A stretch of 57,580 nucleotides of DNA from Vicinamibacteria bacterium (lineage in GTDB: Bacteria; Acidobacteriota; Vicinamibacteria; Vicinamibacterales; UBA8438). A model generated the notes under the pieces. That model had not been told where the DNA came from and ran no database searches. It was given only the letters and a program-made list of their open reading frames with translations. The position numbers and the translations under genes were made by a program. This document shows positions 1 through 57,580 of this stretch, piece by piece. The number at the start of each line of letters is the position of its first letter. Positions within the stretch are counted from its first letter, which is position 1. Where the stretch lies: positions 1 to 57,580 of the forward strand of contig JAJEEA010000236.1 in NCBI GenBank assembly GCA_022821235.1. Reading direction: 5' to 3'.

Positions 1-2040
1 CGGGTTGACGAACGCGCCGTTGCCTGCCACGTCCCAGACCGCGACCCGGGCCCACGCCCAGCCGGGGGCCTCGGTGGCGAGCCCGAACCCGCCGGCCCCG
101 AACACGCGGGTCCGCGACAACGCGGTGATCTCGCGGTGTACCTGCCCGGCTTCGTCGCCCCAGACGATCTCCGCGAACCGCAGGGGAAACGTCCAGTCCG
201 CCTCGATCCAGACGTCGAGGCGGTCGCCGGTCGAGGCCGAGAAGTCGACCTCGGGCAGCAGCACCTCGCCGGTGGTGGTGAAGAAGTCGCCCCGCGCCAG
301 CGGCTCGACCGCCTCGCCCCAGCGGTCGAACGGGGGCAGCTCGTCGAGGCGCACGTAGTTGATGTTCATGTGCGCGTAGAGCTCGTGGGTGTCGTCGAAC
401 TGGAACACGTCGACCTCGCCGAAGATGCGCTTCCGCAGCCCCTGGGCGCTCAGGTCGTCGAGCAGGTTCAGCGACCGCTCGCCGAGCCGCGGGGACGAGA
501 GGTCGGCGGGCATCGCCTTCCACCCCGCGCCGAGGTACGCGGGGTCGCGAAAGTGCTCGGTGTCGGCGATGCGGTCGGGGTAGCCGGTCGAGCCCTTCGT
601 CCGGGGGTGGGTCTGGTACATGAACCCGCCCTCCCGCCGCACCAGCTCGAGCATCTCGGCCGCGTCGGCGGTGCTGTAGACCTGGCCGTAGCGGGGATGG
701 GTCATCTCGAACGCGCCGCCCTCGGGCCGGTCCATGAACCAGTAGACGGGCCGGGGGAAGATGAGGGCCCAGTGCCCGCCGAGGTGGACGTTGGCCTCCT
801 CGCTGGGAATGAGCAGGAAGTCCGGATCGGACTGGGCGCGCAGCGCGCGGAAGTAGGCGTCGAGCTCGTCGAGCCGCAGGTCGGTGAGGTCGCGCGGATT
901 CCCGTCGCCGTGGAAGTCCATGATGATCGACGCGTCGACCCCCATCGCCTTCAGGACCGGCTTGAACGGCGGCGTCCAGTCGAACCCGTGCTCCAGCGCC
1001 TGCATGGTGTAGGCGAGGTGCCAGTGGGTGCTCAGGGTCTTGTAGCCGTCGAGGGGCCGGAACCGGTCGCGGTTGGTGAACGCGAGGACCTCGTCGAGGG
1101 TCGCCTCGGCTGAGCCGTCGGACAGGAGGAAGAACACCGACATCCGTTGCGTCTCGCCAGGCGGGGCGTTCATCCACGGGTAGAAGCGCCAGTTGGTATC
1201 GCGGATCTGCCGGATTCCCAGCGAGACCCGCCCCCGCCACGCGCGGTGCCAGACGTGCCCCAGGTTCGACGTGAAGTCGCGGGGGAAGAAGTACTGGTGC
1301 GGCGCGGGGAAGACCGCGACGCTGCCGCCGGCGGTGGTCGCCGCGAGGGTCCGGTAGCGCACCTTCACCGGCTTGCGCTCCGGGTCGAAGCCGGTCGCGA
1401 CGTCGTGGCGCAGGTCGCCGGCGGTGTCGTACCAGCTCACCCGGGTCTGCATGTTGCCGCCCGGCGTGCGGTCGGCGTCGGCGGCCATCTCCCAGCCGCC
1501 GTCGTAGTAGTAGGCGACGTCGGCCGCGTCCGTGGTGGCCACCGCTTCCTGCTGGATCAGGCGGCTGCCGGGGTAGATGGTGTAGACGACGGCCCCCTCG
1601 AACACCCCCATGCGCAGCCCGTCGAAGGTCAGCTCGACCCGCTCCCCCACGGTGCGGACGGTCGCCTTCGTCGGGCTGAACACCCCCTGCGCATGCCGGG
1701 TGCCGTCGGGATGGCTGGGCGGGAAGTCGAAGAAGGCGTTCCAGCCGCGCCGCCGCGTGCCGGTCTCGACCTGGTAGAACGGCCGCACCCCGGACACCAC
1801 GGCGGCGCCGTCCACCGCAATCGACTCGATGAGCGGCCGGTCGGGGTCGAGCGAGAACGTCGCCCGCCAGTCCCGGTCGGCCGCGTCCGGCCACTCCACC
1901 GTCACGCCGTCCTCGGCCGCGGTCACCTCCACGGGACCGGGCCGCAGGTCGCTAACGTCCAAGGGTACACCCTGGCCGAGCGCCGACTCGCCGGCCAGGG
2001 CCGCCACGAGACCGAAACAGACGATAGACGTCCTTCTCAT
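1..2040 (-). CDS. Secreted hypothetical protein, possible PHP-like metallohydrolase C-terminal domain (3' end runs off the window)
   Basis: Not in the ORF track because it has no stop in the window. Hand translation from ATG 2040 (RBS GAGGA) gives MRRTSIVCFGLVAALAGESALGQ (signal peptide) ... STHWH, MDFHGDG, PSEEANVHLGGHW, YQTHPRTKGS; frame open to base 1. Confidence 0.75.
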   Translation of the reverse strand, partial: MRRTSIVCFGLVAALAGESALGQGVPLDVSDLRPGPVEVTAAEDGVTVEWPDAADRDWRATFSLDPDRPLIESIAVDGAAVVSGVRPFYQVETGTRRRGWNAFFDFPPSHPDGTRHAQGVFSPTKATVRTVGERVELTFDGLRMGVFEGAVVYTIYPGSRLIQQEAVATTDAADVAYYYDGGWEMAADADRTPGGNMQTRVSWYDTAGDLRHDVATGFDPERKPVKVRYRTLAATTAGGSVAVFPAPHQYFFPRDFTSNLGHVWHRAWRGRVSLGIRQIRDTNWRFYPWMNAPPGETQRMSVFFLLSDGSAEATLDEVLAFTNRDRFRPLDGYKTLSTHWHLAYTMQALEHGFDWTPPFKPVLKAMGVDASIIMDFHGDGNPRDLTDLRLDELDAYFRALRAQSDPDFLLIPSEEANVHLGGHWALIFPRPVYWFMDRPEGGAFEMTHPRYGQVYSTADAAEMLELVRREGGFMYQTHPRTKGSTGYPDRIADTEHFRDPAYLGAGWKAMPADLSSPRLGERSLNLLDDLSAQGLRKRIFGEVDVFQFDDTHELYAHMNINYVRLDELPPFDRWGEAVEPLARGDFFTTTGEVLLPEVDFSASTGDRLDVWIEADWTFPLRFAEIVWGDEAGQVHREITALSRTRVFGAGGFGLATEAPGWAWARVAVWDVAGNGAFVNP

Positions 2041-2096
2041 CGGTTTCCTCGACTCAACTGCTCCGGGTACCTTCGAAGCTGCAACCTGAAGCTCAC

Positions 2097-2474
2097 TCAC
2101 GTGCTTGGGGGCGTGGCGAACGGCCCGCCTGAGGGCGGCGGCGACACCGGTGGCGGTTGCCCCAGGCGTGGCGTTCCCAATCCCGCGAAGAGCTGCCGCA
2201 ACGATGCCCGAGACGGGTCGTTCACGTAGTCCCAGAGCTCCTTCGGCAACCATCCCTGGACTGAATCGCCCCTGAGCTCCGTCACCATGAACCACACACC
2301 CGGCAGCCGGTCCCGAAGAACGGCGGCGAGGTCGTTCACATCGAGGCCGGAAACGAGAATGGCCGCATACGGAAACGGGGACACCCAGGTCACGACGGCC
2401 CGGGTATCGTTGAGCACGTGATGCACCTGCTGAGGCGTGCACGCCTGACCATATGCTACGAGATGGGCCTTCAC
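2097..2474 (-). CDS. Small hypothetical protein, Cas2/VapD-like ferredoxin-fold candidate
   Basis: Probable GTG start at 2474 after GGAG; KAHLVAY...W...ILVS...FMVTE...QGWLPKELWDYVN resembles stand-alone Cas2-like proteins; same strand, just downstream of a TA pair. Confidence 0.55.
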   Translation of the reverse strand: MKAHLVAYGQACTPQQVHHVLNDTRAVVTWVSPFPYAAILVSGLDVNDLAAVLRDRLPGVWFMVTELRGDSVQGWLPKELWDYVNDPSRASLRQLFAGLGTPRLGQPPPVSPPPSGGPFATPPST

Positions 2475-2521
2475 GGCAACCGTTCTCCGGGTCCTGACGG
2501 GTCGACGTGCTTCTACGCGCT

Positions 2522-2860
2522 TCAATCGAGTCGAACCAGCGTATCGATCGTGGTCCCGACGGCGTCGGCGATTCGCGACAGCGCGCTCGTCGATCCGGGC
2601 TTCAGGCCACGTTCGATCTCGGAAAGGTAGCCCACAGCGAGCCCTGTCCGAGCCGCCAACTGGCGCAGCGTCAGGCGGCGGTGCCGCCTGTACGCCGCGA
2701 CGGGTCGCTCGCCATCCATGATCGCAAGCGCCACCTCGTGCGGGATCCGGCTGCCGTCATCCGCCATCCGGGCCGCCAGCGTGTCCTCCAGCTCCTCGGT
2801 ACGGGCAATCAGCGCGTCGTATTCCGACCGCGTCAGCGTGACCGAGTCGGTCTCAGTCAT
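2522..2860 (-). CDS. XRE-family HTH antitoxin (HigA-like)
   Basis: C-terminal HTH (YRRHRRLTLRQLAARTGLAVGYLSEIERGLKPGS); overlaps the upstream toxin gene. Confidence 0.85.
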   Translation of the reverse strand: MTETDSVTLTRSEYDALIARTEELEDTLAARMADDGSRIPHEVALAIMDGERPVAAYRRHRRLTLRQLAARTGLAVGYLSEIERGLKPGSTSALSRIADAVGTTIDTLVRLD

Positions 2861-3131
2861 AGGCTTCTCTGCGGTGCCGCACTCTCGTCACGACCATGAC
2901 CACCGTCGTGCCGCGTTCCGTCGTGAACAGAACCCGATAGTCGCCCACCCTCAACCGCAGATAGGTGCCGCCAGCGAGTTGGATCACCTGGTTGGCAAGC
3001 GATTTCGGATCTTCCGCGTACCGCTCGACCTTGGCCACTATCCGCCTGCGTTCCGAGCCGGCGAGGCGGCGCATGTCCCTGACCGCCCTGGTCGTCCACC
3101 GGATTCTCAACGGCTGGGCTTCTGCGGCCAT
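2853..3131 (-). CDS. RelE/ParE-family toxin
   Basis: 92 aa; IRWTTRAVRDMRRL...YLRLRVGDYRVLF...RVRHRREAYD, typical RelE signature. Confidence 0.9.
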   Translation of the reverse strand: MAAEAQPLRIRWTTRAVRDMRRLAGSERRRIVAKVERYAEDPKSLANQVIQLAGGTYLRLRVGDYRVLFTTERGTTVVMVVTRVRHRREAYD

Positions 3132-3159
3132 GATGTTCTCATACAGAGAACATCATGGC
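3127..3159. promoter_or_regulatory. Perfect 14-bp inverted repeat, probable autoregulatory operator of the relE-xre operon
   Basis: GCCATGATGTTCTC-ATACA-GAGAACATCATGGC overlapping the toxin start codon. Confidence 0.7.
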
Positions 3160-3240
3160 AAAACGCCTGCCGGACGAAGCTGGAAGCCCCGTGGCGGGAC
3201 CCCGCTGCACTCGAAGCAGCCCACCGCCCCGGGCCGCCGG

Positions 3241-4224
3241 TCAGAACACCGCGATCACGTTCAGCGGCGAGCCGGTGCCGCCGGTCACCGGGATCGGCCC
3301 GGCCGCGATGAGGAACTCCCACCGGCCCTCCTCCGCCGCCACCTCGGCCAGCGCCTCGAGGTCCATGTTGTCGAAGATGTTGGTCCCCAGGCCCGCGATG
3401 AGCAGGATGTGCAGCGGCAGCCCGACCCCGTCGACCCTCGACGGCTGCACGTCGGTGGCGGCGTCGCTGCCGAACAGGGCCACGTCCTCGCCGCGGATCC
3501 AGCGGATGACCGAGGCGTGGATGCCGGCCGAGTTGCCCGAGAGCTGCCACGGCCCCATCTCGGCGCGGCGCGCCCAGCGGCCGGTCCGCAGGAAGACGGC
3601 GTCGCCCGGCTGCATGGTCACCCCCGCCTGCTCCAGCCACGCCTCGATGTCCTCGGTGTAGACGGGCGTCCCCGGTTCCAGATAGTCGACCCCCTTCAGG
3701 CGGGGGATGTCGAGGAGCACGCCGCGGGTGACGATGCCGTCCTTCAGGTTGTCGATGCCGAGCTTGACGCAGCCCTCCTCGGCCGAGCTCGTGTCGGCGG
3801 GCAGGCCGTTGTACATCATGCCCTTGTGCAGGAAGTGGCACAGGGCGGCTCTGTGGCTGACGCCGTAGCCGTGGTAGGAGAACTCGATGGTGTCGGACCG
3901 CAGCGTCTCCGACATGGTGTGGTTGAACGCCGAGTCGGGGTTGTCGGGGTGCACGCCGGGCATCGGGTTGTGCGACAGCGACACCGTCCGGCCCCGCGTG
4001 GCGAGCGCGAGGGCCTCCCGCCGCTTCTCCTCGGTGATCAGGTTGGCCGTGCCCAGCTCGTCGTCGGCGCCCCAGCGGCCCCAGTTCTTGACCTCCTCGA
4101 ACAGCGCGTCGAACTCGGCCTCGTCGTGCGGACCCGGCCCGTCCTGGGCCACGGCCGGCGCCGCCGCCAGGGCCGCGAGCATCGTTGCCGCCGCGAACCA
4201 TCCGCCCCTGCTTCTGCTTCGCAT
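3241..4224 (-). CDS. Secreted cyclase-family (kynurenine formamidase-like) protein
   Basis: ATG 4224 with GAGGAG RBS; signal peptide; NWGRWGADDELGTANLI, RGVLLDIP, GDAVFLRTG, GGTGSPLN motifs. Confidence 0.85.
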   Translation of the reverse strand: MRSRSRGGWFAAATMLAALAAAPAVAQDGPGPHDEAEFDALFEEVKNWGRWGADDELGTANLITEEKRREALALATRGRTVSLSHNPMPGVHPDNPDSAFNHTMSETLRSDTIEFSYHGYGVSHRAALCHFLHKGMMYNGLPADTSSAEEGCVKLGIDNLKDGIVTRGVLLDIPRLKGVDYLEPGTPVYTEDIEAWLEQAGVTMQPGDAVFLRTGRWARRAEMGPWQLSGNSAGIHASVIRWIRGEDVALFGSDAATDVQPSRVDGVGLPLHILLIAGLGTNIFDNMDLEALAEVAAEEGRWEFLIAAGPIPVTGGTGSPLNVIAVF

Positions 4225-4492
4225 CTGCTTCGTCTCCTCTCCTCCCCCCGGAACCGTCCACGGCGTGCCACCCGGCCCACCGTCCAACCGCCCGCGGCCC
4301 TCCCGGCCAAGCGAAGGGCGCTGCACCCGCGTTCGCTGCCGGCTCCCGCGGCGCAACCGCGACGCGTCGGCGCGCGAAGCCGGCCCCGGGCGACGGGCGC
4401 GTTGCACCCGCCGCTCCGCCCGCCGGACACGTCCTCTTGCTGCGTCCTTCCCCCCCGGGACGGCACGTCGCGGGGGAGGGGGCACGTTCAGT

Positions 4493-5248
4493 CTATCGCG
4501 GCTTCCTTCCCGCGTCCCGGGCGCCGTCGGCCGCGCGGTCGCACGCGCTGAACAGCGTCTCCTCCCGCGCGACGATCACCGCGTCCTCCCGCGACAGCGC
4601 CGCCAGGGCCCCCGCGAGCACGTCCGGATCGGCCTCGACGGTGCCGGTCCGCGGCCTTGCGAGGAACTCGCGCCAATCGTCCTCGGTGCGGTAATGGAAC
4701 TCCAGCACCGTCGTCAGCTCGGCCCGCGCCGTGAACAGGCCGGCCCGGATCGCCGCGGCGAGCGCCTGCCGGGACGACCGCATGTCCCGTTGCCCGTCGT
4801 CGGTGACGTGCACGACGCCCACGGGCTCGGTGCGGCCGGCCCGGCGGACATGGAAGGGCGTCGGCCGGCCGACGGGCTGCAGGCTGACCAGGCGACCGCG
4901 GAGGCGCAGCCAGCCGGCCACCTTGCGCAGAGCGTCACCGACGCTCTCGGGGGGCAGTCATCACATCGAACGCGAGAAGACGACCAGATCGAAGCTGGCC
5001 GGCGGCAGCGCGAGCTCGAGGACGTCCGCCGCCCGGAAGCGGCAGGTGCCGCTGGTCCCGCCGGCACAGGCCTGTGAGATAGCGGCCTCGTCGGGGTCCA
5101 CGCCCAGCACGGTCGCGCCCCGCCCCGCGAGGCGGCGGGATGTGCGCCCCTCGCCACAGCCGACGTCGAGCACGTCCTTGCCCGCCAGATCCGTGAATCG
5201 CTCGATCAGCTCCAGCTCACGCCCTTGCGGGTCCACCGTTCGCGCCAT
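4493..5248 (-). CDS. Class I SAM-dependent methyltransferase with tandem in-frame UGA-UGA (putative Sec-Sec)
   Basis: ATG 5248 with GGAGG RBS; motif I VLDVGCGEG; FDLVVFSRSM-TGA-TGA-LPPESVGDALRKVAGWLRLRGRLV continues in frame to the stop at 4493; SECIS-like hairpin follows the TGAs. Confidence 0.75.
4929..4947 (-). promoter_or_regulatory. Putative bacterial SECIS element
   Basis: On the coding strand AGAGCGTC-GGT-GACGCTCT: perfect 8-bp stem, G-initiated GGU loop 18 nt after the second UGA. Confidence 0.7.
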
Positions 5249-5474
5249 GTCATCCTCCAACCGAACCGGACCCGGCGCCCGCCCTGGAGAGCCCGTGGCG
5301 AGAGGCCCGAGCATCCAACCGGCGACGCGACCCGCGCCCCGCCGGTGTCGTTGCAGCACGGGTCTGACCGCAGGGTTCTCGGACGTCACCCCACGGCGGG
5401 CCGCGCCCCATCCCGCGCCGCCCGGGGCAGCCGCGCGGCTACAATCGCCCTCTGACCGTGGAGGGAGGACCCAC

Positions 5475-6002
5475 ATGAGAGAGACCTTCGACACCCTATT
5501 GAAACAGTACGAGGATGGCAAGCTGACGCGGCGGCAGGTGCTGGGCGCCTTCGCCGCCATGGCCCTGCCGGCGGGCGCCCGCGCCCAGGCGGGCCGCGTC
5601 CGGGCCCGCACGCTGCACCACGTCAACGTCGGGGTCGCCGACCTCGACCGGTCGGAGGCGTTCTACCGCGACCTGCTCGGGCTGCCGGCCCGGCGCTACA
5701 TCGTCGGCGACGCCTACGCGCTCGACTTCCCCGACGGCGGCCTCATCAGCCTGTGCCCGGTCGAGGGGGGCAACTGCAGCCTGACCGCGGGCAGCGCGGT
5801 CGCGGGCGAGATCGATCACTTCGGAGTCGGGATCGAGAACTTCGACGGCGACCGGGTGGCCAGGGAGCTCGAGGACGCCGGCTTCGAAGACGTGCGGGGC
5901 GGCGGGGGCAGCGTGCTGGTGCCCGACCCGGACGGCCTCGTGGTGCAGCTCTCGGCCGTGACCGAGCGCTTCGAGGGGACCCCGCCCGATCGGGGATGCT
6001 GA
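5475..6002 (+). CDS. VOC/glyoxalase-family protein with Tat-like leader
   Basis: ATG 5475 with GGAGG RBS; LTRRQVL leader; LHHVNVGVADLDRSEAFYRDLLG, IDHFG, DPDG motifs. Confidence 0.85.
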   Translation: MRETFDTLLKQYEDGKLTRRQVLGAFAAMALPAGARAQAGRVRARTLHHVNVGVADLDRSEAFYRDLLGLPARRYIVGDAYALDFPDGGLISLCPVEGGNCSLTAGSAVAGEIDHFGVGIENFDGDRVARELEDAGFEDVRGGGGSVLVPDPDGLVVQLSAVTERFEGTPPDRGC

Positions 6003-6245
6003 TCTCGCGAGGAACGGCTCCGGACCCTCCCCCGGCATCGGAGGAGGGCCCGGGTGACCGTCGGCCGCGCGTGGGGTGCGCGATGCCGAAGCATGGGCCG
6101 CGCCCGGGCGCAGTCGGCAACGCGCGGGGGCCGGTTCGGGACCGCGGCTTTGACGCCTGCCGCGGCCCGGCTCGCCGGAAGCCGGCGCCCTGCGACTCCC
6201 ATCCCGACCGGCCGGGCGGGAGGGCGCCTCCTGCCGCTCCGGCTC

Positions 6246-7892
6246 CTACTGATCGGTCGCCGCCGCCCGGTACGAGGCGTCGAACAGGTCGAGCTTGGTC
6301 TCGCGGATCTTGCTCGCCGCCGCCGTCCCGAAGGTCGCGAACTCGATGACCGGCTCGCCCTCGCGGTCGTACTTCGGCCACAGCGGCAGGCCGTCGCCGT
6401 TGGGGTCGCCGGTCCTGGCGAAGTTCACCCAGTACTGCGACAGTTGCTCGGACAGCTCGTGGTCGCGCGCGTTCCAGCCGACGCCGACGAGCCCGACGTT
6501 GTCGAACGCGTAAGCGAGGTCTCCGGAGTGGTAGGCGCCGCCGCCGCGCAGCCCGCCCGGAAAGTCGAGCTCGGGCCGATCGGGCAGGTAGAGCCGGAAC
6601 ACCGGCGGGGCGTGGCTGAAGAAGTAGAGGTAGACGTCGTTGGCGTCGGCGTGGGCCCGCGCCCACTCGCGCATCTGCCACGTGAAGCTGCGGTCGGCCT
6701 GAATCGCCTGGCCGGCGGTGCGGGTCGATTCGGCGATCTCGCCGGCGTAGGCCTCGAGCAGGGCGTCGGCCCGGTCGCCGTAGCGGTCGCGGACACCGGC
6801 CTCGAACTCGTCCCGCGGCGGCCCGGCCATGCCCGCGTAGAGGGTCGTCCCCTCGTCGGACAGCGACCCGACGATGACCGGCACGTCGTTCTGGTCGCCG
6901 GCCGCGAAGATCGCGCTCGGCAGGTCGGGCAGCACCCAGCCGTCGACCACCACCCCGGTGCCGCGCCCGGCCTCGAGCACCGCCTCTGGCCCGGCCGCCC
7001 GCAGGGCCGCCGCCGCGTCCGCCCCGTCGCCCTCGACCCCGAGCCGGGCCGCGACGGCCAGACCCGCGTCGTGGCCGGAAACCGCGGTCGCCGGCCCGCC
7101 GGTCGTCGCGAGATGCGCGCGCGGGGCGCCGAAGCAGCCGCCCGAGTGGCCGATGGCCTTGTGGAACAGCCCCTTCGCCAACGGCGACGCCTGGAGCACG
7201 CACACCGACCACGAGCCCGCCGACTGGCCGAAGATGGTGACGTTGCCGGGGTCGCCGCCGAACGCGGCGACGTTGTCGCGCACCCACTCGAGGGTCGCGA
7301 CGTGGTCGAGGATGCCGTAGTTGCCCGACGCCTGCTGCTCGGACTCGGCCGTCAGGGCGGGGTGCGCGAGGAAGCCGAAGGGCCCCAGGCGGTAGTTGGC
7401 GGTCACCATGACCACGCCCTTCTTCGCCATCGCGGTGCCGTCGAAGATCTTCGCGCTGCCGGTACCCGAGCTGTGGCCGCCGCCGTGGAACCACACCATC
7501 ACCGGCCGGCGCTCGCCCACCCGCGCCGCCGTCCACAGGTTCAGGGTCAGGCAGTCCTCGCTGCGCGGCAGCTCGCCCCGCGCGTAGGGCGAGTCGTCGG
7601 CGTTGCGGGCCTGCCAGCACGCGGGCCCGAACTCGGCGGCCGCCCGCGTCCCGTCCCAGGGCTCGACCGCGGCCGGCGGCCGCCAGCGCAGGTCGCCCAC
7701 CGGCGGCTGCGCGAAGGGCACGCCCCGGAAAACCGAGACGCCGGCCTCCGCGTCGGCCCACGCCCCTTCGAGCTCGCCCGACGGCGTCAGCACGACCGGC
7801 CTGCTCTCCGACTGGGCGGCCGCGCCCACCGCGCCCGCCGCCACGAAGAGCGCGGCCAGTCCGAGGACCAAGGCGTTCCGCATCGTTCGCAT
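6246..7892 (-). CDS. Type B carboxylesterase (para-nitrobenzyl esterase-like), secreted
   Basis: FRGVPFAQPPVGDLRWRPP, SEDCLTLN, WFHGGG, GQSAG nucleophile, YHSGDL; signal peptide. Confidence 0.92.
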   Translation of the reverse strand: MRTMRNALVLGLAALFVAAGAVGAAAQSESRPVVLTPSGELEGAWADAEAGVSVFRGVPFAQPPVGDLRWRPPAAVEPWDGTRAAAEFGPACWQARNADDSPYARGELPRSEDCLTLNLWTAARVGERRPVMVWFHGGGHSSGTGSAKIFDGTAMAKKGVVMVTANYRLGPFGFLAHPALTAESEQQASGNYGILDHVATLEWVRDNVAAFGGDPGNVTIFGQSAGSWSVCVLQASPLAKGLFHKAIGHSGGCFGAPRAHLATTGGPATAVSGHDAGLAVAARLGVEGDGADAAAALRAAGPEAVLEAGRGTGVVVDGWVLPDLPSAIFAAGDQNDVPVIVGSLSDEGTTLYAGMAGPPRDEFEAGVRDRYGDRADALLEAYAGEIAESTRTAGQAIQADRSFTWQMREWARAHADANDVYLYFFSHAPPVFRLYLPDRPELDFPGGLRGGGAYHSGDLAYAFDNVGLVGVGWNARDHELSEQLSQYWVNFARTGDPNGDGLPLWPKYDREGEPVIEFATFGTAAASKIRETKLDLFDASYRAAATDQ

Positions 7893-8004
7893 CGCAATCT
7901 CTCCCATCCCGGCAAACGCCGCCCTGCGGCGCAGCCGCCCCAGCCAGAATCCCACCGCCCGCGGGCGGCTCATGCCATCGTCCTCCGTCGCCACCACGAG
8001 CGGC

Positions 8005-8352
8005 TCAAGCGGCCGCCACCCTGAGCAGACCGAAGATGATCGCGGACAACGCGCCGGTAGCGGTGACCATGATGCCCAGCCCCCAACGCAGCAGGCGATT
8101 GAAGTGCCGCTCGAGATCGACCTTCGTGGCGACGTGCTTCATCTCCGCTTCGAATCCCGCCTCCAGGCCGACGAGACGTGCCTCCACCGCCTCGAATCTC
8201 GTCTCCAGTCTGCCGAGACGCGCCTCCACCGCCCCGAATCCGGTCTCCAGGCCGACGAGACGCGCCTCCACGGCCGACAGGCGGTCGCCGGTCCGCGTTC
8301 CGGCCCCCCCGGCGCCCGCCGATACCACCGCGCCTTGCGCTTCCGTACTCAT
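8005..8352 (-). CDS. Coiled-coil protein with C-terminal membrane anchor (DUF1640/CCDC90-like)
   Basis: Three AVEARL 14-aa repeats, then ATKVDLE and a hydrophobic C-terminal helix. Confidence 0.6.
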   Translation of the reverse strand: MSTEAQGAVVSAGAGGAGTRTGDRLSAVEARLVGLETGFGAVEARLGRLETRFEAVEARLVGLEAGFEAEMKHVATKVDLERHFNRLLRWGLGIMVTATGALSAIIFGLLRVAAA

Positions 8353-8678
8353 GATCCGACTCCATCGCCGCCGAGCGGCGCCAGCGGAAGCTGGCGCGCA
8401 CGGATACTACTTCCGTCGAACGCAGGTCCATTCGTTCGACGCCCCTCCGGCAAGTACCCACTGCAATCGCGATGCCGGAGTCCGAGATCTCGACCGCGTC
8501 CCGCCCCCCTCACTCGGACAGACAGACGCTTGACGCGATCCGCACGTTCTCCCCGATTCCCGCAGATAACGCTATTCTACTCAACGGCCCGGGTGACGGT
8601 CATACGCTCTCCCGGCGCCCGGGACAGGGTCAACCACGAGCACGAGTCGCAATCGGTGACGACGACCAGGGAGGCATC

Positions 8679-9167
8679 ATGCGCAGATTCTGCATCACCT
8701 TCGCCGGCGGGCTCACGATCGGGCTGGCCGCGGCAGCGGTCCTCACCGCGCAGATCGACATTCGGCAGCAGGCGCCGCTCGACCGCGCCGTCGACTTCCC
8801 GACGGCCGAGATCGACCAGATCATCGCGGAGATGGACGCGGCGGAGCGGGTGACGACGCGGCTGCTCGAGGGAGGCAGCTACAACGTCAACATCCGGCGC
8901 ATCAGCAACGCCGAGACCGCGTTGATGCACCCCCGCACGACCGACGTCTACGTCGTACGAGAGGGCTCGGGGACCCTCGTGACGGGCGGGCAGATCGTGG
9001 ACGAGCAGGGCGAGCCCGTCGACGGCACGCGGGGCGCGGCCATCCGCGGCGGATCGGAGCGGGTGATCGGGGTCGGCGACGTCATCTACATTCCCGCCGG
9101 GGTGCCCCATGGCATCCGCGACACCGAGGGCATCACCTGGTTCAACATCCGCTTCGATACGCGGTGA
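8679..9167 (+). CDS. Secreted cupin-domain protein
   Basis: GGAGG RBS; signal peptide; MHPRTTDVYVVREGSG...GDVIYIPAGVPH cupin motifs. Confidence 0.85.
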   Translation: MRRFCITFAGGLTIGLAAAAVLTAQIDIRQQAPLDRAVDFPTAEIDQIIAEMDAAERVTTRLLEGGSYNVNIRRISNAETALMHPRTTDVYVVREGSGTLVTGGQIVDEQGEPVDGTRGAAIRGGSERVIGVGDVIYIPAGVPHGIRDTEGITWFNIRFDTR

Positions 9168-9381
9168 CGCGGCGAGTCGCAACGGTGGCCGACGGGAACT
9201 CGCCAGCCTGGCGAAGCGCGGCCCGAGTCTCACCCCCGCAAGACGCGGGGGAGCTGTGCCGAGGCGAATCCTCGCCGGCGTCCCCGACCGGGCCGGCGTT
9301 GCCTCACGACCGCGCTGGCATCGACCTTCCAGACGTCCGCCTCGTCCTGCAGGGCAACGCCTCGCACCGCGGTACATGGAA

Positions 9382-9421
9382 CAGGCCGGCCGGGCGCCCG
9401 CGCGGACGCCCGGCCGGCCTG
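9382..9421. terminator. 15-bp inverted repeat between convergent genes
   Basis: CAGGCCGGCCGGGCG-N10-CGCCCGGCCGGCCTG; no U-tract, so the role is inferred from position only. Confidence 0.5.
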
Positions 9422-9451
9422 CGATAGCCGACGCCGTTGCCAGCCGCGCCG

Positions 9452-11029
9452 TCAGGGCGTACGGCAGACGAAGTTCCCGGCGTCGTCGGTGCTCCCGCTG
9501 CCCGTGTACACCGCCTGCTGCGGATACGGGAAGAGCGGCCGGGTGCGGTCCACCGCCCCGTCGCGCACGCGCGACGCCAGGATGCTGTCCGGCGCCTCGC
9601 CCCGCTCGACCCACGCCTCGAGGGCGGTCACCATGTCGAACTGGCTCGGCCCGGCCCCGCCGCCGCAGTGCCCCATGCCGGGGGCCATGAACAGGCGGTA
9701 GTGGTCGTGCACCTCGTCGGCGTCACCGACGGCGTCCACGACGCGGCGGTAGTACTGCGTCGCGTTCCCCGGCGAGATCTGCGGGTCGGCCCAGCCGTGG
9801 TAGGAGATGAGCCTGCCGCCGCGGTCGAAGAACGGCTTCAGGTTCGGGTCGAGGGCGTTGAGGGTGTCGTTGTCGACCTCCTCGGCCCGCACGATGTCGG
9901 TCTCGAAGTTGAACTGGTCGACCGTCCACTCCGGGTCCGCGAACGTCAGGTAGCGGAACTGCTCGAGCCCGGTCGCCCGCGCCGAGCGGGTCCAGCCGAG
10001 GTCCGTCCAGCCGAGCTCGCTGCCGGGGAAGAGCCCCGTGATGGGGCGCCCCGACCGGGGGTTCTCGGGCGACGAGTAGAGCATGCGCGCCGTGTTCACC
10101 TGCGCCGACGACAGGCAGCCCTCCCCCTGGCCGTCCGCGCACTGCAGCACCGCCGGGTCGAAGTCGCAACCCTCGGGATCGCCGACCACCCCGTCGGTCA
10201 CGCCGTCGCCGGCATCGCACGCCTCGAGGACCGCGCCGTGCACGAGCTCGCGCAGATCGGCGGTGAGGCGCGCCGCCTCGTTGGCCTCGAGCGGCTTGGC
10301 CACCCGCAGCGACCCGCCGGCCCGGCCCGTCCAGTCGTTGCCGGGGGCCCCGGCGATGATGCCGTCGAAGTGCTCGGGGTACCGCTGCGCCGCCTTCAGG
10401 GCCTGGCGCCCGCCGGCCGAGCAGCCGTTCCAGTAGGTGTACTCCGGCGCCCTGCCGTAGTAGGCCTCGATGGCGGCCTTGGCCATCACCGTCATCTCGC
10501 CTATCGAGCGGTAGCCGAAGTCGATGACCTTCTCGGGGTGCCCGAGCCCGAAGCTCGCGGTGTTGCCCTCGTGCCCGGTGTCGGTCGAGCTCGAGGCGTA
10601 GCCGCGGGCGAGGGCGGCGGCCATCGAGTTGTGCCGGATCGACCCCGTGAACGCGCCGTTGCCGACCGCCTGGTACTTGCCGTTCCAGTCGGCCCCCGGC
10701 ATCCACACCTCGACCTTGATGTCGGAGTCGTCCGACGGCGCCAGCGTCGCCTCGACGCGGCAGAAGCTCGGCAGCCCGCCGTAGGTCGCCCGCGTCCGTG
10801 CGTTCTGGGGCCCCGGGGGCGCGAAGGCGCCGGCCTCGACGAGGGTCGCGCCGGTGATGGTGGTGTTCGGCAGGGCGAGCGACATCAGGCTGTCGCAGCT
10901 CGCCATCCCCCCGGCCGACTGGGCGGCCCCGCCGGCCGCCTCGGGGTTGGCCGTCGCGGCTACGGTCGCGACCGCCGCCAGCGCCGCCGCCGCGGCGGTC
11001 GCGGTGATGAACGTGGGAAGACGTCTCAT
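9452..11029 (-). CDS. Tannase/feruloyl esterase-family hydrolase, secreted
   Basis: WNGCSAGGRQ nucleophile, YHGWADPQI, PGMGHCGGG; signal peptide. Confidence 0.93.
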   Translation of the reverse strand: MRRLPTFITATAAAAALAAVATVAATANPEAAGGAAQSAGGMASCDSLMSLALPNTTITGATLVEAGAFAPPGPQNARTRATYGGLPSFCRVEATLAPSDDSDIKVEVWMPGADWNGKYQAVGNGAFTGSIRHNSMAAALARGYASSSTDTGHEGNTASFGLGHPEKVIDFGYRSIGEMTVMAKAAIEAYYGRAPEYTYWNGCSAGGRQALKAAQRYPEHFDGIIAGAPGNDWTGRAGGSLRVAKPLEANEAARLTADLRELVHGAVLEACDAGDGVTDGVVGDPEGCDFDPAVLQCADGQGEGCLSSAQVNTARMLYSSPENPRSGRPITGLFPGSELGWTDLGWTRSARATGLEQFRYLTFADPEWTVDQFNFETDIVRAEEVDNDTLNALDPNLKPFFDRGGRLISYHGWADPQISPGNATQYYRRVVDAVGDADEVHDHYRLFMAPGMGHCGGGAGPSQFDMVTALEAWVERGEAPDSILASRVRDGAVDRTRPLFPYPQQAVYTGSGSTDDAGNFVCRTP

Positions 11030-11118
11030 GGTCTGGGATCCTCGCTAGCTAAGGACGGGACACGGGTTGCCGACTGAGCTCGGACGCGGGCCGCTCCAGC
11101 CTTCGCGCCCGGCATGCG

Positions 11119-11194
11119 GCAGGACGATGCCCGTCACCCGTCCTGCAGCCCATGGTGAAGCCCCGCTGCATCGGAGCCATGCGAGGCTTCACCA
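11119..11194. terminator. Two tandem hairpins downstream of the 11211-12200 gene
   Basis: GCAGGACG/CGTCCTGC (11119-11146) and TGGTGAAGCC/GGCTTCACCA (11153-11194). Confidence 0.4.
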
Positions 11195-11210
11195 CGAGCC
11201 GTCAGGTCAG

Positions 11211-12200
11211 TTACTGGCCGCCCTCGGCCTCGGCCCTCTCCAGCACGCGGGCGCCGGCCATGATGCCCTCCATGCCGATGTTGCCCTCGTGGCAGGCGTA
11301 CTCGAACACCGGGTCGGTCGAGTGGCGCAACGGGATCATCGCCGTCCACGGCGCCGCCCAGGTGTCGGGATCGGTCACCGTGACCTCGTACCGCAGCACG
11401 TCGTCGCTGGCCCGGGTGAACCGCTCGAGCACGTGCAGCTTTTCGCCGGCCGAGCCCATCACCGAGGCCTCCGGCGCGTAGTTCGTGGTCTCGACGACCA
11501 GTGTGTCGCCGTCCCAGTGCCCCCGCGAGTCGCCGTGCAACAGCCGGACGCTGTCGTCCACGTGGGGGGCGTCGGTCAGCGGAATGACCCGCGGCCCGCC
11601 CATCTCCTGGTAGAGCACGACGTGGCTGGCGCTTTGGAAGATCTGCAGGTAGCTGTTGTAGCCGGCGCCCAGGCGCGGCGCCCCCCAACTGATGCACCGC
11701 TCGCCGAGGCTGCGGTCCTCCGGCCCCCACGCGTGGCGCGCCCGCGCCTCGGCCCGCGCCGCCGCCCGTGCGTCGGCCGCCTCGGTGCGGGCCGGCAGCC
11801 GCCCGTCGGGCGGATCGACGATCAGCGAGGTCCGGTTGTCCCAATCGCGCTCGACCATCCAGAAGTGGTTGTAGTTGCCGGTCGCGCGGTCGCGCGACGA
11901 GAACGACTCGGCCTCGGCCAGGGCCGCCGCAAACACGCTGTCGCCGAAGGCGGCGTCGCCCGCCTCGTCGTTGAACAGCTCGCCGGCACGCGCCTGCAGC
12001 GCCGCCACCTCCTCGTCGGTGAGGGTCTCGCGGTCGCCGAGCACCTCGGGCCGCTGCAGCGGCGTCACGTTGTTGTTGGCCCAGACCCCCTGCAGGTCGG
12101 GGTGGCCGTCGGCGGTCCGGGCCGGCGCCCACTCCTGCCCCGCCGCCACCGACGCCGTCGCGAGCACCGCCACGACGAGAACCAGCGCTTTCAGTCTCAC
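11211..12200 (-). CDS. Secreted hypothetical protein ('PDLxGVW...YACHEGN' family)
   Basis: GTG 12200 with GAGGAG RBS; signal peptide; RTADGHPDLQGVW, GDSRGHWDGDTLVVETTN, FEYACHEGN; paralog at 19690-20580. Confidence 0.85.
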   Translation of the reverse strand: MRLKALVLVVAVLATASVAAGQEWAPARTADGHPDLQGVWANNNVTPLQRPEVLGDRETLTDEEVAALQARAGELFNDEAGDAAFGDSVFAAALAEAESFSSRDRATGNYNHFWMVERDWDNRTSLIVDPPDGRLPARTEAADARAAARAEARARHAWGPEDRSLGERCISWGAPRLGAGYNSYLQIFQSASHVVLYQEMGGPRVIPLTDAPHVDDSVRLLHGDSRGHWDGDTLVVETTNYAPEASVMGSAGEKLHVLERFTRASDDVLRYEVTVTDPDTWAAPWTAMIPLRHSTDPVFEYACHEGNIGMEGIMAGARVLERAEAEGGQ

Positions 12201-12478
12201 GGCATCCTCCTCTTCCCGAATGCGGACGCGGCCCGACGCCCGTCCGCCATGTCTCTCGTGTCGGTCAGAATACCACCGGACGCCAGCCGGTTCACGCGTT
12301 TCCGGGCCCCGCCGCATGGCCGTCCGGCCCAGGCCCACGGTCTTCGCGGTGGCGTCCGACGCCCGACCGGCCGTGCCCGCAGACCTGCGGCCCTGCCGGC
12401 CGCTGCCGGACCCCAGTGGTCGTCGCCCTAGGCCGTCGCCAGCCGCTCAACCGCACCCGCCGGTTCCCCGCGGACAGT

Positions 12479-12561
12479 AGCCCGCCCATCGCCGACTGCG
12501 GCTCCGCTTGGCGCCCAACCAACCCTGCCAGGAATCTGCACCGTTCTTCGGCACACGCCTA
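12479..12561. repeat. Dispersed ~80 bp repeat, copy 1
   Basis: 12481-12517 matches 19601-19637 at 32/37 nt; shares CGCCCAACC, TCTGCACCGTTC and ACGCCTA blocks with 24782-24866. Confidence 0.65.
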
Positions 12562-13518
12562 CCGTCCCGTGTCGAGCCATTCCAGCATGCGCGGGGTGAC
12601 GAACTCGGGCGCCTGGTTGTGCGGCCCGTGCCCCACCCCCGGCAGGACGTGGATGGTCAGGCCGCCTTCCACCCGGCCCCAGAGGTCGTTCAGGGTCTCG
12701 TTCAGGAACGGCCCGCTGTCCTTGCCGTAGATGAACAGGGTCGGCGCCTGCACCGGCGGGAACGCGTCCATGGTGAACCCGAAGCCCTCGGTCTCCGCCG
12801 TCACCGGCGAGTACGGCCAGTTCGCCTTGTAGAAGTTCACGATCGACTCCGCGTAGAGGCGCTCGTAGGCCTCCGCCCGCAACCGGGCCAGCTCCGGCGT
12901 GTCGCCCGGCCGCGCCCCGCCGCTCCGAATCCTCGCCCCGAACTGCGCGCCCGCCTCGGGGTTCTCCTGCATGTTGCGCTGGAACGTGCTGGCACGTTGC
13001 TGGTCCGGATTGTCGATGAGCTCCCGGATGAGCCCCGCCGGATGGACCGACCCCAGCGAGATCAGCCGCTCCGTCCGCTCGGGACGGGTCATCGCGAAGT
13101 GCCAGGCGTGGAGGCCGCCGCTGTCCTGGCCGACCACGGTGGCGCGCTCCTCGCCGAAGTGGTCGATGATCGCCTCGATGTCGTCGGCGATGCGGGCCGA
13201 CGCGTAGTGCTCGACCCCCTCCGGCTTGCCGCTCTCGTCGGTGCCCCGCGTCGACATCGACACCACCCGGTACGCCTCGGCGAGCGCCACCAGTTGGTGC
13301 CGGAAGTCGAACCACGGCCCCGTGATGCTGTGGACGAAGATCACGAGGGGCCCCTCGCCGGCGGCGTGATAGACGATGTCGACCCCGTCCGAGTCGACCT
13401 CGCCCTTCTCGAACGTGGCCGACCGTTCCATCCAGTCGGTGAGGGTCACCTGGGCGCCGGCTTCGACCGGGGCGAGACCGAGGAAACCCGCGAGCAGCGC
13501 TGCGCAGATGATTCGCAA
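12559..13518 (-). CDS. Alpha/beta hydrolase (epoxide hydrolase-like)
   Basis: GEGPLVIFVH, VGQDSGG (Asp nucleophile position), GVGHGPH; signal peptide. Confidence 0.85.
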   Translation of the reverse strand: MRIICAALLAGFLGLAPVEAGAQVTLTDWMERSATFEKGEVDSDGVDIVYHAAGEGPLVIFVHSITGPWFDFRHQLVALAEAYRVVSMSTRGTDESGKPEGVEHYASARIADDIEAIIDHFGEERATVVGQDSGGLHAWHFAMTRPERTERLISLGSVHPAGLIRELIDNPDQQRASTFQRNMQENPEAGAQFGARIRSGGARPGDTPELARLRAEAYERLYAESIVNFYKANWPYSPVTAETEGFGFTMDAFPPVQAPTLFIYGKDSGPFLNETLNDLWGRVEGGLTIHVLPGVGHGPHNQAPEFVTPRMLEWLDTGR

Positions 13519-13573
13519 ACCAGAGACTCCGTTTCTCCGCCCGCATGGGCGGGTCCAGACCGTTCCGGGAATA

Positions 13574-14866
13574 CTACGTCACATCCCGCCGCCGCGGACG
13601 CCGTCGCCCGACACGGACCCGCCGGCGACTCCTGGCCGAGGAAGACCGCTCTCGGCCCGCCGCCCGCCGGATCGTGGCCACGAATCCGCCGGTGACCGCG
13701 AACTCCGGTTCCGGCAGGCCGGCTCCGACGCAGCGGCGGATCATGTCCAGGGTGCCCGTGCCCATGCGCTCGATGTACTCGCCCAGGTACAGCGACTCGG
13801 CCCGCAGCGGATTGCCGGGCACCGATCGGTGGGCCTCGCGCAGCCCCTCGAGGGTCAGCAGAGGCGGCAGCCGCCCGGGGTTGCGGACCTCCGGCCGGTC
13901 GGAGAAGAGCATGACCTGCACGCTGCCGTTGTCCGTATAGTCGCGATGGGCGACGGCGTTCACGATCGCCTCGGTACGACCTCGGGCGGAACTTCGTAGG
14001 TCCTGCGCGCCCGCGCGCCCTCCGCCCGTGTGCCTATCGACCGGTTGATCTTGCTCAGCACGAAGTCCACCGCCTGGTCGACGAGATCGAACGCGGCGCC
14101 CTTGTACACCTGATAGGACGGAATCGGCTTGGCGACCTCCGTCCCGTGGAAGTGCGCGCACCTGACCTCGGACGAGATCAGGAACCGCTGCGGCGTCCTT
14201 CCCGAACAGCAGGACCGCCGCGTTCGTCAGGCGCCCGCCGTTCAGCAGGTTCAGATGCTCCAGCAGTCGCAGGGGCGGCGTCCCCTCCGGCAGCGGGAAC
14301 TGACGGGCGTGGCGGGCGGCGCGGATGAACTGCGCCATCTTCTCCGTGTCGAGGTCGTCCATCGTCGCTCCGGCGCAGGGCGCCGCGTCGAACGGCCCCC
14401 ACCGGATCAGCTCCCTGCTCTCCGGATACTCGACCAGCGCGGCGTAGAGCCCCGCCACCAGCTCCGCCGTGGTCCCGAATCGCTTCCGGACCAGACCGGC
14501 CTGCGCCCTGCCGATGAGCGCCCGCATCTTCGGATGGCGGGGACCGCCGCCTGCGTCCTTGACGAAGACGAGACGGTACAGGCCGACCCCGGTCGCGTGA
14601 TCGGACTCCCGCTCCGTCGGCGACACGCCTTCGCCGTCCTCGGTGCCGTAGTCGTTGCCGAACAGCCCGACGTACACGTCGCACCGCTCGACTTCGCCCA
14701 GGTAGAGCTGATCCGGCCGTCGATCCAACGCAGGAGCGTCCTCGAACAGGAACACGTCGAAGAACCGGCGCATCAGCACGTCGTCGCGAACGTAGTCGCG
14801 CAACGCCGCCCGCTCCGAGGCGAACTCGCCCTGCACGCTGCTGATGAAGATGCGGAGGGGAATCAT
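13574..14866 (-). pseudogene. DUF4062 + RecG-C-like ATP-binding domain protein with two compensating frameshifts, apparently truncated at the C-terminus
   Basis: RIFISSVQGEFASER N-terminus; EAIVNAVAHRDY, NPGRLP, IERMGTGT; the family-like segment TPQRFLISSEVRCAHFHGTEVAKPIPSYQVYKG...YEVPPEVV lies in another frame between ~14200 and ~13975. Confidence 0.7.
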
Positions 14867-15040
14867 GCCGTACGCCCTGTCACGGCGTCCTTGCGCAACC
14901 CGTCGTCGAAGAGCGCAAGCCGCCACCGGTGAACCGGCAGCACCACACGCGCGTGACGGCGAAGCGCGGCCACAACGAACGGCACCTCGCCGGGCTCTCC
15001 GATGAGGCCACCGCGCAGGAGTCCGGGTCGATCTACGGAC

Positions 15041-18000
15041 CTACTCCTTCCCCGGCGCCGCCGGCCCCAGGCCCAGGTCGCGGCCCTTGTCGACGGCGGG
15101 CACCCCCTCGGCCATCCACCGCGGGGCGGGGGCGTCGAGCAGGTAGTGGTCGAAGAACTGCTGCATGCGGGCGGCCCAGTCCTCCTGGTTGGCCTGCCGG
15201 CGCAGGCCGTGCGCCTCGCCGTTGTAGTTGAGCATGAACACCGGCTGCTGCAGCCGCCGCAGGGCCACGAACAGCTCGATGCCCTGGTACCAGGGCACGG
15301 CCCCGTCGTCGTCGTTGTGCATCATCAGCAGGGGCGTGCGCACCTTGTCGGCGAAGAACAGCGGCGAGTTGTGGATGTAGCGGTCGCGCTCGTCCCACAG
15401 GGTGCCGCCGATGCGGCTCTGGGTGCGCTCGTACTGGAACATGCGGCTCATGCCCGTCTGCCAGCGGATGCCGCCGTAGGCGCTCGTCATGTTCGAGACC
15501 GGGGCACCGGCCTCGGCCGCCGCGAAGAGGTTGGTCTTGGTCAGCATGTACGCGATCTGGTAGCCGCCCCAGGAGTGGCCCTGCACCCCGATGCGGGCGG
15601 GGTCGACGAAGCCCCGGCCGAGGAGCTCGAGCACCCCCGGCACCACCGCGTCGAGGGCGCTCTCGCCCGGGTAGCCGATCTCGTAGGGGATGTCCGGCAC
15701 GAACACCACGTAGCCGCGGCTGGCGTAGAACGAGAACGCGATCGACGAGCCCCCCGGCGTCGGCGCCCGGTAGTCGTGCAGCCCGTCGGACATGCGCTCG
15801 TAGAAGTAGACCATCAGCGGGTATTGCCGCGACGGGTCGAACCCGTCCGGGGTGATGAGGATCCCCTCGAGACGTGCGCCGTCGTTCGAGGTCCAATCCA
15901 CCAGCTCCGCCGTCCCCCAGGCGTACTCCGCCTGCTGCGGGTTGGCGTCGCTGAGCCTGCGCTTCGCCCCGAAGTCGGCGTCGCCCGTCCACAGGTCCCC
16001 GAACGTCCCGAAGCTCTCCCGGGTCCAGAGAAGCTGTTCGGCGTCCTCGGCCTTGGCCTGGAAACGGAATCGGAAAGGCTCGGACACCAGCGCGGTCGCG
16101 CCGCCGGCGCCGTCGGTGGATCCCCGGGCGTAGCCGCCGGCCCGCGTCCTCTCGTCGAAGGTCGAGAACAACAGGCCGCCCTCGGCGAGGGCGGGCTCGT
16201 CGTCGGTTCGCACGAGCCGGTGCCGGACGCGGCCGGCCCGCCCCGACGTCAGCCGCACCGCGGGCTCGGCGCCGGCCGGGTCGAGCCGCCAGGCGTCGTA
16301 GCGGTCGTGGACGATCAGGGCCGCGTCGCCCTCCAGCCACTGCGCCCCCCCGTACGGCGACGGCCCTTGGGGACGGTCGTTCAGCTCGTCGTGGAACGCC
16401 TGGGGGATGCCCCCGGTCAGGCTGACCGCGGCAGCCGAGCCGTCCACGGGGGCGGCCTTCCAGTCGCGGTCGCCGTCGTCCCACCAGTAGGCGTAGGCGC
16501 CGCCCGGCGACAGGACCACCCCGCGCCCCCCGCGCACGCGCTCGGCGAGCTTCCGCCGCTCGCCGGTTCGGGCATCGACGGCGTAGGCGTCCCGGTAGGT
16601 GCCGTCCCACGACAGCTCCTGCCGGTACGGCACGTCCGTCGTCCCCAGCAGATGGTCGGACTCGCCGTCTCGCGTCCGCCTCACGTCGGGCATGTCCGGC
16701 GAGCCGAGCTGCACCACGCCGTCGCCGTCGCGCGGGGCTACCGCGAGGTACGAGCGCTCGCGCTCGTCGTCCAGGCGCACGAGCTGCATCGGCTGCAGGT
16801 AGGGGTCCTTCCAGTTCCAGACGTCCAGCCGCACCTCGTCGCGCTCGAGCGGCGCCTCGTCCGGCTCGGGGGCGGGCCGGGGCGCGGTCCCGAAGAAAAG
16901 GCGTCCGCCGTCGTCGGAGAACGACACCTCCCCGTGCTCGCTGATCCACCAGCCCGCGGGCACGCCGGCCGTCGTCGTCGTCGCCACAAGCGCCGCGGCG
17001 GCGCCCGCGTCGGAGCGGTAGAGGGAAAAGGCCGGCTGGTCCCGATCCCATTCCGCCGCGTCGCTCACGAAGGCGAGGCTGCTCGCCAACTCGTCGAAGG
17101 CGATCTGCCGGTAGTGGCCCTCGCCCTCCATGACCGCGGCCGCCGTCCCGGTCTCAGCGTCGACCCAGTGGATGCCGTCGCCGCCTTCCTCGTCGGTCGA
17201 GGCGGCGTAGGCGAGAGAGGTTCCCCTGTCCGCCACCCGGTAGGACACCGCATCGGGGAACGTGAACTCCTCCCCCGTGTCGAGGTGACGCAGCACGAGC
17301 GGCGTCCCGGCGTCATTCTCGTGGCGCTTCTCGTACTCCGGCGAACGCTCCTCCTCCGCCTCCTCCGCTTCCCCGGCTTCCTCGCCGCCGGCTCCCTGCT
17401 CCCCGCCCTCCGCCTCGCCGGCCTCCCCGTCCTCGGCCTCCGCGGGGTCCTCGGACAGGTGATAGGCGATCCACGATCCCCCGTCCTCGGGCACCTGGAA
17501 CGACTCGATGGGCCCCGCCGTGAACTCGGCCTCCGCGCCCTCCGGGGACGCCTCGATCGCGGCGAGCGAGAGCACCCCCAGAGAATCGCCCGGCAGCTCG
17601 TCGCCCGACTTCCCCTCCCGGCGCAACGCGTCGACCTCCGCCTGCGGCGGCGGCACCCGGTACGCCACGTGGCGCGAGTCGCGGGTGAACACGGGGCCGC
17701 GGCCCCGCACCCGCCTCGACGCGGTCCCGTCGGTGCGGGACACCACCAGCTCGGGGTCGCCGTCCCAGGGCTCCACCACCCAGGCCGCCCAGGCGCCGTC
17801 GGCCGAGATGCGGGGGCTGCGGACGGTGTTCCAGCGGTAGGTGTCCTCGTGGTCGAGGGCGGGCCTGGGGTCGGGGGCCTGCCCAAGGGCCGGAGCACCG
17901 ACCGACAGCGCCACCGCCGCCGCCGCGGTCAGGGCCCACGCCGTCGCACTCGGCCGAGACGACCGGTCGAGGACTGCCGCCGCCGCGATCCAGATCGCCT

Positions 18001-18055
18001 TCCGTAGCGAGCGAGTCCGCTCGGCGGGCCGGCCGTCGCAAGAGATCGAGGTCAT
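15041..18055 (-). CDS. S9 prolyl oligopeptidase-family peptidase, secreted
   Basis: GHSWGGY nucleophile, HNDDDGAVPW, GEAHGL; N-terminal propeller-like region; start at ATG 18055 approximate. Confidence 0.9.
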   Translation of the reverse strand: MTSISCDGRPAERTRSLRKAIWIAAAAVLDRSSRPSATAWALTAAAAVALSVGAPALGQAPDPRPALDHEDTYRWNTVRSPRISADGAWAAWVVEPWDGDPELVVSRTDGTASRRVRGRGPVFTRDSRHVAYRVPPPQAEVDALRREGKSGDELPGDSLGVLSLAAIEASPEGAEAEFTAGPIESFQVPEDGGSWIAYHLSEDPAEAEDGEAGEAEGGEQGAGGEEAGEAEEAEEERSPEYEKRHENDAGTPLVLRHLDTGEEFTFPDAVSYRVADRGTSLAYAASTDEEGGDGIHWVDAETGTAAAVMEGEGHYRQIAFDELASSLAFVSDAAEWDRDQPAFSLYRSDAGAAAALVATTTTAGVPAGWWISEHGEVSFSDDGGRLFFGTAPRPAPEPDEAPLERDEVRLDVWNWKDPYLQPMQLVRLDDERERSYLAVAPRDGDGVVQLGSPDMPDVRRTRDGESDHLLGTTDVPYRQELSWDGTYRDAYAVDARTGERRKLAERVRGGRGVVLSPGGAYAYWWDDGDRDWKAAPVDGSAAAVSLTGGIPQAFHDELNDRPQGPSPYGGAQWLEGDAALIVHDRYDAWRLDPAGAEPAVRLTSGRAGRVRHRLVRTDDEPALAEGGLLFSTFDERTRAGGYARGSTDGAGGATALVSEPFRFRFQAKAEDAEQLLWTRESFGTFGDLWTGDADFGAKRRLSDANPQQAEYAWGTAELVDWTSNDGARLEGILITPDGFDPSRQYPLMVYFYERMSDGLHDYRAPTPGGSSIAFSFYASRGYVVFVPDIPYEIGYPGESALDAVVPGVLELLGRGFVDPARIGVQGHSWGGYQIAYMLTKTNLFAAAEAGAPVSNMTSAYGGIRWQTGMSRMFQYERTQSRIGGTLWDERDRYIHNSPLFFADKVRTPLLMMHNDDDGAVPWYQGIELFVALRRLQQPVFMLNYNGEAHGLRRQANQEDWAARMQQFFDHYLLDAPAPRWMAEGVPAVDKGRDLGLGPAAPGKE

Positions 18056-18612
18056 TGGAGTCTCCCAGGCATCGTGTATCGTCGCTCGCCCGGCGCGACG
18101 GCCGGGCCGACGCCCTCTCGCCACATTCTCTACCGCTTCTCCCCACCGCTTCCAGCCGAACGGTGAAGCGCCTCGTCCCCGGGTGCCCGTGACGAGAGCT
18201 CCGCTGCATCGACCGGCGATGCAGGGCGCGGGGCGGCGGCGCCGGTGGACTGGTTGTGGTCCGCGGTCGCTCGCGCCGACGGCGCGGCGCGCGCCCTCCC
18301 GCGGGGCGTCTTCCCACTCAACGTCGCCGACGCCGGTGCAACGCCGGATTGCGCCCGCCTCGAAGACCCGCCCCGGGCGCGCTCCAGCGTCGAGGCAACC
18401 CGGCCAGACGCGGCCCGCCCAGGAACTTGCGGCCGGCTGTGTCCGTCTCCATTCTCCAAGGGAGGCATACCGAAACCCGCGGCGCACCGCCCGAGTGGAT
18501 CGGCGCGGACACCGCGCTCGCCGCCACCGCCCCGACGGCTGGCGGCCGAGCCGCGACCCCGCAACCGGGACACGGGTCGGCGCGGCCACAACAGACGCGA
18601 GGAGCGTGGAGC

Positions 18613-19434
18613 ATGGTTCCAGCAGCGACGAGACCAGGCGGCAGGACGTGGAGAGGGTTGTCGGCGGCGCTGGCGGTGGCGGCGGTGGCCGCGCTGCCGG
18701 CGGTGGCGGCGGCCCAGCAGGCCGGAGCCGCCCCGGACTTCCAGTGGCGGGGCGACCTGGCGGCGGGCCAGACCGTCACCATCCGCGGCGTGAGCGGATC
18801 GATCACGGCGGCCCGCGGGAGCGGCGAGGTCGTGGTGGAGGCGGTCAAGACGGCGCGCCGCAGCGACCCCGACGACGTGACCATCGAGGTGATCGAGGAC
18901 GCCGAGGGCATCCTCGTCTGCGCCGTCTATCCGTCGGGGTGGTTCCGGCAGAACCGCTGCGCGAGCGGCGACGCCTACCGCATGAGCTCCCGGAACAACG
19001 ACGTGAACGTCGCGTTCACCGTGTCCGTCCCCGACGGCGTGCACCTGAACGCCCGGAACACCAACGGCGTCGTGCGCGTGTCCGGGCTGTCGGGCGACGT
19101 CAGCGCCACCACCGTGAACGGCAACATCGAGGCCGAGAGCGCCGGGGTGGTGTCGGCGAGGACCGTCAACGGGAGAATCGACGCGACCGTGGGCGCGTCT
19201 CCCCGGGAGGACCTGTCGTTCAGGACCGTGAACGGCCGCGTTCGCCTCGCCCTGCCGGCCGAGGTCGATGCCGACCTGAGCCTCCGAACCGTCAACGGCG
19301 GCATCGACAGCGACTTCCCCGTCGACGTCCGGGGCCGCTGGGGCCCGCGCTCGGCGTCGGGCCGGCTCGGACAGGGCGGACCCGACATCGAAGTCTCGAC
19401 CGTCAACGGCGGCATCGAGGTGCTGCGCCGCTGA
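18613..19434 (+). CDS. DUF4097-like beta-strand repeat protein
   Basis: Signal peptide; repeated T(V)NGxI/V units (NTNGVV, TVNGNI, TVNGRI, TVNGRV, TVNGGI twice). Confidence 0.8.
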   Translation: MVPAATRPGGRTWRGLSAALAVAAVAALPAVAAAQQAGAAPDFQWRGDLAAGQTVTIRGVSGSITAARGSGEVVVEAVKTARRSDPDDVTIEVIEDAEGILVCAVYPSGWFRQNRCASGDAYRMSSRNNDVNVAFTVSVPDGVHLNARNTNGVVRVSGLSGDVSATTVNGNIEAESAGVVSARTVNGRIDATVGASPREDLSFRTVNGRVRLALPAEVDADLSLRTVNGGIDSDFPVDVRGRWGPRSASGRLGQGGPDIEVSTVNGGIEVLRR

Positions 19435-19598
19435 CTCGCCGCATCGACGCCCCGACCGTCACAGGCGGGCGTCGAGGTGCCCCCTCCCGCCCACCGTGGG
19501 ACCCGCGCCGCCCCCATTGCGCGCCCGGCGCTCCGGCGCGGCAGGTCGCTCCGCGCCGGGGACGCGTGGGCGGACGAAGGTGGCGGCGTGCCGACCCG

Positions 19599-19671
19599 AG
19601 CCCGCCAATCGTCGCCTCCGGATCCGCTTGGCGCCCACCAACCGCCGGGAGTCAGCGCCGTGCTACGGCGC
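19599..19671. repeat. Dispersed ~80 bp repeat, copy 2
   Basis: AGCCCGCCAATCGTCGCCTCCGGATCCGCTTGGCGCCCACCAACC...; aligns with 12479-12555. Confidence 0.65.
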
Positions 19672-19689
19672 GGGCTCCTGGCCCGCGGG

Positions 19690-20580
19690 TCAGCGCGATG
19701 CCGCCTCCGCGGCCTCCTCCCCGCGGGCGATCTCGAGCGTCGCCGCGATGCCCGTGTTCCCCTCGTGGCAGGCGAACTCGAACATCGCCCCCTCGGTGGG
19801 CGGCATCAGGATCTCCGCCGTCCACGGCTGCGTCCACAGCTCCGGGTCCTCGTACGTCACCGCGTAGTGCACGGTCTCGGCGTCGAGCCGCGTGAAGCGC
19901 TCGACGAGGCGCATCCCGCCCTGCGACAGCCCCTGGAACCACTGGTCGTCCCGGAAGTTGGTGGTCTCGACCACCAGCGTGTCGCCCTCCCATCGGCCCC
20001 GCGAGTCGCCGAGCCACTGGCGCACGTGATCGGGCACGTGCGGCCGGCCGTCGAGGGGGATGACCCGGAACTCGTGGACCATCTCGTGCAGCAGGAGCAC
20101 GTGGTCGGGGGTCTGCGCGATGTGGACGTTCTGGCTGTAGGGGCCGCCGAGGCGCGGGATGCCGTACGAGATGCAGCGCTCCTGGGGGCTGCGGCCCTCC
20201 GGCCCTTCCGTCGTCTGCCCCGGGCGGGCGGCGCGGCGCGCCCGGCCCGCCGCCGAGTACGGGATGCGGCCGTCGGGGGGGTCGACGATCATGGACGTCC
20301 GGCCGTCCGACAGGCTGCGCTCCCACCAGACGACGCGGCGCGCCCCCACGCCCTCCGCCGACTGCTGCGCGGCGTCGACCTCGGCAATCTCCGCGTCGGT
20401 CAACTGCGCCCGGTCCCCGTAGCGCTCGGGGCGCTCGAGCGGGGTGGCGGTCCCGTGGCTCCAGACGCCCCGCAGGTCCGGCGCTCCCCACGGCGTGCGC
20501 GGCGGCGCCGTCTGACCGACGACCGTGGCCGGGACCAACGCCACGACGGCGACGGCGGCGAGAATCTTGGTCTGCTCCAT
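19690..20580 (-). CDS. Secreted hypothetical protein ('PDLxGVW...ACHEGN' family)
   Basis: RTPWGAPDLRGVW, GDSRGRWEGDTLVVETTNF, FEFACHEGN; paralog of 11211-12200. Confidence 0.85.
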   Translation of the reverse strand: MEQTKILAAVAVVALVPATVVGQTAPPRTPWGAPDLRGVWSHGTATPLERPERYGDRAQLTDAEIAEVDAAQQSAEGVGARRVVWWERSLSDGRTSMIVDPPDGRIPYSAAGRARRAARPGQTTEGPEGRSPQERCISYGIPRLGGPYSQNVHIAQTPDHVLLLHEMVHEFRVIPLDGRPHVPDHVRQWLGDSRGRWEGDTLVVETTNFRDDQWFQGLSQGGMRLVERFTRLDAETVHYAVTYEDPELWTQPWTAEILMPPTEGAMFEFACHEGNTGIAATLEIARGEEAAEAASR

Positions 20581-20600
20581 CCGCCGATCCTACCGCCGTT

Positions 20601-20912
20601 GGCAACCGCGACGGGACGCCGGGCGTCCCGGGGCGCCGCACCGCCGGACCCGCTGGCCCCATGGCAGAACCTCGCGTCGCGCCGAGACCACGAGGGGCCT
20701 GCCTGACAAGGCGTTCGGCAACCGTGCCCGCGCCCTGGCGTCCCGGGACGCCGCACCTTCGGATTCGGCTGCCCCCCGGCGGCAGCACCCTGAGTCGCAC
20801 CGCGCTCGGAGGGCGTCAGCGGATCGCCGAGGCGCCTACCTGACAAGGCGTGACGAGGGAGCATGTCGGACATGCCCGACGCCACGCTGCCAAGCGGGGC
20901 GCCTCGCCGATC
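20601..20912. repeat. Cluster of interleaved direct repeats and palindromes in a divergent intergenic region
   Basis: GGCGTCCCGGG(G/A)CGCCGCACC at 20622 and 20737; GCCT(G/A)CCTGACAAGGCGT at 20697 and 20834; 15-bp arms 20822-20836/20898-20912 (one mismatch) enclosing GCATGTC-G-GACATGC. Confidence 0.6.
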
Positions 20913-21001
20913 TGAAGGCAGCGGGGGACCCTCCACCGCAAGGTGCTAGGATATTGGCCCTCACTACAACCCCGGAGATTCAACCCAGGAGAAAGACGAG
21001 C

Positions 21002-22120
21002 ATGACCGAACATCGATGGAACTTCGTGAAGCGCGGCCTGGCCCTCGCGGCGCTGCTCGCCGTCGCCGCGGCGCCGGCGGCGGCCCAGGAGGGCTCGGCC
21101 GACCTCGTGCAGCGGATGCTGCCCAACCCCAACCCCGAGGTCGAGCTGAACTGGGCCGCGCTGCCCGACGACCGCGTGTGGGGCTCGACGGCGGGCATCG
21201 ACATCGACCCGACCGACGGCCACGTCTGGGTCTACGACCGTTGCGGCGGCATCGGGCTGGCCGGCGGATGCGCGGCCAACCCCACCGTCGATCCCATCCT
21301 GAAGTACGACCGCAACACCGGCGAGCTGCTCGCCGCGTTCGGCGCCGGGCTCTTCGTGCTGCCGCACGGCCTGCACGTCGACGACGACGGCAACGTCTGG
21401 GTCACCGACTCGCAGGGCAACGACGAGATCGGCCACCAGGTCTTCAAGTTCAGCCCCGAGGGCGAGGTCCTCATGACCCTCGGCGTCGCCGGACAGCCGG
21501 GCAGCGACCCCGAGGGCGTCCACCTGAACGAGCCGTGCGACGTCGTCACGTGGGGCCCGACCGGCGACATCTTCGTGTCGGACGGCCACAGCGGCCAGAA
21601 CCCCGATCCGCCGGCGGGCCGGACCGGCCGTATCCTCAAGTACGACCGCGACGGCAACTTCATCAAGCAGTGGGGCGAGATCGGCTTCCGGCCCGGCCAG
21701 TTCCGCACGCCGCACGGCGTCGAGTTCGACTCGCAGGGCCGCCTGTTCGTGGCGGACCGCGGCAACCACCGCATCCAGATCTTCGACCAGGAAGGCGAGC
21801 TGCTCGACATCTACTACCAGTTCAGCCGCATCAGCGGGCTGTACATCACCGCCGACGACACCCTCTACGCCATCGACTCGGAGTCGCAGGAGACCAACCA
21901 CTACGGCTGGCTGAACGGCACGCGCATCGGATCGGCCAACGAGGACGTGGTGACGGCGTTCATCCCGCCCCACGTCCCCGAGGAGGGCCGCACCCTGCAG
22001 GGCCTCGCCGGCGAGGGCATCGCGGTGGACGAGGACGGCAACGTCTTCGTGGCCGAGGGGCCGGCGTCGCGCCCGTTCGCGGGCGGCGGCGTCACGAAGT
22101 ACAGCAAGGCCATGAACTGA
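21002..22120 (+). CDS. NHL-repeat beta-propeller protein (peptidyl-alpha-hydroxyglycine lyase-like)
   Basis: Signal peptide; LPHGLHVDDDGNVWVTD, FRTPHGVEFDSQGRLFVADRGNHRIQIFD. Confidence 0.88.
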   Translation: MTEHRWNFVKRGLALAALLAVAAAPAAAQEGSADLVQRMLPNPNPEVELNWAALPDDRVWGSTAGIDIDPTDGHVWVYDRCGGIGLAGGCAANPTVDPILKYDRNTGELLAAFGAGLFVLPHGLHVDDDGNVWVTDSQGNDEIGHQVFKFSPEGEVLMTLGVAGQPGSDPEGVHLNEPCDVVTWGPTGDIFVSDGHSGQNPDPPAGRTGRILKYDRDGNFIKQWGEIGFRPGQFRTPHGVEFDSQGRLFVADRGNHRIQIFDQEGELLDIYYQFSRISGLYITADDTLYAIDSESQETNHYGWLNGTRIGSANEDVVTAFIPPHVPEEGRTLQGLAGEGIAVDEDGNVFVAEGPASRPFAGGGVTKYSKAMN

Positions 22121-22151
22121 CCGGCACGGGAACACCGCATCCGCAAGAACA

Positions 22152-22185
22152 GTCCCCGCGAGGCATGCCGACGCCTCGCGGGGAC
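22152..22185. terminator. 13-bp hairpin between convergent genes
   Basis: GTCCCCGCGAGGC-ATGCCGAC-GCCTCGCGGGGAC. Confidence 0.55.
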
Positions 22186-22261
22186 GCCCTCCTGCGAGAC
22201 TCCGGCGTAGCCAGCCAAGCGGGAAATCAGCTTCCGTTGACGGCGCCGGGCGAGAGAAGGC

Positions 22262-22504
22262 TCAGGGGAAATCCGAAAGGAGTTCGCGCACCATCTCGGT
22301 GGTGAGCGGAGCTTGTTCCGCGGGCGCGGCGAAGATCATCGCGCCGGTGTGCGGGCAGCGGACCCGACCGAGCGGCCGGGAGCCCGGCGTATCGAGACCC
22401 GCCCGGCGGCGGAGATACTCGGAGACGCTGACCCCCTCCGTGCGCGCCCGCGCACGGATGAGCAGAGCCTCGTCTTCGCTCACCTTGAACGAGATGGTGA
22501 CCAT
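22262..22504 (-). CDS. Ribbon-helix-helix antitoxin-like protein (no adjacent toxin)
   Basis: 80 aa; MVTISFKVSEDEALLIRARARTEGVSVSEYLRRRA RHH pattern, ending LTTEMVRELLSDFP. Confidence 0.7.
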   Translation of the reverse strand: MVTISFKVSEDEALLIRARARTEGVSVSEYLRRRAGLDTPGSRPLGRVRCPHTGAMIFAAPAEQAPLTTEMVRELLSDFP

Positions 22505-22507
22505 GCG

Positions 22508-22542
22508 GCAATACCGTATTGCTCCGCAAGCCGACCCGTCAA
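22508..22542 (-). promoter_or_regulatory. Putative promoter with palindromic operator for the RHH gene
   Basis: Minus strand TTGACG-18nt-TACGGT ending 8 nt before the ATG; palindrome GCAATAC-C-GTATTGC (22508-22522) covers the -10. Confidence 0.5.
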
Positions 22543-22784
22543 GGGTGGTCCGGCCGGGCGACACGGCGTGGACCGGCCTGGAGTCCGGAGAACGCCTCCA
22601 CTCGTCTCCGCGACGTTCGAACCGCGTGGCGACCCGCCGGAATCGGGTGCGCGGCGCCACCCCCCGGCGTGATTTGGCGTGGTCAACTCGCGGCAAAAGG
22701 ACTACGCTGTGCCATCCAGGGAGCCGGACGGGTCGCCTCGGTCGCGCGCCGTCCGGCGAGTCAACAGGAAGCGCGGAGGGAACC

Positions 22785-24314
22785 ATGCTGAAGCGAATCG
22801 TCTCGTTCGTTGCCGTCGCGATGCTGGCGGCGGGGCCGGCCGCGGCCCAGGACCCGATGGCGGCCCTGCAGGCCGCGATGGACACGATGGGCGTCACCGA
22901 CATGACGTCCATCCGGTACACGGGCAGCGGCTGGGTCGGCGCGGTGGGGCAGAACGCCTCGCCCGCCGAGGACTGGCCGCGCTTCGAGCTGGCGGAGTAC
23001 GAGCGCACCATCGACTTCGAGACCAACTCGTCGACCGAGAACATGATCATCCGGCAGGGCGGGTACCCCGCCCGGGGCGGCGGCGGCGCGCCGATCCAGG
23101 GCGACCGCATCCGCAACCCGCGGGTCCGGGGCGAGTACGCCTGGGACGCCCCCGGGGTCGATCGGGTGGTCCCCCAGCCCCAGCAGGCCGAGCGGCGCCT
23201 GCTCGAGATCTTCCTCACCCCGCACGGGTTCCTGCAGGGCGCCGCGGCCGGCGACCCGATCGCGATCCAGCGGAACGAGTACGGGCAGCGGGTGACCGTC
23301 GTCTCGTACATCGCCCTCGGCAAGTACCGCATCAACGGCACCATCACCGAGGACAACGTCGTCGAGCGGGTCCAGACGTGGATGCCCAGCCCCGTCGTCG
23401 GCGACATGTACTACGAGACCGTGTACACGGACTACCGGGACGTCGGGGACGGGATGATGTTCCCCTTCAACTGGCACCAGCACCAGGACTACGACGACGG
23501 CGCCAACGAGCCCAACGTCAGCGGCGGCGACCACTCGTTCAGCCTCACCACCATCGACAGCGTCGAGGTGAACGTGGACGGCGCCGCCCTCACGGTCCCC
23601 GACATCGTGCGCACCGCCACCGTGCCGCCGATGCGCGTCGAGTCCGAGGAAGTGGCCGACGGCGTGTGGCTGATCGCCGGGGGGTCGCACCACAGCGTGG
23701 CGGTGGAGTTCGCGGACCACGTCGCGGTCATCGAGGCCCCGCTGAACGAAGCGCGGTCGCTCGCGGTGATCGACGAGGTGATGCGCCTCATGCCGGACAA
23801 GCCGATCCGGTTCATCGTGACCACGCACCACCACTGGGACCACATCGGCGGCCTGCGAGCCTACGTGCACGAGGGGGCGACGGTCGTCACCCACTTCGGG
23901 AACCGCCCCTACTATCAGGAGGTGCTGCGGGCGGGGCTGTGGGTGCTCGAGCCCGACCGGCTCTCGCTGCACCCGCCCGAGGAGTGGTCCGAGGGCTACA
24001 TCTTCGAGACGCTGCACGAGAAGTACATCCTCGGCGACTCGACGCGGCTCGTCGAGCTGCACCACGTGCAGGGCCTCGCCCACGCCGCGGGGATGCTGAT
24101 CGCCTACCTCCCGGCCGACAAGATGCTCGTCCAGGCCGACCTCTACACGCCGCCGGGCCCCGGCCGGCCCCTGCCCGACGCGCCGAACGCCAGCGCCCGG
24201 GCCCTCTACCGGAACGTCGAGCGCCTGGGGCTGGACGTCGAGACCATCGTCCCCATCCACGGGCGCCCGGGCGCGTGGTCCGAGTTCGAGGCGTTCGTCA
24301 CCGGAGCCGAGTGA
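22785..24314 (+). CDS. Secreted MBL-fold metallo-hydrolase
   Basis: GGAGG RBS; signal peptide; THHHWDHIGG, AHAAGML, QADLY, VPIHG. Confidence 0.9.
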   Translation: MLKRIVSFVAVAMLAAGPAAAQDPMAALQAAMDTMGVTDMTSIRYTGSGWVGAVGQNASPAEDWPRFELAEYERTIDFETNSSTENMIIRQGGYPARGGGGAPIQGDRIRNPRVRGEYAWDAPGVDRVVPQPQQAERRLLEIFLTPHGFLQGAAAGDPIAIQRNEYGQRVTVVSYIALGKYRINGTITEDNVVERVQTWMPSPVVGDMYYETVYTDYRDVGDGMMFPFNWHQHQDYDDGANEPNVSGGDHSFSLTTIDSVEVNVDGAALTVPDIVRTATVPPMRVESEEVADGVWLIAGGSHHSVAVEFADHVAVIEAPLNEARSLAVIDEVMRLMPDKPIRFIVTTHHHWDHIGGLRAYVHEGATVVTHFGNRPYYQEVLRAGLWVLEPDRLSLHPPEEWSEGYIFETLHEKYILGDSTRLVELHHVQGLAHAAGMLIAYLPADKMLVQADLYTPPGPGRPLPDAPNASARALYRNVERLGLDVETIVPIHGRPGAWSEFEAFVTGAE

Positions 24315-24469
24315 CGCACGCCGTCCCGACTCTGGACGGCCGCGGCGCCCGGGCGCGTTTTCTCCCGGGCACCGCGGCGCCTCTCCGAGCAGCGGCCGGC
24401 GGCGGCACCCCCGCTTCGCCGGCCGTTGTCCGCCGAAGAGCGCCCCGGCAATGGGGTATCATCGAGTGA

Positions 24470-24691
24470 ATGAGCGAAGCGCTCCGGTTGATTGGGCTCA
24501 CACAGGACGGTGCCCTGCTGCCCGTGCTGCTGGCGTGCGCCGTCGTCTGGATGACGATGACCGTCCGCCAGTTGCGCGGCGACGTGGCTTCCCTGCGCGA
24601 CGACCATCGGAAGGTGGATGCCGCGTTGCGACGGATGGCTGAAGACGTGGCGTTCCTGCGCGGCAGAGCCGAACGGCAACCCGCCCCCTGA
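24470..24691 (+). CDS. Small hypothetical membrane protein with coiled-coil tail
   Basis: 73 aa; hydrophobic helix followed by LRGDVASLRDDHRKVDAALRRMAEDVAFLRG. Confidence 0.55.
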   Translation: MSEALRLIGLTQDGALLPVLLACAVVWMTMTVRQLRGDVASLRDDHRKVDAALRRMAEDVAFLRGRAERQPAP

Positions 24692-24781
24692 CCTACCCGC
24701 ACGCCCCCGACGGCCGGCGACGGCGTAGTGGCCGACCCGGCGCGCTCCCGACAGAACGGCCCGGAAATCGTCGCCGAACGC

Positions 24782-24866
24782 GCCCGCAAGGTCGCGCTAC
24801 GGATTCCGGCGGTCGCCCAACCGACCTCCCGGCGACTCTGCACCGTTCCACAGCGCAAGACGCCTA
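24782..24866. repeat. Dispersed ~80 bp repeat, copy 3 (more diverged)
   Basis: ...GGATTCCGGCGGTCGCCCAACCGACC...TCTGCACCGTTC...ACGCCTA, ending on the stop codon of the RraA gene as copy 1 does on its gene. Confidence 0.55.
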
Positions 24867-25760
24867 CCGCCGTCGTTCGTACTCGCGCCGCAGGGCCGGC
24901 GAGAGCGGGTAGACGTCGCGGAACCGGTGCTCGCCCGACCGCAGCAGCTCCCGCTCGTGCTCCTCGAGCGCCGCCTGCTCCTCCGCCGCCCGCAGCACGT
25001 CGGCCACGAGGCGCCCGGGAAAGAACAGCACCCCAGTCTCGTCGGCGACGACGACGTCGCCGGGCAGCACCGTCGCGGTCCCGATGCGGACCGGGGCGTT
25101 CCACTCGACGCCGAGCCAGCTCGTGGTCGTGACGTCGAAGAACCGCGCGAAGACCGGGAAGTCCGCGAACGTCTCCCCCACCAGCTCCGCCAGATCGCGG
25201 CTGCCGCCGTCGATGACCACGCCGGCCGCGCCGCGCAGCTTGATGCCGAGCGCCCCCATGCCCCCGAACAGCACGTGGCCGTCCGCGCCCCCGAGCTCGG
25301 CCACGATCACGTCGCCGGGCCGCGCCTCCTCGGACGCGCGCGCGTAGTACCGCCGGTCCCAGTCGCCCTCGGCCGCGAGCTGGTCGATGGCCTCCACCAG
25401 GTCCGGCCGCGGCGGCAGGAAGCGCATGGTCAGCGCCCGGCCCGCCACCCGCCGCCCCGGCTGCGTCGCGCGGAACCCGCGCACGTAGTTCGTCCGATAG
25501 TCGCCGAGCGAGCGCCAGATGTCCTCGAGCTGCATCTCGGCGAGCCGCGCCAGGTCGGCATCGCTGACCTCCACCCTCTCCTGCCTGGAGCGGATGACGT
25601 CCATGATCGCGCTGTAGGACGAGCGGTTCGCCCGGAACCCCTCGGGCGCCGCCACGCCGTCCGAGGCGCCGTCCGGGCTCGGTTCCTGGGCAGTCGCACC
25701 ACCACCAGCAAGCAGGACGGCCACCAGGAATCCGAGGCAGAGACTGATGCGAATCGGCAT
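24864..25760 (-). CDS. RraA/HMG-aldolase-family protein
   Basis: AGRALTMRF, PGDVIV, GVVIDGGSRD, PVRIGTATVLPGDVVVADETGV; GGAGG RBS; N-terminal signal-like segment. Confidence 0.85.
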   Translation of the reverse strand: MPIRISLCLGFLVAVLLAGGGATAQEPSPDGASDGVAAPEGFRANRSSYSAIMDVIRSRQERVEVSDADLARLAEMQLEDIWRSLGDYRTNYVRGFRATQPGRRVAGRALTMRFLPPRPDLVEAIDQLAAEGDWDRRYYARASEEARPGDVIVAELGGADGHVLFGGMGALGIKLRGAAGVVIDGGSRDLAELVGETFADFPVFARFFDVTTTSWLGVEWNAPVRIGTATVLPGDVVVADETGVLFFPGRLVADVLRAAEEQAALEEHERELLRSGEHRFRDVYPLSPALRREYERRR

Positions 25761-25994
25761 GGTACCCCTCCTGCGAGGCGTGGCAGACCCGTGGCAAGCC
25801 CGGTGGTTCCCAACACGCTCCTGGCCGGGCAGAATAGTCTACTGATGTTGGCGACGACAGCGCTCCGGTCTTCGGCGGACCACGTTGACAGAGGGCGGGG
25901 GCTGCGGAGCACCCTCCCGTCCACCCGCACCGCTTGCGGGCCTCCGCGCTCCAGTCCAGGTTCGCGAACGGTCCCGTCGCAAACATGTGTCCGT

Positions 25995-26309
25995 TCAGGG
26001 CGAGCCGAACACGGCGCGGCGTAGCGTGTCGTTCAGCCGCGTCTGCCAGCCCGGCCCAGCGGCCCGGAAGTGGGCGGTGATGTCCGTATCCAGGCGAATC
26101 GTGACCTGCTCCTTGGTGGGGGCTTTCTGCTTGCCACGACCGCGGCGGACATGTTCAACGAGGTCCGGGTCCACGACGGCAGCCGGTCGGGCACTCGCGA
26201 ACCACGCGTCGTTCAGTTCCTCGGCGTCGGGGTCGGCCGCGATTCCCGCGTCGATCGCCGCGTCTTCCTCGGGAGTCGGCACGATCGTGTCAGGCTTCAG
26301 CTTGGGCAT
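25995..26309 (-). CDS. brnA: BrnA-family antitoxin
   Basis: RGRGKQKAPTKEQVTIRLDTDITAHFRAAGPGWQTRLNDTLR. Confidence 0.9.
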   Translation of the reverse strand: MPKLKPDTIVPTPEEDAAIDAGIAADPDAEELNDAWFASARPAAVVDPDLVEHVRRGRGKQKAPTKEQVTIRLDTDITAHFRAAGPGWQTRLNDTLRRAVFGSP

Positions 26310-26577
26310 ACTTGCGCACCTCCCGGGCGTTGGCCTTGCGCAGACTGATGATGCGGCGGCGCGTCCCGCGCATCGCGTACACTACGACGTGAAGCCGGCT
26401 GCCGATGTAGCCCGTGGCGATCCATCGCGGCTCGGCGTGCCTGGTATCGGCATTGGCGATCGCCGTCTCCCAATCGAAGGCATCGACGGCTTCGAAGTCC
26501 ACCTCGTGCTTGACGAGATTGGCCTGCCGCTTCGCGTCGTCCCATTCGAACCCGCCCACGAGATCAGCATATCGCAA
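26290..26577 (-). CDS. brnT: BrnT-family toxin
   Basis: FEWDDAKRQANLVKHEVDF...EPRW...RRIISLRKANARE; overlaps brnA. Confidence 0.9.
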   Translation of the reverse strand: MRYADLVGGFEWDDAKRQANLVKHEVDFEAVDAFDWETAIANADTRHAEPRWIATGYIGSRLHVVVYAMRGTRRRIISLRKANAREVRKYAQAEA

Positions 26578-26584
26578 CTACGAT

Positions 26585-26596
26585 ATACTCGAGTAT
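26585..26596. promoter_or_regulatory. Palindrome upstream of brnT, possible operator
   Basis: ATACTCGAGTAT, a perfect AT-rich 12-bp palindrome just upstream of the TTG start. Confidence 0.45.
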
Positions 26597-26663
26597 CGAT
26601 TCCCGTCGCTCCACTGTACCTGCAATCGTGTCGCGCCGGTACCCACCCTTCCACGACCGATTC

Positions 26664-28415
26664 TCACGGCCCCCCGGTGCGCCACGCCAACGACGCGCCG
26701 GCGGGGGCATTGGCGGCCACGTGGTCCGCCATCCGCCGTACGAGGTCGGCGTTGGTGAACGGCGACCACAGGTGGCCCTTCATGGGGCGGCCGTGGACGA
26801 ACTCGCCGCCGTAGTGCGGATCGGTCGTACCCTCGAGGAAGGCCTCCAGCAGGTAGACCGCGTAGGTCAGGTAGAACTGGTCCATCTCGGGGTTGTACAC
26901 GTGGATCTTGCCGACCAGGTCGGGGCCGATGCGGGGCCAGCTCTCCTCGAGGTAATGCCGCAGGTCGTAGCCGTTGTCCCGCATGTAGTGCGCGACCTCC
27001 CGGTCGATGGCGCCGGTCTCGAGGTCCCAGAGGCGCCGCGGATAACCGTCGTCGCCGGGCAGCCCGAACGCCGCGTTCCAGGCGTCGATCTGCCCGCCCG
27101 AGCGCCCGCGCGAGCCCTGCGCGCGCTCGAGCCGGCTGAGCTGTCGTACGCTGCCCACCGGCTGCCCCTCGATGGTCCGCTGGAACATCCGCTCCGGCGC
27201 GCCCGGCACCGCGCCCGGAACCAGGAACGCGCTGTCGTCCTGGTAGATGTCGATGAGCTGGTAGCGCCGGAAGTCGACCGAGTCGGGGTAGAAGGTCCAC
27301 GTTCCCCCGTAGAACGTCGGGTGGCGGACCTGCCAGGCGAGCGAAATCCAGCCGCCGGTGGAACCGCCGGTGAGCACCCGGGCCCAGGGCTCGCCGATCA
27401 TCCGGAAGTTCTCTTCGAGGTAGGGGATGAGCTCCTGGTGGATGGCGTCGCCGTAGGGGCCGTTGTTCGCCGAGTTGACCCCGTAGGAGTCGTCGAAGAA
27501 GGGCGTGGGGTGCTGGATGGTCACCGCGATCACGCGCGGGAAGTCGTCGCCGGTCCACGCGCGCTGGAAGTCGTAGCCGGACTCGCGCATCCCCCCCGCG
27601 TCGCGCCACATCCAGTCGAAGAGCCCCGGCTCGCCCGAGGGCGGCCCGGTGGTGAAGCCGAAGGCGGGGTCGAGGCGGAAGTGGTCGAGCTCGAAGACCA
27701 CCGGGTAGCGCAGGTCGGGGTCGTCGTCGTAGCCGCGGGGCAGCAGGACGACGGCGCCCAGGTACATGGGGTGTCCCCACCATTCGCTGAGAATGCGGCT
27801 CCGGATCTTGACGCGTCGGACCCACTCGGTGTCGGGCGGCGCCTCGACGGGCGGGATGACGTCCGCCAGCTCCAGGCGGATCGGCTCGTCCGAAGCAGGG
27901 TCTACGCGCACGCGCCGCGGAACGCTGACGAGGTTGCCCGGCGAGAACGCCCAGCGCTGGCCCTCCCACTGGTCCTGCGGGGCCCGGATGACGTGGTCGT
28001 CCTGCCGGCGGAACTCCGTGTAGACATGGAGCAGCGCCTGGACCCAGTAGTCGCCCGCCGGCAGCTCGCCCAGGCGCGCGTAGGGATAGCCGTCAGCGCC
28101 TGCGTCGATGAACATCGCCCCGCCCGGTTCGACGGCCTCGACGTCGGCCGCGAAGAAGGGCACCCGCCCGTCGCGCTGCCGCGCCGAGTTGTAGGCGGCG
28201 ATGCGGGGCTCGGGCTCCGCGGTCGGGGCGAGGGCCAGGAAGAGGCGGCCGGTCAGCGGGCCGTCGTGGAGGCCGGCCGGGTAGCCGACCTCGATGCGGA
28301 GGAGCGCCGGCGACGAGGCTTCACCGGTCTGGCCACCCGACACCGGCGGGCAGACGGTCAGGACCACGGCGAAGGCCGGGGCAAGGCGGCCAACGAAGGG
28401 AAACCATGCGCGCAT
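26664..28415 (-). CDS. Secreted putative esterase (alpha/beta hydrolase fold)
   Basis: ATG 28415 with GGAG RBS; signal peptide; VVLLPRGY, DSYGVNSANNGPYGDA, LTGGSTGGW. Confidence 0.85.
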   Translation of the reverse strand: MRAWFPFVGRLAPAFAVVLTVCPPVSGGQTGEASSPALLRIEVGYPAGLHDGPLTGRLFLALAPTAEPEPRIAAYNSARQRDGRVPFFAADVEAVEPGGAMFIDAGADGYPYARLGELPAGDYWVQALLHVYTEFRRQDDHVIRAPQDQWEGQRWAFSPGNLVSVPRRVRVDPASDEPIRLELADVIPPVEAPPDTEWVRRVKIRSRILSEWWGHPMYLGAVVLLPRGYDDDPDLRYPVVFELDHFRLDPAFGFTTGPPSGEPGLFDWMWRDAGGMRESGYDFQRAWTGDDFPRVIAVTIQHPTPFFDDSYGVNSANNGPYGDAIHQELIPYLEENFRMIGEPWARVLTGGSTGGWISLAWQVRHPTFYGGTWTFYPDSVDFRRYQLIDIYQDDSAFLVPGAVPGAPERMFQRTIEGQPVGSVRQLSRLERAQGSRGRSGGQIDAWNAAFGLPGDDGYPRRLWDLETGAIDREVAHYMRDNGYDLRHYLEESWPRIGPDLVGKIHVYNPEMDQFYLTYAVYLLEAFLEGTTDPHYGGEFVHGRPMKGHLWSPFTNADLVRRMADHVAANAPAGASLAWRTGGP

Positions 28416-28423
28416 CGGCACTC

Positions 28424-28562
28424 TCCACTTGTACGGTGACGTCGATGTCCTGTGTCGCGCGGGGCGCCGCGCACCGCGACGGCGTGCGCCCCCGAAGACG
28501 AACGACAGCCCCTGCCCGTCGAGCACCCGACGGACGCAGAGCGTTTCAGCGACGACGGACAT
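28424..28562 (-). pseudogene. Eroded N-terminal remnant of a nucleotidyltransferase gene
   Basis: ATG 28562 overlaps the upstream gene; across small indels reads MSVVAETL..RRVLDGQGLS.FVFGAHAVAVRGAPR.TQDIDVTVQVE (G-x-A and DxD motifs), then runs into the esterase RBS. Confidence 0.6.
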
Positions 28563-28803
28563 GGGTGGCGGCGTCGAGCAGGGCTCGAACGCGCAGGTGG
28601 GTCGCCAGGTCGGCGCGGCGGACCGTCTCGGTCGGCCAGTCCGGCCGCGTGGCGCGCATCGCTTCGTACAGGCCGATGGCGCTCCGGACCTTCTCCGCAA
28701 CCGGCAGGCCCGCCCGGCGCCGGCGCGCCAACCTCTCGGGCATTCCCCAGTCCCGACCTGCGTACTCCCGCAGGTCCGCCGTCTGAAGCCGAGGCGTCGC
28801 CAT
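28546..28803 (-). CDS. Small hypothetical protein, probable partner of the nucleotidyltransferase remnant
   Basis: ATG 28803 with GGAGG RBS; 85 aa (LREYAGRDW...RPDWPTETVRRADLATH). Confidence 0.65.
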   Translation of the reverse strand: MATPRLQTADLREYAGRDWGMPERLARRRRAGLPVAEKVRSAIGLYEAMRATRPDWPTETVRRADLATHLRVRALLDAATHVRRR

Positions 28804-28979
28804 CCCTCCTCCCGGCCGGGGGCGTGACCTCCGGCGAACCGGCCCGATCGTCGTCGAACCGTCCACTTTCCGCTCCCGGTCACATACACTGTAAGCCATC
28901 GGCGTGAACCCGGTTGAGCGAGGGGCCATGGTGAAAGTCGACGCGGGGCTTCACCGGCGGGCTCCGCAAGGAGGTTGAC

Positions 28980-31142
28980 ATGTGCGTGACATCGCGGCTC
29001 GGTCTCCCGGGAGCCCTGCTCCTGGCTGGTGGCGTGCTCGTGCTGACCGGCGCCGGCGCGGCAGCGTCCGACGAGGACATCAGCGGCGTCGTGCGGAGCG
29101 CCGCCGGCGGCGAGGCCGGGGTCTGGGTGATCGCCGAGACCGGCGACCTCGAGACCACCTATCGCAAGATCGTCGTCACCGGCGACGACGGGCGGTTCCT
29201 CGTACCGGACCTGCCGGACGCCGGCTACGAGCTGTGGGTGCGGGGCTACGGCCTCGTCGACTCGGAGAAGCACGCGGCGCGACCCGGCGACGAGGTGACC
29301 CTGACGGTGACCGCGGCGGCGACGCCGCAGGAGGCCGCCCGCATCTACCCCGCCAACTACTGGTACTCGCTGCTCGAGGTGCCCGCCGCCAGCGAGTTCC
29401 CCGGCACCGGCCCCGACGGCAACGGCATCGGCCGCGCCATGCGGCACCAGGCCGAGTGGGTCGACCGGCTGAAGGACGGCTGCCAGCTCTGCCACCAGAT
29501 GGGCAACGTGGCCACCCGCGAGATGCCCGTGCTCGACCTCGACGACTTCGACTCGACCCTCGACGCGTGGGACCACCGGGTGCAGGTCGGCCGCAGCGGC
29601 CCGAGCATGAACGCGGGGCTGAACCGCATGGGCCGCGAGCGCGCCCTCGGCCTCTTCGCCGACTGGACCGACCGCATCGCGGCCGGCGAGGTGCCGCCGG
29701 CACCCCCGCGCCCGCAGGGCCGGGAGCGCAACCTGGTGCTGACGATGTGGGGCTGGGGCGACCCCATCGCGATGGTCCACGACGAGATCGCCACCGACAA
29801 GCGCAACCCCCACCTGTACGCCAACGGCCCCGTGTACGGCGTCGGGGGAGCCGGGCTCGTCATCACCGACCCGGTGACCCACCGCTCGGAGCGGCTGGAC
29901 ATGACCACCCGCGTGCCCATGGAGCAGCGCGGCGACTCCTACGCCGGCACCAGGGCCCGCATACCGTCGCCGTACTGGGGCGACGAACGCTCGACGGCGC
30001 GGGGCTACAGCGCCCACAACCCGATGCTCGACGACAAGGGCCGGCTCTGGATCACCCAGCTCATCCGCCCGTCGGACAACCCCGACTGGTGCAAGGCGGG
30101 CTCCGACCATCCGTCGGCGCGGCACTTCCCCATCGACCGCAGCCAGCGGCAGCTCTCGTACTACGACGTCGAGAGCGGCGAGTTCGTGCACGTCGACACC
30201 TGCTACATGACCCACCACCTGCAGTTCGCCGAGGACGACGACGACACCCTCTGGCTGAGCGGGTCGACCGACGTCGTCGGCTGGCTCAACACCCGGCTCT
30301 ACGACGAGACCGGCGACGAGCAGGCGGCCCAAGGCTGGTGCCCGACCATCGTCGACACCAGCGGCGACGGCGTCATCGGCGCCTACACCGAGCCCGGCGA
30401 GCCGCTCGACCCCGCGAAGGACATGCGCATCGACGGGTTCGCCTACGGCATCATCCCCAACCCCGTCGACGGCTCGATCTGGATCGCGCGGCGCCTGCCC
30501 GTGCCGGGCAACATCGTGCGGCTCGAGCTCGGCGACAACCCGCCCGAGACGTGCATCGCCGAGGTCTACGAGCCGCCGTTCGAGAACCCCGACGTCGACC
30601 CCAGCCAGTGGGGCCACGGCGGCCGCGGCATCGACGTCGACCGCAACGGCGTCCTCTGGACCGCGCTCGGCGGCAGCGGGCACCTCGCCAGCTTCGACCG
30701 CAGCAAGTGCAGCGTGCTGAACGGCCCCACCGCCACCGGGCAGCACTGCCCCGAGGGGTGGACGCTGTACGCGACCCCCGGCCCGCAGATGAAGGGGGTC
30801 GAGGCGGCGGGCAGCGCCGATTTCCACTACTACAACTGGGTCGACCAGTTCGACACGCTGGGGCTGGGCGCGAACGTGCCCATCGCGAACGGCACCAGCT
30901 CGGACGCCCTGCTCGCGCTGCTGCCCGACACCGGCGAGTGGGTCACCCTGCGCGTGCCCTATCCCCTCGGCTTCTACACGCGGGGGCTCGACGGCCGCAT
31001 CGACGACGCCGACGCGGGCTGGAAGGGCCGCGGCGTCTGGGCCAGCTACGACTCGGTGACGAACTGGCACAACGAGGGCGGCAAGGGGATGACGAGCGAG
31101 ATCGTGCGCTTCCAGGTGCGCCCGCACCCGCTGGCGGAATAG
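28980..31142 (+). CDS. Secreted protein with carboxypeptidase-regulatory-like N-domain, one CxxCH motif and propeller-like C-terminus
   Basis: AAGGAGG RBS; signal peptide; ISGVVR..GEAGVWVIAET..VVTGDDGRF; GCQLCHQ; RVPYPLGFYTRGLDGRIDD. Confidence 0.85.
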   Translation: MCVTSRLGLPGALLLAGGVLVLTGAGAAASDEDISGVVRSAAGGEAGVWVIAETGDLETTYRKIVVTGDDGRFLVPDLPDAGYELWVRGYGLVDSEKHAARPGDEVTLTVTAAATPQEAARIYPANYWYSLLEVPAASEFPGTGPDGNGIGRAMRHQAEWVDRLKDGCQLCHQMGNVATREMPVLDLDDFDSTLDAWDHRVQVGRSGPSMNAGLNRMGRERALGLFADWTDRIAAGEVPPAPPRPQGRERNLVLTMWGWGDPIAMVHDEIATDKRNPHLYANGPVYGVGGAGLVITDPVTHRSERLDMTTRVPMEQRGDSYAGTRARIPSPYWGDERSTARGYSAHNPMLDDKGRLWITQLIRPSDNPDWCKAGSDHPSARHFPIDRSQRQLSYYDVESGEFVHVDTCYMTHHLQFAEDDDDTLWLSGSTDVVGWLNTRLYDETGDEQAAQGWCPTIVDTSGDGVIGAYTEPGEPLDPAKDMRIDGFAYGIIPNPVDGSIWIARRLPVPGNIVRLELGDNPPETCIAEVYEPPFENPDVDPSQWGHGGRGIDVDRNGVLWTALGGSGHLASFDRSKCSVLNGPTATGQHCPEGWTLYATPGPQMKGVEAAGSADFHYYNWVDQFDTLGLGANVPIANGTSSDALLALLPDTGEWVTLRVPYPLGFYTRGLDGRIDDADAGWKGRGVWASYDSVTNWHNEGGKGMTSEIVRFQVRPHPLAE

Positions 31143-31337
31143 GACCGCGGCACGAACGTGGCGATGCCGCACCGCCGCGCCGCGCGGCATCGCTCGCCTC
31201 GGTAGGACGGGACGCGGCGCGTCCAGCGGAGTCGCACGCGGGGAGGATGTCGTTCACGCGGGAGGGCGGAGCGCCGTCACCGCCCGGGGCGCTCCAACCC
31301 GCGCCCGAAGGATCCGTCTGTTTCGAGGAGAGCAACC

Positions 31338-32441
31338 ATGCCCACGTGCCCGCACCGGTCAATGTCCATGACACGCCGTGGTGCCCTGCGCCGGCTCGGC
31401 GCCGCCGGCATCGGAATCGTCGCCGCGCCGGGCCTGGCGGCCGGGCTGCCGGCGGCGGCGCGACGCCAGGCCGGCGGCGTGACGTTCCCCGAGGGCGCGA
31501 TCATCCGCACCGTCCTCCGCGACATCTCGCCCGACGAGCTCGCGGGGGGGTCGACGCTGTTCCACGAGCACCTGTCCATCAACGATCCGCGTCCGCCCTG
31601 GCTCCCGGCCCTCGAGAACCCGCAGCCGCCGTTCACGGCCGACCTCGACCTGATGGCCGACGAGGTGAACGCGACCGCCCAGGAGGGGGTGGCGTGCATC
31701 GTCAACGGCGGCACCCGCGACCTCGGCCAGAACTTCGACCGGCTGGTCGAGCTGGCCCGGCGCGTCGACCTGCACATCGTCATGGCCGGCGGGTTGTGGA
31801 CACAGGCGCGCTACCCGCCCGAGATCGCGCAACAGACCGAGGAGGAGGTCGCCGCCGACTTCCAGCGCGACGCCGCGGCCGAGCGTTGGGGGGCCCTCGG
31901 CGAGATCGGCTCGTCGATGACCATGCACCCCGACGAGCGCAAGGTGCTGCGGGCGAGCTGCCTCGTCCACCTGCGCACGGGGCTGCCGCTCTTCACGCAC
32001 ACCCCGCACGCGGGATGCCCCTCGTGCGCGCGCGAGCAGCTCGACATCATCGAGGACATGGGCGTCGACCCGCGGCTCGTGTGCATCGGGCACCTCGCCG
32101 ACATCGTCGACGACCCGCAGGCCGTGCTGCACCGCGAGCTGGCGAGCCGCGGCGCGTTCCTCGGCTTCGACACCGTCGGCCACCAGATCACGCAGGGCGA
32201 CGCCGAGAAGGTGCGGATGATCGTGTCGTGCATCGACGCCGGCTACGAGGACCACGTGCTGCTGTCGGCCGACTTCGCGCGCGAGGCCGAGCTGAAGGCG
32301 AAGGGTGGCGCCGGCTACTCGTCGGTGACGGCCATCTTCCTGCCGAAGCTGCGCTACGCGGGCGTACCCGAGGAGACCATCCGCAAGATCATGGTCGACA
32401 ACCCCCGGCGGTTCCTCGCGTTCGTGCCGAAGAACGCATAG
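31338..32441 (+). CDS. Phosphotriesterase-related amidohydrolase, Tat-exported
   Basis: TRRGALRRL Tat motif; TLFHEHL, GEIG, FTHT, IGHL, LSAD, NPRRFL. Confidence 0.88.
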   Translation: MPTCPHRSMSMTRRGALRRLGAAGIGIVAAPGLAAGLPAAARRQAGGVTFPEGAIIRTVLRDISPDELAGGSTLFHEHLSINDPRPPWLPALENPQPPFTADLDLMADEVNATAQEGVACIVNGGTRDLGQNFDRLVELARRVDLHIVMAGGLWTQARYPPEIAQQTEEEVAADFQRDAAAERWGALGEIGSSMTMHPDERKVLRASCLVHLRTGLPLFTHTPHAGCPSCAREQLDIIEDMGVDPRLVCIGHLADIVDDPQAVLHRELASRGAFLGFDTVGHQITQGDAEKVRMIVSCIDAGYEDHVLLSADFAREAELKAKGGAGYSSVTAIFLPKLRYAGVPEETIRKIMVDNPRRFLAFVPKNA

Positions 32442-32452
32442 TGGAGAAGACC

Positions 32453-34264
32453 ATGCCGAACCGAAATGCCACGCTCGCGGTCCTGCTCGCAGCCTTCGCG
32501 GCCCTGACCCTCCCGCCCCTCGCGGGCGCGCAGCAGGGCACGACCGTCACCCGCGAGGCGCGGCCGTTCACGCCGGTCACCGACGAGATGCTGCGGAGCC
32601 CCGACCCCGGCGACTGGCTGATGACCCACCGGACCTACGACTTCCAGGCCTACAGCCCGCTCGACCAGATAAACCGCGACAACGTCGACCAGCTTCAGGT
32701 GGCGTGGATGCGGGCGATGGACGAGGGGCCGCAGCAGACGCAACCGCTCGTCTACGACGGCGTGATGTACCTCGCCCACAACGACGACCACATCCAGGCC
32801 CTCGACGCCACCACCGGCGACATGCTCTGGGACTACCGCCGCGAGACGCCGGCCGACCTGCGCCAGTACGTCACCCTCGGCAACCGCACCCGGAACCTCG
32901 CCATCTACGGCAACCACATCTACCACCTGACCGCCGACGCGCACCTCCTCGCCCTCGACGCGAGCACCGGCGAGGTCGCCTTCGACACCGAGATGGCCGA
33001 CTACCGCGACGGCATCACCCACTCGACCGGCGCGATGATCATCGACGGCCGGGTCCTCGCCGGCCGCACCTGCAGCCCCCGCAGCCGCGAGGCGCGCTGC
33101 TTCCTCTCCGCCCACGACTCCAACGACGGCAGCGAGCTGTGGCGCGTCTACACCGCGGCCGGCTCGGACGACCCCGGCGGCGAGAGCTGGGGCGACCTGC
33201 CCGTGTCCGAGCGCGTCCACGTGTCGCCGTGGGGCGCCCCCGGCAGCTACGACCCCGAGCTCGGGCTCATCTACTGGGGCATCGCCGTCCCCCTGCCCTA
33301 CCCGCGCATCGTGCGCCGCGGCACGTGGGACGTGGGCGACAGCACCCCGTGCGAGCTGTACTCCAACTCGACGGTGGCCCTCTCCGTCGGCGACGGCGCC
33401 ATGGAGTGGTACTACCAGCACCTGCCCTGCGACGACTGGGACCAGGACTTCGTGCAGGAGCGCACCCTCATCGACACCGTCATCGACCCCGACCCCGAGG
33501 CGGCGATGTGGGTCAACCCCAACCTCGCGGGCACCGCCGAGGAGCGCCAGGTCGTGGTCACCATGGGCGAGCCGGGCGGCCTCTTCGTCCTCGACCGCGC
33601 CACCGGCGAGTTCCTGTGGGGGCACCCCGTGCCCTACGACAGCACCGAGCGCTTCGTCATCAGCGACATCGACCCCGCGACCGGCCAGGTCTTCATCAAC
33701 ATGGACCTCGTGGCCCGCGAGCTCGGCCAGCAGTTCATCATCTGCGGCCACAACGTCAAGGGCTGGTGGTCGTGGTCGTACAGCCCCCTGACCGGGATGC
33801 TCTACGTCCCCATCAACCGCTCGTGCCTGAACCAGACCACCAACGAGCGCTCCGTTTCGGGCACCAGCCCCCGCTTCACCCAGCCCGAGCCCGGCTTCGA
33901 GGTCGACGGCCACCTCACCGAGGTGCGCGCCATCGACATCTCCACCGGCCGCGAGGCGTGGCGCTACACCCAGCGCGCCCCCAACGCCGGCTCCACCCTC
34001 GCCACCGCCGGCAACGTCGTCTTCCACGGCGACCTCAACCGCCGCTACCGCGCCTTCGACGCCGAGACCGGCGACGTCCTGTGGGAGACCATCCTCGGCA
34101 GCCAGATCACCGGCTTCCCCGTCACCTACACCGCGGGCGGCCGGCAGTACCTGACGGTGCCGGTGGGCGGCGCGTCGATCTTCCAGTTGAGCAACTACGC
34201 CTCCGAGCTCGAGGCGCCCATGGGCAGCAACATGATCGTCACCTTCGCGCTGCCGGAGGAGTGA
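32453..34264 (+). CDS. PQQ-dependent dehydrogenase-family beta-propeller protein
   Basis: ATG 32453 with GGAG RBS; YSPLDQINRDNV, PLVYDGVMY, WYYQHLPCDDWDQD, GGRQY...FALP. Confidence 0.9.
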   Translation: MPNRNATLAVLLAAFAALTLPPLAGAQQGTTVTREARPFTPVTDEMLRSPDPGDWLMTHRTYDFQAYSPLDQINRDNVDQLQVAWMRAMDEGPQQTQPLVYDGVMYLAHNDDHIQALDATTGDMLWDYRRETPADLRQYVTLGNRTRNLAIYGNHIYHLTADAHLLALDASTGEVAFDTEMADYRDGITHSTGAMIIDGRVLAGRTCSPRSREARCFLSAHDSNDGSELWRVYTAAGSDDPGGESWGDLPVSERVHVSPWGAPGSYDPELGLIYWGIAVPLPYPRIVRRGTWDVGDSTPCELYSNSTVALSVGDGAMEWYYQHLPCDDWDQDFVQERTLIDTVIDPDPEAAMWVNPNLAGTAEERQVVVTMGEPGGLFVLDRATGEFLWGHPVPYDSTERFVISDIDPATGQVFINMDLVARELGQQFIICGHNVKGWWSWSYSPLTGMLYVPINRSCLNQTTNERSVSGTSPRFTQPEPGFEVDGHLTEVRAIDISTGREAWRYTQRAPNAGSTLATAGNVVFHGDLNRRYRAFDAETGDVLWETILGSQITGFPVTYTAGGRQYLTVPVGGASIFQLSNYASELEAPMGSNMIVTFALPEE

Positions 34265-34340
34265 ATGCCGCGGCCGCGGGCTGACAGGCACCGCCGAGTC
34301 TCTGCCAGTCCGCGGCGGCCGACCGCCGAGACGATACGCC

Positions 34341-34544
34341 ATGCCCCAAGAGCCGCCGAACAATCGCCGCATCGACTGGACGGGTGTTCAGCCCGACGAC
34401 TCACCCATCGAGCCTCTCGATGGCCGAACCTTCCTGCTCCGCCTGCGGCGGCTCGAAGCGCACGCGCGCGACCTGACGATCCTGCGCCGGGCCCTCATGC
34501 AACGCCAAGCTCATGACCGACGGGTTTCTCCAGATTCTGAATGA
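34341..34544 (+). CDS. Small hypothetical protein overlapping the nucleotidyltransferase gene
   Basis: 67 aa ORF in a TA-like two-gene arrangement; no recognisable motif. Confidence 0.5.
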   Translation: MPQEPPNNRRIDWTGVQPDDSPIEPLDGRTFLLRLRRLEAHARDLTILRRALMQRQAHDRRVSPDSE

Positions 34545-35000
34545 GCTCCACGACCACGGCGTCGATTTCGTGATCGTCGGCGGCGTCGCCGTCGGGCTCC
34601 ACGGCGGCTCGCGCGTCACCTTCGATCTCCACATCGTTCCCAGCCTGGCACCCGATTCGTGGCGGGCCGCCGTCGACCTGCTCTGGTCTCTCGGGGCGCG
34701 TCCACGGATTCCCGAATCGCTCGACCGGATTCGCGACGTGGAGCAGGTCCGCCGATGGCGGTCCGAGAAGAACATGCTGGCCCTGAACTTCCGCACACCG
34801 GACGGCGCCACCGAGGTCGACCCTGCTGGTCGCCGAGAGCGACGGCTTCCAGCCACTCCGCCGCCGCGCGGTCGACGTCGCCGTGGATGAGCGCACGTTT
34901 TCGGTGGCGTCGATCGACGACCTGATCGAGATGAAGCAGCGTAGCGGCAGACCGCAGGACCGGCTGGACATCACGGACTTGCGAAACATCCAGACGCGCC
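34513..35000 (+). pseudogene. Nucleotidyltransferase (DUF6036-like), frameshifted
   Basis: FVIVGGVAVGLHGGSRVTFDLHI; an extra C in the CCC at 34821-34823 shifts the frame, which resumes LLVAESDGF...VASIDDLIEMKQRSGRPQDRLDI. Confidence 0.75.
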
Positions 35001-35035
35001 TTGACCGCCCCGTCACGACCTCGACACCAGCGGCC

Positions 35036-35926
35036 GTGAATCAACGCAGCCGTCGCTCAAGTCGACCAAGCGCCACCCGAGACGAGCTGCCGAAGATCGA
35101 AGGCAGCGTCCTTGGAATCGACATCGGCTGGTCCCAAACGTCTCGCACGAGCGCTGTCTGCCGCCTGTCCTGGGATGACCGTCACGTCCTGTGGAAGACC
35201 GACCGATTCCGTGCCACGACCCCCGAACGGCACACAATCAGCCGCGTGGCAGGCGAGAACGCCCTTCGCGCGGTCGCGATCGACGGTCCTCTTCGCCAGA
35301 GTTTCGACTCGATTGGTCGCTATCGCAGCGCCGAGCGCCTGCTCAGCCGTGGAGTCCTTCGGAAGCGCATTGGCAAGCCCGGTCAGTCCAGCTCTCCCAA
35401 CGGGCGGAAACTGAACACGGAGGCGAACAAGACCGCCGAGTTCGTGAGACGCCGTTGCCGCGTAAGCAGGGCGCGGCATGCGGTACGGATCGACGAGTTC
35501 GCCATCGTAGAGGCCTTTCCGACGACGTTCCTCGGGGCCATGATCCAAGATCCGCCGCCCCCGCACCGCGGCGAGAGGTCGGACGCGTACTTCGTGCACT
35601 TGGCCGAGCGTCGGTCCTTCGATCAGCTTGCGCAGAGATTGCTCAGCGGCCGGACCTGGATCCGCGACCCAGGTGACCTCCGCAACCACGACGACAGAGC
35701 AGCCTTCGTCTGCGCCCTCACGGCGCTCTCGGTCGCAGCGGGCGAGTTCACGGCCGTTGGCGACGACCGCGACGGCTGGATCATCCTGCCACCGCAATGG
35801 GCGTTCGCTGACTGGGCGTGGACCGCGGCCAATGAGACGGCGCGCCACGAACAACGCGAACAACGGTCGGAGTCCCGGGGGAGACTGCTGTCGTTTCCCG
35901 AGAATCAGCCACCGTCCGTTCTCTGA
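35036..35926 (+). CDS. DUF429-family RNase H-like predicted nuclease (start uncertain)
   Basis: VLGIDIGWS, VAIDGPL, YRSAERLL, IVEAFP, HDDRAAFVCALTA, GWIILP; in frame with the upstream NTase C-terminus with no stop between them. Confidence 0.75.
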   Translation: MNQRSRRSSRPSATRDELPKIEGSVLGIDIGWSQTSRTSAVCRLSWDDRHVLWKTDRFRATTPERHTISRVAGENALRAVAIDGPLRQSFDSIGRYRSAERLLSRGVLRKRIGKPGQSSSPNGRKLNTEANKTAEFVRRRCRVSRARHAVRIDEFAIVEAFPTTFLGAMIQDPPPPHRGERSDAYFVHLAERRSFDQLAQRLLSGRTWIRDPGDLRNHDDRAAFVCALTALSVAAGEFTAVGDDRDGWIILPPQWAFADWAWTAANETARHEQREQRSESRGRLLSFPENQPPSVL

Positions 35927-36035
35927 TTCCCCACGAGCCCGAGCCGGCGGACCCTCCTGAGTGGACGGCCAACGAATCCGCGTGTGCAGGGTCCACCCAG
36001 AGGGCACCCTTCAACCGGGAGGCGCATCCTTGCAC

Positions 36036-37286
36036 TCAGAACAGATCGCTGAGCTCGTTCTCGCCCCCAGAGCCATCGACCCTCGGTTCAGCCGCACGGG
36101 CCGATGAGTCGTCCACGCCCCGCTGTATGGTCATCTGTTTCCGGCGCTCCAGATCGCGGAACCGATCCATGAACAGGGCGTCTTCCCCGTCGGTGGTACT
36201 GACGTACAGCCACCGCGTCGCTCGCGTGATGCCGACGAACAGCCAGCGTTCGAGCCGGTCGGAATCGGTCTTCCCCAGCAACTTGCGATTCAAGCGCGGC
36301 ATCAGAACCGTGTCGAAAGTCAAGCCCTTGGAGCTCGGGTATGGCATGAGCTTGGGCAAGGGTGTGCCAAAGTCGACGGGCGGGACCGGGTCGTCCTTCC
36401 TGCGCGCCGACTCGTTGATCTCCACCTCGAGCCCGGCTTCGCTCAGCGCGCGAGCGTAGCTGCGGGTGCGGTACTTGTCCGGAAACAGGATGGCGATGCG
36501 TTCGTTCCGATCGATCCGGGTGCGGACCACTTCAATCAAGTGCGAGCGTTCGTCCTCGGCGTCCCTCGCGAGGTACAGCAGGGGCAACTGACGCTCACCC
36601 CTTTCGACCGGCGGATTCTGCTCGATGAATCGCCTCCGTTCCACGTCGTCGCGGACGAACGAAGCGCCTGCCTGCACGATGTACGGCGAGCAACGGTACG
36701 CGTCGAGCAGCGCGAGGTTGCGCCGACGCAGCCCGAGCGCCCTCGCGACGCCCGTCTCGTCGGCGTCCCGGTCGTAGAGCTTCTGCTTCGGGTCCATGAA
36801 GACCGTCACGTGCTGCGCAACGGCCGCCAGCGTCTCGAAGTCGCGTCGGTCCAGATCCTGGCCCTCGTCAACCATCACGAAGTCGAACAGACGCTCGGAG
36901 GTCTTCAAGTGGCGCGTCTTCTCCCACACCGCCTGTCGGATCGCCTCCCAGTCACGGCTGCGGCCACTCCAGGGCATTCGCTTGTCGACCTGATCCCTGT
37001 AGTACTCGCCGCACCAGGCGTCGAAGGTCACTACGCAGTCCTCCGGAAGTGCAAGGTCGCGTAGCGCTGCCCGGATGTAGGCCTTGAGCGCGTTCGTGTA
37101 GACGAACAGGCGGCAACGGTCCGGCGGAATCCCGTACTGGTCGAGCAGATGGCGCGCCCGATGCAGCAGAACGATGGTCTTGCCGGAGCCGGGAGAGCCC
37201 AGCACCAACCGATGCTGCTTTGGATTCGCTTCGACCGCCCGGCTCTGTGCAACGGTCAGTTCACTGCGGGGAACGAGCCAACTCAC
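36036..37286 (-). CDS. Short superfamily 1 (UvrD-like) helicase/ATPase
   Basis: GSPGSGKT, VDEGQD, DPKQKLY, YRCS, SSKGLTFD, LFVGITRA; GTGA overlap with the Hsp70 stop. Confidence 0.9.
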   Translation of the reverse strand: MSWLVPRSELTVAQSRAVEANPKQHRLVLGSPGSGKTIVLLHRARHLLDQYGIPPDRCRLFVYTNALKAYIRAALRDLALPEDCVVTFDAWCGEYYRDQVDKRMPWSGRSRDWEAIRQAVWEKTRHLKTSERLFDFVMVDEGQDLDRRDFETLAAVAQHVTVFMDPKQKLYDRDADETGVARALGLRRRNLALLDAYRCSPYIVQAGASFVRDDVERRRFIEQNPPVERGERQLPLLYLARDAEDERSHLIEVVRTRIDRNERIAILFPDKYRTRSYARALSEAGLEVEINESARRKDDPVPPVDFGTPLPKLMPYPSSKGLTFDTVLMPRLNRKLLGKTDSDRLERWLFVGITRATRWLYVSTTDGEDALFMDRFRDLERRKQMTIQRGVDDSSARAAEPRVDGSGGENELSDLF

Positions 37287-39703
37287 CGCGGCCTCCTTAT
37301 GATCTCGTTCCGGGTCTCCGGCAGCACGCCGTCACCCGTCGTCGGTTCCTGGGCCCGCCCCCGCCGCGTGCGCTCCTCGTCGGCGGCCTGTTCCCGTCGG
37401 CTGTCCCGAGCCAGCCGGGCACCGAAGCGGTACCAGTGCAGTTCGAAGTCATCCAGAGTCGCCACAGGATCGAACGCGTCGAACGCCTGCTCCAGGAGGG
37501 CATCGCATTCAATGGTCGACTTCTCCAGTTTCGCGACCACCCGCGCCTTCAGAATGAGGCTCGGTGGATTCGACTCGCGTGCGATCGCCGCCTCGACGGT
37601 CTCCATCGCCGCCTTCAATCGGCCCTGACGCTCCTGCGCCAGGGCGAGGTTGAACAGCGGGCCGTTCCACGCCGACGGAATTGCCGCCGCCTCGCGGTAG
37701 AACTTCTCCTCCCGCTCGTGGTCGCCCAGTCTGCCGGCGATGATGCCCATACGGTTGAGAATCCCGGCGTTCGGCGATGTCCTGATCAGACTGCTCAGCA
37801 GACTCAGGGCCCGCTCGCAGTGCCCCAGCTCCGCTTCCAGCTCGGCGATCCTCTCCACCGTCTTGCGCTGCTCCGCCTTCGACACGACTCCCGTGCGCAT
37901 CCTTTCCTGCAGCTCGAGTATCTCGTCGCGCTTGGCATTCGGGTTCACGACGCTGGTGAGAGGATTCTCAACGGTGAGTTGGAACTCCTCCTCGGCGTCG
38001 TCGCCGCCGTCCGGGCGTGCAAGACGCAGGTGCAGTACCTGGTTGACGTCCATCCGATAGCGCAGCCGCAGTGGATCGCCCTTGGCGACACCCCTGCGAA
38101 TCGTCCAGATCCCGGACATCAGGACACGGTCGTCGGCGTTCGACAATGCAACCCGCAGGTTCACGTCGTCCACGAGACTCGTCTCGGGAGCCACCAGCCG
38201 GTCGTTTTCGGCCCAGTCTCCGTCCGGGGGATACGGAAGCTCGGTGCCGTCACCGATCAACTCGACAGGTCCCGTCGCGGTCTGGATGTTGATGCTGTCC
38301 CCAGTGACCGGCCGAACGAGTCCCTGCCCGCGAACGGCCAACGAGAACGCCTGCCATGCGGCTCCGTGCGCTACCGCGGTCTGCGTACGCTCCGAGTCGT
38401 CGAAAGACAGGGTTCGGGCCTCGGAGAAGAAGTCGTCGACAGCCTCGACAATCTGCGGGATCAGGGCGCTCCCGCCGACCAGCAGGCAGAAATCGACGTC
38501 GCCCGACTCCAGGTTGGCCCGGCCGAGCGCATCCTGAAGCGGCGCGAACACCGAGCACGTCATGAGGTAGTCGGTCTCGCGGGGGTAGAGCAGATCGCGG
38601 TCCAGAAACGGCTCGACCACCCTGTGGAACTCGACCGCGCTCAGCGTCGGCGATTGGAGGCGCAAGGCCGTTCCGTCGCGCAGGGTGCAAGGATAGACGC
38701 CCGGATTCTTCTGGCCGAGCTTGGTGCGCTCTTCCTCGTAGCGGCCGAACTTCTTGAGACGGGCGATCTCCCGGCAGAGCCCGATCTTCAAGGATTCCGC
38801 ACAACCGAGCAGCGCCGGAATCACTCGCTCGAACTTGGCGCGGTAGTCCAGATCGTGGGGCTGCAAGCCGTTCTGCTCGATGAGTTGCGGAATCAGGACC
38901 CCCGTGACTATCGCGCGATCGATGTCGCCGCCACCGAGGCGGTGGTAGCGGGAGACCGAGCGCGGCGCCACCTCGATACCGGCCGACGCGCCGGGTCTCG
39001 GCGGGCGAAGCTCGAAGACGGCGACGTCACACGTTCCCCCGCCGAAGTCGAACACCACGAGACGGCGGCGCTCGGACAGGCCCGCGAACGTCTCCGTGCC
39101 GTGCGTGAACACGTAGTCGATGAAGGCAGCGATGGGCTCATCCAGAAGGGCGCCGGGCGCCAGCTCAATACCGGCGAGCCCCGCAGCCTCGAGCGTGTCG
39201 TGCCGTTGAGACGCCTGAAACGAAGCCGGCACCGTCACCACCGTCGCGGCTTCGGGCTGCCCGTCGTCGCCCGACGCGGAGTCCATGAGGAACTTCAGCA
39301 CATGCCCCGCGAGCTCCTTGGCGGATCGAAACCCGGCCGGGGCCTTGTGATAGGTCCGGCGAACGCCGATGTCGTTCTTGCAGTCCCAGAAGATGTTGCG
39401 GTACTGCTCCAGACCGAGATCTCCGAGGCGTGCGCGCAGGTCCTTGGCTCCGGCACCCACGTAGACCTGCCCGTCGTGGAGGGCCAGAACCGACGGGACG
39501 AGCGTGTGGAACTGTGGTCCCTGTCGTGTGGGCTGCTCGACGTCGAGACAGCGCACTTCGGGCGTACCGCCGCTCTCCAGCGCGACGACAATCTCGGCCA
39601 CCGTCGAATTGGTCGTTCCCAGGTCGATGCCGATCACCCGCAGGGGTCGCCGTGACGCCGGAACCTGGCTGTCGGCCGCGGTGGCAAGTGCAGTGAAGCT
39701 CAT
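37283..39703 (-). CDS. Hsp70-family ATPase with C-terminal TPR-like repeats
   Basis: GIDLGTTNS, VTVPASF, VFDFGGGTCDV, LGGGDID, LLVGGS, AVAHGAA; C-terminal ILNRMGIIAGRLGD..FYREA and LFNLALAQERQGRL..A TPR-like helices. Confidence 0.88.
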   Translation of the reverse strand: MSFTALATAADSQVPASRRPLRVIGIDLGTTNSTVAEIVVALESGGTPEVRCLDVEQPTRQGPQFHTLVPSVLALHDGQVYVGAGAKDLRARLGDLGLEQYRNIFWDCKNDIGVRRTYHKAPAGFRSAKELAGHVLKFLMDSASGDDGQPEAATVVTVPASFQASQRHDTLEAAGLAGIELAPGALLDEPIAAFIDYVFTHGTETFAGLSERRRLVVFDFGGGTCDVAVFELRPPRPGASAGIEVAPRSVSRYHRLGGGDIDRAIVTGVLIPQLIEQNGLQPHDLDYRAKFERVIPALLGCAESLKIGLCREIARLKKFGRYEEERTKLGQKNPGVYPCTLRDGTALRLQSPTLSAVEFHRVVEPFLDRDLLYPRETDYLMTCSVFAPLQDALGRANLESGDVDFCLLVGGSALIPQIVEAVDDFFSEARTLSFDDSERTQTAVAHGAAWQAFSLAVRGQGLVRPVTGDSINIQTATGPVELIGDGTELPYPPDGDWAENDRLVAPETSLVDDVNLRVALSNADDRVLMSGIWTIRRGVAKGDPLRLRYRMDVNQVLHLRLARPDGGDDAEEEFQLTVENPLTSVVNPNAKRDEILELQERMRTGVVSKAEQRKTVERIAELEAELGHCERALSLLSSLIRTSPNAGILNRMGIIAGRLGDHEREEKFYREAAAIPSAWNGPLFNLALAQERQGRLKAAMETVEAAIARESNPPSLILKARVVAKLEKSTIECDALLEQAFDAFDPVATLDDFELHWYRFGARLARDSRREQAADEERTRRGRAQEPTTGDGVLPETRNEIIRRPR

Positions 39704-39882
39704 GAATTCCGTTCCTCGCAGTCCCCGCCGGCGCTCCCGGTGACACCCCACGCCGCCGAGCATCATCACGGCGCTGGCAAATCGCTATTCCGCCGGCGAC
39801 ATCACTCCATGCGGCTGGCTGCCACCGTGGACGCAGTACCCGCGGCGCGCGCCAGCAACGCGGTCTCGACAACCGCAGAGAC

Positions 39883-42800
39883 TCAGCCCTCTGGCTCCAC
39901 TCCCATCCAGCAGACCAACTCGACGTCCTCCTGCGAGATCGGCGGCAGAGGGGAAGCCGGTTCGACTGGTTCGAGCCCAGTCTCCAGGATTCTGTCGATC
40001 AGGAAGCGGGCCAAGTCCTTTCCGCGGTGCTCGTCGGAATCGAACCATCCTCGGAGCATGATCTCCTCCCGTCGCGGCCAAGGCGACTCCAGCACGTCGA
40101 GCGCTCGAGTGATTCGGTCGTCTGGAACGTCCACCGGGGAGTTCGTACGGATGAACTCGGCGACGCGGTGGTTGAGCGGCCGGACCTTCGGCTGCAGATT
40201 CGCCGGGTCAGTCTGGCGGACCCAATCGTCCAGGATGTCCTGCTGGGCCACCGCCCAGAAGTCGTACACCCCGTCCTGAAGAACGGCCGACAGCCACGGC
40301 TCGGTTTCCTCCGTGCATTCGATCAGGCGCAGGCACGTACCGATCTCGCGAACGACGGCACCCTCGTCGGTCCGCGGTCGCCAGTCGTCGTCCGCAGCCA
40401 CGAAACGCAGGTACGTCCGTTCGAGATCGGTCTCGTGCCCAATCACCGCGCAGAAGAAGACGCCACGGCGGGCACCCTTGACCATGCCGGTCCCCACCTT
40501 CCACGGGAGACCGGCGATGTGCTCGCCGTTGCCTGCCAGCGCCTTTCGGAGCGTTTGCCGGTACTCTTCCCCGGTCTGGGCCGCGGCGGCCGTGCCGCCG
40601 CGCTGGTAGAGAGCCGGATCCTCGCGGAGCAGCTTCTCGATTTCGTGACGCGTCTCGGTGAACACCTGCTTGCCGTGGGAGGAGCCCTCGATGGGCGCGA
40701 CGACGCCGACGCTGGCCGCCGCCAGGGCGAGCTTGTCGAGGATGCGCTGTTCGAGGTTCAGAAGCTGGTCGAGGCGGTCGACCGGGAAGATCGTCCGCAG
40801 GAACACACGCTTGTGGGGGCTCCCGATGCGGTCGATGCGGCCGTGCCGCTGGACCAGACGCATCGGATTCCACGGCACGTCGAAGTTGATGATGTGCCGG
40901 CACTGTTGCAGGTTGACGCCTTCGGCCAACACGTCGGTGGAGATCAGGAGGTCGTAGCGGTCGGTCGCCTGACCTTCCGGCGCCTCCATGGACACCGGTG
41001 CAAAGCCTTGAACTGCCTCGTTCCGGGACACGTCGGAGAGGTCGTCCTGACCGCTCACGGCAGCAATTCGGTTCGCATAGGCCGCGATGTCGGCACGGCC
41101 CTCCAGTTCCGTCGCGAGGAAATCGCGGACCCAGCGAACCGTATCGGCGAAGAACGAGAAGACGAGCACCTTCCGCCGCTGGGCCTCGTCGACGCTGTCG
41201 GTCGCTTCACGCGTCGCCTGCTGGACAATCTCCGCCAGTGCTTCGATCAAGGCCGCCAGCTTGGGATCCCGGTCGGGCGTGATGGAGGCCGCGTCCTCCG
41301 ACAGCATCCGAAGCGTGTCTCCGTCCCGACGCACCGCTGCACGCAAGCCCTCCACGTCGTAGGCCGAGGCATCTCTGAGGTTCGAGCTCGTCGTGAGCAG
41401 GGTTTCGAAGACCGCATCGTCGTCGCCCGACAGCTCCTGCATGAACGCCGTGGTCGCCACGTGGCCGCGATCCAGCGCGTCGAGGAAGACATCGTGCTCG
41501 CGGACCATCTTCTCCGTCGTGCGCCTGAATGCGAAGGCCGACGACTCGAAGCGCTTCAGCAAGCCCGATCGCAGGAGCCCCACAGTCGCCCGTGCTCGCG
41601 CGACCTCCTCCTCGTCCCCGCCGCCCCGCAGATAGGCGTCCGGCGTGTACCTCGCAAACTCCACGGCCTCGTCGCCGTCCGGATCGAGCGCGGCCTCGAG
41701 CCGATCGAAGAAGCCAGGCAGCGACTCGTCCAGGTCGTAGCGGACACTGATGGCCCTCGGGTGCGGAAACACGATGGGCCGCGCGATGCCGTCCGGCCCC
41801 CTGATGGTGTCGTTCGCGTAGTGCTTCCGCACGAACTCCCGCGTCCGCTTCACCGTCGTGGCGTCGATGACCGGGTACAGCACGTCCGGGCTCAGGCTGG
41901 AGGGGTCCTCCCGCATGGCCTCTTCGAAACGGGCGCGGAGCGAGAGAATGCCCCGTTCGGCGAGATGAGCGTCCTGGCGCAGGAAGAAGCGGATCAGATG
42001 GTAGAGGTCCCACAGCGAGTTGTTGACCGGCGTCGCGGTCAACAGCAGCAGATCCCGCCGCCGGCCGAACATCAGCGCCCGCAGGGCCGCCGCCCGCGTC
42101 GGGGCATCGGGATTCCGGTAGTTGTGGGCCTCGTCGACGATCACGAGCTGATACTCGTCGAGCGGACGTTGCAGGTACTGCTGCCGCGCCTCGGGCCGCT
42201 GCGCGTCCCGAAGCTGCCTGTCGCTCGCCAGCTGCTCGAACGACAGACACTCGACGAACAATTGATAGGTGCTCAGGAATTTCTTCCAGGTGGTGTCCCG
42301 CAGCGCCGCCGGGCAGATCAGCAGGGCCCGCTGTCGTCGCTCCCGGTAGATCTGGAGGATCTCGCCCGCGACGAAGGTCTTCCCCAGGCCGACCTCGTCG
42401 GCAACGATGCATCCCCCCGTCTCCCGAATCAGCCTGAGCGCGCGGGCCACTCCGTGCTTCTGAAAGCTGGTGAGCGGCAGGTTGTCGTCGACCGCCTCGT
42501 CGTCGGCTACCTCCTTGCCATACAGGCGCCAGAGCACGTGGATGAAGATCTCCCAGGGCCGCCGAAGCCGAAAGACCACCTCGAAGACGTCCGCCAAGTC
42601 GTAGGGCTCGGCCTGCTCCCAGAGCTCGTCGAACCACGCCCGCGCCCGCTCGACGATGGGCCGGTCGTAGCGGCCGAGGTCGAGCTCCAGGTTATCGCTC
42701 AGGCCCGCCGCCGTCAGGTTCGCGGAACCCGCGATGACGCCCGCCGGCGCACCGAAGGCATCGCCCGCGGATGTCAGGATGTACGCCTTGGCGTGCAGGA

Positions 42801-43239
42801 ACGCCCGCTCGTAGCGCCGCACCTCCATGTTGCCGCCGCGAAGCGCCGCTATGAGCGTACGCAGCGCCGTCGCGCTCGTCCGAGTGTACGGCAGCCGGTC
42901 GCGCTCCCGACGCAGCCCGTCGTCCATTCGACGCAATCGCCCGCCAAGTCGCCGCCGTTCGAATGCCCCAGCCGGCTCGCCAAGCGCCCGCCGGCTCGCA
43001 AGCTCATCCGACGGGCGGTCCGCCCCCAGCAGCAGTCGGACCTCCGGTACCCGTGAAAGCGCGCCGGCAATCTGAGCGAAGCCGCTCGGGCTGAAGAACG
43101 CCGTGGCAATGCGGACGCGGTCGGGCGGCGCGGTACCCTCGCCCGTCCGATCCGACTGAGGGGCGGCCAGCACCGTGCGCAGCGCTCGCGCCAGTGTATT
43201 CCCGTCACGGTTGTCGATGAACGCGGGTCCGTCACTCAC
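39883..43239 (-). CDS. PLD-nuclease + SNF2-family helicase fusion
   Basis: RIATAFF, FLHAKAY...GSANLT; ADEVGLGKT, DEAH, LTATPVNN, EGVNLQ, PWNPMRLVQRHGRIDR; GTGA overlap with the DUF4411 stop. Confidence 0.9.
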   Translation of the reverse strand: MSDGPAFIDNRDGNTLARALRTVLAAPQSDRTGEGTAPPDRVRIATAFFSPSGFAQIAGALSRVPEVRLLLGADRPSDELASRRALGEPAGAFERRRLGGRLRRMDDGLRRERDRLPYTRTSATALRTLIAALRGGNMEVRRYERAFLHAKAYILTSAGDAFGAPAGVIAGSANLTAAGLSDNLELDLGRYDRPIVERARAWFDELWEQAEPYDLADVFEVVFRLRRPWEIFIHVLWRLYGKEVADDEAVDDNLPLTSFQKHGVARALRLIRETGGCIVADEVGLGKTFVAGEILQIYRERRQRALLICPAALRDTTWKKFLSTYQLFVECLSFEQLASDRQLRDAQRPEARQQYLQRPLDEYQLVIVDEAHNYRNPDAPTRAAALRALMFGRRRDLLLLTATPVNNSLWDLYHLIRFFLRQDAHLAERGILSLRARFEEAMREDPSSLSPDVLYPVIDATTVKRTREFVRKHYANDTIRGPDGIARPIVFPHPRAISVRYDLDESLPGFFDRLEAALDPDGDEAVEFARYTPDAYLRGGGDEEEVARARATVGLLRSGLLKRFESSAFAFRRTTEKMVREHDVFLDALDRGHVATTAFMQELSGDDDAVFETLLTTSSNLRDASAYDVEGLRAAVRRDGDTLRMLSEDAASITPDRDPKLAALIEALAEIVQQATREATDSVDEAQRRKVLVFSFFADTVRWVRDFLATELEGRADIAAYANRIAAVSGQDDLSDVSRNEAVQGFAPVSMEAPEGQATDRYDLLISTDVLAEGVNLQQCRHIINFDVPWNPMRLVQRHGRIDRIGSPHKRVFLRTIFPVDRLDQLLNLEQRILDKLALAAASVGVVAPIEGSSHGKQVFTETRHEIEKLLREDPALYQRGGTAAAAQTGEEYRQTLRKALAGNGEHIAGLPWKVGTGMVKGARRGVFFCAVIGHETDLERTYLRFVAADDDWRPRTDEGAVVREIGTCLRLIECTEETEPWLSAVLQDGVYDFWAVAQQDILDDWVRQTDPANLQPKVRPLNHRVAEFIRTNSPVDVPDDRITRALDVLESPWPRREEIMLRGWFDSDEHRGKDLARFLIDRILETGLEPVEPASPLPPISQEDVELVCWMGVEPEG

Positions 43240-43730
43240 GAGGGCGCTCCGAGCACGAACCGCGCGTGCTCCCGCCGCAGCATTTCGAACGGCGTCACGC
43301 ACTTGATTCCGATACCGATGCAGACGTTGGGAATCTTGATTCTCCGTGTCGAGGACGAGGCAACCTCGTGCGTGACGACGTCGTACCCGCGCGCGAGGGC
43401 ATGCGCGACCAAGTAGTAGTCGGCAACTTGAAGGAACGTGCTGACCGCAGCCGGCTCGTACTGCTGGCTGGTCACCCAGCGGCTGACGGTGCCGAGCGCG
43501 GCCAACACATCAGGCGTCGGTCGGAGGAAGAAGTCACCACCGCGCTCCGCCGCCCACGTCGCCAGCTCGTCGTCACCCGCCGCGAGCTCATCACCCACCT
43601 TCTCGATGCTGACCGCCCGGCCGTCCGCAGCGGCCGCCACCAGCCAGTCCCAGAATGCCGGGCAGAAGTCGAATCCGTAGTGCAGGTTCTTAGCGCGGAT
43701 GAACACGTCCGCGTCGAGCAGATACGCCAT
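43236..43730 (-). CDS. DUF4411-family PIN-domain protein
   Basis: YLLDADVFIRAKNLHYGFDFCPAFWDWL...ADYYLVAHA...VVTHE...KIPNVC. Confidence 0.88.
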   Translation of the reverse strand: MAYLLDADVFIRAKNLHYGFDFCPAFWDWLVAAAADGRAVSIEKVGDELAAGDDELATWAAERGGDFFLRPTPDVLAALGTVSRWVTSQQYEPAAVSTFLQVADYYLVAHALARGYDVVTHEVASSSTRRIKIPNVCIGIGIKCVTPFEMLRREHARFVLGAPS

Positions 43731-43734
43731 CAGG

Positions 43735-44883
43735 TCAGCGCCCCGCACTCAGGGTCTCTGCAAATTCCCGGAACGTCGACATCTTGCGGATCCCGAGTAG
43801 CCGCAGAGACTCGGAGAACGACGTTCGGCCCTCCAGCGTGCTCGTCACCACCGCGTGTCCGAACCGGCGCCCTACACGAACCCTGAGCGTAGGATGGAAG
43901 CTGCCGCCACTGGGCGCCGGGCGGGCGTTCAAGCGTCCAACCTCGTCCCGGTACGCGACGCGGAACTCCTCGTAGCCGAGCCTACCGGTGTCCCTGAGCC
44001 GGCGCAGCACGACGAGGGTGCTCACCTTGAAGCGCCGGGCCAGCCGCTGCGTTTCCGAGAACACGTCCGCGGACGCGTCGTGTGCCGCTCGGACCACTTG
44101 ACCCGGGACGAGGAGCTCCGCCGCCACGCGGTTGCACCAGCCTTCCACCCGATGCCCCGGCGTCGGACGTACCCCGACGTCCGACAAGGCTGACTCACCG
44201 AGCCACAGATGTGCGAGCTCGTGCGCCAGCGTGAACATCTGCGCCGCCTTCGTGTCCGCGCCGTTCACGAACACCACAGGGGCCAGCGGGTCCGCGAGCG
44301 CGAAGCCGCGAAACTCCTCCGGATCGAGCCGCCGTCTGGTGCTGTTCCCAACTATGCCGCTAATCATGACGAGCACGCCGAGCGCTTCGGCCTGCTCCCC
44401 AAACCGGCGCAGCGCGGCGCTCCACGTGGGCAGCGTGTGGCGCTCCTCGAGGTCGAAGCCCAGGGCCCGGCGCATGTGCGTCGCCGTCGCCTCGATGTCG
44501 CTCGCGACGCCAGCGGACCCCACGAACCGCCGCGGGCCTTCCCCCTCCACGCGCGCGAACTCGCGGTACCAGTCCTGGCGCTGCTGGCAGAGATAGACGG
44601 TATCGAGCATCTCGGGGCTCGGGCGCCCGATCGCGGAATCTCCCACGGTTCGGAAATCGGGAATCGGGACTTCTTCGATCGGCGCCTCGGGCAGAAAAAA
44701 GTAGCCCACCGGCGCCCGGCTGGTCCTCGCGAAGGCCTCTAGCTGCTTTAGCGTAGGTCGCGCCGTTCCCCGCTCCCACTCGAGGTACTTCGGAAAGAGG
44801 CGCACCAGCACGGCCAAGTCCAGCCGGGCGCGTTCGCGCGCCCAGCGGAACAGTTCCGGTTTCACGTCCACGCGCGGCGTCAT
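43735..44883 (-). CDS. XRE-HTH + ImmA/IrrE-family metallopeptidase
   Basis: N-terminal HTH (WERGTARPTLKQL), FRGFAL, FTLAHELAH (HExxH), EGWCNRVAAELLVP; ATGA overlap with the MTase stop. Confidence 0.9.
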   Translation of the reverse strand: MTPRVDVKPELFRWARERARLDLAVLVRLFPKYLEWERGTARPTLKQLEAFARTSRAPVGYFFLPEAPIEEVPIPDFRTVGDSAIGRPSPEMLDTVYLCQQRQDWYREFARVEGEGPRRFVGSAGVASDIEATATHMRRALGFDLEERHTLPTWSAALRRFGEQAEALGVLVMISGIVGNSTRRRLDPEEFRGFALADPLAPVVFVNGADTKAAQMFTLAHELAHLWLGESALSDVGVRPTPGHRVEGWCNRVAAELLVPGQVVRAAHDASADVFSETQRLARRFKVSTLVVLRRLRDTGRLGYEEFRVAYRDEVGRLNARPAPSGGSFHPTLRVRVGRRFGHAVVTSTLEGRTSFSESLRLLGIRKMSTFREFAETLSAGR

Positions 44884-47800
44884 CCGCGCTTCCTCCACGA
44901 CCGGAAGTGCCCGAGGACAGCGTCGAGACGATCCCCGAAATCCCAACCTTCATGGAAGGTCTCGAAGACGTGGACGAGTTGAGCCTCGGTCATGCCGTAG
45001 AGGTGGGCCACGACCGCGTCGAGCTCGTGAATCATGTCGTTCTTCTCGTCCGCCTCGAGTGGCCCACTCTGCACCCCGACCGCGTCGGCCCAGGACCGGA
45101 AGCGTTCGTCGGGGCAGGCCAGCCGCCCCGAAAGAACGACCACGCGCCGCCACCGATTGTCTTCCCGCGGGGGACGGGGGATAGGGAATGGGTTGAAGAC
45201 GAAGTAGTTCACGTGCGATTCGACGAACCGTCGCGCGTACCAATCGAGCGGGATTGAGGAAAGGACACCGATGACGAAGGCCTGGTCGCGCTGGTCTCCT
45301 CGTGGCCAGAGGAGGTAAGGCGCCTGATTGCCGATGAGCACTTCGGGCGGCACGAGCGCCACCCGCACAGTTCGCGAGTCTGTAGCCCTCGATACGTCCC
45401 GAAAGGCCACGCGCGGCGCAAAACAGGGCAACGTCGAGCGGTCGCGCAGGTAACCGGCCTTGAACTCCCGGTGCGGGCTGTCGCCGCGCCGTTTCCCCGC
45501 CCGCAGGCGTTTGGCCTGGACCCACGCGAGAGCCGGTTGCGGATCGGCCCAGGCGTAGTAAGTGCCGGTGTCCGGGGTCCAGAGGTCGAACGACTCGCCC
45601 TTGTAGACCGGCCAGAAGCCATCCGGGCACGCCTCGCTTTCGAGGTCCATGAGGTGTTTCTGCAGTGAAGCATCGAGCTCGCGATCTGGTCGGGCGCGCC
45701 ACTGCGGCGGCGCGTTCAGGTCGAGTCGCGGCGCCTTGCGAAGCTGCAGGAAGACGTCTACCGAATCGTGATGCGGTAACAGAGGCAGGGACGCACTGTC
45801 GTTCCAGGTCCGCACTTCGTTCCCGAAGAAGCTCACCGGTTCGCGCACGACGTTGGCGTGGAACTGCGCCCGGTCCGCGTACGGCCCGCGGAGCCGCAGC
45901 TGTGAAGACTCACGGCCCCCGGCGCGGCGGACGACCGCAACCAGTCCGATCGTGTAGCGATGCTCCGCCTCGTCGAACACCCAGCCGGCCCGATTGAGCA
46001 GCATCGTCAGATCGAGGTCGGCCAAACCGCCGAACATTGTCAGCCGAAAATCGGTGGACCCCTTCGCCGCGAGCGCGCTGCGGGGCAGCACCACTCCGAT
46101 GCGCCCTCCGTGTGAGGCCGCCAGTCGCCAGAACCGCCAGCAGAATGCCTTGTAGAGGTCGGGATCACCGGTCCCCATGCCGGGGTACTCGCCGCCGACG
46201 AGGGCGCGGCGCATGCGCTCGACTTCGGACGCCTCGTCCTCGTACAGCGCGACTAGGTCCGGCCGTTCCCGACGGAGTCGAGCCTTCTCCGCCTCCTGGG
46301 CGCGCTGCGGTTGTGACCGCAGACCAGGGAAGTGCCGGGCCCAGAACGCATGTTCCTCCAGGGTGGCCTCCTGCCACGGGGGATTCCCCAGGATGACATC
46401 GAACCCCGGCCGGTCACCCAGGAAGACCTCCGGGAACGCAACGGGAAAATGGAGCGCATGTAATCCATCGAGCGCTCGCCTCGCACTGTCCACGGTCGCG
46501 CCGAAGCCCCCGTCCTCGAGACCGGGATCCCACTTCCCCAGATCCTCTTTTGTGATCGGGCCCGCGTCGTCCGCGATCGGCTGCGCCGCGATCAAGTCGC
46601 ACAGCGTTGCGGTCGAGCGGATGGCGAGGCTCGCGTCCCGACGAGCGATTCGGGCCTTGCTGATGTCGCCCAGCGTGGCGTCGTTGAGGTTGGCCAGTCT
46701 CCTTAGCGGCGCAGCCGCGCGCCCGAGCAGGCTGCCCGCATCGAGCGGGAACAACGGCAGAGCATCCAGGTCTTCGAACTTCTTCCGGATCTCCTCGATC
46801 GTGCCCACCCCGACGAGGGAGTTGCCGCGAACCAGGTTGTGGTCCAGGAACGACAGCGGCAGGCCGGGCACGAAGGTGTGGATCCACACCGCCAGCCGCG
46901 CGAGCTGCACCGAGAGACCGTTCAGGTCGACCCCATAGATGCAGCGCCGGGCAATCAGACGGCGCAGTAGCGGCCCGTCCTCGATCGTCGTGCTCGTCGC
47001 GAGCTCTCCCAGCGCTCCCTGCGCGGCTTCGCGCAGGGCGTCAAGCTCCCGCCGAACGCCCGGCAGGCTCCGGGCGGCCAGGGCGTCGGCCATGCGTTTC
47101 TCGATCCGGTCGATGGCGGCGATCAGGAAATGGCCCGATCCCATGGCGATGTCCGCCACCCGGAAGTCGAAGAACCCGTCCGCCGCGTCGGCCTCGTCCA
47201 TCGACCGGAGGCGCGCGAAATGGTCATCCAGCGCGGGTTCCAGCGCGCCGTCGAGCAGGTGCTCCACGGCGAACGACTTCGTGTAGTAGCTGCCCGACGA
47301 CTTCCGCGCTCCGGAACGGTTGTGGAGATACGTCTCCCCGGCAGCGACCGCGACAACGTCCCGGCGGCGAGCGGGACGGTAGACTCCCTTCTTGTCGAGC
47401 GTCAGATCGGTCTCGGCGACACCGAGCTCCGATTCGAGCAGGCCCTCGTAGATGGTGCCGAACTCGCGCACGCCCAGGGAGCGGAAATCGACCGGGCCGG
47501 GAACGCCCTCCGCGGTGTCGATGACCAGAAGGTGCCGCAGCGCCTCCTCGAACGACTCGTTCGGCATCGTGATCGCCGCGATCGCCGCCCCACTTGCCGA
47601 CACGTTGGCGTCGGCGGTGAACAGCCCGCCATCGTACGCGGGGACGCCCCATTCCGTGTTGCCGGTGGCGACCGCCCGGCACAGGACGTCGAATTCCCGC
47701 CAGTGGGAATCTCCCGCGGCGATCGGGGTCTCCTGCATGACGCAGTCGGCGAGCTCCTGCGCCTTCTGCTTCAGGGATCGGCGGCGATAGGCGTCGTTGT

Positions 47801-48923
47801 GCCGGTACGGGAGCAGGTCGCGGTCTTCGGCATATGCAATGAAGAGCAGCCGGAACAGGACGATGAGAGCCATCTCATACGTCTGGGCCAGGCTGTCACG
47901 GCCGCCGCCGTCAGCTCGGCGTGCGTCGGAGATCCCGTGCGCCAAGGCCGGGACGACTTGTTCGTAGATGCGCTCCCGGAGACGGTCGGCCAGGTCTCCC
48001 GCGAAGCGCCGCGACTGGTCGAGGACCTCCCGGAGGCTTCCGTCCGGAGCCAGCGCATCGGCCGAGAAGAGCAGCCAGAGATACGGCAGGTGGTCGTCGG
48101 ACAGGAGCGCGGGCTGGCATTCGACGTACGTCTCGGTCCGACCGCGACGGCCTACGCCGGTCTCGACGGCGGTCGCGTAGAGACGAAGGCGGTCTCCCTG
48201 CACCAGAACCACCCACGGCAGGTCTTCGTCGTCGGCCTTCTTGAGGCCGTAGCTGATCGGCGACAAACCGTTGAACCGTTGCGTTCCCGCTTCCGGCGAT
48301 TCCGTGTCGCGGAGCAGGACCGCCAGAGCGGTACGGCGGTCCGCCCTGCGCAGCAGGCTCGTGAGATTGTCGAGACGTTCGATCCTGAAGCCGAGCGCAC
48401 TCAGGAGATCACGGTCACGATTGCCAAGCACTCGCGTCGCCTTGCGCCTCGCTTCGGTCCAGTCCGTACGCGCCGGCACGCCGTGCTGCAACTCGTGCAA
48501 CGCCAGCAGTCCCTCGTTGTTCAGGCCGGGGAGAGCCGTTTCGAGAGATGGCAGAGCCTGCGACAGGAAGCGAAGCGCCGCGTGCCGATCCGGCTGTGCG
48601 AGCGTCTCCCGACAGAGTCGCTCGACCTGCCCCGGGTCGACCTTCGGATGGACCGGCGGCGTTTCGCCGGCCGGCCCGCAGAGGGCGGCGCCGTCCGGAT
48701 GCAGCACCACGAGCAGCACGGGAGCCGCGCGCCCACCTTTGCGGGTCTTCCAGCACTCCAACACGTCGGACCGCCTGGGTGCGCGCCCTGACCGGGCCAC
48801 GGCAACCTCGAGACCGTGCGCCCCTTGTCCGACGAACAAGCGCGGCGAGCCGAGACCGTAGCGGGCTGGCGGCAACCACCGTCGCGGCGGAAGATCGGAG
48901 AGGAACTGTGCGTCGTCTGCCAT
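44880..48923 (-). CDS. Type IIG/Eco57I-like N6-adenine DNA methyltransferase with C-terminal target-recognition region
   Basis: RLLFIAYAEDR, YDGGLF, GTIYEGLL, RKSSGSYYT, DIAMGSGHFL (motif I), IYGVDLN, GNPPW (motif IV), DLYKAF. Confidence 0.9.
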   Translation of the reverse strand: MADDAQFLSDLPPRRWLPPARYGLGSPRLFVGQGAHGLEVAVARSGRAPRRSDVLECWKTRKGGRAAPVLLVVLHPDGAALCGPAGETPPVHPKVDPGQVERLCRETLAQPDRHAALRFLSQALPSLETALPGLNNEGLLALHELQHGVPARTDWTEARRKATRVLGNRDRDLLSALGFRIERLDNLTSLLRRADRRTALAVLLRDTESPEAGTQRFNGLSPISYGLKKADDEDLPWVVLVQGDRLRLYATAVETGVGRRGRTETYVECQPALLSDDHLPYLWLLFSADALAPDGSLREVLDQSRRFAGDLADRLRERIYEQVVPALAHGISDARRADGGGRDSLAQTYEMALIVLFRLLFIAYAEDRDLLPYRHNDAYRRRSLKQKAQELADCVMQETPIAAGDSHWREFDVLCRAVATGNTEWGVPAYDGGLFTADANVSASGAAIAAITMPNESFEEALRHLLVIDTAEGVPGPVDFRSLGVREFGTIYEGLLESELGVAETDLTLDKKGVYRPARRRDVVAVAAGETYLHNRSGARKSSGSYYTKSFAVEHLLDGALEPALDDHFARLRSMDEADAADGFFDFRVADIAMGSGHFLIAAIDRIEKRMADALAARSLPGVRRELDALREAAQGALGELATSTTIEDGPLLRRLIARRCIYGVDLNGLSVQLARLAVWIHTFVPGLPLSFLDHNLVRGNSLVGVGTIEEIRKKFEDLDALPLFPLDAGSLLGRAAAPLRRLANLNDATLGDISKARIARRDASLAIRSTATLCDLIAAQPIADDAGPITKEDLGKWDPGLEDGGFGATVDSARRALDGLHALHFPVAFPEVFLGDRPGFDVILGNPPWQEATLEEHAFWARHFPGLRSQPQRAQEAEKARLRRERPDLVALYEDEASEVERMRRALVGGEYPGMGTGDPDLYKAFCWRFWRLAASHGGRIGVVLPRSALAAKGSTDFRLTMFGGLADLDLTMLLNRAGWVFDEAEHRYTIGLVAVVRRAGGRESSQLRLRGPYADRAQFHANVVREPVSFFGNEVRTWNDSASLPLLPHHDSVDVFLQLRKAPRLDLNAPPQWRARPDRELDASLQKHLMDLESEACPDGFWPVYKGESFDLWTPDTGTYYAWADPQPALAWVQAKRLRAGKRRGDSPHREFKAGYLRDRSTLPCFAPRVAFRDVSRATDSRTVRVALVPPEVLIGNQAPYLLWPRGDQRDQAFVIGVLSSIPLDWYARRFVESHVNYFVFNPFPIPRPPREDNRWRRVVVLSGRLACPDERFRSWADAVGVQSGPLEADEKNDMIHELDAVVAHLYGMTEAQLVHVFETFHEGWDFGDRLDAVLGHFRSWRKRG

Positions 48924-49160
48924 GCTGTCGTGCACCCGAGGATACTCGAAACGACTCTGCTCCGAGCCCGTGCGGGCTTTGCGTGTCTGGCATCACACAC
49001 TCGCCACGGGTGGCACCCCGTCGAGCTGCAGCCCCGGACCATGGCGTGGCCGGCCCACGGTCCGCAAAAACAACTCGGCACGGCGCCCGAGCATCGCGCT
49101 CGTCTGGCTTGGCGTGGGACACCTCGGTCGACCCAGAGTCCGTGAGATGATTAACCGCTG

Positions 49161-49490
49161 TCAGCCTGGAAGCGGCGCGGCCGACGGTTCGGTCGACGGC
49201 GGATCGACGTGGACAGTCACCCGGATTCGGCCGTCGAGCGCGGCGAGGATCTTCATCAGTCGATCCAGCGTGAACCGACCGAGGCTCGCGTTCCGGATGC
49301 GTGAGAAGTCCGCTACGGAGAACCCGGTGGCCTCTGCGGCCTTGCGGACCGGGAGCTTGCGCTCATCCAACACGACGATGATTCGGGCGGCGATGATTGC
49401 CTTGGCCTGCCTCAAATCTGCTTGAGGGTCGCCGAAATCGCGGAACACGTTGCCGCTCCCCTCGACGAGCTCGAGCTCGCTCTCGCTCAT
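49161..49490 (-). CDS. XRE-family HTH protein (HigA2-like antitoxin), no adjacent toxin
   Basis: VEGSGNVFRDFG...ADFSRIRNASLGRFTLDRLMKIL. Confidence 0.85.
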   Translation of the reverse strand: MSESELELVEGSGNVFRDFGDPQADLRQAKAIIAARIIVVLDERKLPVRKAAEATGFSVADFSRIRNASLGRFTLDRLMKILAALDGRIRVTVHVDPPSTEPSAAPLPG

Positions 49491-49501
49491 TGGCGTGAAA
49501 T

Positions 49502-49714
49502 TCAGGCATGCACTATCTGGGTCGTGTCCACTGGCAGGGCCTGACCGCGCTCGGCGTGCTCTTCTGCGATCATTCCGAACACGCGATGCAGCTCTGCCAG
49601 CGCCGCCTCGCGGGTGTCCATCAGCGCGTAGCAGCCGCCGATGGCCGGCACTTCGGCGACCCAGCCGCCGTCGAGCTGGCGGTACACGACGACCTTGTAG
49701 TCGGCAAGGGTCAT
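49502..49714 (-). CDS. hicB: HicB-family antitoxin, no adjacent HicA
   Basis: YKVVVYRQLDGGWVAEVPAIGGCYALMDTREAAL...RGQALP; TATATT ends 7 nt before the ATG (possible leaderless transcript). Confidence 0.8.
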   Translation of the reverse strand: MTLADYKVVVYRQLDGGWVAEVPAIGGCYALMDTREAALAELHRVFGMIAEEHAERGQALPVDTTQIVHA

Positions 49715-49766
49715 GCTTCGAATATAGCCGCTACCGAGGCGTCATGGCCGACGGTCGGCCAACCGC

Positions 49767-51761
49767 CTACTCGCCCGGCAGCGCGAACACCACCAGCCGT
49801 TCGTTCCCCCGCGGCTCGCCGCTCGCCGGGGCCGAGACGTTGGCCGCCACGTACTGCCGGCCGTCGCTCCCCGCGTAGGTGATGGGAACGGCCTCGACGT
49901 TGTAGTCGAACGCCACCGACCACAGCTCCTCGCCGGTGAGCGAGTCGAACGCCCGGAAGCGGCGGTCGACCGTGGCGCCGATGAACACCAGGCCGCCCGC
50001 GGTGGCGATGGCGCCGCCGACGTTGCGGCTGCCGACGCGCTGCCTGCCCTCGGGCAGGAGCTCGTCGATGCCCAGCGGCACCTCCCACGCGATGGCGCCG
50101 GTGGCCGCCTCGACCGCGACGAGGCGCGCCCAGGGCGGCTTGAAGCAGGGCAGGGCCCCGAGGCGCTCTCCGTCGGCGTCGAAGATCGGGGCCTCTAACG
50201 GCGGGCCCGCCTCGCGGACGAAGGCCACCTGGTCGTCGGTGTCCGAGGGGTACAGCTCGTTCTCCGTCATCCAGCCGCTGATGGGCTGGTCCTTCGAGTT
50301 GACGAAGATGTAGCCGAGCTCCGGATCGTAGGCGGTGCCGTTCCAGTTCACGCCGCCCCCGGTGCCGGGGAACACGAGCGACGGCGGGGTGCCCTCCTGC
50401 CGGTAGCGGATGGGCGTGTAGGGCCCGTCGTTGTAGTAGCCCACGGTGTCCCACAGCTCGCGGCAGGCGGCGGCGTGCTCGGCCGTGGTGTCGTCGGCGG
50501 TGACGATGTCGCCGGGGCCGATGCTGACCCGCGACACCGGGGGCGGCGCGAGGGGGAACGGCTGGGTCGGCGAGTACTGCTCGCCGGGCACGTCGCCGAC
50601 GGGCACCGGCCGCTCCTCGACCCCGTGGACGGGCTCGCCGGTGACGCGGTTCAGGATGAACATCCACCCCGACTTGCCGACCTGCGCGAGGGCGGGGATG
50701 ACCTCGCCGTCGCGCTCGATGTCCATCAGGCCCGGCGACGGCGGCAGGTTGTAGTCCCACAGCTCGCGGTGGATGTTCTGGAAGTACCACGCGAGCTCGC
50801 CGGTGGCGATGTCGATGGCGATGGTCGAGTTGGCGAACAGGTTGTCGCCGGGGCGGTCGCCGCCGTAGAAGTTCGAGCCCGGGCTGCTGACGGGCATGTA
50901 GACGAGGCCGCGCTCCTCGTCGACGGTGAGGGTGAAGGCCCACACGTTGTTCCCGATGCGGTCGCGCCAGCTCTGGTTGCCCCAGGTCTCGCTGCCGAAG
51001 TCGCTCTCGGTGGGCAGGGTCGGGAACTCCCAGAGCAGGGTGCCGGCCGCGTCGAGGGCCCGCGGCCAGGCCCGCGCCGGCTCTCCCCCGCCCCGGGGCT
51101 GGTTCAGGTGAGGCGCGATGTGCCGCTGCCCGGGGCCGAAGGCGCTCGAGCCCAGTATCAGGGTGTCGTCGTAGACCACCGGCACCCCGGTGTAGGGGAT
51201 GCGCACCGCCGCCTCGCCGCCGTCGCCGAAGGCGGCGTCGGGCTCGCCCGTCGCCGCGTTCAGGGCGACGACCTTCGAGAGGCTCGTGAAGTAGATGCGG
51301 GCCTCATGATCGTCGGTGGCCGGCCCGTAGGCGACGCCGCGGAACGACGCCAGCCCCTCGGCCAGCTCGTGCCGCCAGATCTCCTCGCCGGTCTCGGGCC
51401 GCAGGGCCACCACCCGGTTGCCCGACGCGAGGTACATCACGCCGTCGACCACGATCGGCGTCACCTGCTGGAAGAGCTCGGCCGGGCTCGGGCCCTCGAT
51501 GAACCCGTCCTCGGGATGGAACCGGTACGACCAGACCTCCTCCAGCGAGGCGACGTTCGACGTGTCGATCTGGTCGAGGGGCGAGTAGCGGGTGCCGGCG
51601 AGGTCGCGGTTGTAGGTCGGCCAGTCGGCGGCGGCGCTCCGCCCGGCTTCCTGGGCCACGACCGGCGCCGACGCCATCGCGGCCGCGACCAGCGCCCGGG
51701 CCACCCTGCCCGATCGGGACGAATGCCGCCGGGACGCACGCCCTGCCGTCATGAGTCGCAT
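49767..51761 (-). CDS. PQQ-dependent dehydrogenase (glucose/quinate-type)
   Basis: WPTYNRDLAGTRYSPLDQID, TPIVVDGVMY, WYFQNIHRELWDY, PCFKPPW, DGRQYV...FALP. Confidence 0.9.
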   Translation of the reverse strand: MRLMTAGRASRRHSSRSGRVARALVAAAMASAPVVAQEAGRSAAADWPTYNRDLAGTRYSPLDQIDTSNVASLEEVWSYRFHPEDGFIEGPSPAELFQQVTPIVVDGVMYLASGNRVVALRPETGEEIWRHELAEGLASFRGVAYGPATDDHEARIYFTSLSKVVALNAATGEPDAAFGDGGEAAVRIPYTGVPVVYDDTLILGSSAFGPGQRHIAPHLNQPRGGGEPARAWPRALDAAGTLLWEFPTLPTESDFGSETWGNQSWRDRIGNNVWAFTLTVDEERGLVYMPVSSPGSNFYGGDRPGDNLFANSTIAIDIATGELAWYFQNIHRELWDYNLPPSPGLMDIERDGEVIPALAQVGKSGWMFILNRVTGEPVHGVEERPVPVGDVPGEQYSPTQPFPLAPPPVSRVSIGPGDIVTADDTTAEHAAACRELWDTVGYYNDGPYTPIRYRQEGTPPSLVFPGTGGGVNWNGTAYDPELGYIFVNSKDQPISGWMTENELYPSDTDDQVAFVREAGPPLEAPIFDADGERLGALPCFKPPWARLVAVEAATGAIAWEVPLGIDELLPEGRQRVGSRNVGGAIATAGGLVFIGATVDRRFRAFDSLTGEELWSVAFDYNVEAVPITYAGSDGRQYVAANVSAPASGEPRGNERLVVFALPGE

Positions 51762-51899
51762 GGGTTGTCTCCTCTCGCTTCCCAGGGAAGGACAACGACG
51801 GAAGATTCCTGACCGCGCGTCAGACGCAGAAAAGCCGAAGAAACGGGCTGCGCGCGAAGTCGGCAAACCTTGTTCCGATCACCGTCCCAAGGGCCGCCG

Positions 51900-52292
51900 T
51901 CAGGTGATGCGCTGCCGGCCGAACTCCACCTGCAGGCGCTGAAGGCGCTCGCCCGTGGCGCGGCGAATCTCGTCCACGACGGACAATGCGTGGCGGCCGG
52001 CGTCTCCGGCGAGCTGGGCCTCGGTCGAGGCCTCGATCTCCGCCCGCAACGCCGCGAGCTCGTCGAGCGTGCCTCGCGCCTCGTCCAGGCGCTGCCGCCA
52101 CACCTCGTGGCGGGACCGCGTGTCCGGCCGCCCGCTCAGCTCCTCCAGGATGGCGATCTCGTCGTGGGCAATCGCCTCCAGCTCGGCAACGGTCTCCAGC
52201 AGCGATCCCCGCACGCCGTCGGGGTCGCGCTCGCACCCGAGGGCGGCCAGCATCGCCAGGGCGGCGAGGCCGGCCGCAACGCGCCCGAGCAT
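51900..52292 (-). CDS. Hypothetical helical lipoprotein
   Basis: Lipobox-like LAALGC after a hydrophobic leader; starts 4 bp after the DUF1552 stop. Confidence 0.6.
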   Translation of the reverse strand: MLGRVAAGLAALAMLAALGCERDPDGVRGSLLETVAELEAIAHDEIAILEELSGRPDTRSRHEVWRQRLDEARGTLDELAALRAEIEASTEAQLAGDAGRHALSVVDEIRRATGERLQRLQVEFGRQRIT

Positions 52293-52296
52293 GACC

Positions 52297-53631
52297 CTAC
52301 ACGCCGGACAGCGGCTCGAGCGGGAGCCGGCCGTTGCTGTGGCCGAGCTGCTCGATGGGCACCCCCATCTTGTCGAGCAGGCTCAGGTGGAGGTTGGCCA
52401 GCGGCGTGTCCCCGGGGTACTTCACGTGCCGCCCGCCGGTGCCCGCCCCGCCGCCGGCGAGGAGGATGGGCAGGTTGGTCGAGGCGTGGGAGTTGCTGTC
52501 GGCCATGCCCGCGCCGTAGACGATCATCGAGTGGTCGAGCAGCGTGCCGTCCCCGTCGGGGGTCGCGGCGAGCCGGTCGACGAAGGCCGAGAAGAGCTGC
52601 ACGTGGTACTGGTTGATCTTCGTCAGCTTGGCCAGCTTCTCGGGGTCGCGCTGGTGGTGCGAGATGGGATGGTGGGCGTCGGGCACCCCGATCTCGGCGT
52701 ACGTCCGGCCGGTGATCTCCCGCCCCATCATGAACGTCACGACCCGCGTGAGGTCGGTCTCGTACGCGAGGGCCATCAGGTCGAACATCAGCTTGGCGTG
52801 GTCGCCGACGGTGTCGGGAATGCCGGCGGGCTGCGCCACCACCGGCAGCTCGCGGTCGCTCTGGGCCTCGGCCATCTGGATGCGGCGCTCGATGTCGCGC
52901 ACCGCGTCGAGGTACTGGTCGAGCTTGGCCTGGTCGCCGGCCCCGAGCTGGCGCGACAGGTCGGCGGCGCGGTCGGTGACCGAGTCGAGCAGGCTGGCGT
53001 CCTTCTCGAGCCGCGCCCGGCGAATCGCGGGGTCGGTGCTGCCGGTGTCGCCGAACAGGCGCTCGAACACCGCCCGCGGGTTGTTCTCCATCGGCAGCGG
53101 GGTCACGTCGTTGGCCCACGCGATGGTGTTGGTGTAGGCGCAACTGAAGCCGTCGTCGCACGAGCCCGCGAAGTCGCGCCCGTCGAGGGCGAGCTCGAGG
53201 GTCGCGAGCTGCGTCTCGCGGCCGTGCACCCGGCCTGCGAGCTGGTCCATCGAGACCCCGCCCCGCAGGTCCGAGCCGTCGTCGGGCTTCGACGGCACCC
53301 CGGTGAGGAACCGGGTCGAGGAGCGGGCGTGCGGCCCCTCGCTCTCGACGCCGTGCATGCCCGACAGCACCTCGACGTGCGAGCGGTGCGGCTCGAGCGG
53401 CTTCAGGATGGTCGGGAACTCGAAGCCGGCCCCCTCGGTGGGCGGCGTCCAGTGCGGCATCATCATCCCGTTGGGGACGTACACCACGCCGAGCCGGCGC
53501 ACGGGGGCCGCCGCCGTCGTGCGCAGGGCCGCGAACGCGGGCACCATCCCGTCGAGCAGCGGCAGCGCGAGCGAGGCTCCGAGCCCTCGGAGCACGGTAC
53601 GACGGGGAAGCGCCTTCTGGGTGACGATCAT
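52297..53631 (-). CDS. DUF1552-domain protein (Tat-like leader)
   Basis: LPRRTVLRGLGASLALPLLDGM, YVPNG, SMDQL, PRAVFERLF, DLTRVVTF, HHPISHH; ATGA overlap with the upstream gene. Confidence 0.92.
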   Translation of the reverse strand: MIVTQKALPRRTVLRGLGASLALPLLDGMVPAFAALRTTAAAPVRRLGVVYVPNGMMMPHWTPPTEGAGFEFPTILKPLEPHRSHVEVLSGMHGVESEGPHARSSTRFLTGVPSKPDDGSDLRGGVSMDQLAGRVHGRETQLATLELALDGRDFAGSCDDGFSCAYTNTIAWANDVTPLPMENNPRAVFERLFGDTGSTDPAIRRARLEKDASLLDSVTDRAADLSRQLGAGDQAKLDQYLDAVRDIERRIQMAEAQSDRELPVVAQPAGIPDTVGDHAKLMFDLMALAYETDLTRVVTFMMGREITGRTYAEIGVPDAHHPISHHQRDPEKLAKLTKINQYHVQLFSAFVDRLAATPDGDGTLLDHSMIVYGAGMADSNSHASTNLPILLAGGGAGTGGRHVKYPGDTPLANLHLSLLDKMGVPIEQLGHSNGRLPLEPLSGV

Positions 53632-56093
53632 GATTCGGTCCTCCGCATCCGGAACGGTGTGCTCTTCACGATGCCGACAATGATAGACGACCAGCGGTAG
53701 TCGTCGGTAGCCGCCTCGCGGGTGATGGCCCGCACGGTGGGCCGGTCGTAGTACTCCGGCCCCCGCCCCAGCCCGTAGGCGAGCAGCTTCTCGGTCAGGG
53801 TCTGAACGAACTGGTGGCGCCGCTCCAGCAGGAGCGAGCGCAGCCCCACCGGCCCGTCGAACGCGGTGCCGTCGGGCAACTGCCCCGACGAGTCGATGGG
53901 CAGCCCGGCGGTGCCGGTGGTGCGCCAGCGCCCCACCGCGTCGTAGTTCTCGAGGGCCAGCCCCAGCGGGTCCATGGGGGCGTGGCACACCGAGCAGGCG
54001 GGGCTCTCGCGGTGGCGCGCCAGCCGGTCGCGCACGGTGGCGGCCCGGCCGTCCTCGCCCCGCTCCGGCAGGTCGGGCACGTCGGCCGGGGGCGGGGGCG
54101 GGGGCGTCCCGAGGATGTTGATCAGCATCCACTTGCCGCGCAGCACCGGCGACGTCCGGTTCGGGTACGACGTCACCGTCAGCACGCTGCCGTGCCCGAA
54201 GATGCCGCCCCGCCGCTCGGCCAGGTCGTCGTCCAGGCGCACCCGCCGGAAGTGGCTGCCGTAGACGTTGGGGATGCCGTAGTGGTCGGCGAGCCGCTCG
54301 TTGACGAACGTGTAGTCGGCCCCGAGCAGGTCGAGAACGCTGCGGTCCTCGCGCAGCAGGCTGTCGACGAAGAGCTCGCTCTCCTGCCGGAACGCCTCGC
54401 GCAGGTTCTCGTCGAACTCGGGGAAGGTGATGGCGTCGGGCACCACGCTGCGCAGGTTGCGCAGGTACAGCCACTGGCCCGCGAAGTTGCGCACCAGCTC
54501 GGTGGCCCGCGGGTCGGCGAGCATGCGCCGCGTCTGCGCCTCGAGCACGTCGGCGTCGGCGAGGCGGCCGGCCTCGGCGAGGGCGAGCAGCTCCTCGTCG
54601 GGGCCGGTCGACCACAGGAAGAACGAGAGCCGCGACGCGAGGTCGAGGTCGCTCAGGGCGTAGGCGGTCCCCGGCCCGGCGTCGACGGGGTCGCGGACCA
54701 CGCGGAACAGGAAGTCGGGGGCGATGAGCACCCGCTCGAGGGCGAGCTGGATGCCGGCGTCGAAGCTGCCCCCGTCGCGCCCCGCCCGGTAGAACTGCAT
54801 CAGGGTGGCGAGGTCACCCGCGTCGACGGGCCGGCGATAGGCGCGCCGGGCGAGCGAGCCGAGAATCTCGCGCGCGCACCGCTCCTCGTCCGCCGCCGTC
54901 TCGCCGTCGGGGCGGCACGTGAAGATGGCGCGGCGGCTCGGCGTGTCCCCCGGCCCGCCCGCCGACGAGTAGGGGCCGCCGATGACGACGTGCTCGACCG
55001 CGGCGTAGCCGTCCCGCATCTCGTTGACGGCGACCGCGAACACGCTCTGGCGGGGCTGCAGCACCCCTTCAGGCTCGGTGAACCGCCGCACGAACGAGAC
55101 GCCGACGACGTGCGGGCCGGCCTCGGCCTCGAAGCGCACCCGCATGTTGGCGTCGGCGAAGAGCATGTACTCTTCCCACTCGGGGTCGCCGAACAGGTTG
55201 CCGCCGTAGCTGGCCGGGGCCTGCACCCCCTCGGGCTCCTCGCCCCCGAAGACGAAGGTGCGGACGAGCTCGCCGTCCAGACGCACCTCGAGCTCGTGGC
55301 GCGACCCCATGCCGCGGACGTAGTTCACGTAGTTGCGGTGCAGGCGGATCTGCAGGTCGTACTCGCCGGCGACGGGGAAGACGTGGCGGATGGCGATGCC
55401 CCCGCGCGACCCGAACGGCAGGTCCTCGCTCATGCGGTCGTCCTGCAGCAGGAGGATGGGGACCTTGTAGGTCTCCGCCGCCGGCCCCAGCGGGGCCTCG
55501 CCGAGGGCGGTCCGCCCGATCTTGCGGGCGGCCGACAGGTAGCGCTCCATGAGGGCGGACGAGACGGTCAGCACGTCGGCGTTGTTGTCGAAGCCGTACT
55601 CGTCGAAGTCGTCGGCGGGCAGCAGGTTGGCGACGTCGACGTCCACCGCCAGCAGGTCGCGCACCGCGTTGGCGTACTCGGCGCGGTTCAGGCGGTGCAC
55701 GGCCTGGGTGCGCCCCGGGTCCGGCGCGGCGAGGGCGACGCGGTCGATCTCCGATTCCAGCCACCCCGCGACCCGGTCGTAGGTCCCGGCGTCGGGCCTC
55801 GGACGGCCCACCGGGGGCATGGCGCGGGTGCGCAGCTTCGTCACCACCTTCTCCCACAGCTCGGCGTGGCCGGCGACGGCGGAGAGGTCCCGGCCGTCGA
55901 GGCTGAGGCCGGCGGTGCGGAGCCGGTCGTTGTGGCAGGTCAGGCAGTACCGGTCGACGGTGGCCCCGAGCAGATCGGCCCCGGCGGCAGCGTCGGGCTG
56001 GGCGAGCGCCCCGGTGACGGCGAGGGCCGGCGACAGCAGCGCGGCCAGGACCAGGGCCGCGCCGAGACGGAACCGTTGCGGAACAGCTAGCAT
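53628..56093 (-). CDS. DUF1592/DUF1588-type multidomain protein with c-type cytochrome motifs
   Basis: YCLTCH and CSVCH; RLNRAEYANAVRDLL, LASRLSFFLWS, TSPVLRGKW, MDPLGLALENYD. Confidence 0.92.
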   Translation of the reverse strand: MLAVPQRFRLGAALVLAALLSPALAVTGALAQPDAAAGADLLGATVDRYCLTCHNDRLRTAGLSLDGRDLSAVAGHAELWEKVVTKLRTRAMPPVGRPRPDAGTYDRVAGWLESEIDRVALAAPDPGRTQAVHRLNRAEYANAVRDLLAVDVDVANLLPADDFDEYGFDNNADVLTVSSALMERYLSAARKIGRTALGEAPLGPAAETYKVPILLLQDDRMSEDLPFGSRGGIAIRHVFPVAGEYDLQIRLHRNYVNYVRGMGSRHELEVRLDGELVRTFVFGGEEPEGVQAPASYGGNLFGDPEWEEYMLFADANMRVRFEAEAGPHVVGVSFVRRFTEPEGVLQPRQSVFAVAVNEMRDGYAAVEHVVIGGPYSSAGGPGDTPSRRAIFTCRPDGETAADEERCAREILGSLARRAYRRPVDAGDLATLMQFYRAGRDGGSFDAGIQLALERVLIAPDFLFRVVRDPVDAGPGTAYALSDLDLASRLSFFLWSTGPDEELLALAEAGRLADADVLEAQTRRMLADPRATELVRNFAGQWLYLRNLRSVVPDAITFPEFDENLREAFRQESELFVDSLLREDRSVLDLLGADYTFVNERLADHYGIPNVYGSHFRRVRLDDDLAERRGGIFGHGSVLTVTSYPNRTSPVLRGKWMLINILGTPPPPPPADVPDLPERGEDGRAATVRDRLARHRESPACSVCHAPMDPLGLALENYDAVGRWRTTGTAGLPIDSSGQLPDGTAFDGPVGLRSLLLERRHQFVQTLTEKLLAYGLGRGPEYYDRPTVRAITREAATDDYRWSSIIVGIVKSTPFRMRRTES

Positions 56094-56608
56094 CGTGGGT
56101 CGGCCCCCCTGCGCGCCGCCGAGAATCGGCCTGAACCCGTTCCCCGCGACAACCCGGCGCGCCGACGACCGCGGCGCCGGCAACGGGCGCGACGAGACCG
56201 CAAGTCGCGGTCGGGGAAGAACGGACCGTGCGCTCTGGTCAATGTGACTGTGGAACGGCGATTTCGCCACGGATCGAATCGGTCATAGTCTGGCCGAACG
56301 CCTGCGCGGTGTCAAACGAGCGCGATCCCGCGAATCGTTCCCGCCGTTCCCGCCTCCGACCCGGAGCGTAGTATCGTGTCGTCCAGGAAACTCGGATTGC
56401 GCCAACCCAACCAACGGTTCACCTGCACCCTCCCGGTCGTGCGGCGTGACGAAGAGGTCGTGCCGGCCGAGCAGGAGCGCCCCATCGGCGCAACCGGGCT
56501 AAGCGATGCAGAATCGGACGCCGCGGCAGGGCCCGGTCGCCGTAGCGGGGAGACCGGTCTCGAAGACCATCGTCGAGCAGCGGGGCGAGCGGGCCTGACG
56601 GTGCGGCC

Positions 56609-57580
56609 ATGCCGCTGACACCAGGGACGTCGATCGGCGCCTACGACATCACCGCCCCCCTCGGGGCCGGGGGCATGGGCGAGGTCTACCGCGCCCGCGA
56701 TACGAAGCTCGATCGGCACGTGGCGCTGAAGGTGCTGCCCGAGGCGTTCACCGCCGACCCCGACCGGCTGGCGCGCTTCGACCGCGAGGCGAAGGTCCTC
56801 GCCTCGCTGAACCACCCGAACATCGCGCAGATCTACGGCGTCGAAGAGAGCCGGGGCTCGCGGGCGCTGGTGCTGGAGCTGGTCGAGGGCCCGACCCTCG
56901 CCGACCGCCTCGACCGCGGGCCGATCCCCCTCGACGAGGTGCTGTCCATCGCCCGGCAGATCGCCCTCGCCCTCCAGTCGGCGCACGAGGCGGGGGTGCT
57001 CCACCGCGACCTCAAGCCCGCCAACGTCAAGGTGCGCCCCGACGGCGCCGTGAAGGTCCTCGACTTCGGCCTCGCCAAGGCCCTCGACCCCGCGCCCCCC
57101 GCGGCCGAGGCGGACTCGGACATGACGGCGACCCTCACCGCCTCGGTGACGCGGATGGGCGCCGGCCTCGTCATGGGGACCCCGGCCTACATGTCGCCCG
57201 AGCAGGCCGAGGGCCAAGCCACCGACGCGCGCGGCGACCTCTGGTCGTTCGGCGTCGTCCTCTACGAGATGCTCGCGGGCGAGCGGCTGTTCGCGGGCGA
57301 GACGGTGGCGCAGGTGCTGGCCCGGGTGATCGACCGCGACCTCGACCTGTCGGTCCTGCCGGCCGCGACGCCGGCGCCCATGAGGCGGGTGCTGCGCCGC
57401 TGTCTCGAACGCGACGGGCGGCGGCGCATGCGCGACGCGGGCGAGGCCGTCAGCGACCTGGAGGCGGCGGCCTCGCCGGAGAACCGGCCGGAAGACGCGG
57501 CCCGGCCCGCCGCGGCCGAGCCGTCGCCGCTGCGGGCATCGCGGGTGCGCCTGGCCTGGGCGGCCTGCGGCCTCGCCCTC
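56609..57580 (+). CDS. Hanks-type Ser/Thr protein kinase (3' end runs off the window)
   Basis: Not in the ORF track. Hand translation: MPLTPGTSIGAY...LGAGGMGEVYRARD, VALKVL, HRDLKPAN, LDFGLAK, GTPAYMSPEQ. Confidence 0.93.
   Translation, partial: MPLTPGTSIGAYDITAPLGAGGMGEVYRARDTKLDRHVALKVLPEAFTADPDRLARFDREAKVLASLNHPNIAQIYGVEESRGSRALVLELVEGPTLADRLDRGPIPLDEVLSIARQIALALQSAHEAGVLHRDLKPANVKVRPDGAVKVLDFGLAKALDPAPPAAEADSDMTATLTASVTRMGAGLVMGTPAYMSPEQAEGQATDARGDLWSFGVVLYEMLAGERLFAGETVAQVLARVIDRDLDLSVLPAATPAPMRRVLRRCLERDGRRRMRDAGEAVSDLEAAASPENRPEDAARPAAAEPSPLRASRVRLAWAACGLAL

Follow-up and report, generated by a model that had tools for sequence, protein, structure and literature searches.

Two adjacent UGA codons and one SECIS-like hairpin in a predicted Vicinamibacteria methyltransferase gene: a probable vicinal di-selenocysteine protein

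Bacterial selenocysteine (Sec) insertion is thought to need a SECIS hairpin at a tightly fixed distance behind each UGA, the element having to stand directly behind its codon, and it is usually described as inefficient. To our knowledge, efficient back-to-back decoding by SelB has never been demonstrated in bacteria. In SelL, a UxxU protein with a diselenide, one SECIS is reported to serve two UGAs that lie two codons apart (PMC4989117). The algal protein PDI_e, which carries a GUGUU motif, is called by its authors the first selenoprotein with a Sec-Sec sequence (PMC7539508). Several bacterial families with a vicinal C-U pair have been tied by their authors to metal or organometal chemistry (PMC13188914). 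No adjacent U-U motif occurs in a 2026 table that covers 119 families of prokaryotic selenoproteins; the methyltransferase selenoproteins that it lists are ArsM (UxxG), MduS (CxxU), UXPK-star (UxxG), ArsM fusions and an Ada-type protein with no motif given (PMC13188914). A sequence-only reading of the locus described here had suggested that UU-containing methyltransferases appear in earlier surveys, which could not be confirmed; the methyltransferase selenoproteins listed are without an adjacent Sec pair (PMC13188914). Our literature searches for a bacterial case of adjacent, tandem or consecutive UGA or Sec found none, several of them being swamped by unrelated word matches.

The locus lies in a 57,580-nt stretch of DNA from a soil bacterium of the Vicinamibacteria (contig JAJEEA010000236.1, assembly GCA_022821235.1; hereafter the window). 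On the minus strand, from 5248 to 4493, runs a single frame of 251 codons plus a TAG stop (4493-4495), with TGA-TGA as codons 96 and 97. The ORF list divides this frame into a minus-strand ORF, 4961..5626, that ends at 4961, and a GTG-initiated ORF, 4493..4921, that begins at 4921. Translation joins them as the sequence-only reading had proposed: the product reads M-A-R-T at its start, passes through FDLVVFSRSM and the two stops into LPPESVGDALRKVAGWLRLRGRLVSL, and the codons around the stops are TCG ATG TGA TGA CTG CCC. Five nucleotides upstream of the ATG (5248-5246) stands a GGAGG (5254..5258, minus strand) that may act as a Shine-Dalgarno sequence. The upstream in-frame reading that spans it, LEDD, abuts the M of MARTVDP in 10 of 20 same-genus rows (the window's own included), while the other rows have LEAD (5), LEHD, VEDD, WRMT, SEDV or SEAG at this position; the element is therefore kept in about half of the same-genus rows, not throughout. 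Most likely, both TGA no. 1 (codon 96, 4961..4963) and TGA no. 2 (codon 97, 4958..4960) are read as Sec with the help of one RNA hairpin. From the comparative sequence evidence below, we hold it highly probable that the product of the gene, a class I SAM methyltransferase, is a true selenoprotein carrying vicinal Sec96-Sec97, both UGAs being recoded by SelB and tRNA-Sec through a single SECIS.

The complete coding sequence (4493..5248, minus strand) has a class I SAM-dependent methyltransferase as its predicted product. Pfam Methyltransf_25 (65 bits, cut-off 27) and Methyltransf_11 (59.1 bits, cut-off 21.2) both match residues 26-121, and the Rossmann-type domain thus runs across the stops, as had been suspected. 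SAM-binding motif I, VLDVGCGEGR, occupies residues 26-35 (5144..5173, minus strand), and its G30, G32 and G34 are invariant in comparison with distant methyltransferases. The AlphaFold2 model of the whole frame (mean pLDDT 89.1, pTM 0.86) has the alternating strands and helices of a Rossmann-like fold and sets the residue pair between strand 86-92 and helix 100-113, that is, in the loop after strand 4 where the pair had been placed by eye. The best PDB neighbours found by Foldseek (3bkw, 6uv6, phosphoethanolamine methyltransferases; E 2e-12) are class I small-molecule methyltransferases. This PDB search returned only generic class I methyltransferases, with TM ~0.55 and no solved close relative among them, and in the Protein Atlas a natural Cys-Cys homologue (P0127) falls only in generic methyltransferase clusters. 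Comparison with the NCBIfam HMMs, which had been proposed, gave no model that reaches its cut-off. Among curated families, NF043040 (CpaM) scores highest, both with the window protein (54.7 bits) and with its UU, CU, UC and CC relatives (45-78 bits), against a cut-off of 180. NF045649 (MduS) gives 21.2 bits (relatives 26-37 bits) against 380, NF047649 (methyltransferase/UXPK-star) 21.5 against 460 and NF041537 (ArsM/AhpD) 19.6 against 510. The methyltransferase belongs to a large and apparently uncatalogued family.

Public annotations treat the gene as broken: gene callers across the databases report ~98-aa N-terminal fragments and C-terminal fragments of the family, and the 16 best database matches, one of them the window's own, are C-terminal fragments of 142-144 aa. 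Such splitting would suit a pseudogene, in which two adjacent nonsense mutations have struck a decaying methyltransferase gene beside a chance hairpin, as would the fact that the hairpin, taken singly, is not significant in its 76-nt context. The conservation data contradict this account, which we reject as having next to no probability. TGA-TGA stands at the same column in 22 of the 22 orthologues found in 61 related genomes, down to 49-51% identity, and in all five more distant orthologues (40-52% identity), which come from other Acidobacteria, a Polarisedimenticolaceae MAG, a Gemmatimonadota MAG and an unclassified MAG. Each of the two TGAs is thus present in 27/27 genome orthologues, spread over several phyla-level lineages. 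Because the identities span 40 to 96%, these are not assembly copies of one sequence. The pair also occurs in nine of nine full-family matches from a 401-genome sample of the phylum, and at least one TGA stands at the pair in 78 of 80 metagenome loci (the best 80 of 454 metagenome relatives, to which all metagenome counts here refer). Purifying selection is equal on both sides, with a median dN/dS of 0.32 in codons 1-95 and the same value in codons 98-240 (190 pairs; 189 and 188 usable). The frame and the residues from the TGAs to the next possible start are likewise conserved among orthologues. Together with the covariation of the hairpin described below, these results agree with the earlier judgement that nonsense mutations plus a chance hairpin make the poorer account.

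The same fragments could instead be two functional polypeptides, with TGA-TGA as a strong tandem stop, the downstream part re-initiated and the two chains assembling into one methyltransferase. A tandem stop is an efficient terminator, the window has a GTG 36 nt downstream (4921), and database gene calls throughout show separate N- and C-terminal fragments. Past the stops, however, no start codon is conserved: the window's GTG is GTT or GTC in two relatives (L039 and L040), and members differ in the codon that directly follows the stops (CTG, TTG, ATG, GTG, ATC or CAC). Cys replaces one or both stops in 33 of the best 80 of 454 metagenome loci, as it does in 15 of the 18 proteins of full length, yielding an uninterrupted chain; the cut would fall inside the Rossmann-like domain, at strand 4 and its helix in the AlphaFold2 model; and the hairpin is built and spaced like the SECIS of the genome's own FdhA gene. 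We therefore reject re-initiation as extremely unlikely. The gene being split or truncated in public annotations (142-aa and ~98-aa fragments), the family escapes most surveys and should be given a curated model.

A hairpin that would serve as the SECIS begins 10 nt past the second TGA and 13 nt past the first. The spacer (4948..4957, minus strand) has the same length in all 27 sequences of alignment A5. The hairpin itself (4929..4947, minus strand) consists of a 5' arm AGAGCGTC (4947-4940), a GGT (GGU) loop (4939-4937) and a 3' arm GACGCTCT (4936-4929), and the perfect 8-bp stem noticed at first sight can be read directly from the sequence. Taken singly, it cannot be told clearly from a chance pairing in this G+C-rich DNA: the fold of a 76-nt context is no stronger than that of shuffled sequences (z +0.48), of which 131 in 200 do equally well, and a 45-nt context gives z -2.10, with 6 of 200 shuffles folding as well. 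An Rfam scan of 4800-5050 gave no family, its sole match being a chance hit to mir-341 (E 2.7). Single-sequence folding gives no clear support; it is the comparison between genomes that proves the relevance of the hairpin. In the alignment, 98.6% of 216 cells are paired, vs 32-52% with the partner slid; compensatory changes occur in four of the eight stem pairs, with a covariation score reached by none of 500 shuffles, and the covariation that had been looked for is thereby found. Synonymous variability over the hairpin is 0.093, vs a gene mean of 0.184. In each of the 71 distinct sequences listed downstream of a TGA-bearing pair, a stem of at least 6 bp starts 6-12 nt past the second codon, the start lying at 8-12 nt in every one but L137, and the loop is GGU, or GUN in a second subfamily. 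Neither of the two CC loci has a hairpin (0/2, there being just two such loci). The register of the hairpin is unchanged in the CU and UC forms, where it starts 10 nt and 13 nt past the lone TGA, which fits the proposal that one SECIS serves two adjacent codons.

The residues found at the pair in relatives point to the same decoding. Among the best 80 of 454 metagenome relatives, the pair is UU in 46, CU in 24, UC in seven, CC in two and UW in one. TGY (Cys) accordingly replaces TGA in 24 CU and two CC loci at codon 96 and in seven UC and two CC loci at codon 97, where TGG occurs once; Cys-Cys is also found at the pair in 15 of 18 full-length protein homologues. On a tree built with both pair columns masked, U and C changed at least 14 times at position 1 and at least 12 times at position 2 (shuffled means, 34 and 23), and its well-supported branches force at least 3-7 changes per class. 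TGA-TGA, TGA-Cys, Cys-TGA and Cys-Cys, the combinations that Sec would predict according to the sequence-only reading, thus all occur at this column. That reading had also named residues other than Cys in homologues as evidence against Sec. Such residues appear in paralogous or very distant methyltransferases (H-W, D-I and H-V at the pair columns) and otherwise only in three odd forms, WW (P0159), AC (P0134) and UW (L147); the pair is therefore not strictly indispensable.

Genome content is consistent with Sec insertion. The genome carries a tRNA-Sec with anticodon tca and scores 531.6 bits for selA, 343.5 bits for selB and 291.8 bits for selD, so that selA, selB, selC and selD, whose presence had been an evident point to check, were all found. 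It also encodes a canonical FdhA selenoprotein with one TGA (G000:C378), whose SECIS has an 11-nt spacer, an 8-bp stem and a GUC loop. Profiles for selA exceed the cut-off in nine of nine other UU-bearing genomes tested; this co-occurrence is weak, nearly uninformative evidence, since 161 of the 201 genomes sampled from the phylum (~80%) carry selA anyway. Downstream structures can also stimulate stop-codon read-through, and the hairpin might promote decoding of UGA by a standard tRNA (e.g., for Trp) in place of Sec insertion. The TGG codons at the pair columns in two relatives (WW in P0159, UW in L147) and the H-W of distant paralogues would fit such read-through. The usual alternative to TGA, however, is Cys (24 CU, seven UC and two CC loci, and 15 CC proteins) vs two relatives with Trp, and the hairpin agrees with that of FdhA in the length of its stem, the size of its loop and its distance from the codon. 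The presence of selA in all gene-bearing genomes tested also speaks against Trp read-through, and two consecutive near-cognate read-throughs would probably be very inefficient; we reject this reading as very unlikely. Sec at both UGAs, the central claim of the sequence-only reading, is strongly supported by TGA conservation, Sec/Cys interchange, hairpin covariation and register, the sel genes and purifying selection.

We infer selenium incorporation, the order of events on the ribosome, the chemistry and the substrate as follows. The first UGA would be decoded by a SelB-GTP-Sec-tRNA complex that sits on the loop of the hairpin; the ribosome would then advance 3 nt, leaving the hairpin unmelted, and a second SelB complex would decode the next UGA. 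The two selenols would come to lie beside the SAM pocket, at the motif IV position in the loop that follows strand 4. It is at this position that class I methyltransferases hold the acceptor substrate. The Sec pair might there chelate or activate a soft, thiophilic acceptor, either a metalloid or chalcogen such as As(III), Se or Te, or alternatively a reactive sulfur or selenium species, and it may cycle through a diselenide.

The protein could also be a real selenoprotein whose pair is a redox switch or a nucleophile for covalent catalysis and not a metalloid site, a use that we regard as possible but on the whole doubtful. The pair could act in the manner of the motif IV Cys of pyrimidine-C5 methyltransferases, and the AlphaFold2 model and structure neighbours put it in the loop of motif IV that follows strand 4. 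The majority of known selenoproteins have redox functions (PMC13188914), and no ars, mer or selenium-metabolism genes are conserved beside the gene across 36 loci. The fold neighbours, on the other hand, are small-molecule methyltransferases, not nucleic-acid C5 methyltransferases. Among 119 flanking ORFs of the same 36 loci, we found neither a conserved partner gene nor a corrinoid protein gene or family. VOC/glyoxalase genes recur nearby in the window and in L182, L193, L196 and L064, and a cyclase and a carboxylesterase are syntenic only in the window and L060.

In four metatranscriptome runs, belonging to four studies, there are contigs that bridge the TGA pair in relatives at 85% likeness or more (X2 rec 2, X3 rec 5, X4 rec 12 and X5 rec 15). 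The share of sampled words matched in the RNA runs is small (0.04-0.19). Metatranscriptome libraries can hold DNA; contigs tell nothing of transcription, strand or level, and uncovered parts mean nothing.

That a gene with two adjacent UGAs before a single hairpin is conserved and widespread implies that SelB can act twice in succession on one element. We lean towards the view that this is the first bacterial gene in which, in nature, one SECIS directs two Sec insertions in a row, both dependent on SelB. This would put a diselenol or diselenide of vicinal residues at the acceptor site of an uncatalogued family of methyltransferases that is widespread in soils and sediments, and the enzyme may be a new metalloid or chalcogen (As, Se, Te) methylase; in the same assessment, the UU/CU/UC/CC series would show that one register serves UGAs at 10 and 13 nt. 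That natural series offers ready material for experiments on processivity and on how much spacing is tolerated. A Sec-Sec dipeptide by the SAM pocket would be an unusual chemical device and may hint at a way of methylating metalloids or chalcogens in soils that has gone unrecognised.

Among known systems, MduS (NF045649, CxxU, two Sec), NF047649, NF041537 and ArsM (UxxG) share with the present protein a class I SAM methyltransferase domain and Sec, and match it weakly at the level of the domain; in the MduS, UXPK-star and ArsM types, however, the Sec residues are not adjacent and belong to other motifs (PMC13188914, Table 1), and architecture and length differ. CpaM, the corrinoid protein-associated methyltransferase, differs in that its score lies below the cut-off and no corrinoid protein gene stands beside the 36 loci. 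Algal PDI_e likewise has two consecutive Sec codons but is a eukaryotic thioredoxin-fold PDI whose SECIS acts at a distance from the 3'-UTR (PMC7539508). SelL and the bacterial UxxU and CU families (Prx-like, mercuric-reductase-like, SaoC, SaoL, HgcA and MbdU) resemble it in having two close chalcogen residues, whereas none of them has two adjacent Sec and none is the methyltransferase family described here. In decoding, the parallel is with the FdhA-type selenoproteins that depend on SelB and a SECIS, where an in-frame UGA is likewise followed by a close hairpin with a 3-nt apical loop containing G/U. The FdhA of the same genome has its 8-bp, GUC-looped hairpin at 11 nt, a distance bracketed by the 13 nt (first UGA) and 10 nt (second UGA) of the 8-bp, GGU-looped hairpin of the methyltransferase; the two differ in that FdhA is an oxidoreductase, whereas the present gene encodes a predicted methyltransferase and sets two adjacent UGAs before one hairpin.

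Our comparative analysis upholds the main interpretation of the sequence-only reading, that of a vicinal di-Sec methyltransferase, through a conserved TGA pair, Sec/Cys interchange and a covarying hairpin. The two ORF fragments noted in that reading form a single minus-strand frame at 5248-4493, with 251 sense codons followed by TAG and with GGAGG 5 nt upstream of its ATG. The frame passes through TGA TGA at codons 96 and 97 (4963-4958, minus strand; context TCG ATG TGA TGA CTG CCC), and the window's ORF list gives it as one fragment ending at 4961 and another with a GTG start at 4921. Pfam domains cross the stops, as residues 26-121 match Methyltransf_25 (65 bits) and Methyltransf_11 (59 bits). 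Selection acts equally on both sides of the pair: over 190 pairs from 20 sequences of the genus, median dN/dS was 0.32 for codons 1-95 and again 0.32 for codons 98-240.

An AlphaFold2 model from a 22-sequence alignment (pLDDT 89.1, pTM 0.86) showed a continuous Rossmann-like fold with a beta-rich C-terminal part, and placed residues 96-97 in the loop that joins strand 86-92 to helix 100-113. The nearest solved structures (TM about 0.55) were class I small-molecule methyltransferases, namely 3bkw, AtmM, phosphoethanolamine N-methyltransferases and Rv0560c. In a profile alignment with plant phosphoethanolamine methyltransferases, the pair aligns to the S-R-D-x-I-L-H segment after strand 4, which supplies catalytic residues in those enzymes. 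We read the gene as a methyltransferase with a putative vicinal Sec-Sec in the motif IV loop adjoining the SAM site.

Both strands of 2965-6002 also carry many long spurious ORFs that lie over the real genes in other frames or strands (for example 3887-5077, plus strand, 396 aa, and 4731-6002, plus strand, 423 aa). No family support was found for these overlapping ORFs, which are typical of very G+C-rich DNA. Contigs from several metatranscriptome runs begin or stop within 4801-4917 (X2 records stop at 4801 or begin at 4887, X3 records stop at 4916 or begin at 4887, and an X4 record begins at 4917), probably because strain variation broke the assemblies.

The 16 best matches to the read-through protein (75-99% identity, the window's own included) were exclusively C-terminal fragments of 142-144 aa, indicating that gene callers everywhere cut the gene at this point. 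Conservation was assessed by scans with stops read through: 22 of 61 related genomes matched at E <= 1e-20, each with two TGA codons, and the remaining 39 had no match at this threshold. The motif [ST]-R-S-[ML]-TGA-TGA-L-P occupied one column in all 22, two of which are at 49-51% identity. Five more distant orthologues (40-52% identity) from a one-genome-per-species collection, originating from Acidobacteria, Polarisedimenticolaceae, Gemmatimonadota and an unclassified MAG, all carried TGA-TGA. A sample of 401 genomes of the phylum gave 14 matching genomes at E <= 1e-15. Nine matched the family past the methyltransferase core, all nine with two TGA codons; the match in the other five was confined to the core (approximately residues 9-133) and lacked stops. 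Six of the nine fall into a second subfamily, characterised by the motif [FY][SA]W[SV][LF]-UU-[LVI]-[PA]-x-[ER]-G-M-V-[HD]-A-L, where U is Sec (TGA).

At both columns Sec and Cys have replaced one another repeatedly and independently, the classic hallmark of selenoprotein sites. A profile search over 1.84 billion representative proteins returned about 24 N-terminal fragments (95-104 aa, stopping at query position 95), some 17 fragments from the C-terminal side, and proteins spanning the full length (230-265 aa). Cys-Cys filled both columns in 15 of 18 aligned full-length homologues, within the motif F-S-W-S-L-C-C, and the other three had A-C, W-W and H-E. A scan of metagenome contigs, with the Cys-Cys alignment as query, yielded 454 relatives, and the family occurs widely in metagenomes of soil and sediment. 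All the Sec and Cys combinations that the sequence-only reading had proposed to look for were found: the best 80 of the 454 comprised 46 UU, 24 CU, 7 UC, 2 CC and 1 UW loci, proportions that are biased by search pattern and ranking and are not population estimates. We masked both columns and built a rapid maximum-likelihood tree from 124 rows, on which parsimony required no fewer than 14 U/C changes at position 1 (shuffled mean 34) and no fewer than 12 at position 2 (23); this tree has long branches and 37 of 118 weakly supported inner branches, and its well-supported branches alone force at least seven (UU), four (CU), three (CC) and four (UC) changes.

A few members depart from this pattern. 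Tryptophan or alanine appears in P0159 (W-W), P0134 (A-C) and the metagenome locus L147:730-1371 (TGA-TGG, U-W), which still keeps the hairpin. As TGG is a single transition from TGA, these members may be remnants of a former Sec-decoding state or may have an altered function. A CU-form metagenome copy (L169:1632-2384) has an extra in-frame TAG at codon 25 and may be either a degraded copy or an artefact of assembly.

The organism itself is able to make selenoproteins. Its genome (6.6 Mb, 552 contigs, 92% complete), closest among named genomes to Vicinamibacterales MAGs (Acidobacteriota), encodes tRNA-Sec (anticodon tca), selA (531.6 bits against a cut-off of 267.9), selB (343.5 against 242.25) and selD (291.8 against 125), the machinery on which the di-Sec proposal depended. 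It also encodes, outside the window, a formate dehydrogenase alpha subunit, FdhA (G000:C378:18769-21744, locus L111; 1338.7 bits), with exactly one in-frame TGA. The SECIS that follows this TGA (11-nt spacer, 8-bp stem, loop GUC) served as an internal positive control for the appearance of such elements in this organism. The capacity for Sec use is very common across Acidobacteriota: of 201 genomes sampled from the phylum (among them the unpublished G106, G205 and G083), 161 had selA above its cut-off.

The hairpin of the sequence-only reading is present as described, 10 nt after the second TGA, with a perfect 8-bp stem (AGAGCGUC/GACGCUCU) and a GGU loop. As a lone sequence it is unremarkable in such G+C-rich DNA (76-nt context, z +0.48, 131 of 200 shuffles folding as well; 45-nt context, z -2.10, 6 of 200 as good), so its meaning had to be sought by comparison with other genomes. 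An initial alignment of 27 genome sequences (22 distinct) had 99.4% of cells paired, with compensatory changes in two of eight pairs. After addition of the second subfamily (27 distinct sequences), 98.6% of 216 cells were paired, versus 32-52% with the 3' partner slid by 1-3 columns. The covariation anticipated for a genuine element was evident in this extended alignment: four of eight pairs showed compensatory changes (A-U/G-C; G-C/A-U via G-U intermediates; G-C/A-U; C-G/G-C), and none of 500 shuffles reached the covariation score. Some of these changes alter the protein (Ser/Gly/Asn on one arm, Ala/Val on the other), and RNA pairing is thus kept at the expense of residue identity. Synonymous variability in codons 101-107 was 0.093 against a gene mean of 0.184, and the loop-forming GGT, a rare codon, was kept in 25 of 27 sequences.

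Among the metagenome relatives, all 71 distinct TGA-bearing sequences listed had a stem of at least 6 bp beginning 6-12 nt past the second codon, with canonical arms in a single register and a loop of mostly GUU, GUC or GUG. No stem of at least 6 bp was found at this place in either of the two Cys-Cys loci, where the peptide differs too. The hairpin keeps its place in CU forms, where the UGA is 10 nt away, and in UC forms, where it is 13 nt away, so that each distance works singly in nature; together they bracket the 11-nt FdhA spacing. This fixed register is the strongest evidence at hand that a single hairpin can serve the two UU codons. Judged from these sequence patterns, the gene very probably encodes a selenoprotein. 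In the recoding we propose, SelB-GTP-Sec-tRNA would bind the hairpin loop and the first UGA would be decoded with the hairpin 13 nt away; after a 3-nt translocation of the ribosome, the hairpin would still be intact at 10 nt, and a second complex would decode the second UGA.

Vicinal thiol or selenol pairs typically bind soft metalloids and metals, as in ArsD, ArsI and the C-terminus of MerA. CU-motif selenoproteins are tied to metal or organometal chemistry by the authors of a 2026 review (PMC13188914). On these analogies we favour a pair that would hold a thiophilic acceptor for methylation, although a redox switch or a covalent nucleophilic catalyst is about as likely. Neighbouring genes include a secreted putative cyclase (PF04199; 3244-4230, minus strand), a VOC/glyoxalase protein with a twin-arginine-like leader (5496-5999, plus strand) and a type B carboxylesterase (6249-7997, minus strand). 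Gene context gave no guide to the chemistry: among 119 flanking ORFs from 36 loci, VOC/glyoxalase was the sole type of neighbour to recur, at five loci. The L060 orthologue is likewise flanked by a cyclase and a carboxylesterase, and the loci with a VOC gene nearby are, besides the window, L182, L193, L196 and L064.

No model of NCBIfam release 20.0 reached its cut-off for the window protein or its UU, CU, UC or CC relatives. The best, CpaM, scored 45-78 bits against a cut-off of 180, and the selenoprotein methyltransferase models (MduS, UXPK-star, ArsM/AhpD) scored about 20-55 bits against cut-offs of 380-510. Table 1 of the 2026 review, with 119 prokaryotic selenoprotein families or subfamilies, gives no motif with two adjacent U; the methyltransferases it covers are ArsM, MduS, UXPK-star, two ArsM fusions and an Ada-type enzyme (PMC13188914). 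Term searches of the main texts of the GOS survey, the 2016 comparative study, and the BSepDB and deep-Sep papers found no such methyltransferase. Our comparisons make a well-supported case for a selenoprotein family with predicted Sec incorporation that is new as far as these searches reach, and for an unusual variant of bacterial Sec recoding in which one SECIS would serve two adjacent UGAs. A Sec-Sec pair is described in the eukaryotic-algal PDI_e (motif GUGUU), by its authors' account the first case; that system uses a 3'-UTR SECIS (PMC7539508). In Selenoprotein L, one SECIS serves two UGAs, which there lie two codons apart (PMC4989117).

Follow-up and report, generated by a model that had tools for sequence, protein, structure and literature searches.

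The window, by which we mean the whole 57,580-nt stretch of DNA analysed, carries on its minus strand two adjoining genes, one coding for an 806-aa Hsp70 protein with TPR-like repeats (Hsp70-TPR, P0001; 37283..39703, ATG at 39703, TGA at 37283-37285) and the other for a 416-aa UvrD-like SF1 helicase core (P0002; 36036..37286, GTG at 37286, stop at 36036-36038). The GTG of the helicase shares letters with the TGA of the Hsp70-TPR gene in a GTGA overlap (37283..37286, minus strand), and an AAGGAGG ribosome-binding site for the helicase (37292..37298, minus strand) lies within the 3′ end of the Hsp70-TPR gene. A 179-bp spacer (39704..39882) separates the pair from an upstream PLD-SNF2 gene ending at 39883 and contains GAGGAA (39712-39717), the ribosome-binding site of the Hsp70-TPR gene itself. 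No sigma-70-like promoter and no terminator were seen in this spacer by a consensus scan, a result that is uninformative for this organism. An alternative Hsp70-TPR start, GTG at 39769 (828 aa), was disfavoured since the N-termini of homologs align with the ATG at 39703. The overlap and the gap with its own ribosome-binding site had been described in an earlier sequence-only reading and were confirmed here, as was its statement that dnaJ and grpE are missing from the window: DnaJ and GrpE domains were absent from the 36 window ORFs (5 + 7 + 24) covered by a domain scan, which was not an exhaustive six-frame search.

Domain structure of the two proteins

The Pfam HSP70 match of P0001 (99 bits) was confined to the N-terminal ATPase part, and the matches to TPR_16, TPR_14, TPR_8 and TPR_12 were weak, at or just below the cut-offs. 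An AlphaFold2 model (pLDDT 86.4, pTM 0.80) showed three parts, an ATPase, a beta-sandwich and paired helices. The top Foldseek matches of this model were to full-length DnaK, with alignments of 600–790 columns that covered the ATPase domain and the beta substrate-binding domain, and the model superposed best on a truncated, “stimulating”-state DnaK. A database search with P0001 returned 1980 matches; the best 120, for which lengths and identities were given, measured 484–1103 aa (about 110 of them 780–830 aa) with 47–97% identity over the aligned part.

The nucleotide-binding, actin-fold ATPase domain spans residues ~21–458 (38330..39643, minus strand), as delimited by model secondary structure and the alignment to DnaK. 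Residue-by-residue alignment showed the phosphate-1, phosphate-2 and adenosine motifs to be identical or near-identical to those of G. kaustophilus DnaK, and D27, G29, T30, T31, K109, E189, D219, G221–T224, D226, G410 and G411 were invariant in 78 homologs, bearing out the earlier claim of an 806-aa Hsp70 with intact ATPase motifs. The beta-sandwich, a substrate-binding-like domain defined by model strands, follows at residues ~463–579 (37967..38317, minus strand). A helical TPR solenoid occupies the lid position at residues ~590–782 (37358..37936, minus strand). Replacement of the lid by TPR-like repeats had also been proposed, and agrees with the ~10–11 model helices, the weak Pfam TPR matches and the match of the Hsp70-TPR family profile to an engineered TPR protein (E 3.5e-61, 11 stretches). 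The C-terminal tail, residues 783–806 (37286..37357, minus strand), was modelled as a low-confidence linker followed by a short segment with pLDDT ~80; its Leu-Pro, L794 and P795, was conserved in at least 90% of the 78 homologs, the remaining tail residues being variable. The mean frequency of the top residue was 0.58 in the beta and TPR domains versus 0.68 in the ATPase domain. The beta and TPR domains were thus not hypervariable. This is easier to reconcile with a conserved partner or ligand than with an evolutionary race against varied phage proteins.

P0001 shares its fold, nucleotide-binding motifs and beta substrate-binding domain with DnaK, HscA and HscC, and differs from them in carrying TPR in place of the helical lid. 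It also scored far below the NCBIfam cut-offs for DnaK (106 bits versus 648) and HscA (101 versus 620).

The helicase P0002 matched only UvrD-type families in Pfam (UvrD-helicase, UvrD_C and AAA_19), and the Pfam scan found no nuclease domain, in keeping with the earlier description of an overlapping 416-aa SF1 helicase lacking an obvious one; both ORFs were recovered at the positions given above. Its AlphaFold2 model (pLDDT 88.8) was closest in Foldseek to PcrA and UvrD (TMq 0.59–0.69, targets of 620–720 aa), and the small size of P0002 relative to these targets leaves little room for UvrD accessory domains. In 53 homologs, Q14, G35, K36, T37, D140 and R355 were invariant, and E141, G142, Q143, D144, D165, Q168, R198 and K320–D325 were conserved in at least 90%. 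Judged by these alignments, both proteins of the pair retain every residue required to bind and hydrolyse ATP.

An SF1 UvrD-like ATPase core is common to P0002, GajB of Gabija and the “NERD+UvrD” protein C3a187. The best PADLOC match of P0002 was C3a187 (residues 13–377, E 9e-21); this match was limited to the helicase half of C3a187 (positions 200–554), so the NERD domain is absent from P0002. GajB models, 500–650 positions long, matched P0002 partially and more weakly (up to E 1e-14), and ORF clustering across 81 loci found no conserved GajA/OLD nuclease neighbour of the pair. The helicase profile also matched HelD / helicase IV chains, with weak NCBIfam HelD and HelR matches.

Conservation of the pair and its natural fusions

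Of the 68 related loci with at least 500 bp of sequence downstream of Hsp70-TPR, 66 had a helicase homolog as the next gene downstream, on the same strand (12 of the 80 fetched loci end too early). This conservation was what the sequence-only reading had wished to see scored. At 56 loci in which coupling was assessed, the genes overlapped in 36 (by 4 nt in 32 and by 1 nt in 4) and were separated by a 0–20-nt gap in 13. Pairwise divergences of Hsp70-TPR and helicase were correlated across 49 loci (Mantel r 0.62, reached in none of 2000 permutations), and for 37 of 119 helicase matches the longest contig was equal in size to that of an Hsp70-TPR match, which points to co-inheritance. Clustering of 907 ORFs from 81 loci revealed no other widely kept neighbour. 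The idea of a stand-alone two-gene module was therefore upheld in part: the pair is kept and nothing else is conserved beside it, but a PLD-SNF2 gene, often accompanied by a large methyltransferase gene, is adjacent and co-directional in some loci, the window included.

In two naturally occurring fusions, P0284 (842 aa) and P0313 (876 aa), an Hsp70-TPR-family ATPase domain is linked to the helicase of the pair. Their ATPase parts share 38% identity with P0001 (E 3e-75 and 5e-69); between the fusions themselves identity is 44%. Both have lost the beta domain and the TPR, and their ATPase motifs are decayed, while the helicase motifs are kept. The conserved N-terminal W-L/F-V-P segment of the helicase follows immediately on the final ATPase-domain helix, at the position held by the interdomain linker in Hsp70-TPR. 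Because of this geometry, the helicase N-terminus probably contacts the Hsp70 ATPase domain. Being translationally coupled, co-inherited and sometimes fused, the two genes form a real unit.

Effector-like swaps and additions also occur in the family. At L078, a 188-aa HD_4 protein replaces the helicase and overlaps the Hsp70-TPR stop by 4 nt, and in P0027 a Ser/Thr kinase domain is fused N-terminal to a full Hsp70-TPR.

These variants bear on which protein senses and which acts. The UvrD-like GajB of Gabija probably recognises phage DNA ends or replication intermediates, and the SF1 helicase of the pair, itself weakly matched by GajB models, might likewise sense such structures, with Hsp70-TPR as an effector that would clamp, unfold or sequester an essential protein of host or phage. 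Such a reversal of roles would suit the intact ATPase sites of both proteins, a helicase devoid of an effector-like domain, and an Hsp70-TPR with a complete beta substrate-binding domain whose model lies nearest to the truncated “stimulating”-state DnaK. However, Hsp70-TPR is the partner retained when the HD protein takes the place of the helicase, and the fusions dispense with the beta and TPR domains and keep the helicase motifs intact, which argues that the helicase is the indispensable working part. We consider reversed roles unlikely.

Distribution and genomic neighbourhood

The Hsp70-TPR family was sporadic: a search of 185,579 species genomes yielded 338 confirmed stretches. Phyla are intermingled in its tree (23 label changes, where 14 is the minimum and shuffling gives a mean of 27.7), although some taxonomic labels may be wrong because all related loci come from metagenome bins. 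This patchy, phylum-scrambled distribution sets the family apart from DnaK, HscA and HscC, as does the lack of nearby J-protein or GrpE genes: a domain scan of 233 flanking ORFs of related loci detected neither DnaJ nor GrpE. J-domain partners beside the homologs, which would have spoken against the earlier proposal, were thus not encountered, and the module does without a neighbouring J-protein or GrpE gene.

The window copy of the pair occupies an island of 65–68% GC flanked by DNA of 70–74% GC. The same island contains, on the minus strand, the neighbouring PLD (HKD) nuclease-like and SNF2 helicase fusion, which is not part of the core pair (P0003, 1139 aa; 39883..43302; Pfam PLDc_2, SNF2-rel_dom and Helicase_C), a DUF4411 gene (43236-43748; Pfam E 7e-54), an ImmA/IrrE (M78) peptidase gene (43735-44946; Pfam Peptidase_M78, E 6e-17) and a type IIG-like restriction-modification methyltransferase (P0005, 1351 aa; 44880..48935; Pfam Eco57I and PADLOC REase_MTase_IIG, 1017 bits over residues 33–1348). 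P0003 matched PADLOC C3a139 “HKD+Snf2” (E 2e-50) and, more weakly, the PADLOC DrmD models; its NCBIfam DrmD score was 164 bits versus a cut-off of 610. On the plus strand of the island, a 347-aa ORF without a Pfam family (34883..35926) resembles the PADLOC single-gene defence candidate PDC-S44 (E 3.9e-11).

Across related loci, a strict count found restriction-modification or other defence domains among the up to four nearest ORFs at 23 of 73 loci, and admitting toxin-antitoxin and softer cases raised this to 34 of 73; both are raw counts, not enrichments, with the “defence” class assigned by our own judgement from Pfam names. No McrB or McrC domains were seen in the flanking ORFs. The defence context that the sequence-only reading had anticipated was accordingly found at part of the loci, but at about half of them the neighbours were all housekeeping genes or unannotated (L002, L005, L007, L013, L038, L052, L056 and L064 among others).

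By clustering, 11 of the 81 loci had a PLD-SNF2 family gene within 10 kb of the pair; counting loci with a Type_ISP_C/Eco57I methylase as well raised this to 12 of 81, the window included, and 11 of these 12 were co-directional. This raised the question of whether the pair is an accessory of the neighbouring restriction-like system, composed of the PLD-SNF2 nuclease-translocase and a Type ISP-/IIG-like methyltransferase, acting for example in RNA or DNA binding, as proposed for the Hsp70-like CnuD of CoCoNuT, or in remodelling stalled restriction complexes. PLD-SNF2 lies directly upstream at L010, L031, L035 and in the window, the L010 pair sitting between the two restriction genes, and loci of this kind are scattered over several clades of the Hsp70-TPR tree. 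The available part of the CoCoNuT report likewise describes “superoperons” of Hsp70-containing CoCoNuTs with restriction systems (PMC11090510), a similar arrangement. However, 69 of the 81 loci lack any such gene within 10 kb, many pairs lie among housekeeping genes, and the pair and the restriction genes do not keep a fixed order. Identity to P0003 is only 25–28% for the PLD-SNF2 proteins, versus 44–65% identity to P0001 for Hsp70-TPR of the same loci, and the window pair is set off by its spacer and its own ribosome-binding site. Taken together, an accessory role appears improbable.

Copies broken by an IS element or truncated were found at L001, L008, L013, L024 and L080. These copies, the sporadic occurrence and scrambled tree, the low-GC island around the window copy, the frequent restriction, defence and integrase neighbours and the low NCBIfam DnaK and HscA scores all argue against a specialised housekeeping or stress chaperone-helicase pair with no link to immunity, engaged in replication restart, HelD-like recycling of RNA polymerase or ribonucleoprotein remodelling. 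The HelD / helicase IV matches, the many loci with housekeeping neighbours only and the fairly constant TPR and beta domains would agree with such a function, which we nevertheless regard as quite improbable.

Integrase, transposase or primase genes adjoin the copies at L018, L019, L024, L053 and L077, and ParA-like genes lie upstream of the pair at L030 and L046. Distant relatives of the pair occur on two plasmids, near IS elements and a RelE/ParE module. The pair might therefore serve an integrative element or plasmid itself, in maintenance, anti-restriction or exclusion, instead of host immunity. This seems very unlikely, as only distant relatives, and no close homolog, were found in 72,556 plasmid and 50,697 phage records, and most loci have no mobility genes among their nearest ORFs. 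The module is horizontally mobile and lands in varied genomic places, often defence islands.

A candidate defence module and its relatives

We favour the reading, with a probability of about 0.5, that the pair is one horizontally mobile module that serves most likely in defence against phages or mobile elements. The claim of a candidate undescribed defence system gained partial support: Hsp70-TPR matched no PADLOC model, a text search found no paper on the Hsp70-TPR/helicase pair, and defence neighbours were frequent. Against it stand a helicase in which neither a nuclease nor any other evident killing domain is present, the fairly constant TPR and beta domains, the loci with housekeeping or unannotated neighbours only, and the occurrence of no more than distant relatives on sequenced plasmids and phages. 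The pair is probably an undescribed immune module, and we retain it as a candidate.

Under this defence reading, an Hsp70-type ATP switch is proposed to gate an SF1 motor. Hsp70-TPR would act as an ATP-driven conformational switch, the role taken elsewhere by STAND NTPases with repeat sensors. A trigger, such as a phage protein or peptide or possibly a nucleic acid, would bind the beta domain, the TPR solenoid or both, and would thereby shift the ATPase domain to another nucleotide state and change how the interdomain linker docks. This change could release or load the bound SF1 motor, which as the effector may translocate on phage DNA or RNA, strip proteins or burn ATP, and so block replication or arrest the infected cell.

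Hsp70-like NTPases have precedents in conflict systems, among them CnuD (PMC11090510) and, in the accessible part of that work, those of PMC7159879. As far as the available text of PMC11090510 describes them, CnuD and CnuCD of the McrBC-like type III CoCoNuT also join an Hsp70-like ATPase and beta domain to alpha-helical repeats, and are encoded in predicted defence operons that lack DnaJ and GrpE and often lie near restriction systems. However, their partners are an McrB-type GTPase and an McrC homolog rather than an SF1 helicase, and their repeats are HEAT-like rather than TPR. The same text assigns CnuD Walker-A-like motifs that are degenerate, and predicts that it hydrolyses ATP poorly and binds RNA; the nucleotide-binding motifs of Hsp70-TPR, by contrast, are invariant.

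STAND/Avs-type sensors, in the portion available of 10.64898/2026.10.19.760177, similarly place an NTPase switch before superstructure-forming repeats that control an effector, and an HSP70-like NTPase is described there as able to substitute for the STAND NTPase. The kinase fusion P0027 shows this full three-part layout. In contrast to STAND/Avs proteins, Hsp70-TPR has an actin/Hsp70 fold instead of an AAA+-like STAND fold, its effector is usually a separate, translationally coupled protein, and its repeats are not hypervariable.

The two plasmid relatives, on pSMS3-3 (Antarctobacter) and pPP6 (Persicobacter), are three-gene systems in which an Hsp70 family protein is likewise followed by a UvrD-like ATPase of 387–388 aa; their products carry no annotation beyond “Hsp70 family protein”, “AAA family ATPase” and “hypothetical protein”. 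They differ from the pair in an Hsp70 part merely 27–30% identical and in an extra third gene of 456 or 596 aa without a Pfam family. In PADLOC, the first gene of the pSMS3-3 system weakly resembles PDC-M61B (E 2e-6), a match that P0001 lacks. The pSMS3-3 Hsp70 also has a weak TPR match, and the UvrD-like ATPase of the same plasmid, 23% identical to P0002 (E 2e-13), carries the same N-terminal Trp-hydrophobic-Val-Pro segment.

The gene pair and its two proteins

Re-reading of the window sequence placed the Hsp70-TPR gene (P0001, 806 aa) on the minus strand between an ATG at 39703 and a TGA at 37283–37285, and the helicase gene (P0002, 416 aa) on the same strand from a GTG at 37286 to 36036, its start codon overlapping the TGA of the Hsp70-TPR gene in four bases, GTGA. 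An AAGGAGG motif was located 6 nt 5′ of the helicase GTG, within the Hsp70-TPR gene, and a GAGGAA motif 8 nt 5′ of the Hsp70-TPR ATG, where a 179-bp spacer separates the pair from the end of the upstream gene at 39883. Every coordinate, length, overlap and spacer of the sequence-only reading was correct. An alternative GTG start at 39769 gives a longer Hsp70-TPR ORF; the N-termini of homologs matched the ATG start. A scan of positions 35500–40100, using a consensus that may not suit this organism, returned no promoter-like sites and three terminator-like sites versus 2.0 expected. The pair is self-contained, spans 3.7 kb and has both ATPase sites intact, so that cloning and direct testing would be feasible; this compactness and testability give it substantial interest.

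The Pfam HSP70 match was confined to the N-terminal part of P0001 (99 bits), and several TPR models scored near their cut-offs. The AlphaFold2 model, built with 78 homologs as input (pLDDT 86.4, pTM 0.80), predicted an actin-fold ATPase domain at residues ~21–458, a β-sandwich at residues 463–579, a TPR solenoid of eleven helices at residues 590–782 and a flexible C-terminal tail, in which the homolog alignment revealed an invariant Leu-Pro (L794, P795). The model and residue conservation together defined a short, strongly conserved linker at residues 580–589. The top Foldseek matches were full-length DnaK structures aligned across 600–790 columns, and the family profile matched an engineered TPR protein with an E-value of 3.5e-61. 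Alignment with Geobacillus DnaK showed that the phosphate-1, phosphate-2 and adenosine-binding motifs were almost letter-identical, and the nucleotide-binding residues were invariant in 78 homologs. Because the motifs match those of DnaK and do not vary across these homologs, the ATPase domain looks active. Motif alignment and model together bore out the earlier description of an Hsp70 with intact ATPase motifs and TPR-like repeats in place of the lid. A homolog database search yielded 1980 homologs; across the aligned region the top 120 showed 47–97% identity, and ~110 of them measured 780–830 aa.

P0001 thus retains, in intact form, the nucleotide-binding motifs of an ATPase with the actin/Hsp70 fold and, like DnaK and HscA, a β substrate-binding domain (the β-sandwich at 463–579), whereas the helical lid of these chaperones is replaced by the TPR solenoid (590–782). 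NCBIfam models for DnaK (NF001413, 106 bits vs a cut-off of 648; TIGR02350, 100 vs 822) and HscA (NF003520, 101 vs 620) scored P0001 at ~100 against cut-offs of 620–820, and it is therefore no ortholog of a named chaperone; DnaK, HscA or HscC orthology was ruled out by these scores. DnaK and HscA partner with a J-domain protein, and DnaK also with GrpE, the genes usually lying close by. DnaJ or GrpE Pfam domains were found in none of 233 flanking ORFs from 73 loci and none of 36 scanned window ORFs, and within this scope the result strongly supported the earlier claim that the pair has no co-chaperone beside it.

In P0002, Pfam detected helicase domains of the UvrD type (N- and C-terminal) and nothing else; in particular, no nuclease domain was found by this search. 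The P0002 model (pLDDT 88.8) matched PcrA, UvrD and Rep best in Foldseek (TM on query 0.59–0.69), spanning less than half of the 620–720-aa targets (TMt 0.42–0.47), so that P0002, as modelled, is a bare core of two RecA domains. Among 53 homologs, Q14, G35-K36-T37, D140 and R355 were invariant, and E141-D144, D165, Q168, R198 and K320-D325 were kept in at least 90%, residues that we take to represent SF1 motifs Q, I, II, III, IV, V and VI. Trp3, Leu4 and Leu10, all within the first ten residues, were almost invariant. P0002 therefore resembles UvrD, Rep and PcrA in its conserved SF1 motif residues and falls short of their complete domain layout, which includes accessory domains 1B and 2B; NCBIfam scores for PcrA (47 bits vs a cut-off of 911) and UvrD (34 vs 1144) were low. 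The best PADLOC match was the helicase half of the untested candidate C3a187 ‘NERD+UvrD’ (E 9e-21). Models of GajB covered P0002 partially, with a best E-value of 1e-14. Gabija combines the UvrD-like GajB with GajA, an OLD-family ATPase-nuclease; the pair differs in that no OLD/Toprim nuclease neighbour was conserved beside it when neighbour ORFs from 81 loci were clustered. The helicase alignment, used as a profile in an exhaustive search, defined a family of 654 representatives at 50% identity (E ≤ 1e-30).

Conserved pairing and probable transfer

The scan covered one genome per species for 185,579 species and gave 338 confirmed stretches, the best 80 of which were retrieved with flanks. Twelve of these 80 loci end within 500 bp after the Hsp70-TPR gene; in 66 of the 68 with enough downstream DNA, a helicase homolog came next on the same strand, the exceptions being L075 and L078. 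This strongly supported the proposal that the two genes form a module. In 56 loci, the window included, for which both ORFs were called by script, the junction was a 4-nt overlap in 32, a 1-nt overlap in four, a gap of 0–20 nt in 13 and of 21–300 nt in five; the genes lay far apart in the remaining two, where the Hsp70-TPR gene was interrupted. Greedy calling of the longest ORFs misassigned the Hsp70-TPR gene in about six loci of high GC content and recovered it in 75 of 81. Clustering of 907 ORFs from the 81 loci revealed no other neighbour family in more than 11 of them. In L033, a second, longer UvrD-like ORF (613 aa, 8873–10714) lies immediately 3′ of the helicase of the pair.

The divergences of the two proteins correlated (Mantel r 0.62 for 49 loci, with none of 2000 permutations as high), which shows a shared history without necessarily implying contact. 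Searching from the helicase side, 37 of 119 matches shared the longest-contig size with an Hsp70-TPR match, a measure that is a proxy for co-location only. A complex prediction combining residues 455–806 of the Hsp70-TPR protein (β domain, TPR and tail) with the whole helicase, each supplied with its alignment, scored 0.01 (mark 0.32), which counts neither for nor against contact; the ATPase domain was omitted from the full pair of 1222 residues.

The Hsp70-TPR tree (FastTree, 49 rows, of which 41 were labelled with 15 phyla) required 23 phylum-label changes versus a minimum of 14 and a shuffled mean of 27.7, and several well-supported sister pairs joined different phyla; these labels come from metagenome-assembled genomes, among which mislabelling is possible. 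Damaged copies were also present: an IS element lies inside the Hsp70-TPR gene of L013, the Hsp70-TPR gene of L080 is split, the helicase gene of L001 is broken by ~1.7 kb, and those of L008 and L024 are truncated. Such scrambled phyla and damaged copies are the pattern of what is probably an accessory, frequently transferred cassette. Searches of plasmid and phage collections gave no match for P0002 and only distant Hsp70 family, DnaK or HscA matches for P0001. A mobile-element function, against which these searches speak, appears very unlikely.

Defense genes around the pair

The Pfam scan took in, on either flank of the pair, the two closest ORFs that reach 120 aa, giving 233 ORFs in 73 loci; seven loci (L034, L039, L058, L059, L071, L072 and L079) had no flanking ORFs in this count. 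Clear restriction-modification or defense enzymes, a class that represents our own reading of Pfam domain names, flanked the pair in 23 of the 73 loci. These included Type_ISP_C, Eco57I, MmeI and TaqI_C methylases, PLD- or ResIII/SNF2 helicases, the combinations EcoRV with Dam, HamA with a helicase, and DUF1156 with DUF499, as well as GmrSD, DndE, AbiEi, NERD, REase-ARP, SIR2 and HEPN. Softer signs (PIN, Fic, SocA, DUF3800, SLFN_AlbA_2, WYL, YgjP, HNH) appeared in eleven more loci. Defense genes make up a few percent of a genome, and they look enriched near the pair, an estimate judged against this general genome-wide rate. In qualitative terms, the counts support a defense context for the pair. 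The other loci had housekeeping or unannotated flanks; a housekeeping function of the pair, which would suit those flanks and would leave the defense neighbors unaccounted for, is quite improbable.

In 12 of the 81 loci (L004, L008, L010, L011, L018, L019, L024, L027, L031, L035, L037 and the window), a PLD-SNF2 gene, a Type ISP-like methylase gene or both lay no more than 10 kb from the pair; in 11 of these loci the genes were co-directional with it. PLD-SNF2 lay directly upstream of the pair in four loci, and the methylase, of ~1100–1500 aa, was found in L004, L008, L010, L011, L019, L024 and L027. Jointly, the two resemble a Type ISP-like restriction system that is divided between separate genes. 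The loci with these genes fell into several clades of the Hsp70-TPR tree, and in L010 the pair is placed between the PLD-SNF2 and methylase genes. This arrangement would fit a pair that serves as an accessory of the PLD-SNF2/methylase system; with no such gene at this distance in the other 69 loci, we regard that role as unlikely.

The window has a G+C content of ~70%, and the pair lies in a low-GC stretch at ~34–50 kb (34300–49700; 65–68% vs 70–74% in the flanks) that is bordered by genes for PQQ-dependent dehydrogenases (28982–34264, plus strand; 49767–51866, minus strand). This island holds at least four further defense-type genes or modules: a type IIG-like methylase (PADLOC, 1017 bits), ImmA/IrrE with DUF4411, the PLD-SNF2 protein P0003 (39883–43302, minus strand, 1139 aa) and an ORF resembling the PADLOC candidate PDC-S44 on the strand opposite to the pair. 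A tRNA scan of the window was empty, indicating no tRNA-type integration site, and no integrase was found at the island edges. DISARM has a core of the DrmA helicase and DrmB (DUF1998), accompanied by DrmC or DrmD with a methylase. This reading of the window neighbors was rejected: P0003 scored 164 bits versus the DrmD cut-off of 610, and neither DUF1998 nor DrmA was found in the scanned window ORFs. Between the methylase and PLD-SNF2 genes (43236–44946, minus strand), the DUF4411 gene is overlapped at its start by the gene for an ImmA/IrrE (M78) peptidase; these two genes appear to form a separate regulator/toxin-like module. Outside the island, a 450-aa ORF (13577–14926, minus strand) carries DUF4062 and HATPase_c_4, the latter also being present in SLFN_AlbA_2 proteins that adjoin the pair in L068 and L075.

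Fusions, swaps and a possible switch

Among the 150 listed of the 654 helicase-family representatives, two (P0284, 842 aa; P0313, 876 aa) were about twice the usual length, with the helicase C-terminal and HSP70 as well as UvrD domains detected by Pfam. Their N-terminal halves correspond to the ATPase domain of the Hsp70-TPR family (38% identity to P0001; matches to residues 3–456 and 20–464, E 3e-75 and 5e-69, respectively). P0284 and P0313 are 44% identical to each other, indicating that the fusion is an evolving lineage and not a single assembly error. Both lack the β domain and the TPR region and have decayed phosphate motifs together with kept helicase motifs. In P0284, the Trp-Phe-Val-Pro segment of the helicase begins four residues beyond the final ATPase-domain helix, which is the position of the interdomain linker in P0001. 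By sequence, the fusions point to the ATPase domain as the probable side of contact with the helicase. A word-indexed search with the P0284 fusion junction found, apart from P0284, only two UvrD-like proteins of the ordinary kind.

Three further variants concerned the parts joined to the Hsp70-TPR protein. The helicase was replaced in L078 by a 188-aa HD_4 protein (12394–12960) overlapping the Hsp70-TPR stop by 4 nt, and in L075 by a 245-aa protein without a known family (12581–13318). P0027, a single sequence on a 6153-bp contig, carries a Ser/Thr kinase domain N-terminal to a complete Hsp70-TPR protein that is 67% identical to P0001. Together, the fusions and effector swaps suggest which site may be the contact of the two proteins and which may be the working part. 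Downstream of the gene for its 245-aa protein, L075 carries an SLFN_AlbA_2 gene together with a restriction-modification pair of type III.

Our analysis showed two coupled, co-inherited and sometimes fused intact ATPases with no neighboring J-protein or GrpE, often in defense islands. We infer that the Hsp70-TPR protein is a regulatory switch and the helicase its effector, because an HD protein can fill the helicase slot, because a kinase domain can precede the Hsp70-TPR part, and because the fusions keep the helicase while the β domain and TPR are lost and the ATPase motifs decay. A reversal of these roles, which the intact ATPase sites of both proteins would allow and the exchange of the helicase would not favor, seems rather unlikely. 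The Hsp70 cycle is an established basis for coupling ligand binding, ATP hydrolysis and linker docking. By analogy with it, a ligand on the β domain or TPR of the proposed switch would alter ATP hydrolysis and linker docking. The N-terminal segment of the helicase may occupy the linker docking place, as its position in the fusions suggests, which would let the switch retain the motor or set it free; a released motor might strip proteins, unwind phage intermediates or hydrolyze ATP futilely. The pair would then represent a new class of prokaryotic immune module with the Hsp70 cycle itself as pathogen sensor, in which capture of a phage-made polypeptide by the β clamp and TPR would change the nucleotide state of the ATPase and linker docking, freeing a minimal SF1 motor that its conserved, linker-like N-terminal segment would otherwise tether, and in which the effector slot would be exchangeable (helicase, HD phosphohydrolase, fused kinase variants). 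We give this tentative reading roughly three chances in ten.

Hsp70 is among the best-understood molecular machines, and we know of no experimentally demonstrated role for it as a bacterial immune switch. Previous known links between Hsp70 and conflict systems are computational: CnuD of the CoCoNuTs (PMC11090510) and the GTPase-centered systems of Kaur et al. (PMC7159879). CnuD, an Hsp70-like protein with HEAT-like repeats from type III CoCoNuT systems, which also encode the McrB-like GTPase CnuB (NxD motif) and the McrC homolog CnuC (PMC11090510), is the nearest described counterpart of the Hsp70-TPR protein. P0001 likewise joins an Hsp70-like ATPase and β domain to helical repeats; these repeats, however, are TPR and not HEAT-like, the partner is an SF1 helicase instead of McrB/McrC, and the nucleotide-binding motifs are invariant, in contrast to the degenerate motifs reported for CnuD (PMC11090510). 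No McrB or McrC (DUF2357) domain was found among the flanking ORFs or the scanned window ORFs. In the systems of Kaur et al., HSP70 occurs in GTPase-centered conflict systems with GrpE and DnaJ-fused proteins, unlike the pair, which has no GrpE or DnaJ neighbors (PMC7159879). A 2026 preprint describes an HSP70-like NTPase that can stand in for the STAND NTPase in three-part immune architectures, a substitution that fits the logic proposed for the pair (10.64898/2026.10.19.760177). The proposed logic is of a known kind, in which an NTPase switch bearing repeats controls an effector, and would here be built from an Hsp70 fold and an SF1 motor. P0001 matched none of 5027 PADLOC-DB v2.0.0 models at E ≤ 0.01, and text searches of openly accessible articles gave no description of an Hsp70-TPR combined with a UvrD-like protein. 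Should the pair prove to be defensive, the STAND-like logic of switch, repeats and effector would gain a new sensor fold, and the pair would show how an Hsp70 runs without a J-protein and what a helicase effector achieves in the absence of a nuclease partner.

Distant Hsp70 relatives (27–30% identity) followed by a 387–388-aa UvrD-like ATPase and an uncharacterized third gene (456/596 aa) were located on plasmids pSMS3-3 (L081, 5449–10880) and pPP6 (L082, 5935–11335). The pSMS3-3 ATPase is 23% identical to P0002 (E 2e-13) and shares its N-terminal segment. The pSMS3-3 set adjoins IS elements and a RelE/ParE module, and its Hsp70 weakly matches the PADLOC candidate PDC-M61B. On the Priestia megaterium plasmid pNCT2_2 (L083, 5986–9487), a gene for a 583-aa Hsp70 family protein precedes one for a 576-aa HEAT-repeat protein, resembling a split version of the Hsp70-plus-repeats theme. 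The ESM Atlas contains several bacterial Hsp70+TPR clusters of 51–141 members and, as a lead only, two that are 94–100% eukaryotic (715–728 aa, feature score 0.90–0.91), in which Chlorophyta and Bacillariophyta are the commonest phyla.

What the first reader, a model, noticed from the sequence alone, without database searches (positions are those of the whole stretch)
36036..48923. Six-gene co-oriented candidate defence system: IIG-like MTase, ImmA/IrrE, DUF4411 PIN, PLD-SNF2, Hsp70-TPR, SF1 helicase
Seen: six minus-strand genes over 12.9 kb; junctions are ATGA overlap, 4 bp, GTGA overlap, 179 bp, GTGA overlap. Established: adenine MTase, PLD nuclease and SNF2 helicase are components of DISARM and other R-M-like systems, but DrmA/DrmB (DUF1998) and BREX PglZ/BrxC are not recognisable here. 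Inference: a layered anti-phage locus combining methylation-based restriction, a protease-gated PIN effector and a chaperone-like sensor with a helicase. I do not know a named system with this composition; it may also be two adjacent systems split at the 179-bp gap.
Basis: partly seen in the sequence, partly recalled or inferred. Interest (0 to 1): 0.78.

Follow-up and report, generated by a model that had tools for sequence, protein, structure and literature searches.

The report
Restriction-like pair plus two add-on modules
Six neighbouring genes in a sponge-associated bacterium are best read as three separable anti-virus modules, namely a widespread but unnamed DNA-methylase/helicase-nuclease pair, a protease-RNase cassette nested inside it, and an uncharacterised Hsp70-like/helicase pair, and not as one six-part machine.

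Summary
Comparative data split them into modules.

(1) A large Type IIG-like N6-adenine methyltransferase (MT) and an HKD(PLD)-SNF2 helicase-nuclease form a conserved pair. MT homology lies directly upstream in 76 of 80 related loci from about ten phyla, and on archaeal and actinobacterial plasmids where it is annotated "hypothetical protein". No other flanking gene is conserved.

(2) The ImmA/IrrE-DUF4411 PIN cassette sits between these two genes in 36 of 80 loci and co-diverges with them. Other cargo can take the same slot.

(3) Hsp70-TPR and a UvrD-like helicase form an autonomous pair, adjacent in 61 of 68 loci. Only 1 of 80 loci of the MT/HKD-SNF2 family carries it. Yet in 21 of 43 metagenomic loci it follows other, distantly related MTase/SNF2/DUF499 systems, often with operon-like spacing.

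The locus lacks the DrmA/DrmB genes of DISARM and the DUF499/DUF3780 genes of MANTIS. All functions are inferred; nothing has been tested experimentally.

The parts
44880..48923 (-). MT: 1347-aa Type IIG-like N6-adenine DNA methyltransferase. Domain order: DHHA1/C-Ala-like domain (about 19-118), PD-(D/E)xK-fold domain (about 167-302), HsdM/PglX/MmeI-type helical domain (about 310-540), gamma-class MTase (motif I D591-x3-G595-x-G597, NPPW 847-850), conserved C-terminal region.
   Evidence: Pfam Eco57I 1.9e-11. PADLOC REase_MTase_IIG PDLC03620, 1017 bits, end to end. AlphaFold model of residues 1-556: pLDDT 86.9. VIA-align hits: 8c45_A PglX Z 9.2; 3h1t_A HsdR nuclease fragment Z 8.2; 3s1s_A BpuSI Z 6.2; 5hr4_J MmeI Z 7.9. 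Motifs read.
43735..44883 (-). ImmA/IrrE-type protein: N-terminal HTH fused to an M78 (DUF955) zinc peptidase, with an invariant HEXXH motif (H221-E222-H225).
   Evidence: Pfam Peptidase_M78 5.8e-17. PADLOC RmrA 6.5e-14 and capP 7e-12. HEXXH is at least 95% conserved in 30 sequences. The HTH assignment comes from reading the sequence and from PMC5499597.
43236..43730 (-). DUF4411 PIN-like nuclease, the predicted toxin/effector. Conserved acidic residues: D6, E48, D104, E122.
   Evidence: Pfam DUF4411 7e-54, full length. Conservation in 27 sequences.
39883..43239 (-). HKD(PLD)-SNF2 helicase-nuclease. Single HKD motif (H149-x-K151 ... G171-S-x-N174). SNF2 motifs I (GLGKT 284-288), II (DEAH 369-372) and VI (QRHGR 797-801). 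Conserved C-terminal region of about 270 aa.
   Evidence: Pfam PLDc_2, SNF2-rel_dom, Helicase_C. Invariant columns in 15 sequences. PDB profile search: RapA 2.6e-17; SauUSI 7clg matches the PLD part at 5.6e-6. PADLOC C3a139 'HKD+Snf2' 170 bits, DrmD 139 bits.
39704..39882 (.). 179-bp spacer, the boundary between the restriction-like operon and the Hsp70-TPR/UvrD-like module.
   Evidence: Coordinates. In relative L001, homology to the window stops at window 39745 and an IS21 element follows. The consensus scan found no promoter or terminator here.
37283..39703 (-). Hsp70-TPR: Hsp70-type nucleotide-binding domain (about 21-458) with conserved ATPase motifs, an SBD-beta-like sandwich (about 471-586), and a TPR array (about 590-783) in place of the helical lid.
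   Evidence: Pfam HSP70 2.6e-28 plus TPR. No PADLOC hit. Invariant DLGTTNS 27-33, DEP 188-190, DFGGGT 219-224, GGS 410-412. Model pLDDT 74.1. VIA-align: 6gfa_A Z 28.7; 5e84_A BiP Z 28.4 over 17-579; 1w3b_A TPR Z 16.6 over 589-782.
36036..37286 (-). Compact UvrD/PcrA-like SF1 helicase of 416 aa. Walker A is G33-S-G-K36, motif II is D140-E-G-Q-D144, and R355 lies in motif VI. Its start overlaps the Hsp70-TPR stop (GTGA).
   Evidence: Pfam UvrD-helicase 2.2e-15 and UvrD_C. PADLOC C3a187 72 bits, weak GajB. Invariant columns in 26 sequences. PDB profile search: PcrA 2.1e-24.

Best explanation
The 12.9-kb stretch is a composite defence island made of three separable modules.

(A) A two-gene, ATP-dependent restriction-modification-like system.
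- MT recognises DNA and N6-methylates adenine on host DNA.
- The HKD-SNF2 partner is the effector: an SNF2 translocase carrying a single HKD nuclease motif. Like BfiI, SauUSI and MtsD, it would have to dimerise to form one active site that cuts unmethylated invading DNA.
- The PD-(D/E)xK-fold domain inside MT has no recognisable catalytic triad. I take it to be degenerate or regulatory.

(B) An HTH-M78 peptidase (ImmA/IrrE, CapH-CapP-fusion-like) plus a DUF4411 PIN nuclease, nested between the two genes of A. I read it as a stress- or infection-triggered back-up. The peptidase removes its own or another HTH repressor/antitoxin and frees or induces the PIN RNase.

(C) An autonomous Hsp70-TPR + UvrD-like helicase pair. 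It is a candidate defence module with no nuclease of its own. An ATP-driven Hsp70-like clamp with a TPR platform is proposed to sense a protein or nucleoprotein cue and to act with the helicase.

Shown here: gene structure, domains, conserved catalytic motifs, and the linkage patterns. Inferred: every activity and every trigger.
For: Module A.
- The search for related loci confirmed 215 of 255 pattern matches among species genomes and kept the best 80.
- MT homology lies directly upstream, on the same strand, in 76 of 80 loci. It is full length in 66. In 35 loci MT abuts HKD-SNF2 with a gap of 206 bp or less.
- No further flanking ORF family occurs in more than 5 of 80 loci.
- MT and HKD-SNF2 pairwise distances correlate: r = 0.93, n = 43, 0 of 999 permutations as high.
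- The pair also lies on Halorubrum lacusprofundi pHLAC01 and Rhodococcus erythropolis pCRE138. MT there is 44-47% identical end to end and is annotated 'hypothetical protein'.
- The catalytic motifs of MTase, HKD and SNF2 are invariant.

Module B.
- ImmA and/or PIN lie between MT and HKD-SNF2 in 36 of 80 loci. These include decayed remnants in L012, L040, L046 and L061.
- Presence maps on the HKD-SNF2 tree with 9 changes, against a shuffled mean of 26.4; 0 of 500 shuffles were as low.
- Distances correlate with HKD-SNF2: r = 0.86 for ImmA and 0.79 for PIN.
- HEXXH and the four PIN acidic residues are conserved.
- Other cargo takes the same slot: an HNH protein, an SDH-type protease, or ImmA plus a 2005-aa NACHT NTPase.

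Module C.
- A UvrD-like gene directly follows Hsp70-TPR in 61 of 68 metagenomic loci that have at least 1.3 kb downstream, and in 8 of 9 acidobacterial genomes, one of them only partially.
- The ATPase and helicase motifs are invariant.
- The fold is Hsp70 NBD + SBD-beta + TPR.
- 32 of 143 otherwise unlabelled neighbours hit PADLOC defence models at E <= 1e-12.

Separability of C from A.
- Only L005 of 80 loci has C downstream.
- The 94%-identical relative L001, at the same chromosomal site, has an IS21 element there instead.
- In the sample of 401 genomes only the window's genome has both modules.
Against: - No experiment and no expression data exist for this locus.
- MT has the full Type IIG layout, including a nuclease-fold domain, and matches a PADLOC Type IIG model end to end. 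It might cut DNA itself.
- MT shows no hypervariable target-recognition region: 40-aa windows score 0.44-0.85, with dips only at 761-840 and 1001-1040. That is unusual for a specificity subunit.
- Module C is not simply random cargo. In 21 of 43 loci with at least 3 kb upstream it follows co-oriented MTase/SNF2/DUF499 genes. Of the 27 such loci in all, 9 have a projected gap of 50 bp or less.
- In related sponge-metagenome contigs the Hsp70 gene stays joined to HKD-SNF2: X5 record 28 (12,442 bp) and X4 record 16.
- The 80 loci in each set are the best-scoring ones and are related to each other, so the counts are not independent.
- ORFs in loci were called crudely, as longest non-overlapping ORFs.
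Confidence: 0.7

Rival explanations
1. All six genes form one integrated, layered system, as the reader first proposed. Hsp70-TPR/UvrD-like would be obligatory parts of the MT/HKD-SNF2 machine.
For: - The six genes are co-oriented and tightly spaced.
- The same order recurs in L005, with Hsp70 42% and UvrD-like 43% identical.
- In related sponge-metagenome contigs the Hsp70 gene remains joined to HKD-SNF2.
- In some searches the close HKD-SNF2 and Hsp70-TPR relatives have longest contigs of equal length (117,312; 16,534; 14,462 bp). This is a hint that they share contigs, not a proof.
Against: - 79 of 80 HKD-SNF2 loci lack Hsp70-TPR/UvrD-like downstream.
- L001, at 94% identity, has IS21 there.
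- None of the 15 other genomes in the phylum sample that carry either module has both.
- Hsp70-TPR/UvrD-like stands without any MTase/SNF2 neighbour in 22 of 43 metagenomic loci, and in 7 of 8 acidobacterial loci where only L182 has an SNF2-like gene nearby.
Confidence: 0.07
2. MT is a self-sufficient Type IIG/IIL restriction-modification enzyme that cuts with its own PD-(D/E)xK domain. HKD-SNF2 is an auxiliary or independent effector, for example a second nuclease or a SauUSI-like enzyme.
For: - PADLOC REase_MTase_IIG matches end to end at 1017 bits.
- The model shows a nuclease fold at 167-302 (3h1t_A Z 8.2, rmsd 3.3, 101 aligned; BpuSI 3s1s_A Z 6.2). It is followed by an MmeI/DrdV-type helical connector (5hr4_J Z 7.9; 7lo5_A Z 6.9).
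- The ESM Atlas lists a look-alike cluster in which 22% of members carry MmeI_N.
Against: - There is no invariant Lys and no D...(D/E)xK pattern among the conserved columns of 167-302 in 38 sequences. The invariant residues are D185, R247, Y249 and E268.
- Pfam finds no MmeI_N. MmeI_hel is found weakly in 9 of 38 members, best E 0.045.
- The strict pairing and co-divergence with HKD-SNF2 (76 of 80 loci; r = 0.93) argue for an obligate partner.
- A Z of 6-8 is in the range that the tool warns can reflect only a common fold.
Confidence: 0.18
3. Hsp70-TPR/UvrD-like is a dedicated accessory of methylation-based, SNF2/DUF499-driven restriction systems. It could be a guard that senses their inhibition, or a remodeller that removes stalled motors. 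It would not be a free-standing system.
For: - 21 of 43 loci with at least 3 kb upstream carry co-oriented MTase/SNF2/DUF499 genes.
- The partners belong to at least four unrelated sets:
  - family-b PLD-SNF2 + Eco57I-type MTase;
  - PLD-SNF2 + Type ISP-like MTase;
  - DUF1156 + DUF499;
  - SNF2 + MTase.
- Of the 27 such loci in all, 9 have a projected gap of 50 bp or less and 14 have 250 bp or less.
- The pair encodes no nuclease or other obvious effector.
Against: - About half of the loci have no such neighbour.
- In acidobacterial genomes only 1 of 8 has one.
- The neighbours also include many unrelated defence genes: Druantia, Mokosh, Lamassu, CARF, AbiE, Dnd, DRT. General defence-island clustering explains part of the signal.
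- I made no control count for other island genes.
Confidence: 0.22
4. The ImmA-like protein is mainly a DNA-damage-responsive transcription switch for the operon, like a CapH-CapP fusion, and not the antitoxin or gate of the PIN protein.
For: - PADLOC capP hit at 7e-12.
- In L020, L042 and L053 ImmA is present without a detectable PIN. In L039 and L043 it precedes a NACHT NTPase instead.
Against: - ImmA and PIN co-diverge: r = 0.84, n = 25.
- They are 4 bp apart in the window.
- HTH-DUF955 + DUF4411 is a recurrent pair outside such operons (PMC5499597, passages read).
- The two roles do not exclude each other.
Confidence: 0.3

Closest known systems
MANTIS / Gao_RL / type 2 BREX-related (BR) system (MtsA-D)
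   Same: An N6-adenine MTase paired with a helicase-nuclease that has an N-terminal HKD domain and an SF2/SNF2 motor. The logic is methylation-based self/non-self discrimination. Sources: bioRxiv 10.64898/2026.09.23.753747 (abstract, Introduction, MtsD section) and PMC12839542 (passages).
   Different: - There is no DUF499 AAA+ ATPase (MtsA) and no DUF3780/DUF3870 protein (MtsB), in the locus or as a conserved neighbour in 80 loci.
- HKD-SNF2 scores only 152 bits against the NCBIfam 'phospholipD_antiphage' model, whose cut-off is 1100.
- MT carries an extra N-terminal nuclease-fold domain.
Class 1 DISARM (DrmD, DrmMI, DrmA, DrmB, DrmC)
   Same: MT hits DrmMI models (220 bits) and HKD-SNF2 hits DrmD models (139-164 bits). 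A PLD nuclease is part of both systems. A vapC-like gene plus a CapH-CapP fusion occurs beside some class 1 DISARM loci.
   Different: - DrmA and DrmB (DUF1998) are missing from the locus. DUF1998 genes of this genome lie on other contigs.
- PLD is fused to the SNF2 protein and is not a separate DrmC.
- The scores lie far below the NCBIfam cut-offs of 610 and 950.
Type IIG/IIL restriction-modification enzymes (MmeI, BpuSI, DrdV)
   Same: Single-chain order: nuclease-fold domain, helical connector, gamma-class MTase, C-terminal region. PADLOC Type IIG model matches end to end.
   Different: - It is obligatorily paired with an HKD-SNF2 ATPase.
- The catalytic triad of the nuclease-fold domain is not recognisable.
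- It has an extra DHHA1/C-Ala-like N-terminal domain.
- It has no hypervariable TRD.
Type III and Type ISP ATP-dependent restriction enzymes
   Same: A division of labour between an MTase/recognition part and an SF2-motor/nuclease part. Hemimethylation logic is expected. This comparison rests on recalled knowledge.
   Different: The motor here is SNF2-type and the nuclease is HKD, not PD-(D/E)xK. The protein families are different.
Hma / type 1 BR systems with embedded defence genes (HEC candidates)
   Same: A helicase-MTase operon that serves as an insertion slot for other defence genes (PMC11232893, abstract and outline). Here the MT|HKD-SNF2 junction holds variable cargo.
   Different: Hma has an SNF2-PD-(D/E)xK helicase plus DUF499 and DUF1156 proteins. 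None of these is present here.
HTH-DUF955 (ImmA/IrrE) + DUF4411.1 three-component toxin-antitoxin-like modules; CapH/CapP regulators
   Same: The same domain pair and gene order. The HEXXH motif and the PIN acidic residues are conserved (PMC5499597; 10.1101/2022.04.27.489752).
   Different: Here the pair is nested inside a restriction-like operon and co-diverges with it. Neither toxicity nor cleavage has been tested.
CoCoNuT CnuD (Hsp70-like NBD/SBD + HEAT repeats) and Gabija GajB (UvrD-like)
   Same: In CoCoNuT, an Hsp70-like ATPase with helical repeats is linked to helicases and is often encoded beside R-M or BREX systems (PMC11090510, passages). GajB is a UvrD-like helicase used in defence.
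   Different: - There is no McrBC partner.
- The ATPase motifs are intact here, whereas that paper describes the CnuD motifs as degenerate.
- The repeats are TPR, not HEAT.
- The helicase is a compact 416-aa UvrD-like protein, and matches to GajB models are weak.
- There is no GajA-like nuclease.

Membership tests
MANTIS / BR type 2 | DUF499 AAA+ ATPase (MtsA) encoded in the operon | tested here: not met
   Pfam on the six genes and on flanking ORFs finds no DUF499. DUF499 genes of this genome lie on contigs C380 and C461, not on the window's contig. No conserved extra gene in 80 loci.
MANTIS / BR type 2 | Small DUF3780/DUF3870 protein (MtsB) | tested here: not met
   No such Pfam hit among the ORFs scanned. 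No conserved small flanking ORF of 100 aa or more in 80 loci. Smaller ORFs were not examined.
MANTIS / BR type 2 | N6-adenine MTase plus an HKD-SF2 helicase-nuclease with N-terminal HKD | tested here: met
   NPPW and HKD motifs are present.
Class 1 DISARM | DrmA helicase and DrmB (DUF1998) in the locus | tested here: not met
   There is no DUF1998 domain in the locus. The PADLOC DrmA hit (73 bits) covers only the generic helicase C-terminal part of HKD-SNF2. DUF1998 matches are on other contigs.
Class 1 DISARM | DrmD (SNF2), DrmMI (MTase) and DrmC (PLD) at family level | tested here: inconclusive
   The hits are partial and below the curated cut-offs: NCBIfam DrmD 164.5 against 610; PADLOC DrmMI 220 bits over residues 518-856 only.
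Type IIG restriction-modification | One polypeptide with nuclease domain, MTase and specificity region | tested here: met
   PADLOC PDLC03620 covers 33-1348 of 1351. Nuclease-fold domain at 167-302 and MmeI-type connector.
Type IIG restriction-modification | Catalytically competent PD-(D/E)xK motif | tested here: inconclusive
   No invariant Lys and no D...(D/E)xK among the conserved columns of 167-302 in 38 sequences. No residue-level structural superposition was available.
Type IIG restriction-modification | Acts alone, with no obligatory partner ATPase | tested here: not met
   HKD-SNF2 is adjacent in 76 of 80 loci and co-diverges, r = 0.93. This is genomic linkage, not a functional test.
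BREX | PglZ and BrxC | tested here: not met
   No such Pfam or PADLOC hits in the locus. PglX models score 26 bits or less.
HTH-DUF955 + DUF4411 toxin-antitoxin-like module | Adjacent HTH-M78 fusion and DUF4411 PIN with intact HEXXH and acidic quartet | tested here: met
   The gene order is as in PMC5499597.
HTH-DUF955 + DUF4411 toxin-antitoxin-like module | PIN toxicity neutralised by the partner | not testable with these tools
   This needs expression assays.
Hsp70 superfamily | NBD with phosphate-1, phosphate-2 and adenosine motifs, plus SBD-beta | tested here: met
   Invariant motifs. 6gfa_A Z 28.7 (rmsd 3.1, 347 aligned). BiP 5e84_A Z 28.4 over 17-579. The motif names are recalled.
CoCoNuT type III (CnuD) | McrB-like GTPase and McrC/DUF2357 partner genes | tested here: not met
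   No such domains in the window genes scanned or among the annotated neighbours of 80 Hsp70-TPR loci.
Gabija | GajA OLD-family nuclease next to GajB | tested here: not met
   There is no GajA-like gene in the locus. GajB models hit at 52 bits or less.

The most novel reading that the evidence does not exclude
Hsp70-TPR + UvrD-like helicase is a new kind of plug-in immune module. It would be an active Hsp70-type ATPase whose lid is replaced by a TPR platform, working with a minimal SF1 helicase. It would dock onto diverse methylation-based, SNF2/DUF499-driven restriction systems. There it would act as a guard that detects phage inhibition of those systems, or as a remodeller that clears stalled motors from self DNA.

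Separately, MT + HKD-SNF2 would be the minimal two-gene core from which MANTIS-like and DISARM-like systems are elaborated.
Probability: 0.2. Interest if true: 0.8.

Novelty: new variant of a known kind. Interest (0 to 1): 0.58.

Why it matters
1. A two-gene MTase + HKD-SNF2 unit spreads across bacterial phyla and reaches archaeal plasmids at 44-95% identity. NCBI annotation calls it 'hypothetical protein' + 'helicase-related protein'. PADLOC would flag only a Type IIG enzyme. If it works as proposed, it is the simplest member of the MANTIS/DISARM-like group. It would be a tractable model for how a methyltransferase licenses a motor-nuclease.

2. The MT|HKD-SNF2 junction is a cargo slot. It holds a protease-PIN cassette, an HNH protein, a protease or a giant NACHT NTPase. 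This is useful for finding back-up effectors.

3. The Hsp70-TPR/UvrD-like pair has no PADLOC model. No description turned up in my three full-text searches. Yet it sits in defence islands and is often in operon-like contact with restriction-like systems. It is a cheap and clear candidate for phage-challenge tests.

Tried and rejected
- Complex prediction, Hsp70-TPR residues 470-806 against UvrD-like: no verdict, score 0.00. This is neither for nor against binding.
- The look-up of sequencing runs listed no RNA holder, so nothing can be said on expression or co-transcription.
- The promoter/terminator consensus scan of 35.8-49.8 kb gave 0 promoter-like sites and 6 terminator-like sites. Shuffles gave means of 0.8 and 7.0. 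Uninformative.
- No tRNA gene in the window, so no integration site was seen.
- phmmer of MT against PDB gave no hit at E <= 0.01. The profile of its N-terminal 556 aa gave only a chance-level hit. Foldseek against PDB gave no match at E <= 0.001. VIA-align was needed.
- Viral contigs hold one true orthologue each of Hsp70-TPR (L188) and HKD-SNF2 (L268). I found no sign that the modules are phage-borne.
- The HTH_37 gene upstream (49161-49490) was tested as a possible regulator of the system. It is found only in L001 of the 80 loci.
- A third gene for module C was sought. A DprA/PsyrA-like ORF of about 205 aa flanks the pair in 9 loci, but it has no homologue in the window.
- The 592-aa actin-fold ATPase in the L048 cargo slot is not the Hsp70-TPR family (hhalign probability 31%).
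- A literature search for a Halorubrum lacusprofundi methylome that might assign a motif to the MT homologue found nothing usable in the listing.
- The PADLOC names C3a139 and C3a187 trace to a survey of type III CRISPR accessory genes (PMC6546367, search listing only). They say nothing about this system.
- Supplementary files of the BR and MANTIS papers could not be seen. They may list two-gene variants or Hsp70 neighbours.

Full report
**Observation.**
The window is GC-rich (70-75%). It holds a lower-GC island at roughly 32.4-49.7 kb (65-68%). Six minus-strand ORFs with coding-type GC3 (0.82-0.84) fill 36036-48923. With starts chosen by homology they are:
- MT: 44880-48923.
- ImmA: 43735-44883.
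- PIN: 43236-43730.
- HKD-SNF2: 39883-43239.
- Hsp70-TPR: 37283-39703.
- UvrD-like: 36036-37286.

Pfam, PADLOC and NCBIfam confirm every domain call.

**Module A: MT + HKD-SNF2.**
I aligned 15 HKD-SNF2 homologues and scanned one genome per species. 215 of 255 pattern matches were confirmed and the best 80 loci were kept. They come from Acidobacteriota, Alpha- and Gammaproteobacteria, Latescibacterota, Rhodothermota, Gemmatimonadota, Spirochaetota, Bdellovibrionota and a Prochlorococcus, at 49-94% identity.

tblastn with the six window proteins gave these counts:
- MT homology lies directly upstream on the same strand in 76 of 80 loci. The exceptions are L054, L071 and L012, plus L037, which is cut by its contig end.
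- MT is full length in 66 loci.
- In 35 loci MT abuts HKD-SNF2 with a gap of 206 bp or less.

Clustering of all other ORFs of 100 aa or more found no family in more than 5 of 80 loci. The conserved unit is therefore two genes.

MT and HKD-SNF2 distances correlate: r = 0.93, n = 43, 0 of 999 permutations as high. The HKD-SNF2 tree cuts across taxonomy, so the pair moves horizontally.

A tblastn search of plasmids found 7 records with at least 80% coverage. In Halorubrum lacusprofundi pHLAC01 and Rhodococcus erythropolis pCRE138 the 'helicase-related protein' is preceded by a 1345-1375-aa 'hypothetical protein'. That protein is 44-47% identical to MT from end to end, with motif I and NPPW intact.

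**What the two proteins look like.**
HKD-SNF2 has one HKD motif and complete SNF2 motifs, all invariant. Its nearest solved relatives are RapA for the motor and SauUSI for the PLD part.

An AlphaFold model of MT residues 1-556 (pLDDT 86.9, pTM 0.82) divides into three domains:
- A DHHA1/C-Ala-like domain at 19-118 (Z 5-6.5).
- A PD-(D/E)xK-fold domain at 167-302. Hits: HsdR nuclease fragment 3h1t_A, Z 8.2, rmsd 3.3, 101 aligned; Type IIG BpuSI, Z 6.2.
- The helical N-domain of HsdM/PglX/MmeI at 310-540. Hits: PglX 8c45_A, Z 9.2; MmeI, Z 7.9.

MT thus has a Type IIG layout, in line with the end-to-end PADLOC Type IIG hit. The conserved columns of 167-302 contain no invariant Lys and no D...(D/E)xK pattern, so whether this domain cuts DNA is open.

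MT shows no hypervariable specificity region. That is odd for a recognition subunit and I cannot explain it.

I infer a division of labour as in MANTIS. MT marks self DNA and finds unmarked sites. A dimer of HKD-SNF2 translocates and cleaves.

The system is not a member of MANTIS/BR type 2, because it has no DUF499 and no DUF3780/3870. It is not class 1 DISARM, because it has no DrmA or DrmB. It is not BREX.

The literature read for this:
- MANTIS preprint: abstract, Introduction, MtsD section.
- BR-systems paper: passages.
- Hma paper: abstract.

**Module B: ImmA + PIN.**
Traces of ImmA and/or PIN lie between MT and HKD-SNF2 in 36 of 80 loci. There are 21 intact four-gene operons. Three loci have ImmA only. 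Decayed remnants occur in L012, L040, L046 and L061.

Presence needs only 9 changes on the HKD-SNF2 tree, against a shuffled mean of 26.4. ImmA and PIN distances track HKD-SNF2, r = 0.86 and 0.79. The cassette has therefore travelled with the operon and has been lost repeatedly.

HEXXH and the PIN acidic quartet are conserved.

The same slot can hold other cargo:
- an HNH protein (L069);
- an SDH-type protease (L072);
- ImmA plus a 2005-aa NACHT NTPase (L039, L043);
- extra genes (L048).

HTH-DUF955 + DUF4411 was predicted to be a three-component toxin-antitoxin-like system (PMC5499597, passages). A vapC-like gene with a CapH-CapP fusion has been noted beside class 1 DISARM (10.1101/2022.04.27.489752, passages). 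Whether ImmA gates PIN, regulates the operon, or does both was not tested.

**Module C: Hsp70-TPR + UvrD-like.**
Hsp70-TPR has many length-conserved relatives of about 800 aa.
- A UvrD-like gene follows directly in 61 of 68 loci that have at least 1.3 kb downstream.
- It also follows in 8 of 9 genomes of the window's phylum, one of them only partially.

ATPase and helicase motifs are invariant. The model (pLDDT 74.1) is an Hsp70 NBD plus SBD-beta, followed by a TPR array in place of the lid:
- Hsp110 NBD: Z 28.7.
- BiP: Z 28.4 over 17-579.
- TPR array (OGT): Z 16.6.

PADLOC has no model for the protein. Three full-text searches found no description of such a pair. The nearest item is CnuD of CoCoNuT systems.

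The context is defence. 32 of 143 otherwise unlabelled neighbours hit PADLOC models at E <= 1e-12.

**Are A and C one system?**

Evidence against:
- Only L005 of 80 HKD-SNF2 loci has Hsp70-TPR/UvrD-like downstream.
- L001 is 94% identical and lies at the same chromosomal site. It has an IS21 element there.
- In 401 genomes of the phylum, 10 have Hsp70-TPR and 7 have HKD-SNF2. Only the window's genome has both, and none of 7 genomes of the same family has either.

Evidence for some link:
- In 21 of 43 Hsp70-TPR loci with at least 3 kb upstream, co-oriented MTase/SNF2/DUF499 genes precede the pair. These include a PLD-SNF2 family only about 25% identical to the window's, in the order PLD-SNF2, MTase, Hsp70, UvrD.
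- Of the 27 such loci in all, 9 have a projected gap of 50 bp or less.
- In sponge-metagenome contigs about 94% identical to the window, the Hsp70 gene stays joined to HKD-SNF2.

I conclude that C is an autonomous module with a marked, non-obligatory preference for sitting at the 3' end of methylation-based motor-nuclease systems. I did not count a control set of other island genes, so the size of this preference is not calibrated.

**Limits.**
- All functions are inferred.
- Each set of 80 loci is the best-scoring subset and its members are related.
- ORFs in loci were called crudely.
- Z-scores of 6-9 are in the tool's grey zone.
- Complex prediction gave no verdict.
- No RNA data were found.
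- Supplements of the key papers were closed.

**Verdict.**
The pieces are new variants of known kinds. Module C is the least charted and the most worth a bench test.

Noticed in passing
window 25995-26577 (-): BrnT toxin (26290-26577) and BrnA antitoxin (25995-26309) pair, about 6 kb outside the island.
   Followed up: no
window 49161-49714 (-): Two small genes just upstream of MT: HTH_37 (49161-49490) and a weak HicB-like ORF (49502-49714). HTH_37 is kept in L001 (84% identity) but in none of the other 79 loci.
   Followed up: partly
window 32443-34553: This stretch is 91% identical to L001, but its two long ORFs (672 aa on the minus strand, 526 aa on the plus strand) have no Pfam hit. The codon phase of the mismatches (80/57/46) fits neither ORF, so the real gene or element here is unclear.
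   Followed up: partly
L039:3806-9823 and L043:3785-9835: In two Rhodothermales loci the slot between MT/ImmA and HKD-SNF2 holds a NACHT/STAND NTPase of about 2005-2016 aa in place of PIN.
   Followed up: partly
L048:6728-9944: After ImmA-PIN, two more genes are nested before HKD-SNF2: a 483-aa protein with no Pfam hit and a 592-aa actin-fold (MreB-like) ATPase. The latter is unrelated to the window's Hsp70-TPR family.
   Followed up: partly
L083, L086, L090, L092, L110, L117, L130, L140, L150 (for example L110:11576-12205): A DprA-like ORF of about 205 aa flanks the Hsp70-TPR/UvrD-like pair in 9 loci, either just before or just after it. Seven of these hit PADLOC PsyrA. The window has no homologue.
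   Followed up: partly
window 44880-48923 (MT) and homologues: MT is conserved along its whole length, even between bacteria and a haloarchaeon. There is no swapped or hypervariable specificity domain. Only short dips occur at residues 761-840 and 1001-1040.
   Followed up: partly
L001:13476-17955: An IS21 element (IstA-like transposase, and IstB at 4.5e-73) replaces the Hsp70-TPR/UvrD-like segment in the closest relative.
   Followed up: yes
window 36036-46000 and loci L001-L080: The stretch is held by sponge-metagenome runs of several studies. Many related loci have record titles of the kind used for sponge-symbiont MAGs. The system may be common in sponge-associated bacteria.
   Followed up: partly
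window about 38096 (inside Hsp70-TPR): Contigs of three runs (X2, X4, X5) all end or begin at 38096-38099. This hints at a strain-variable or repeated segment in the 3' half of the gene.
   Followed up: no
own genome contigs C161, C231, C308, C323, C380, C461: The genome carries DUF1998 (MZB) and DUF499 genes, and further SNF2-like genes, elsewhere. It therefore probably has DISARM/Druantia/BR-like systems besides this locus.
   Followed up: no
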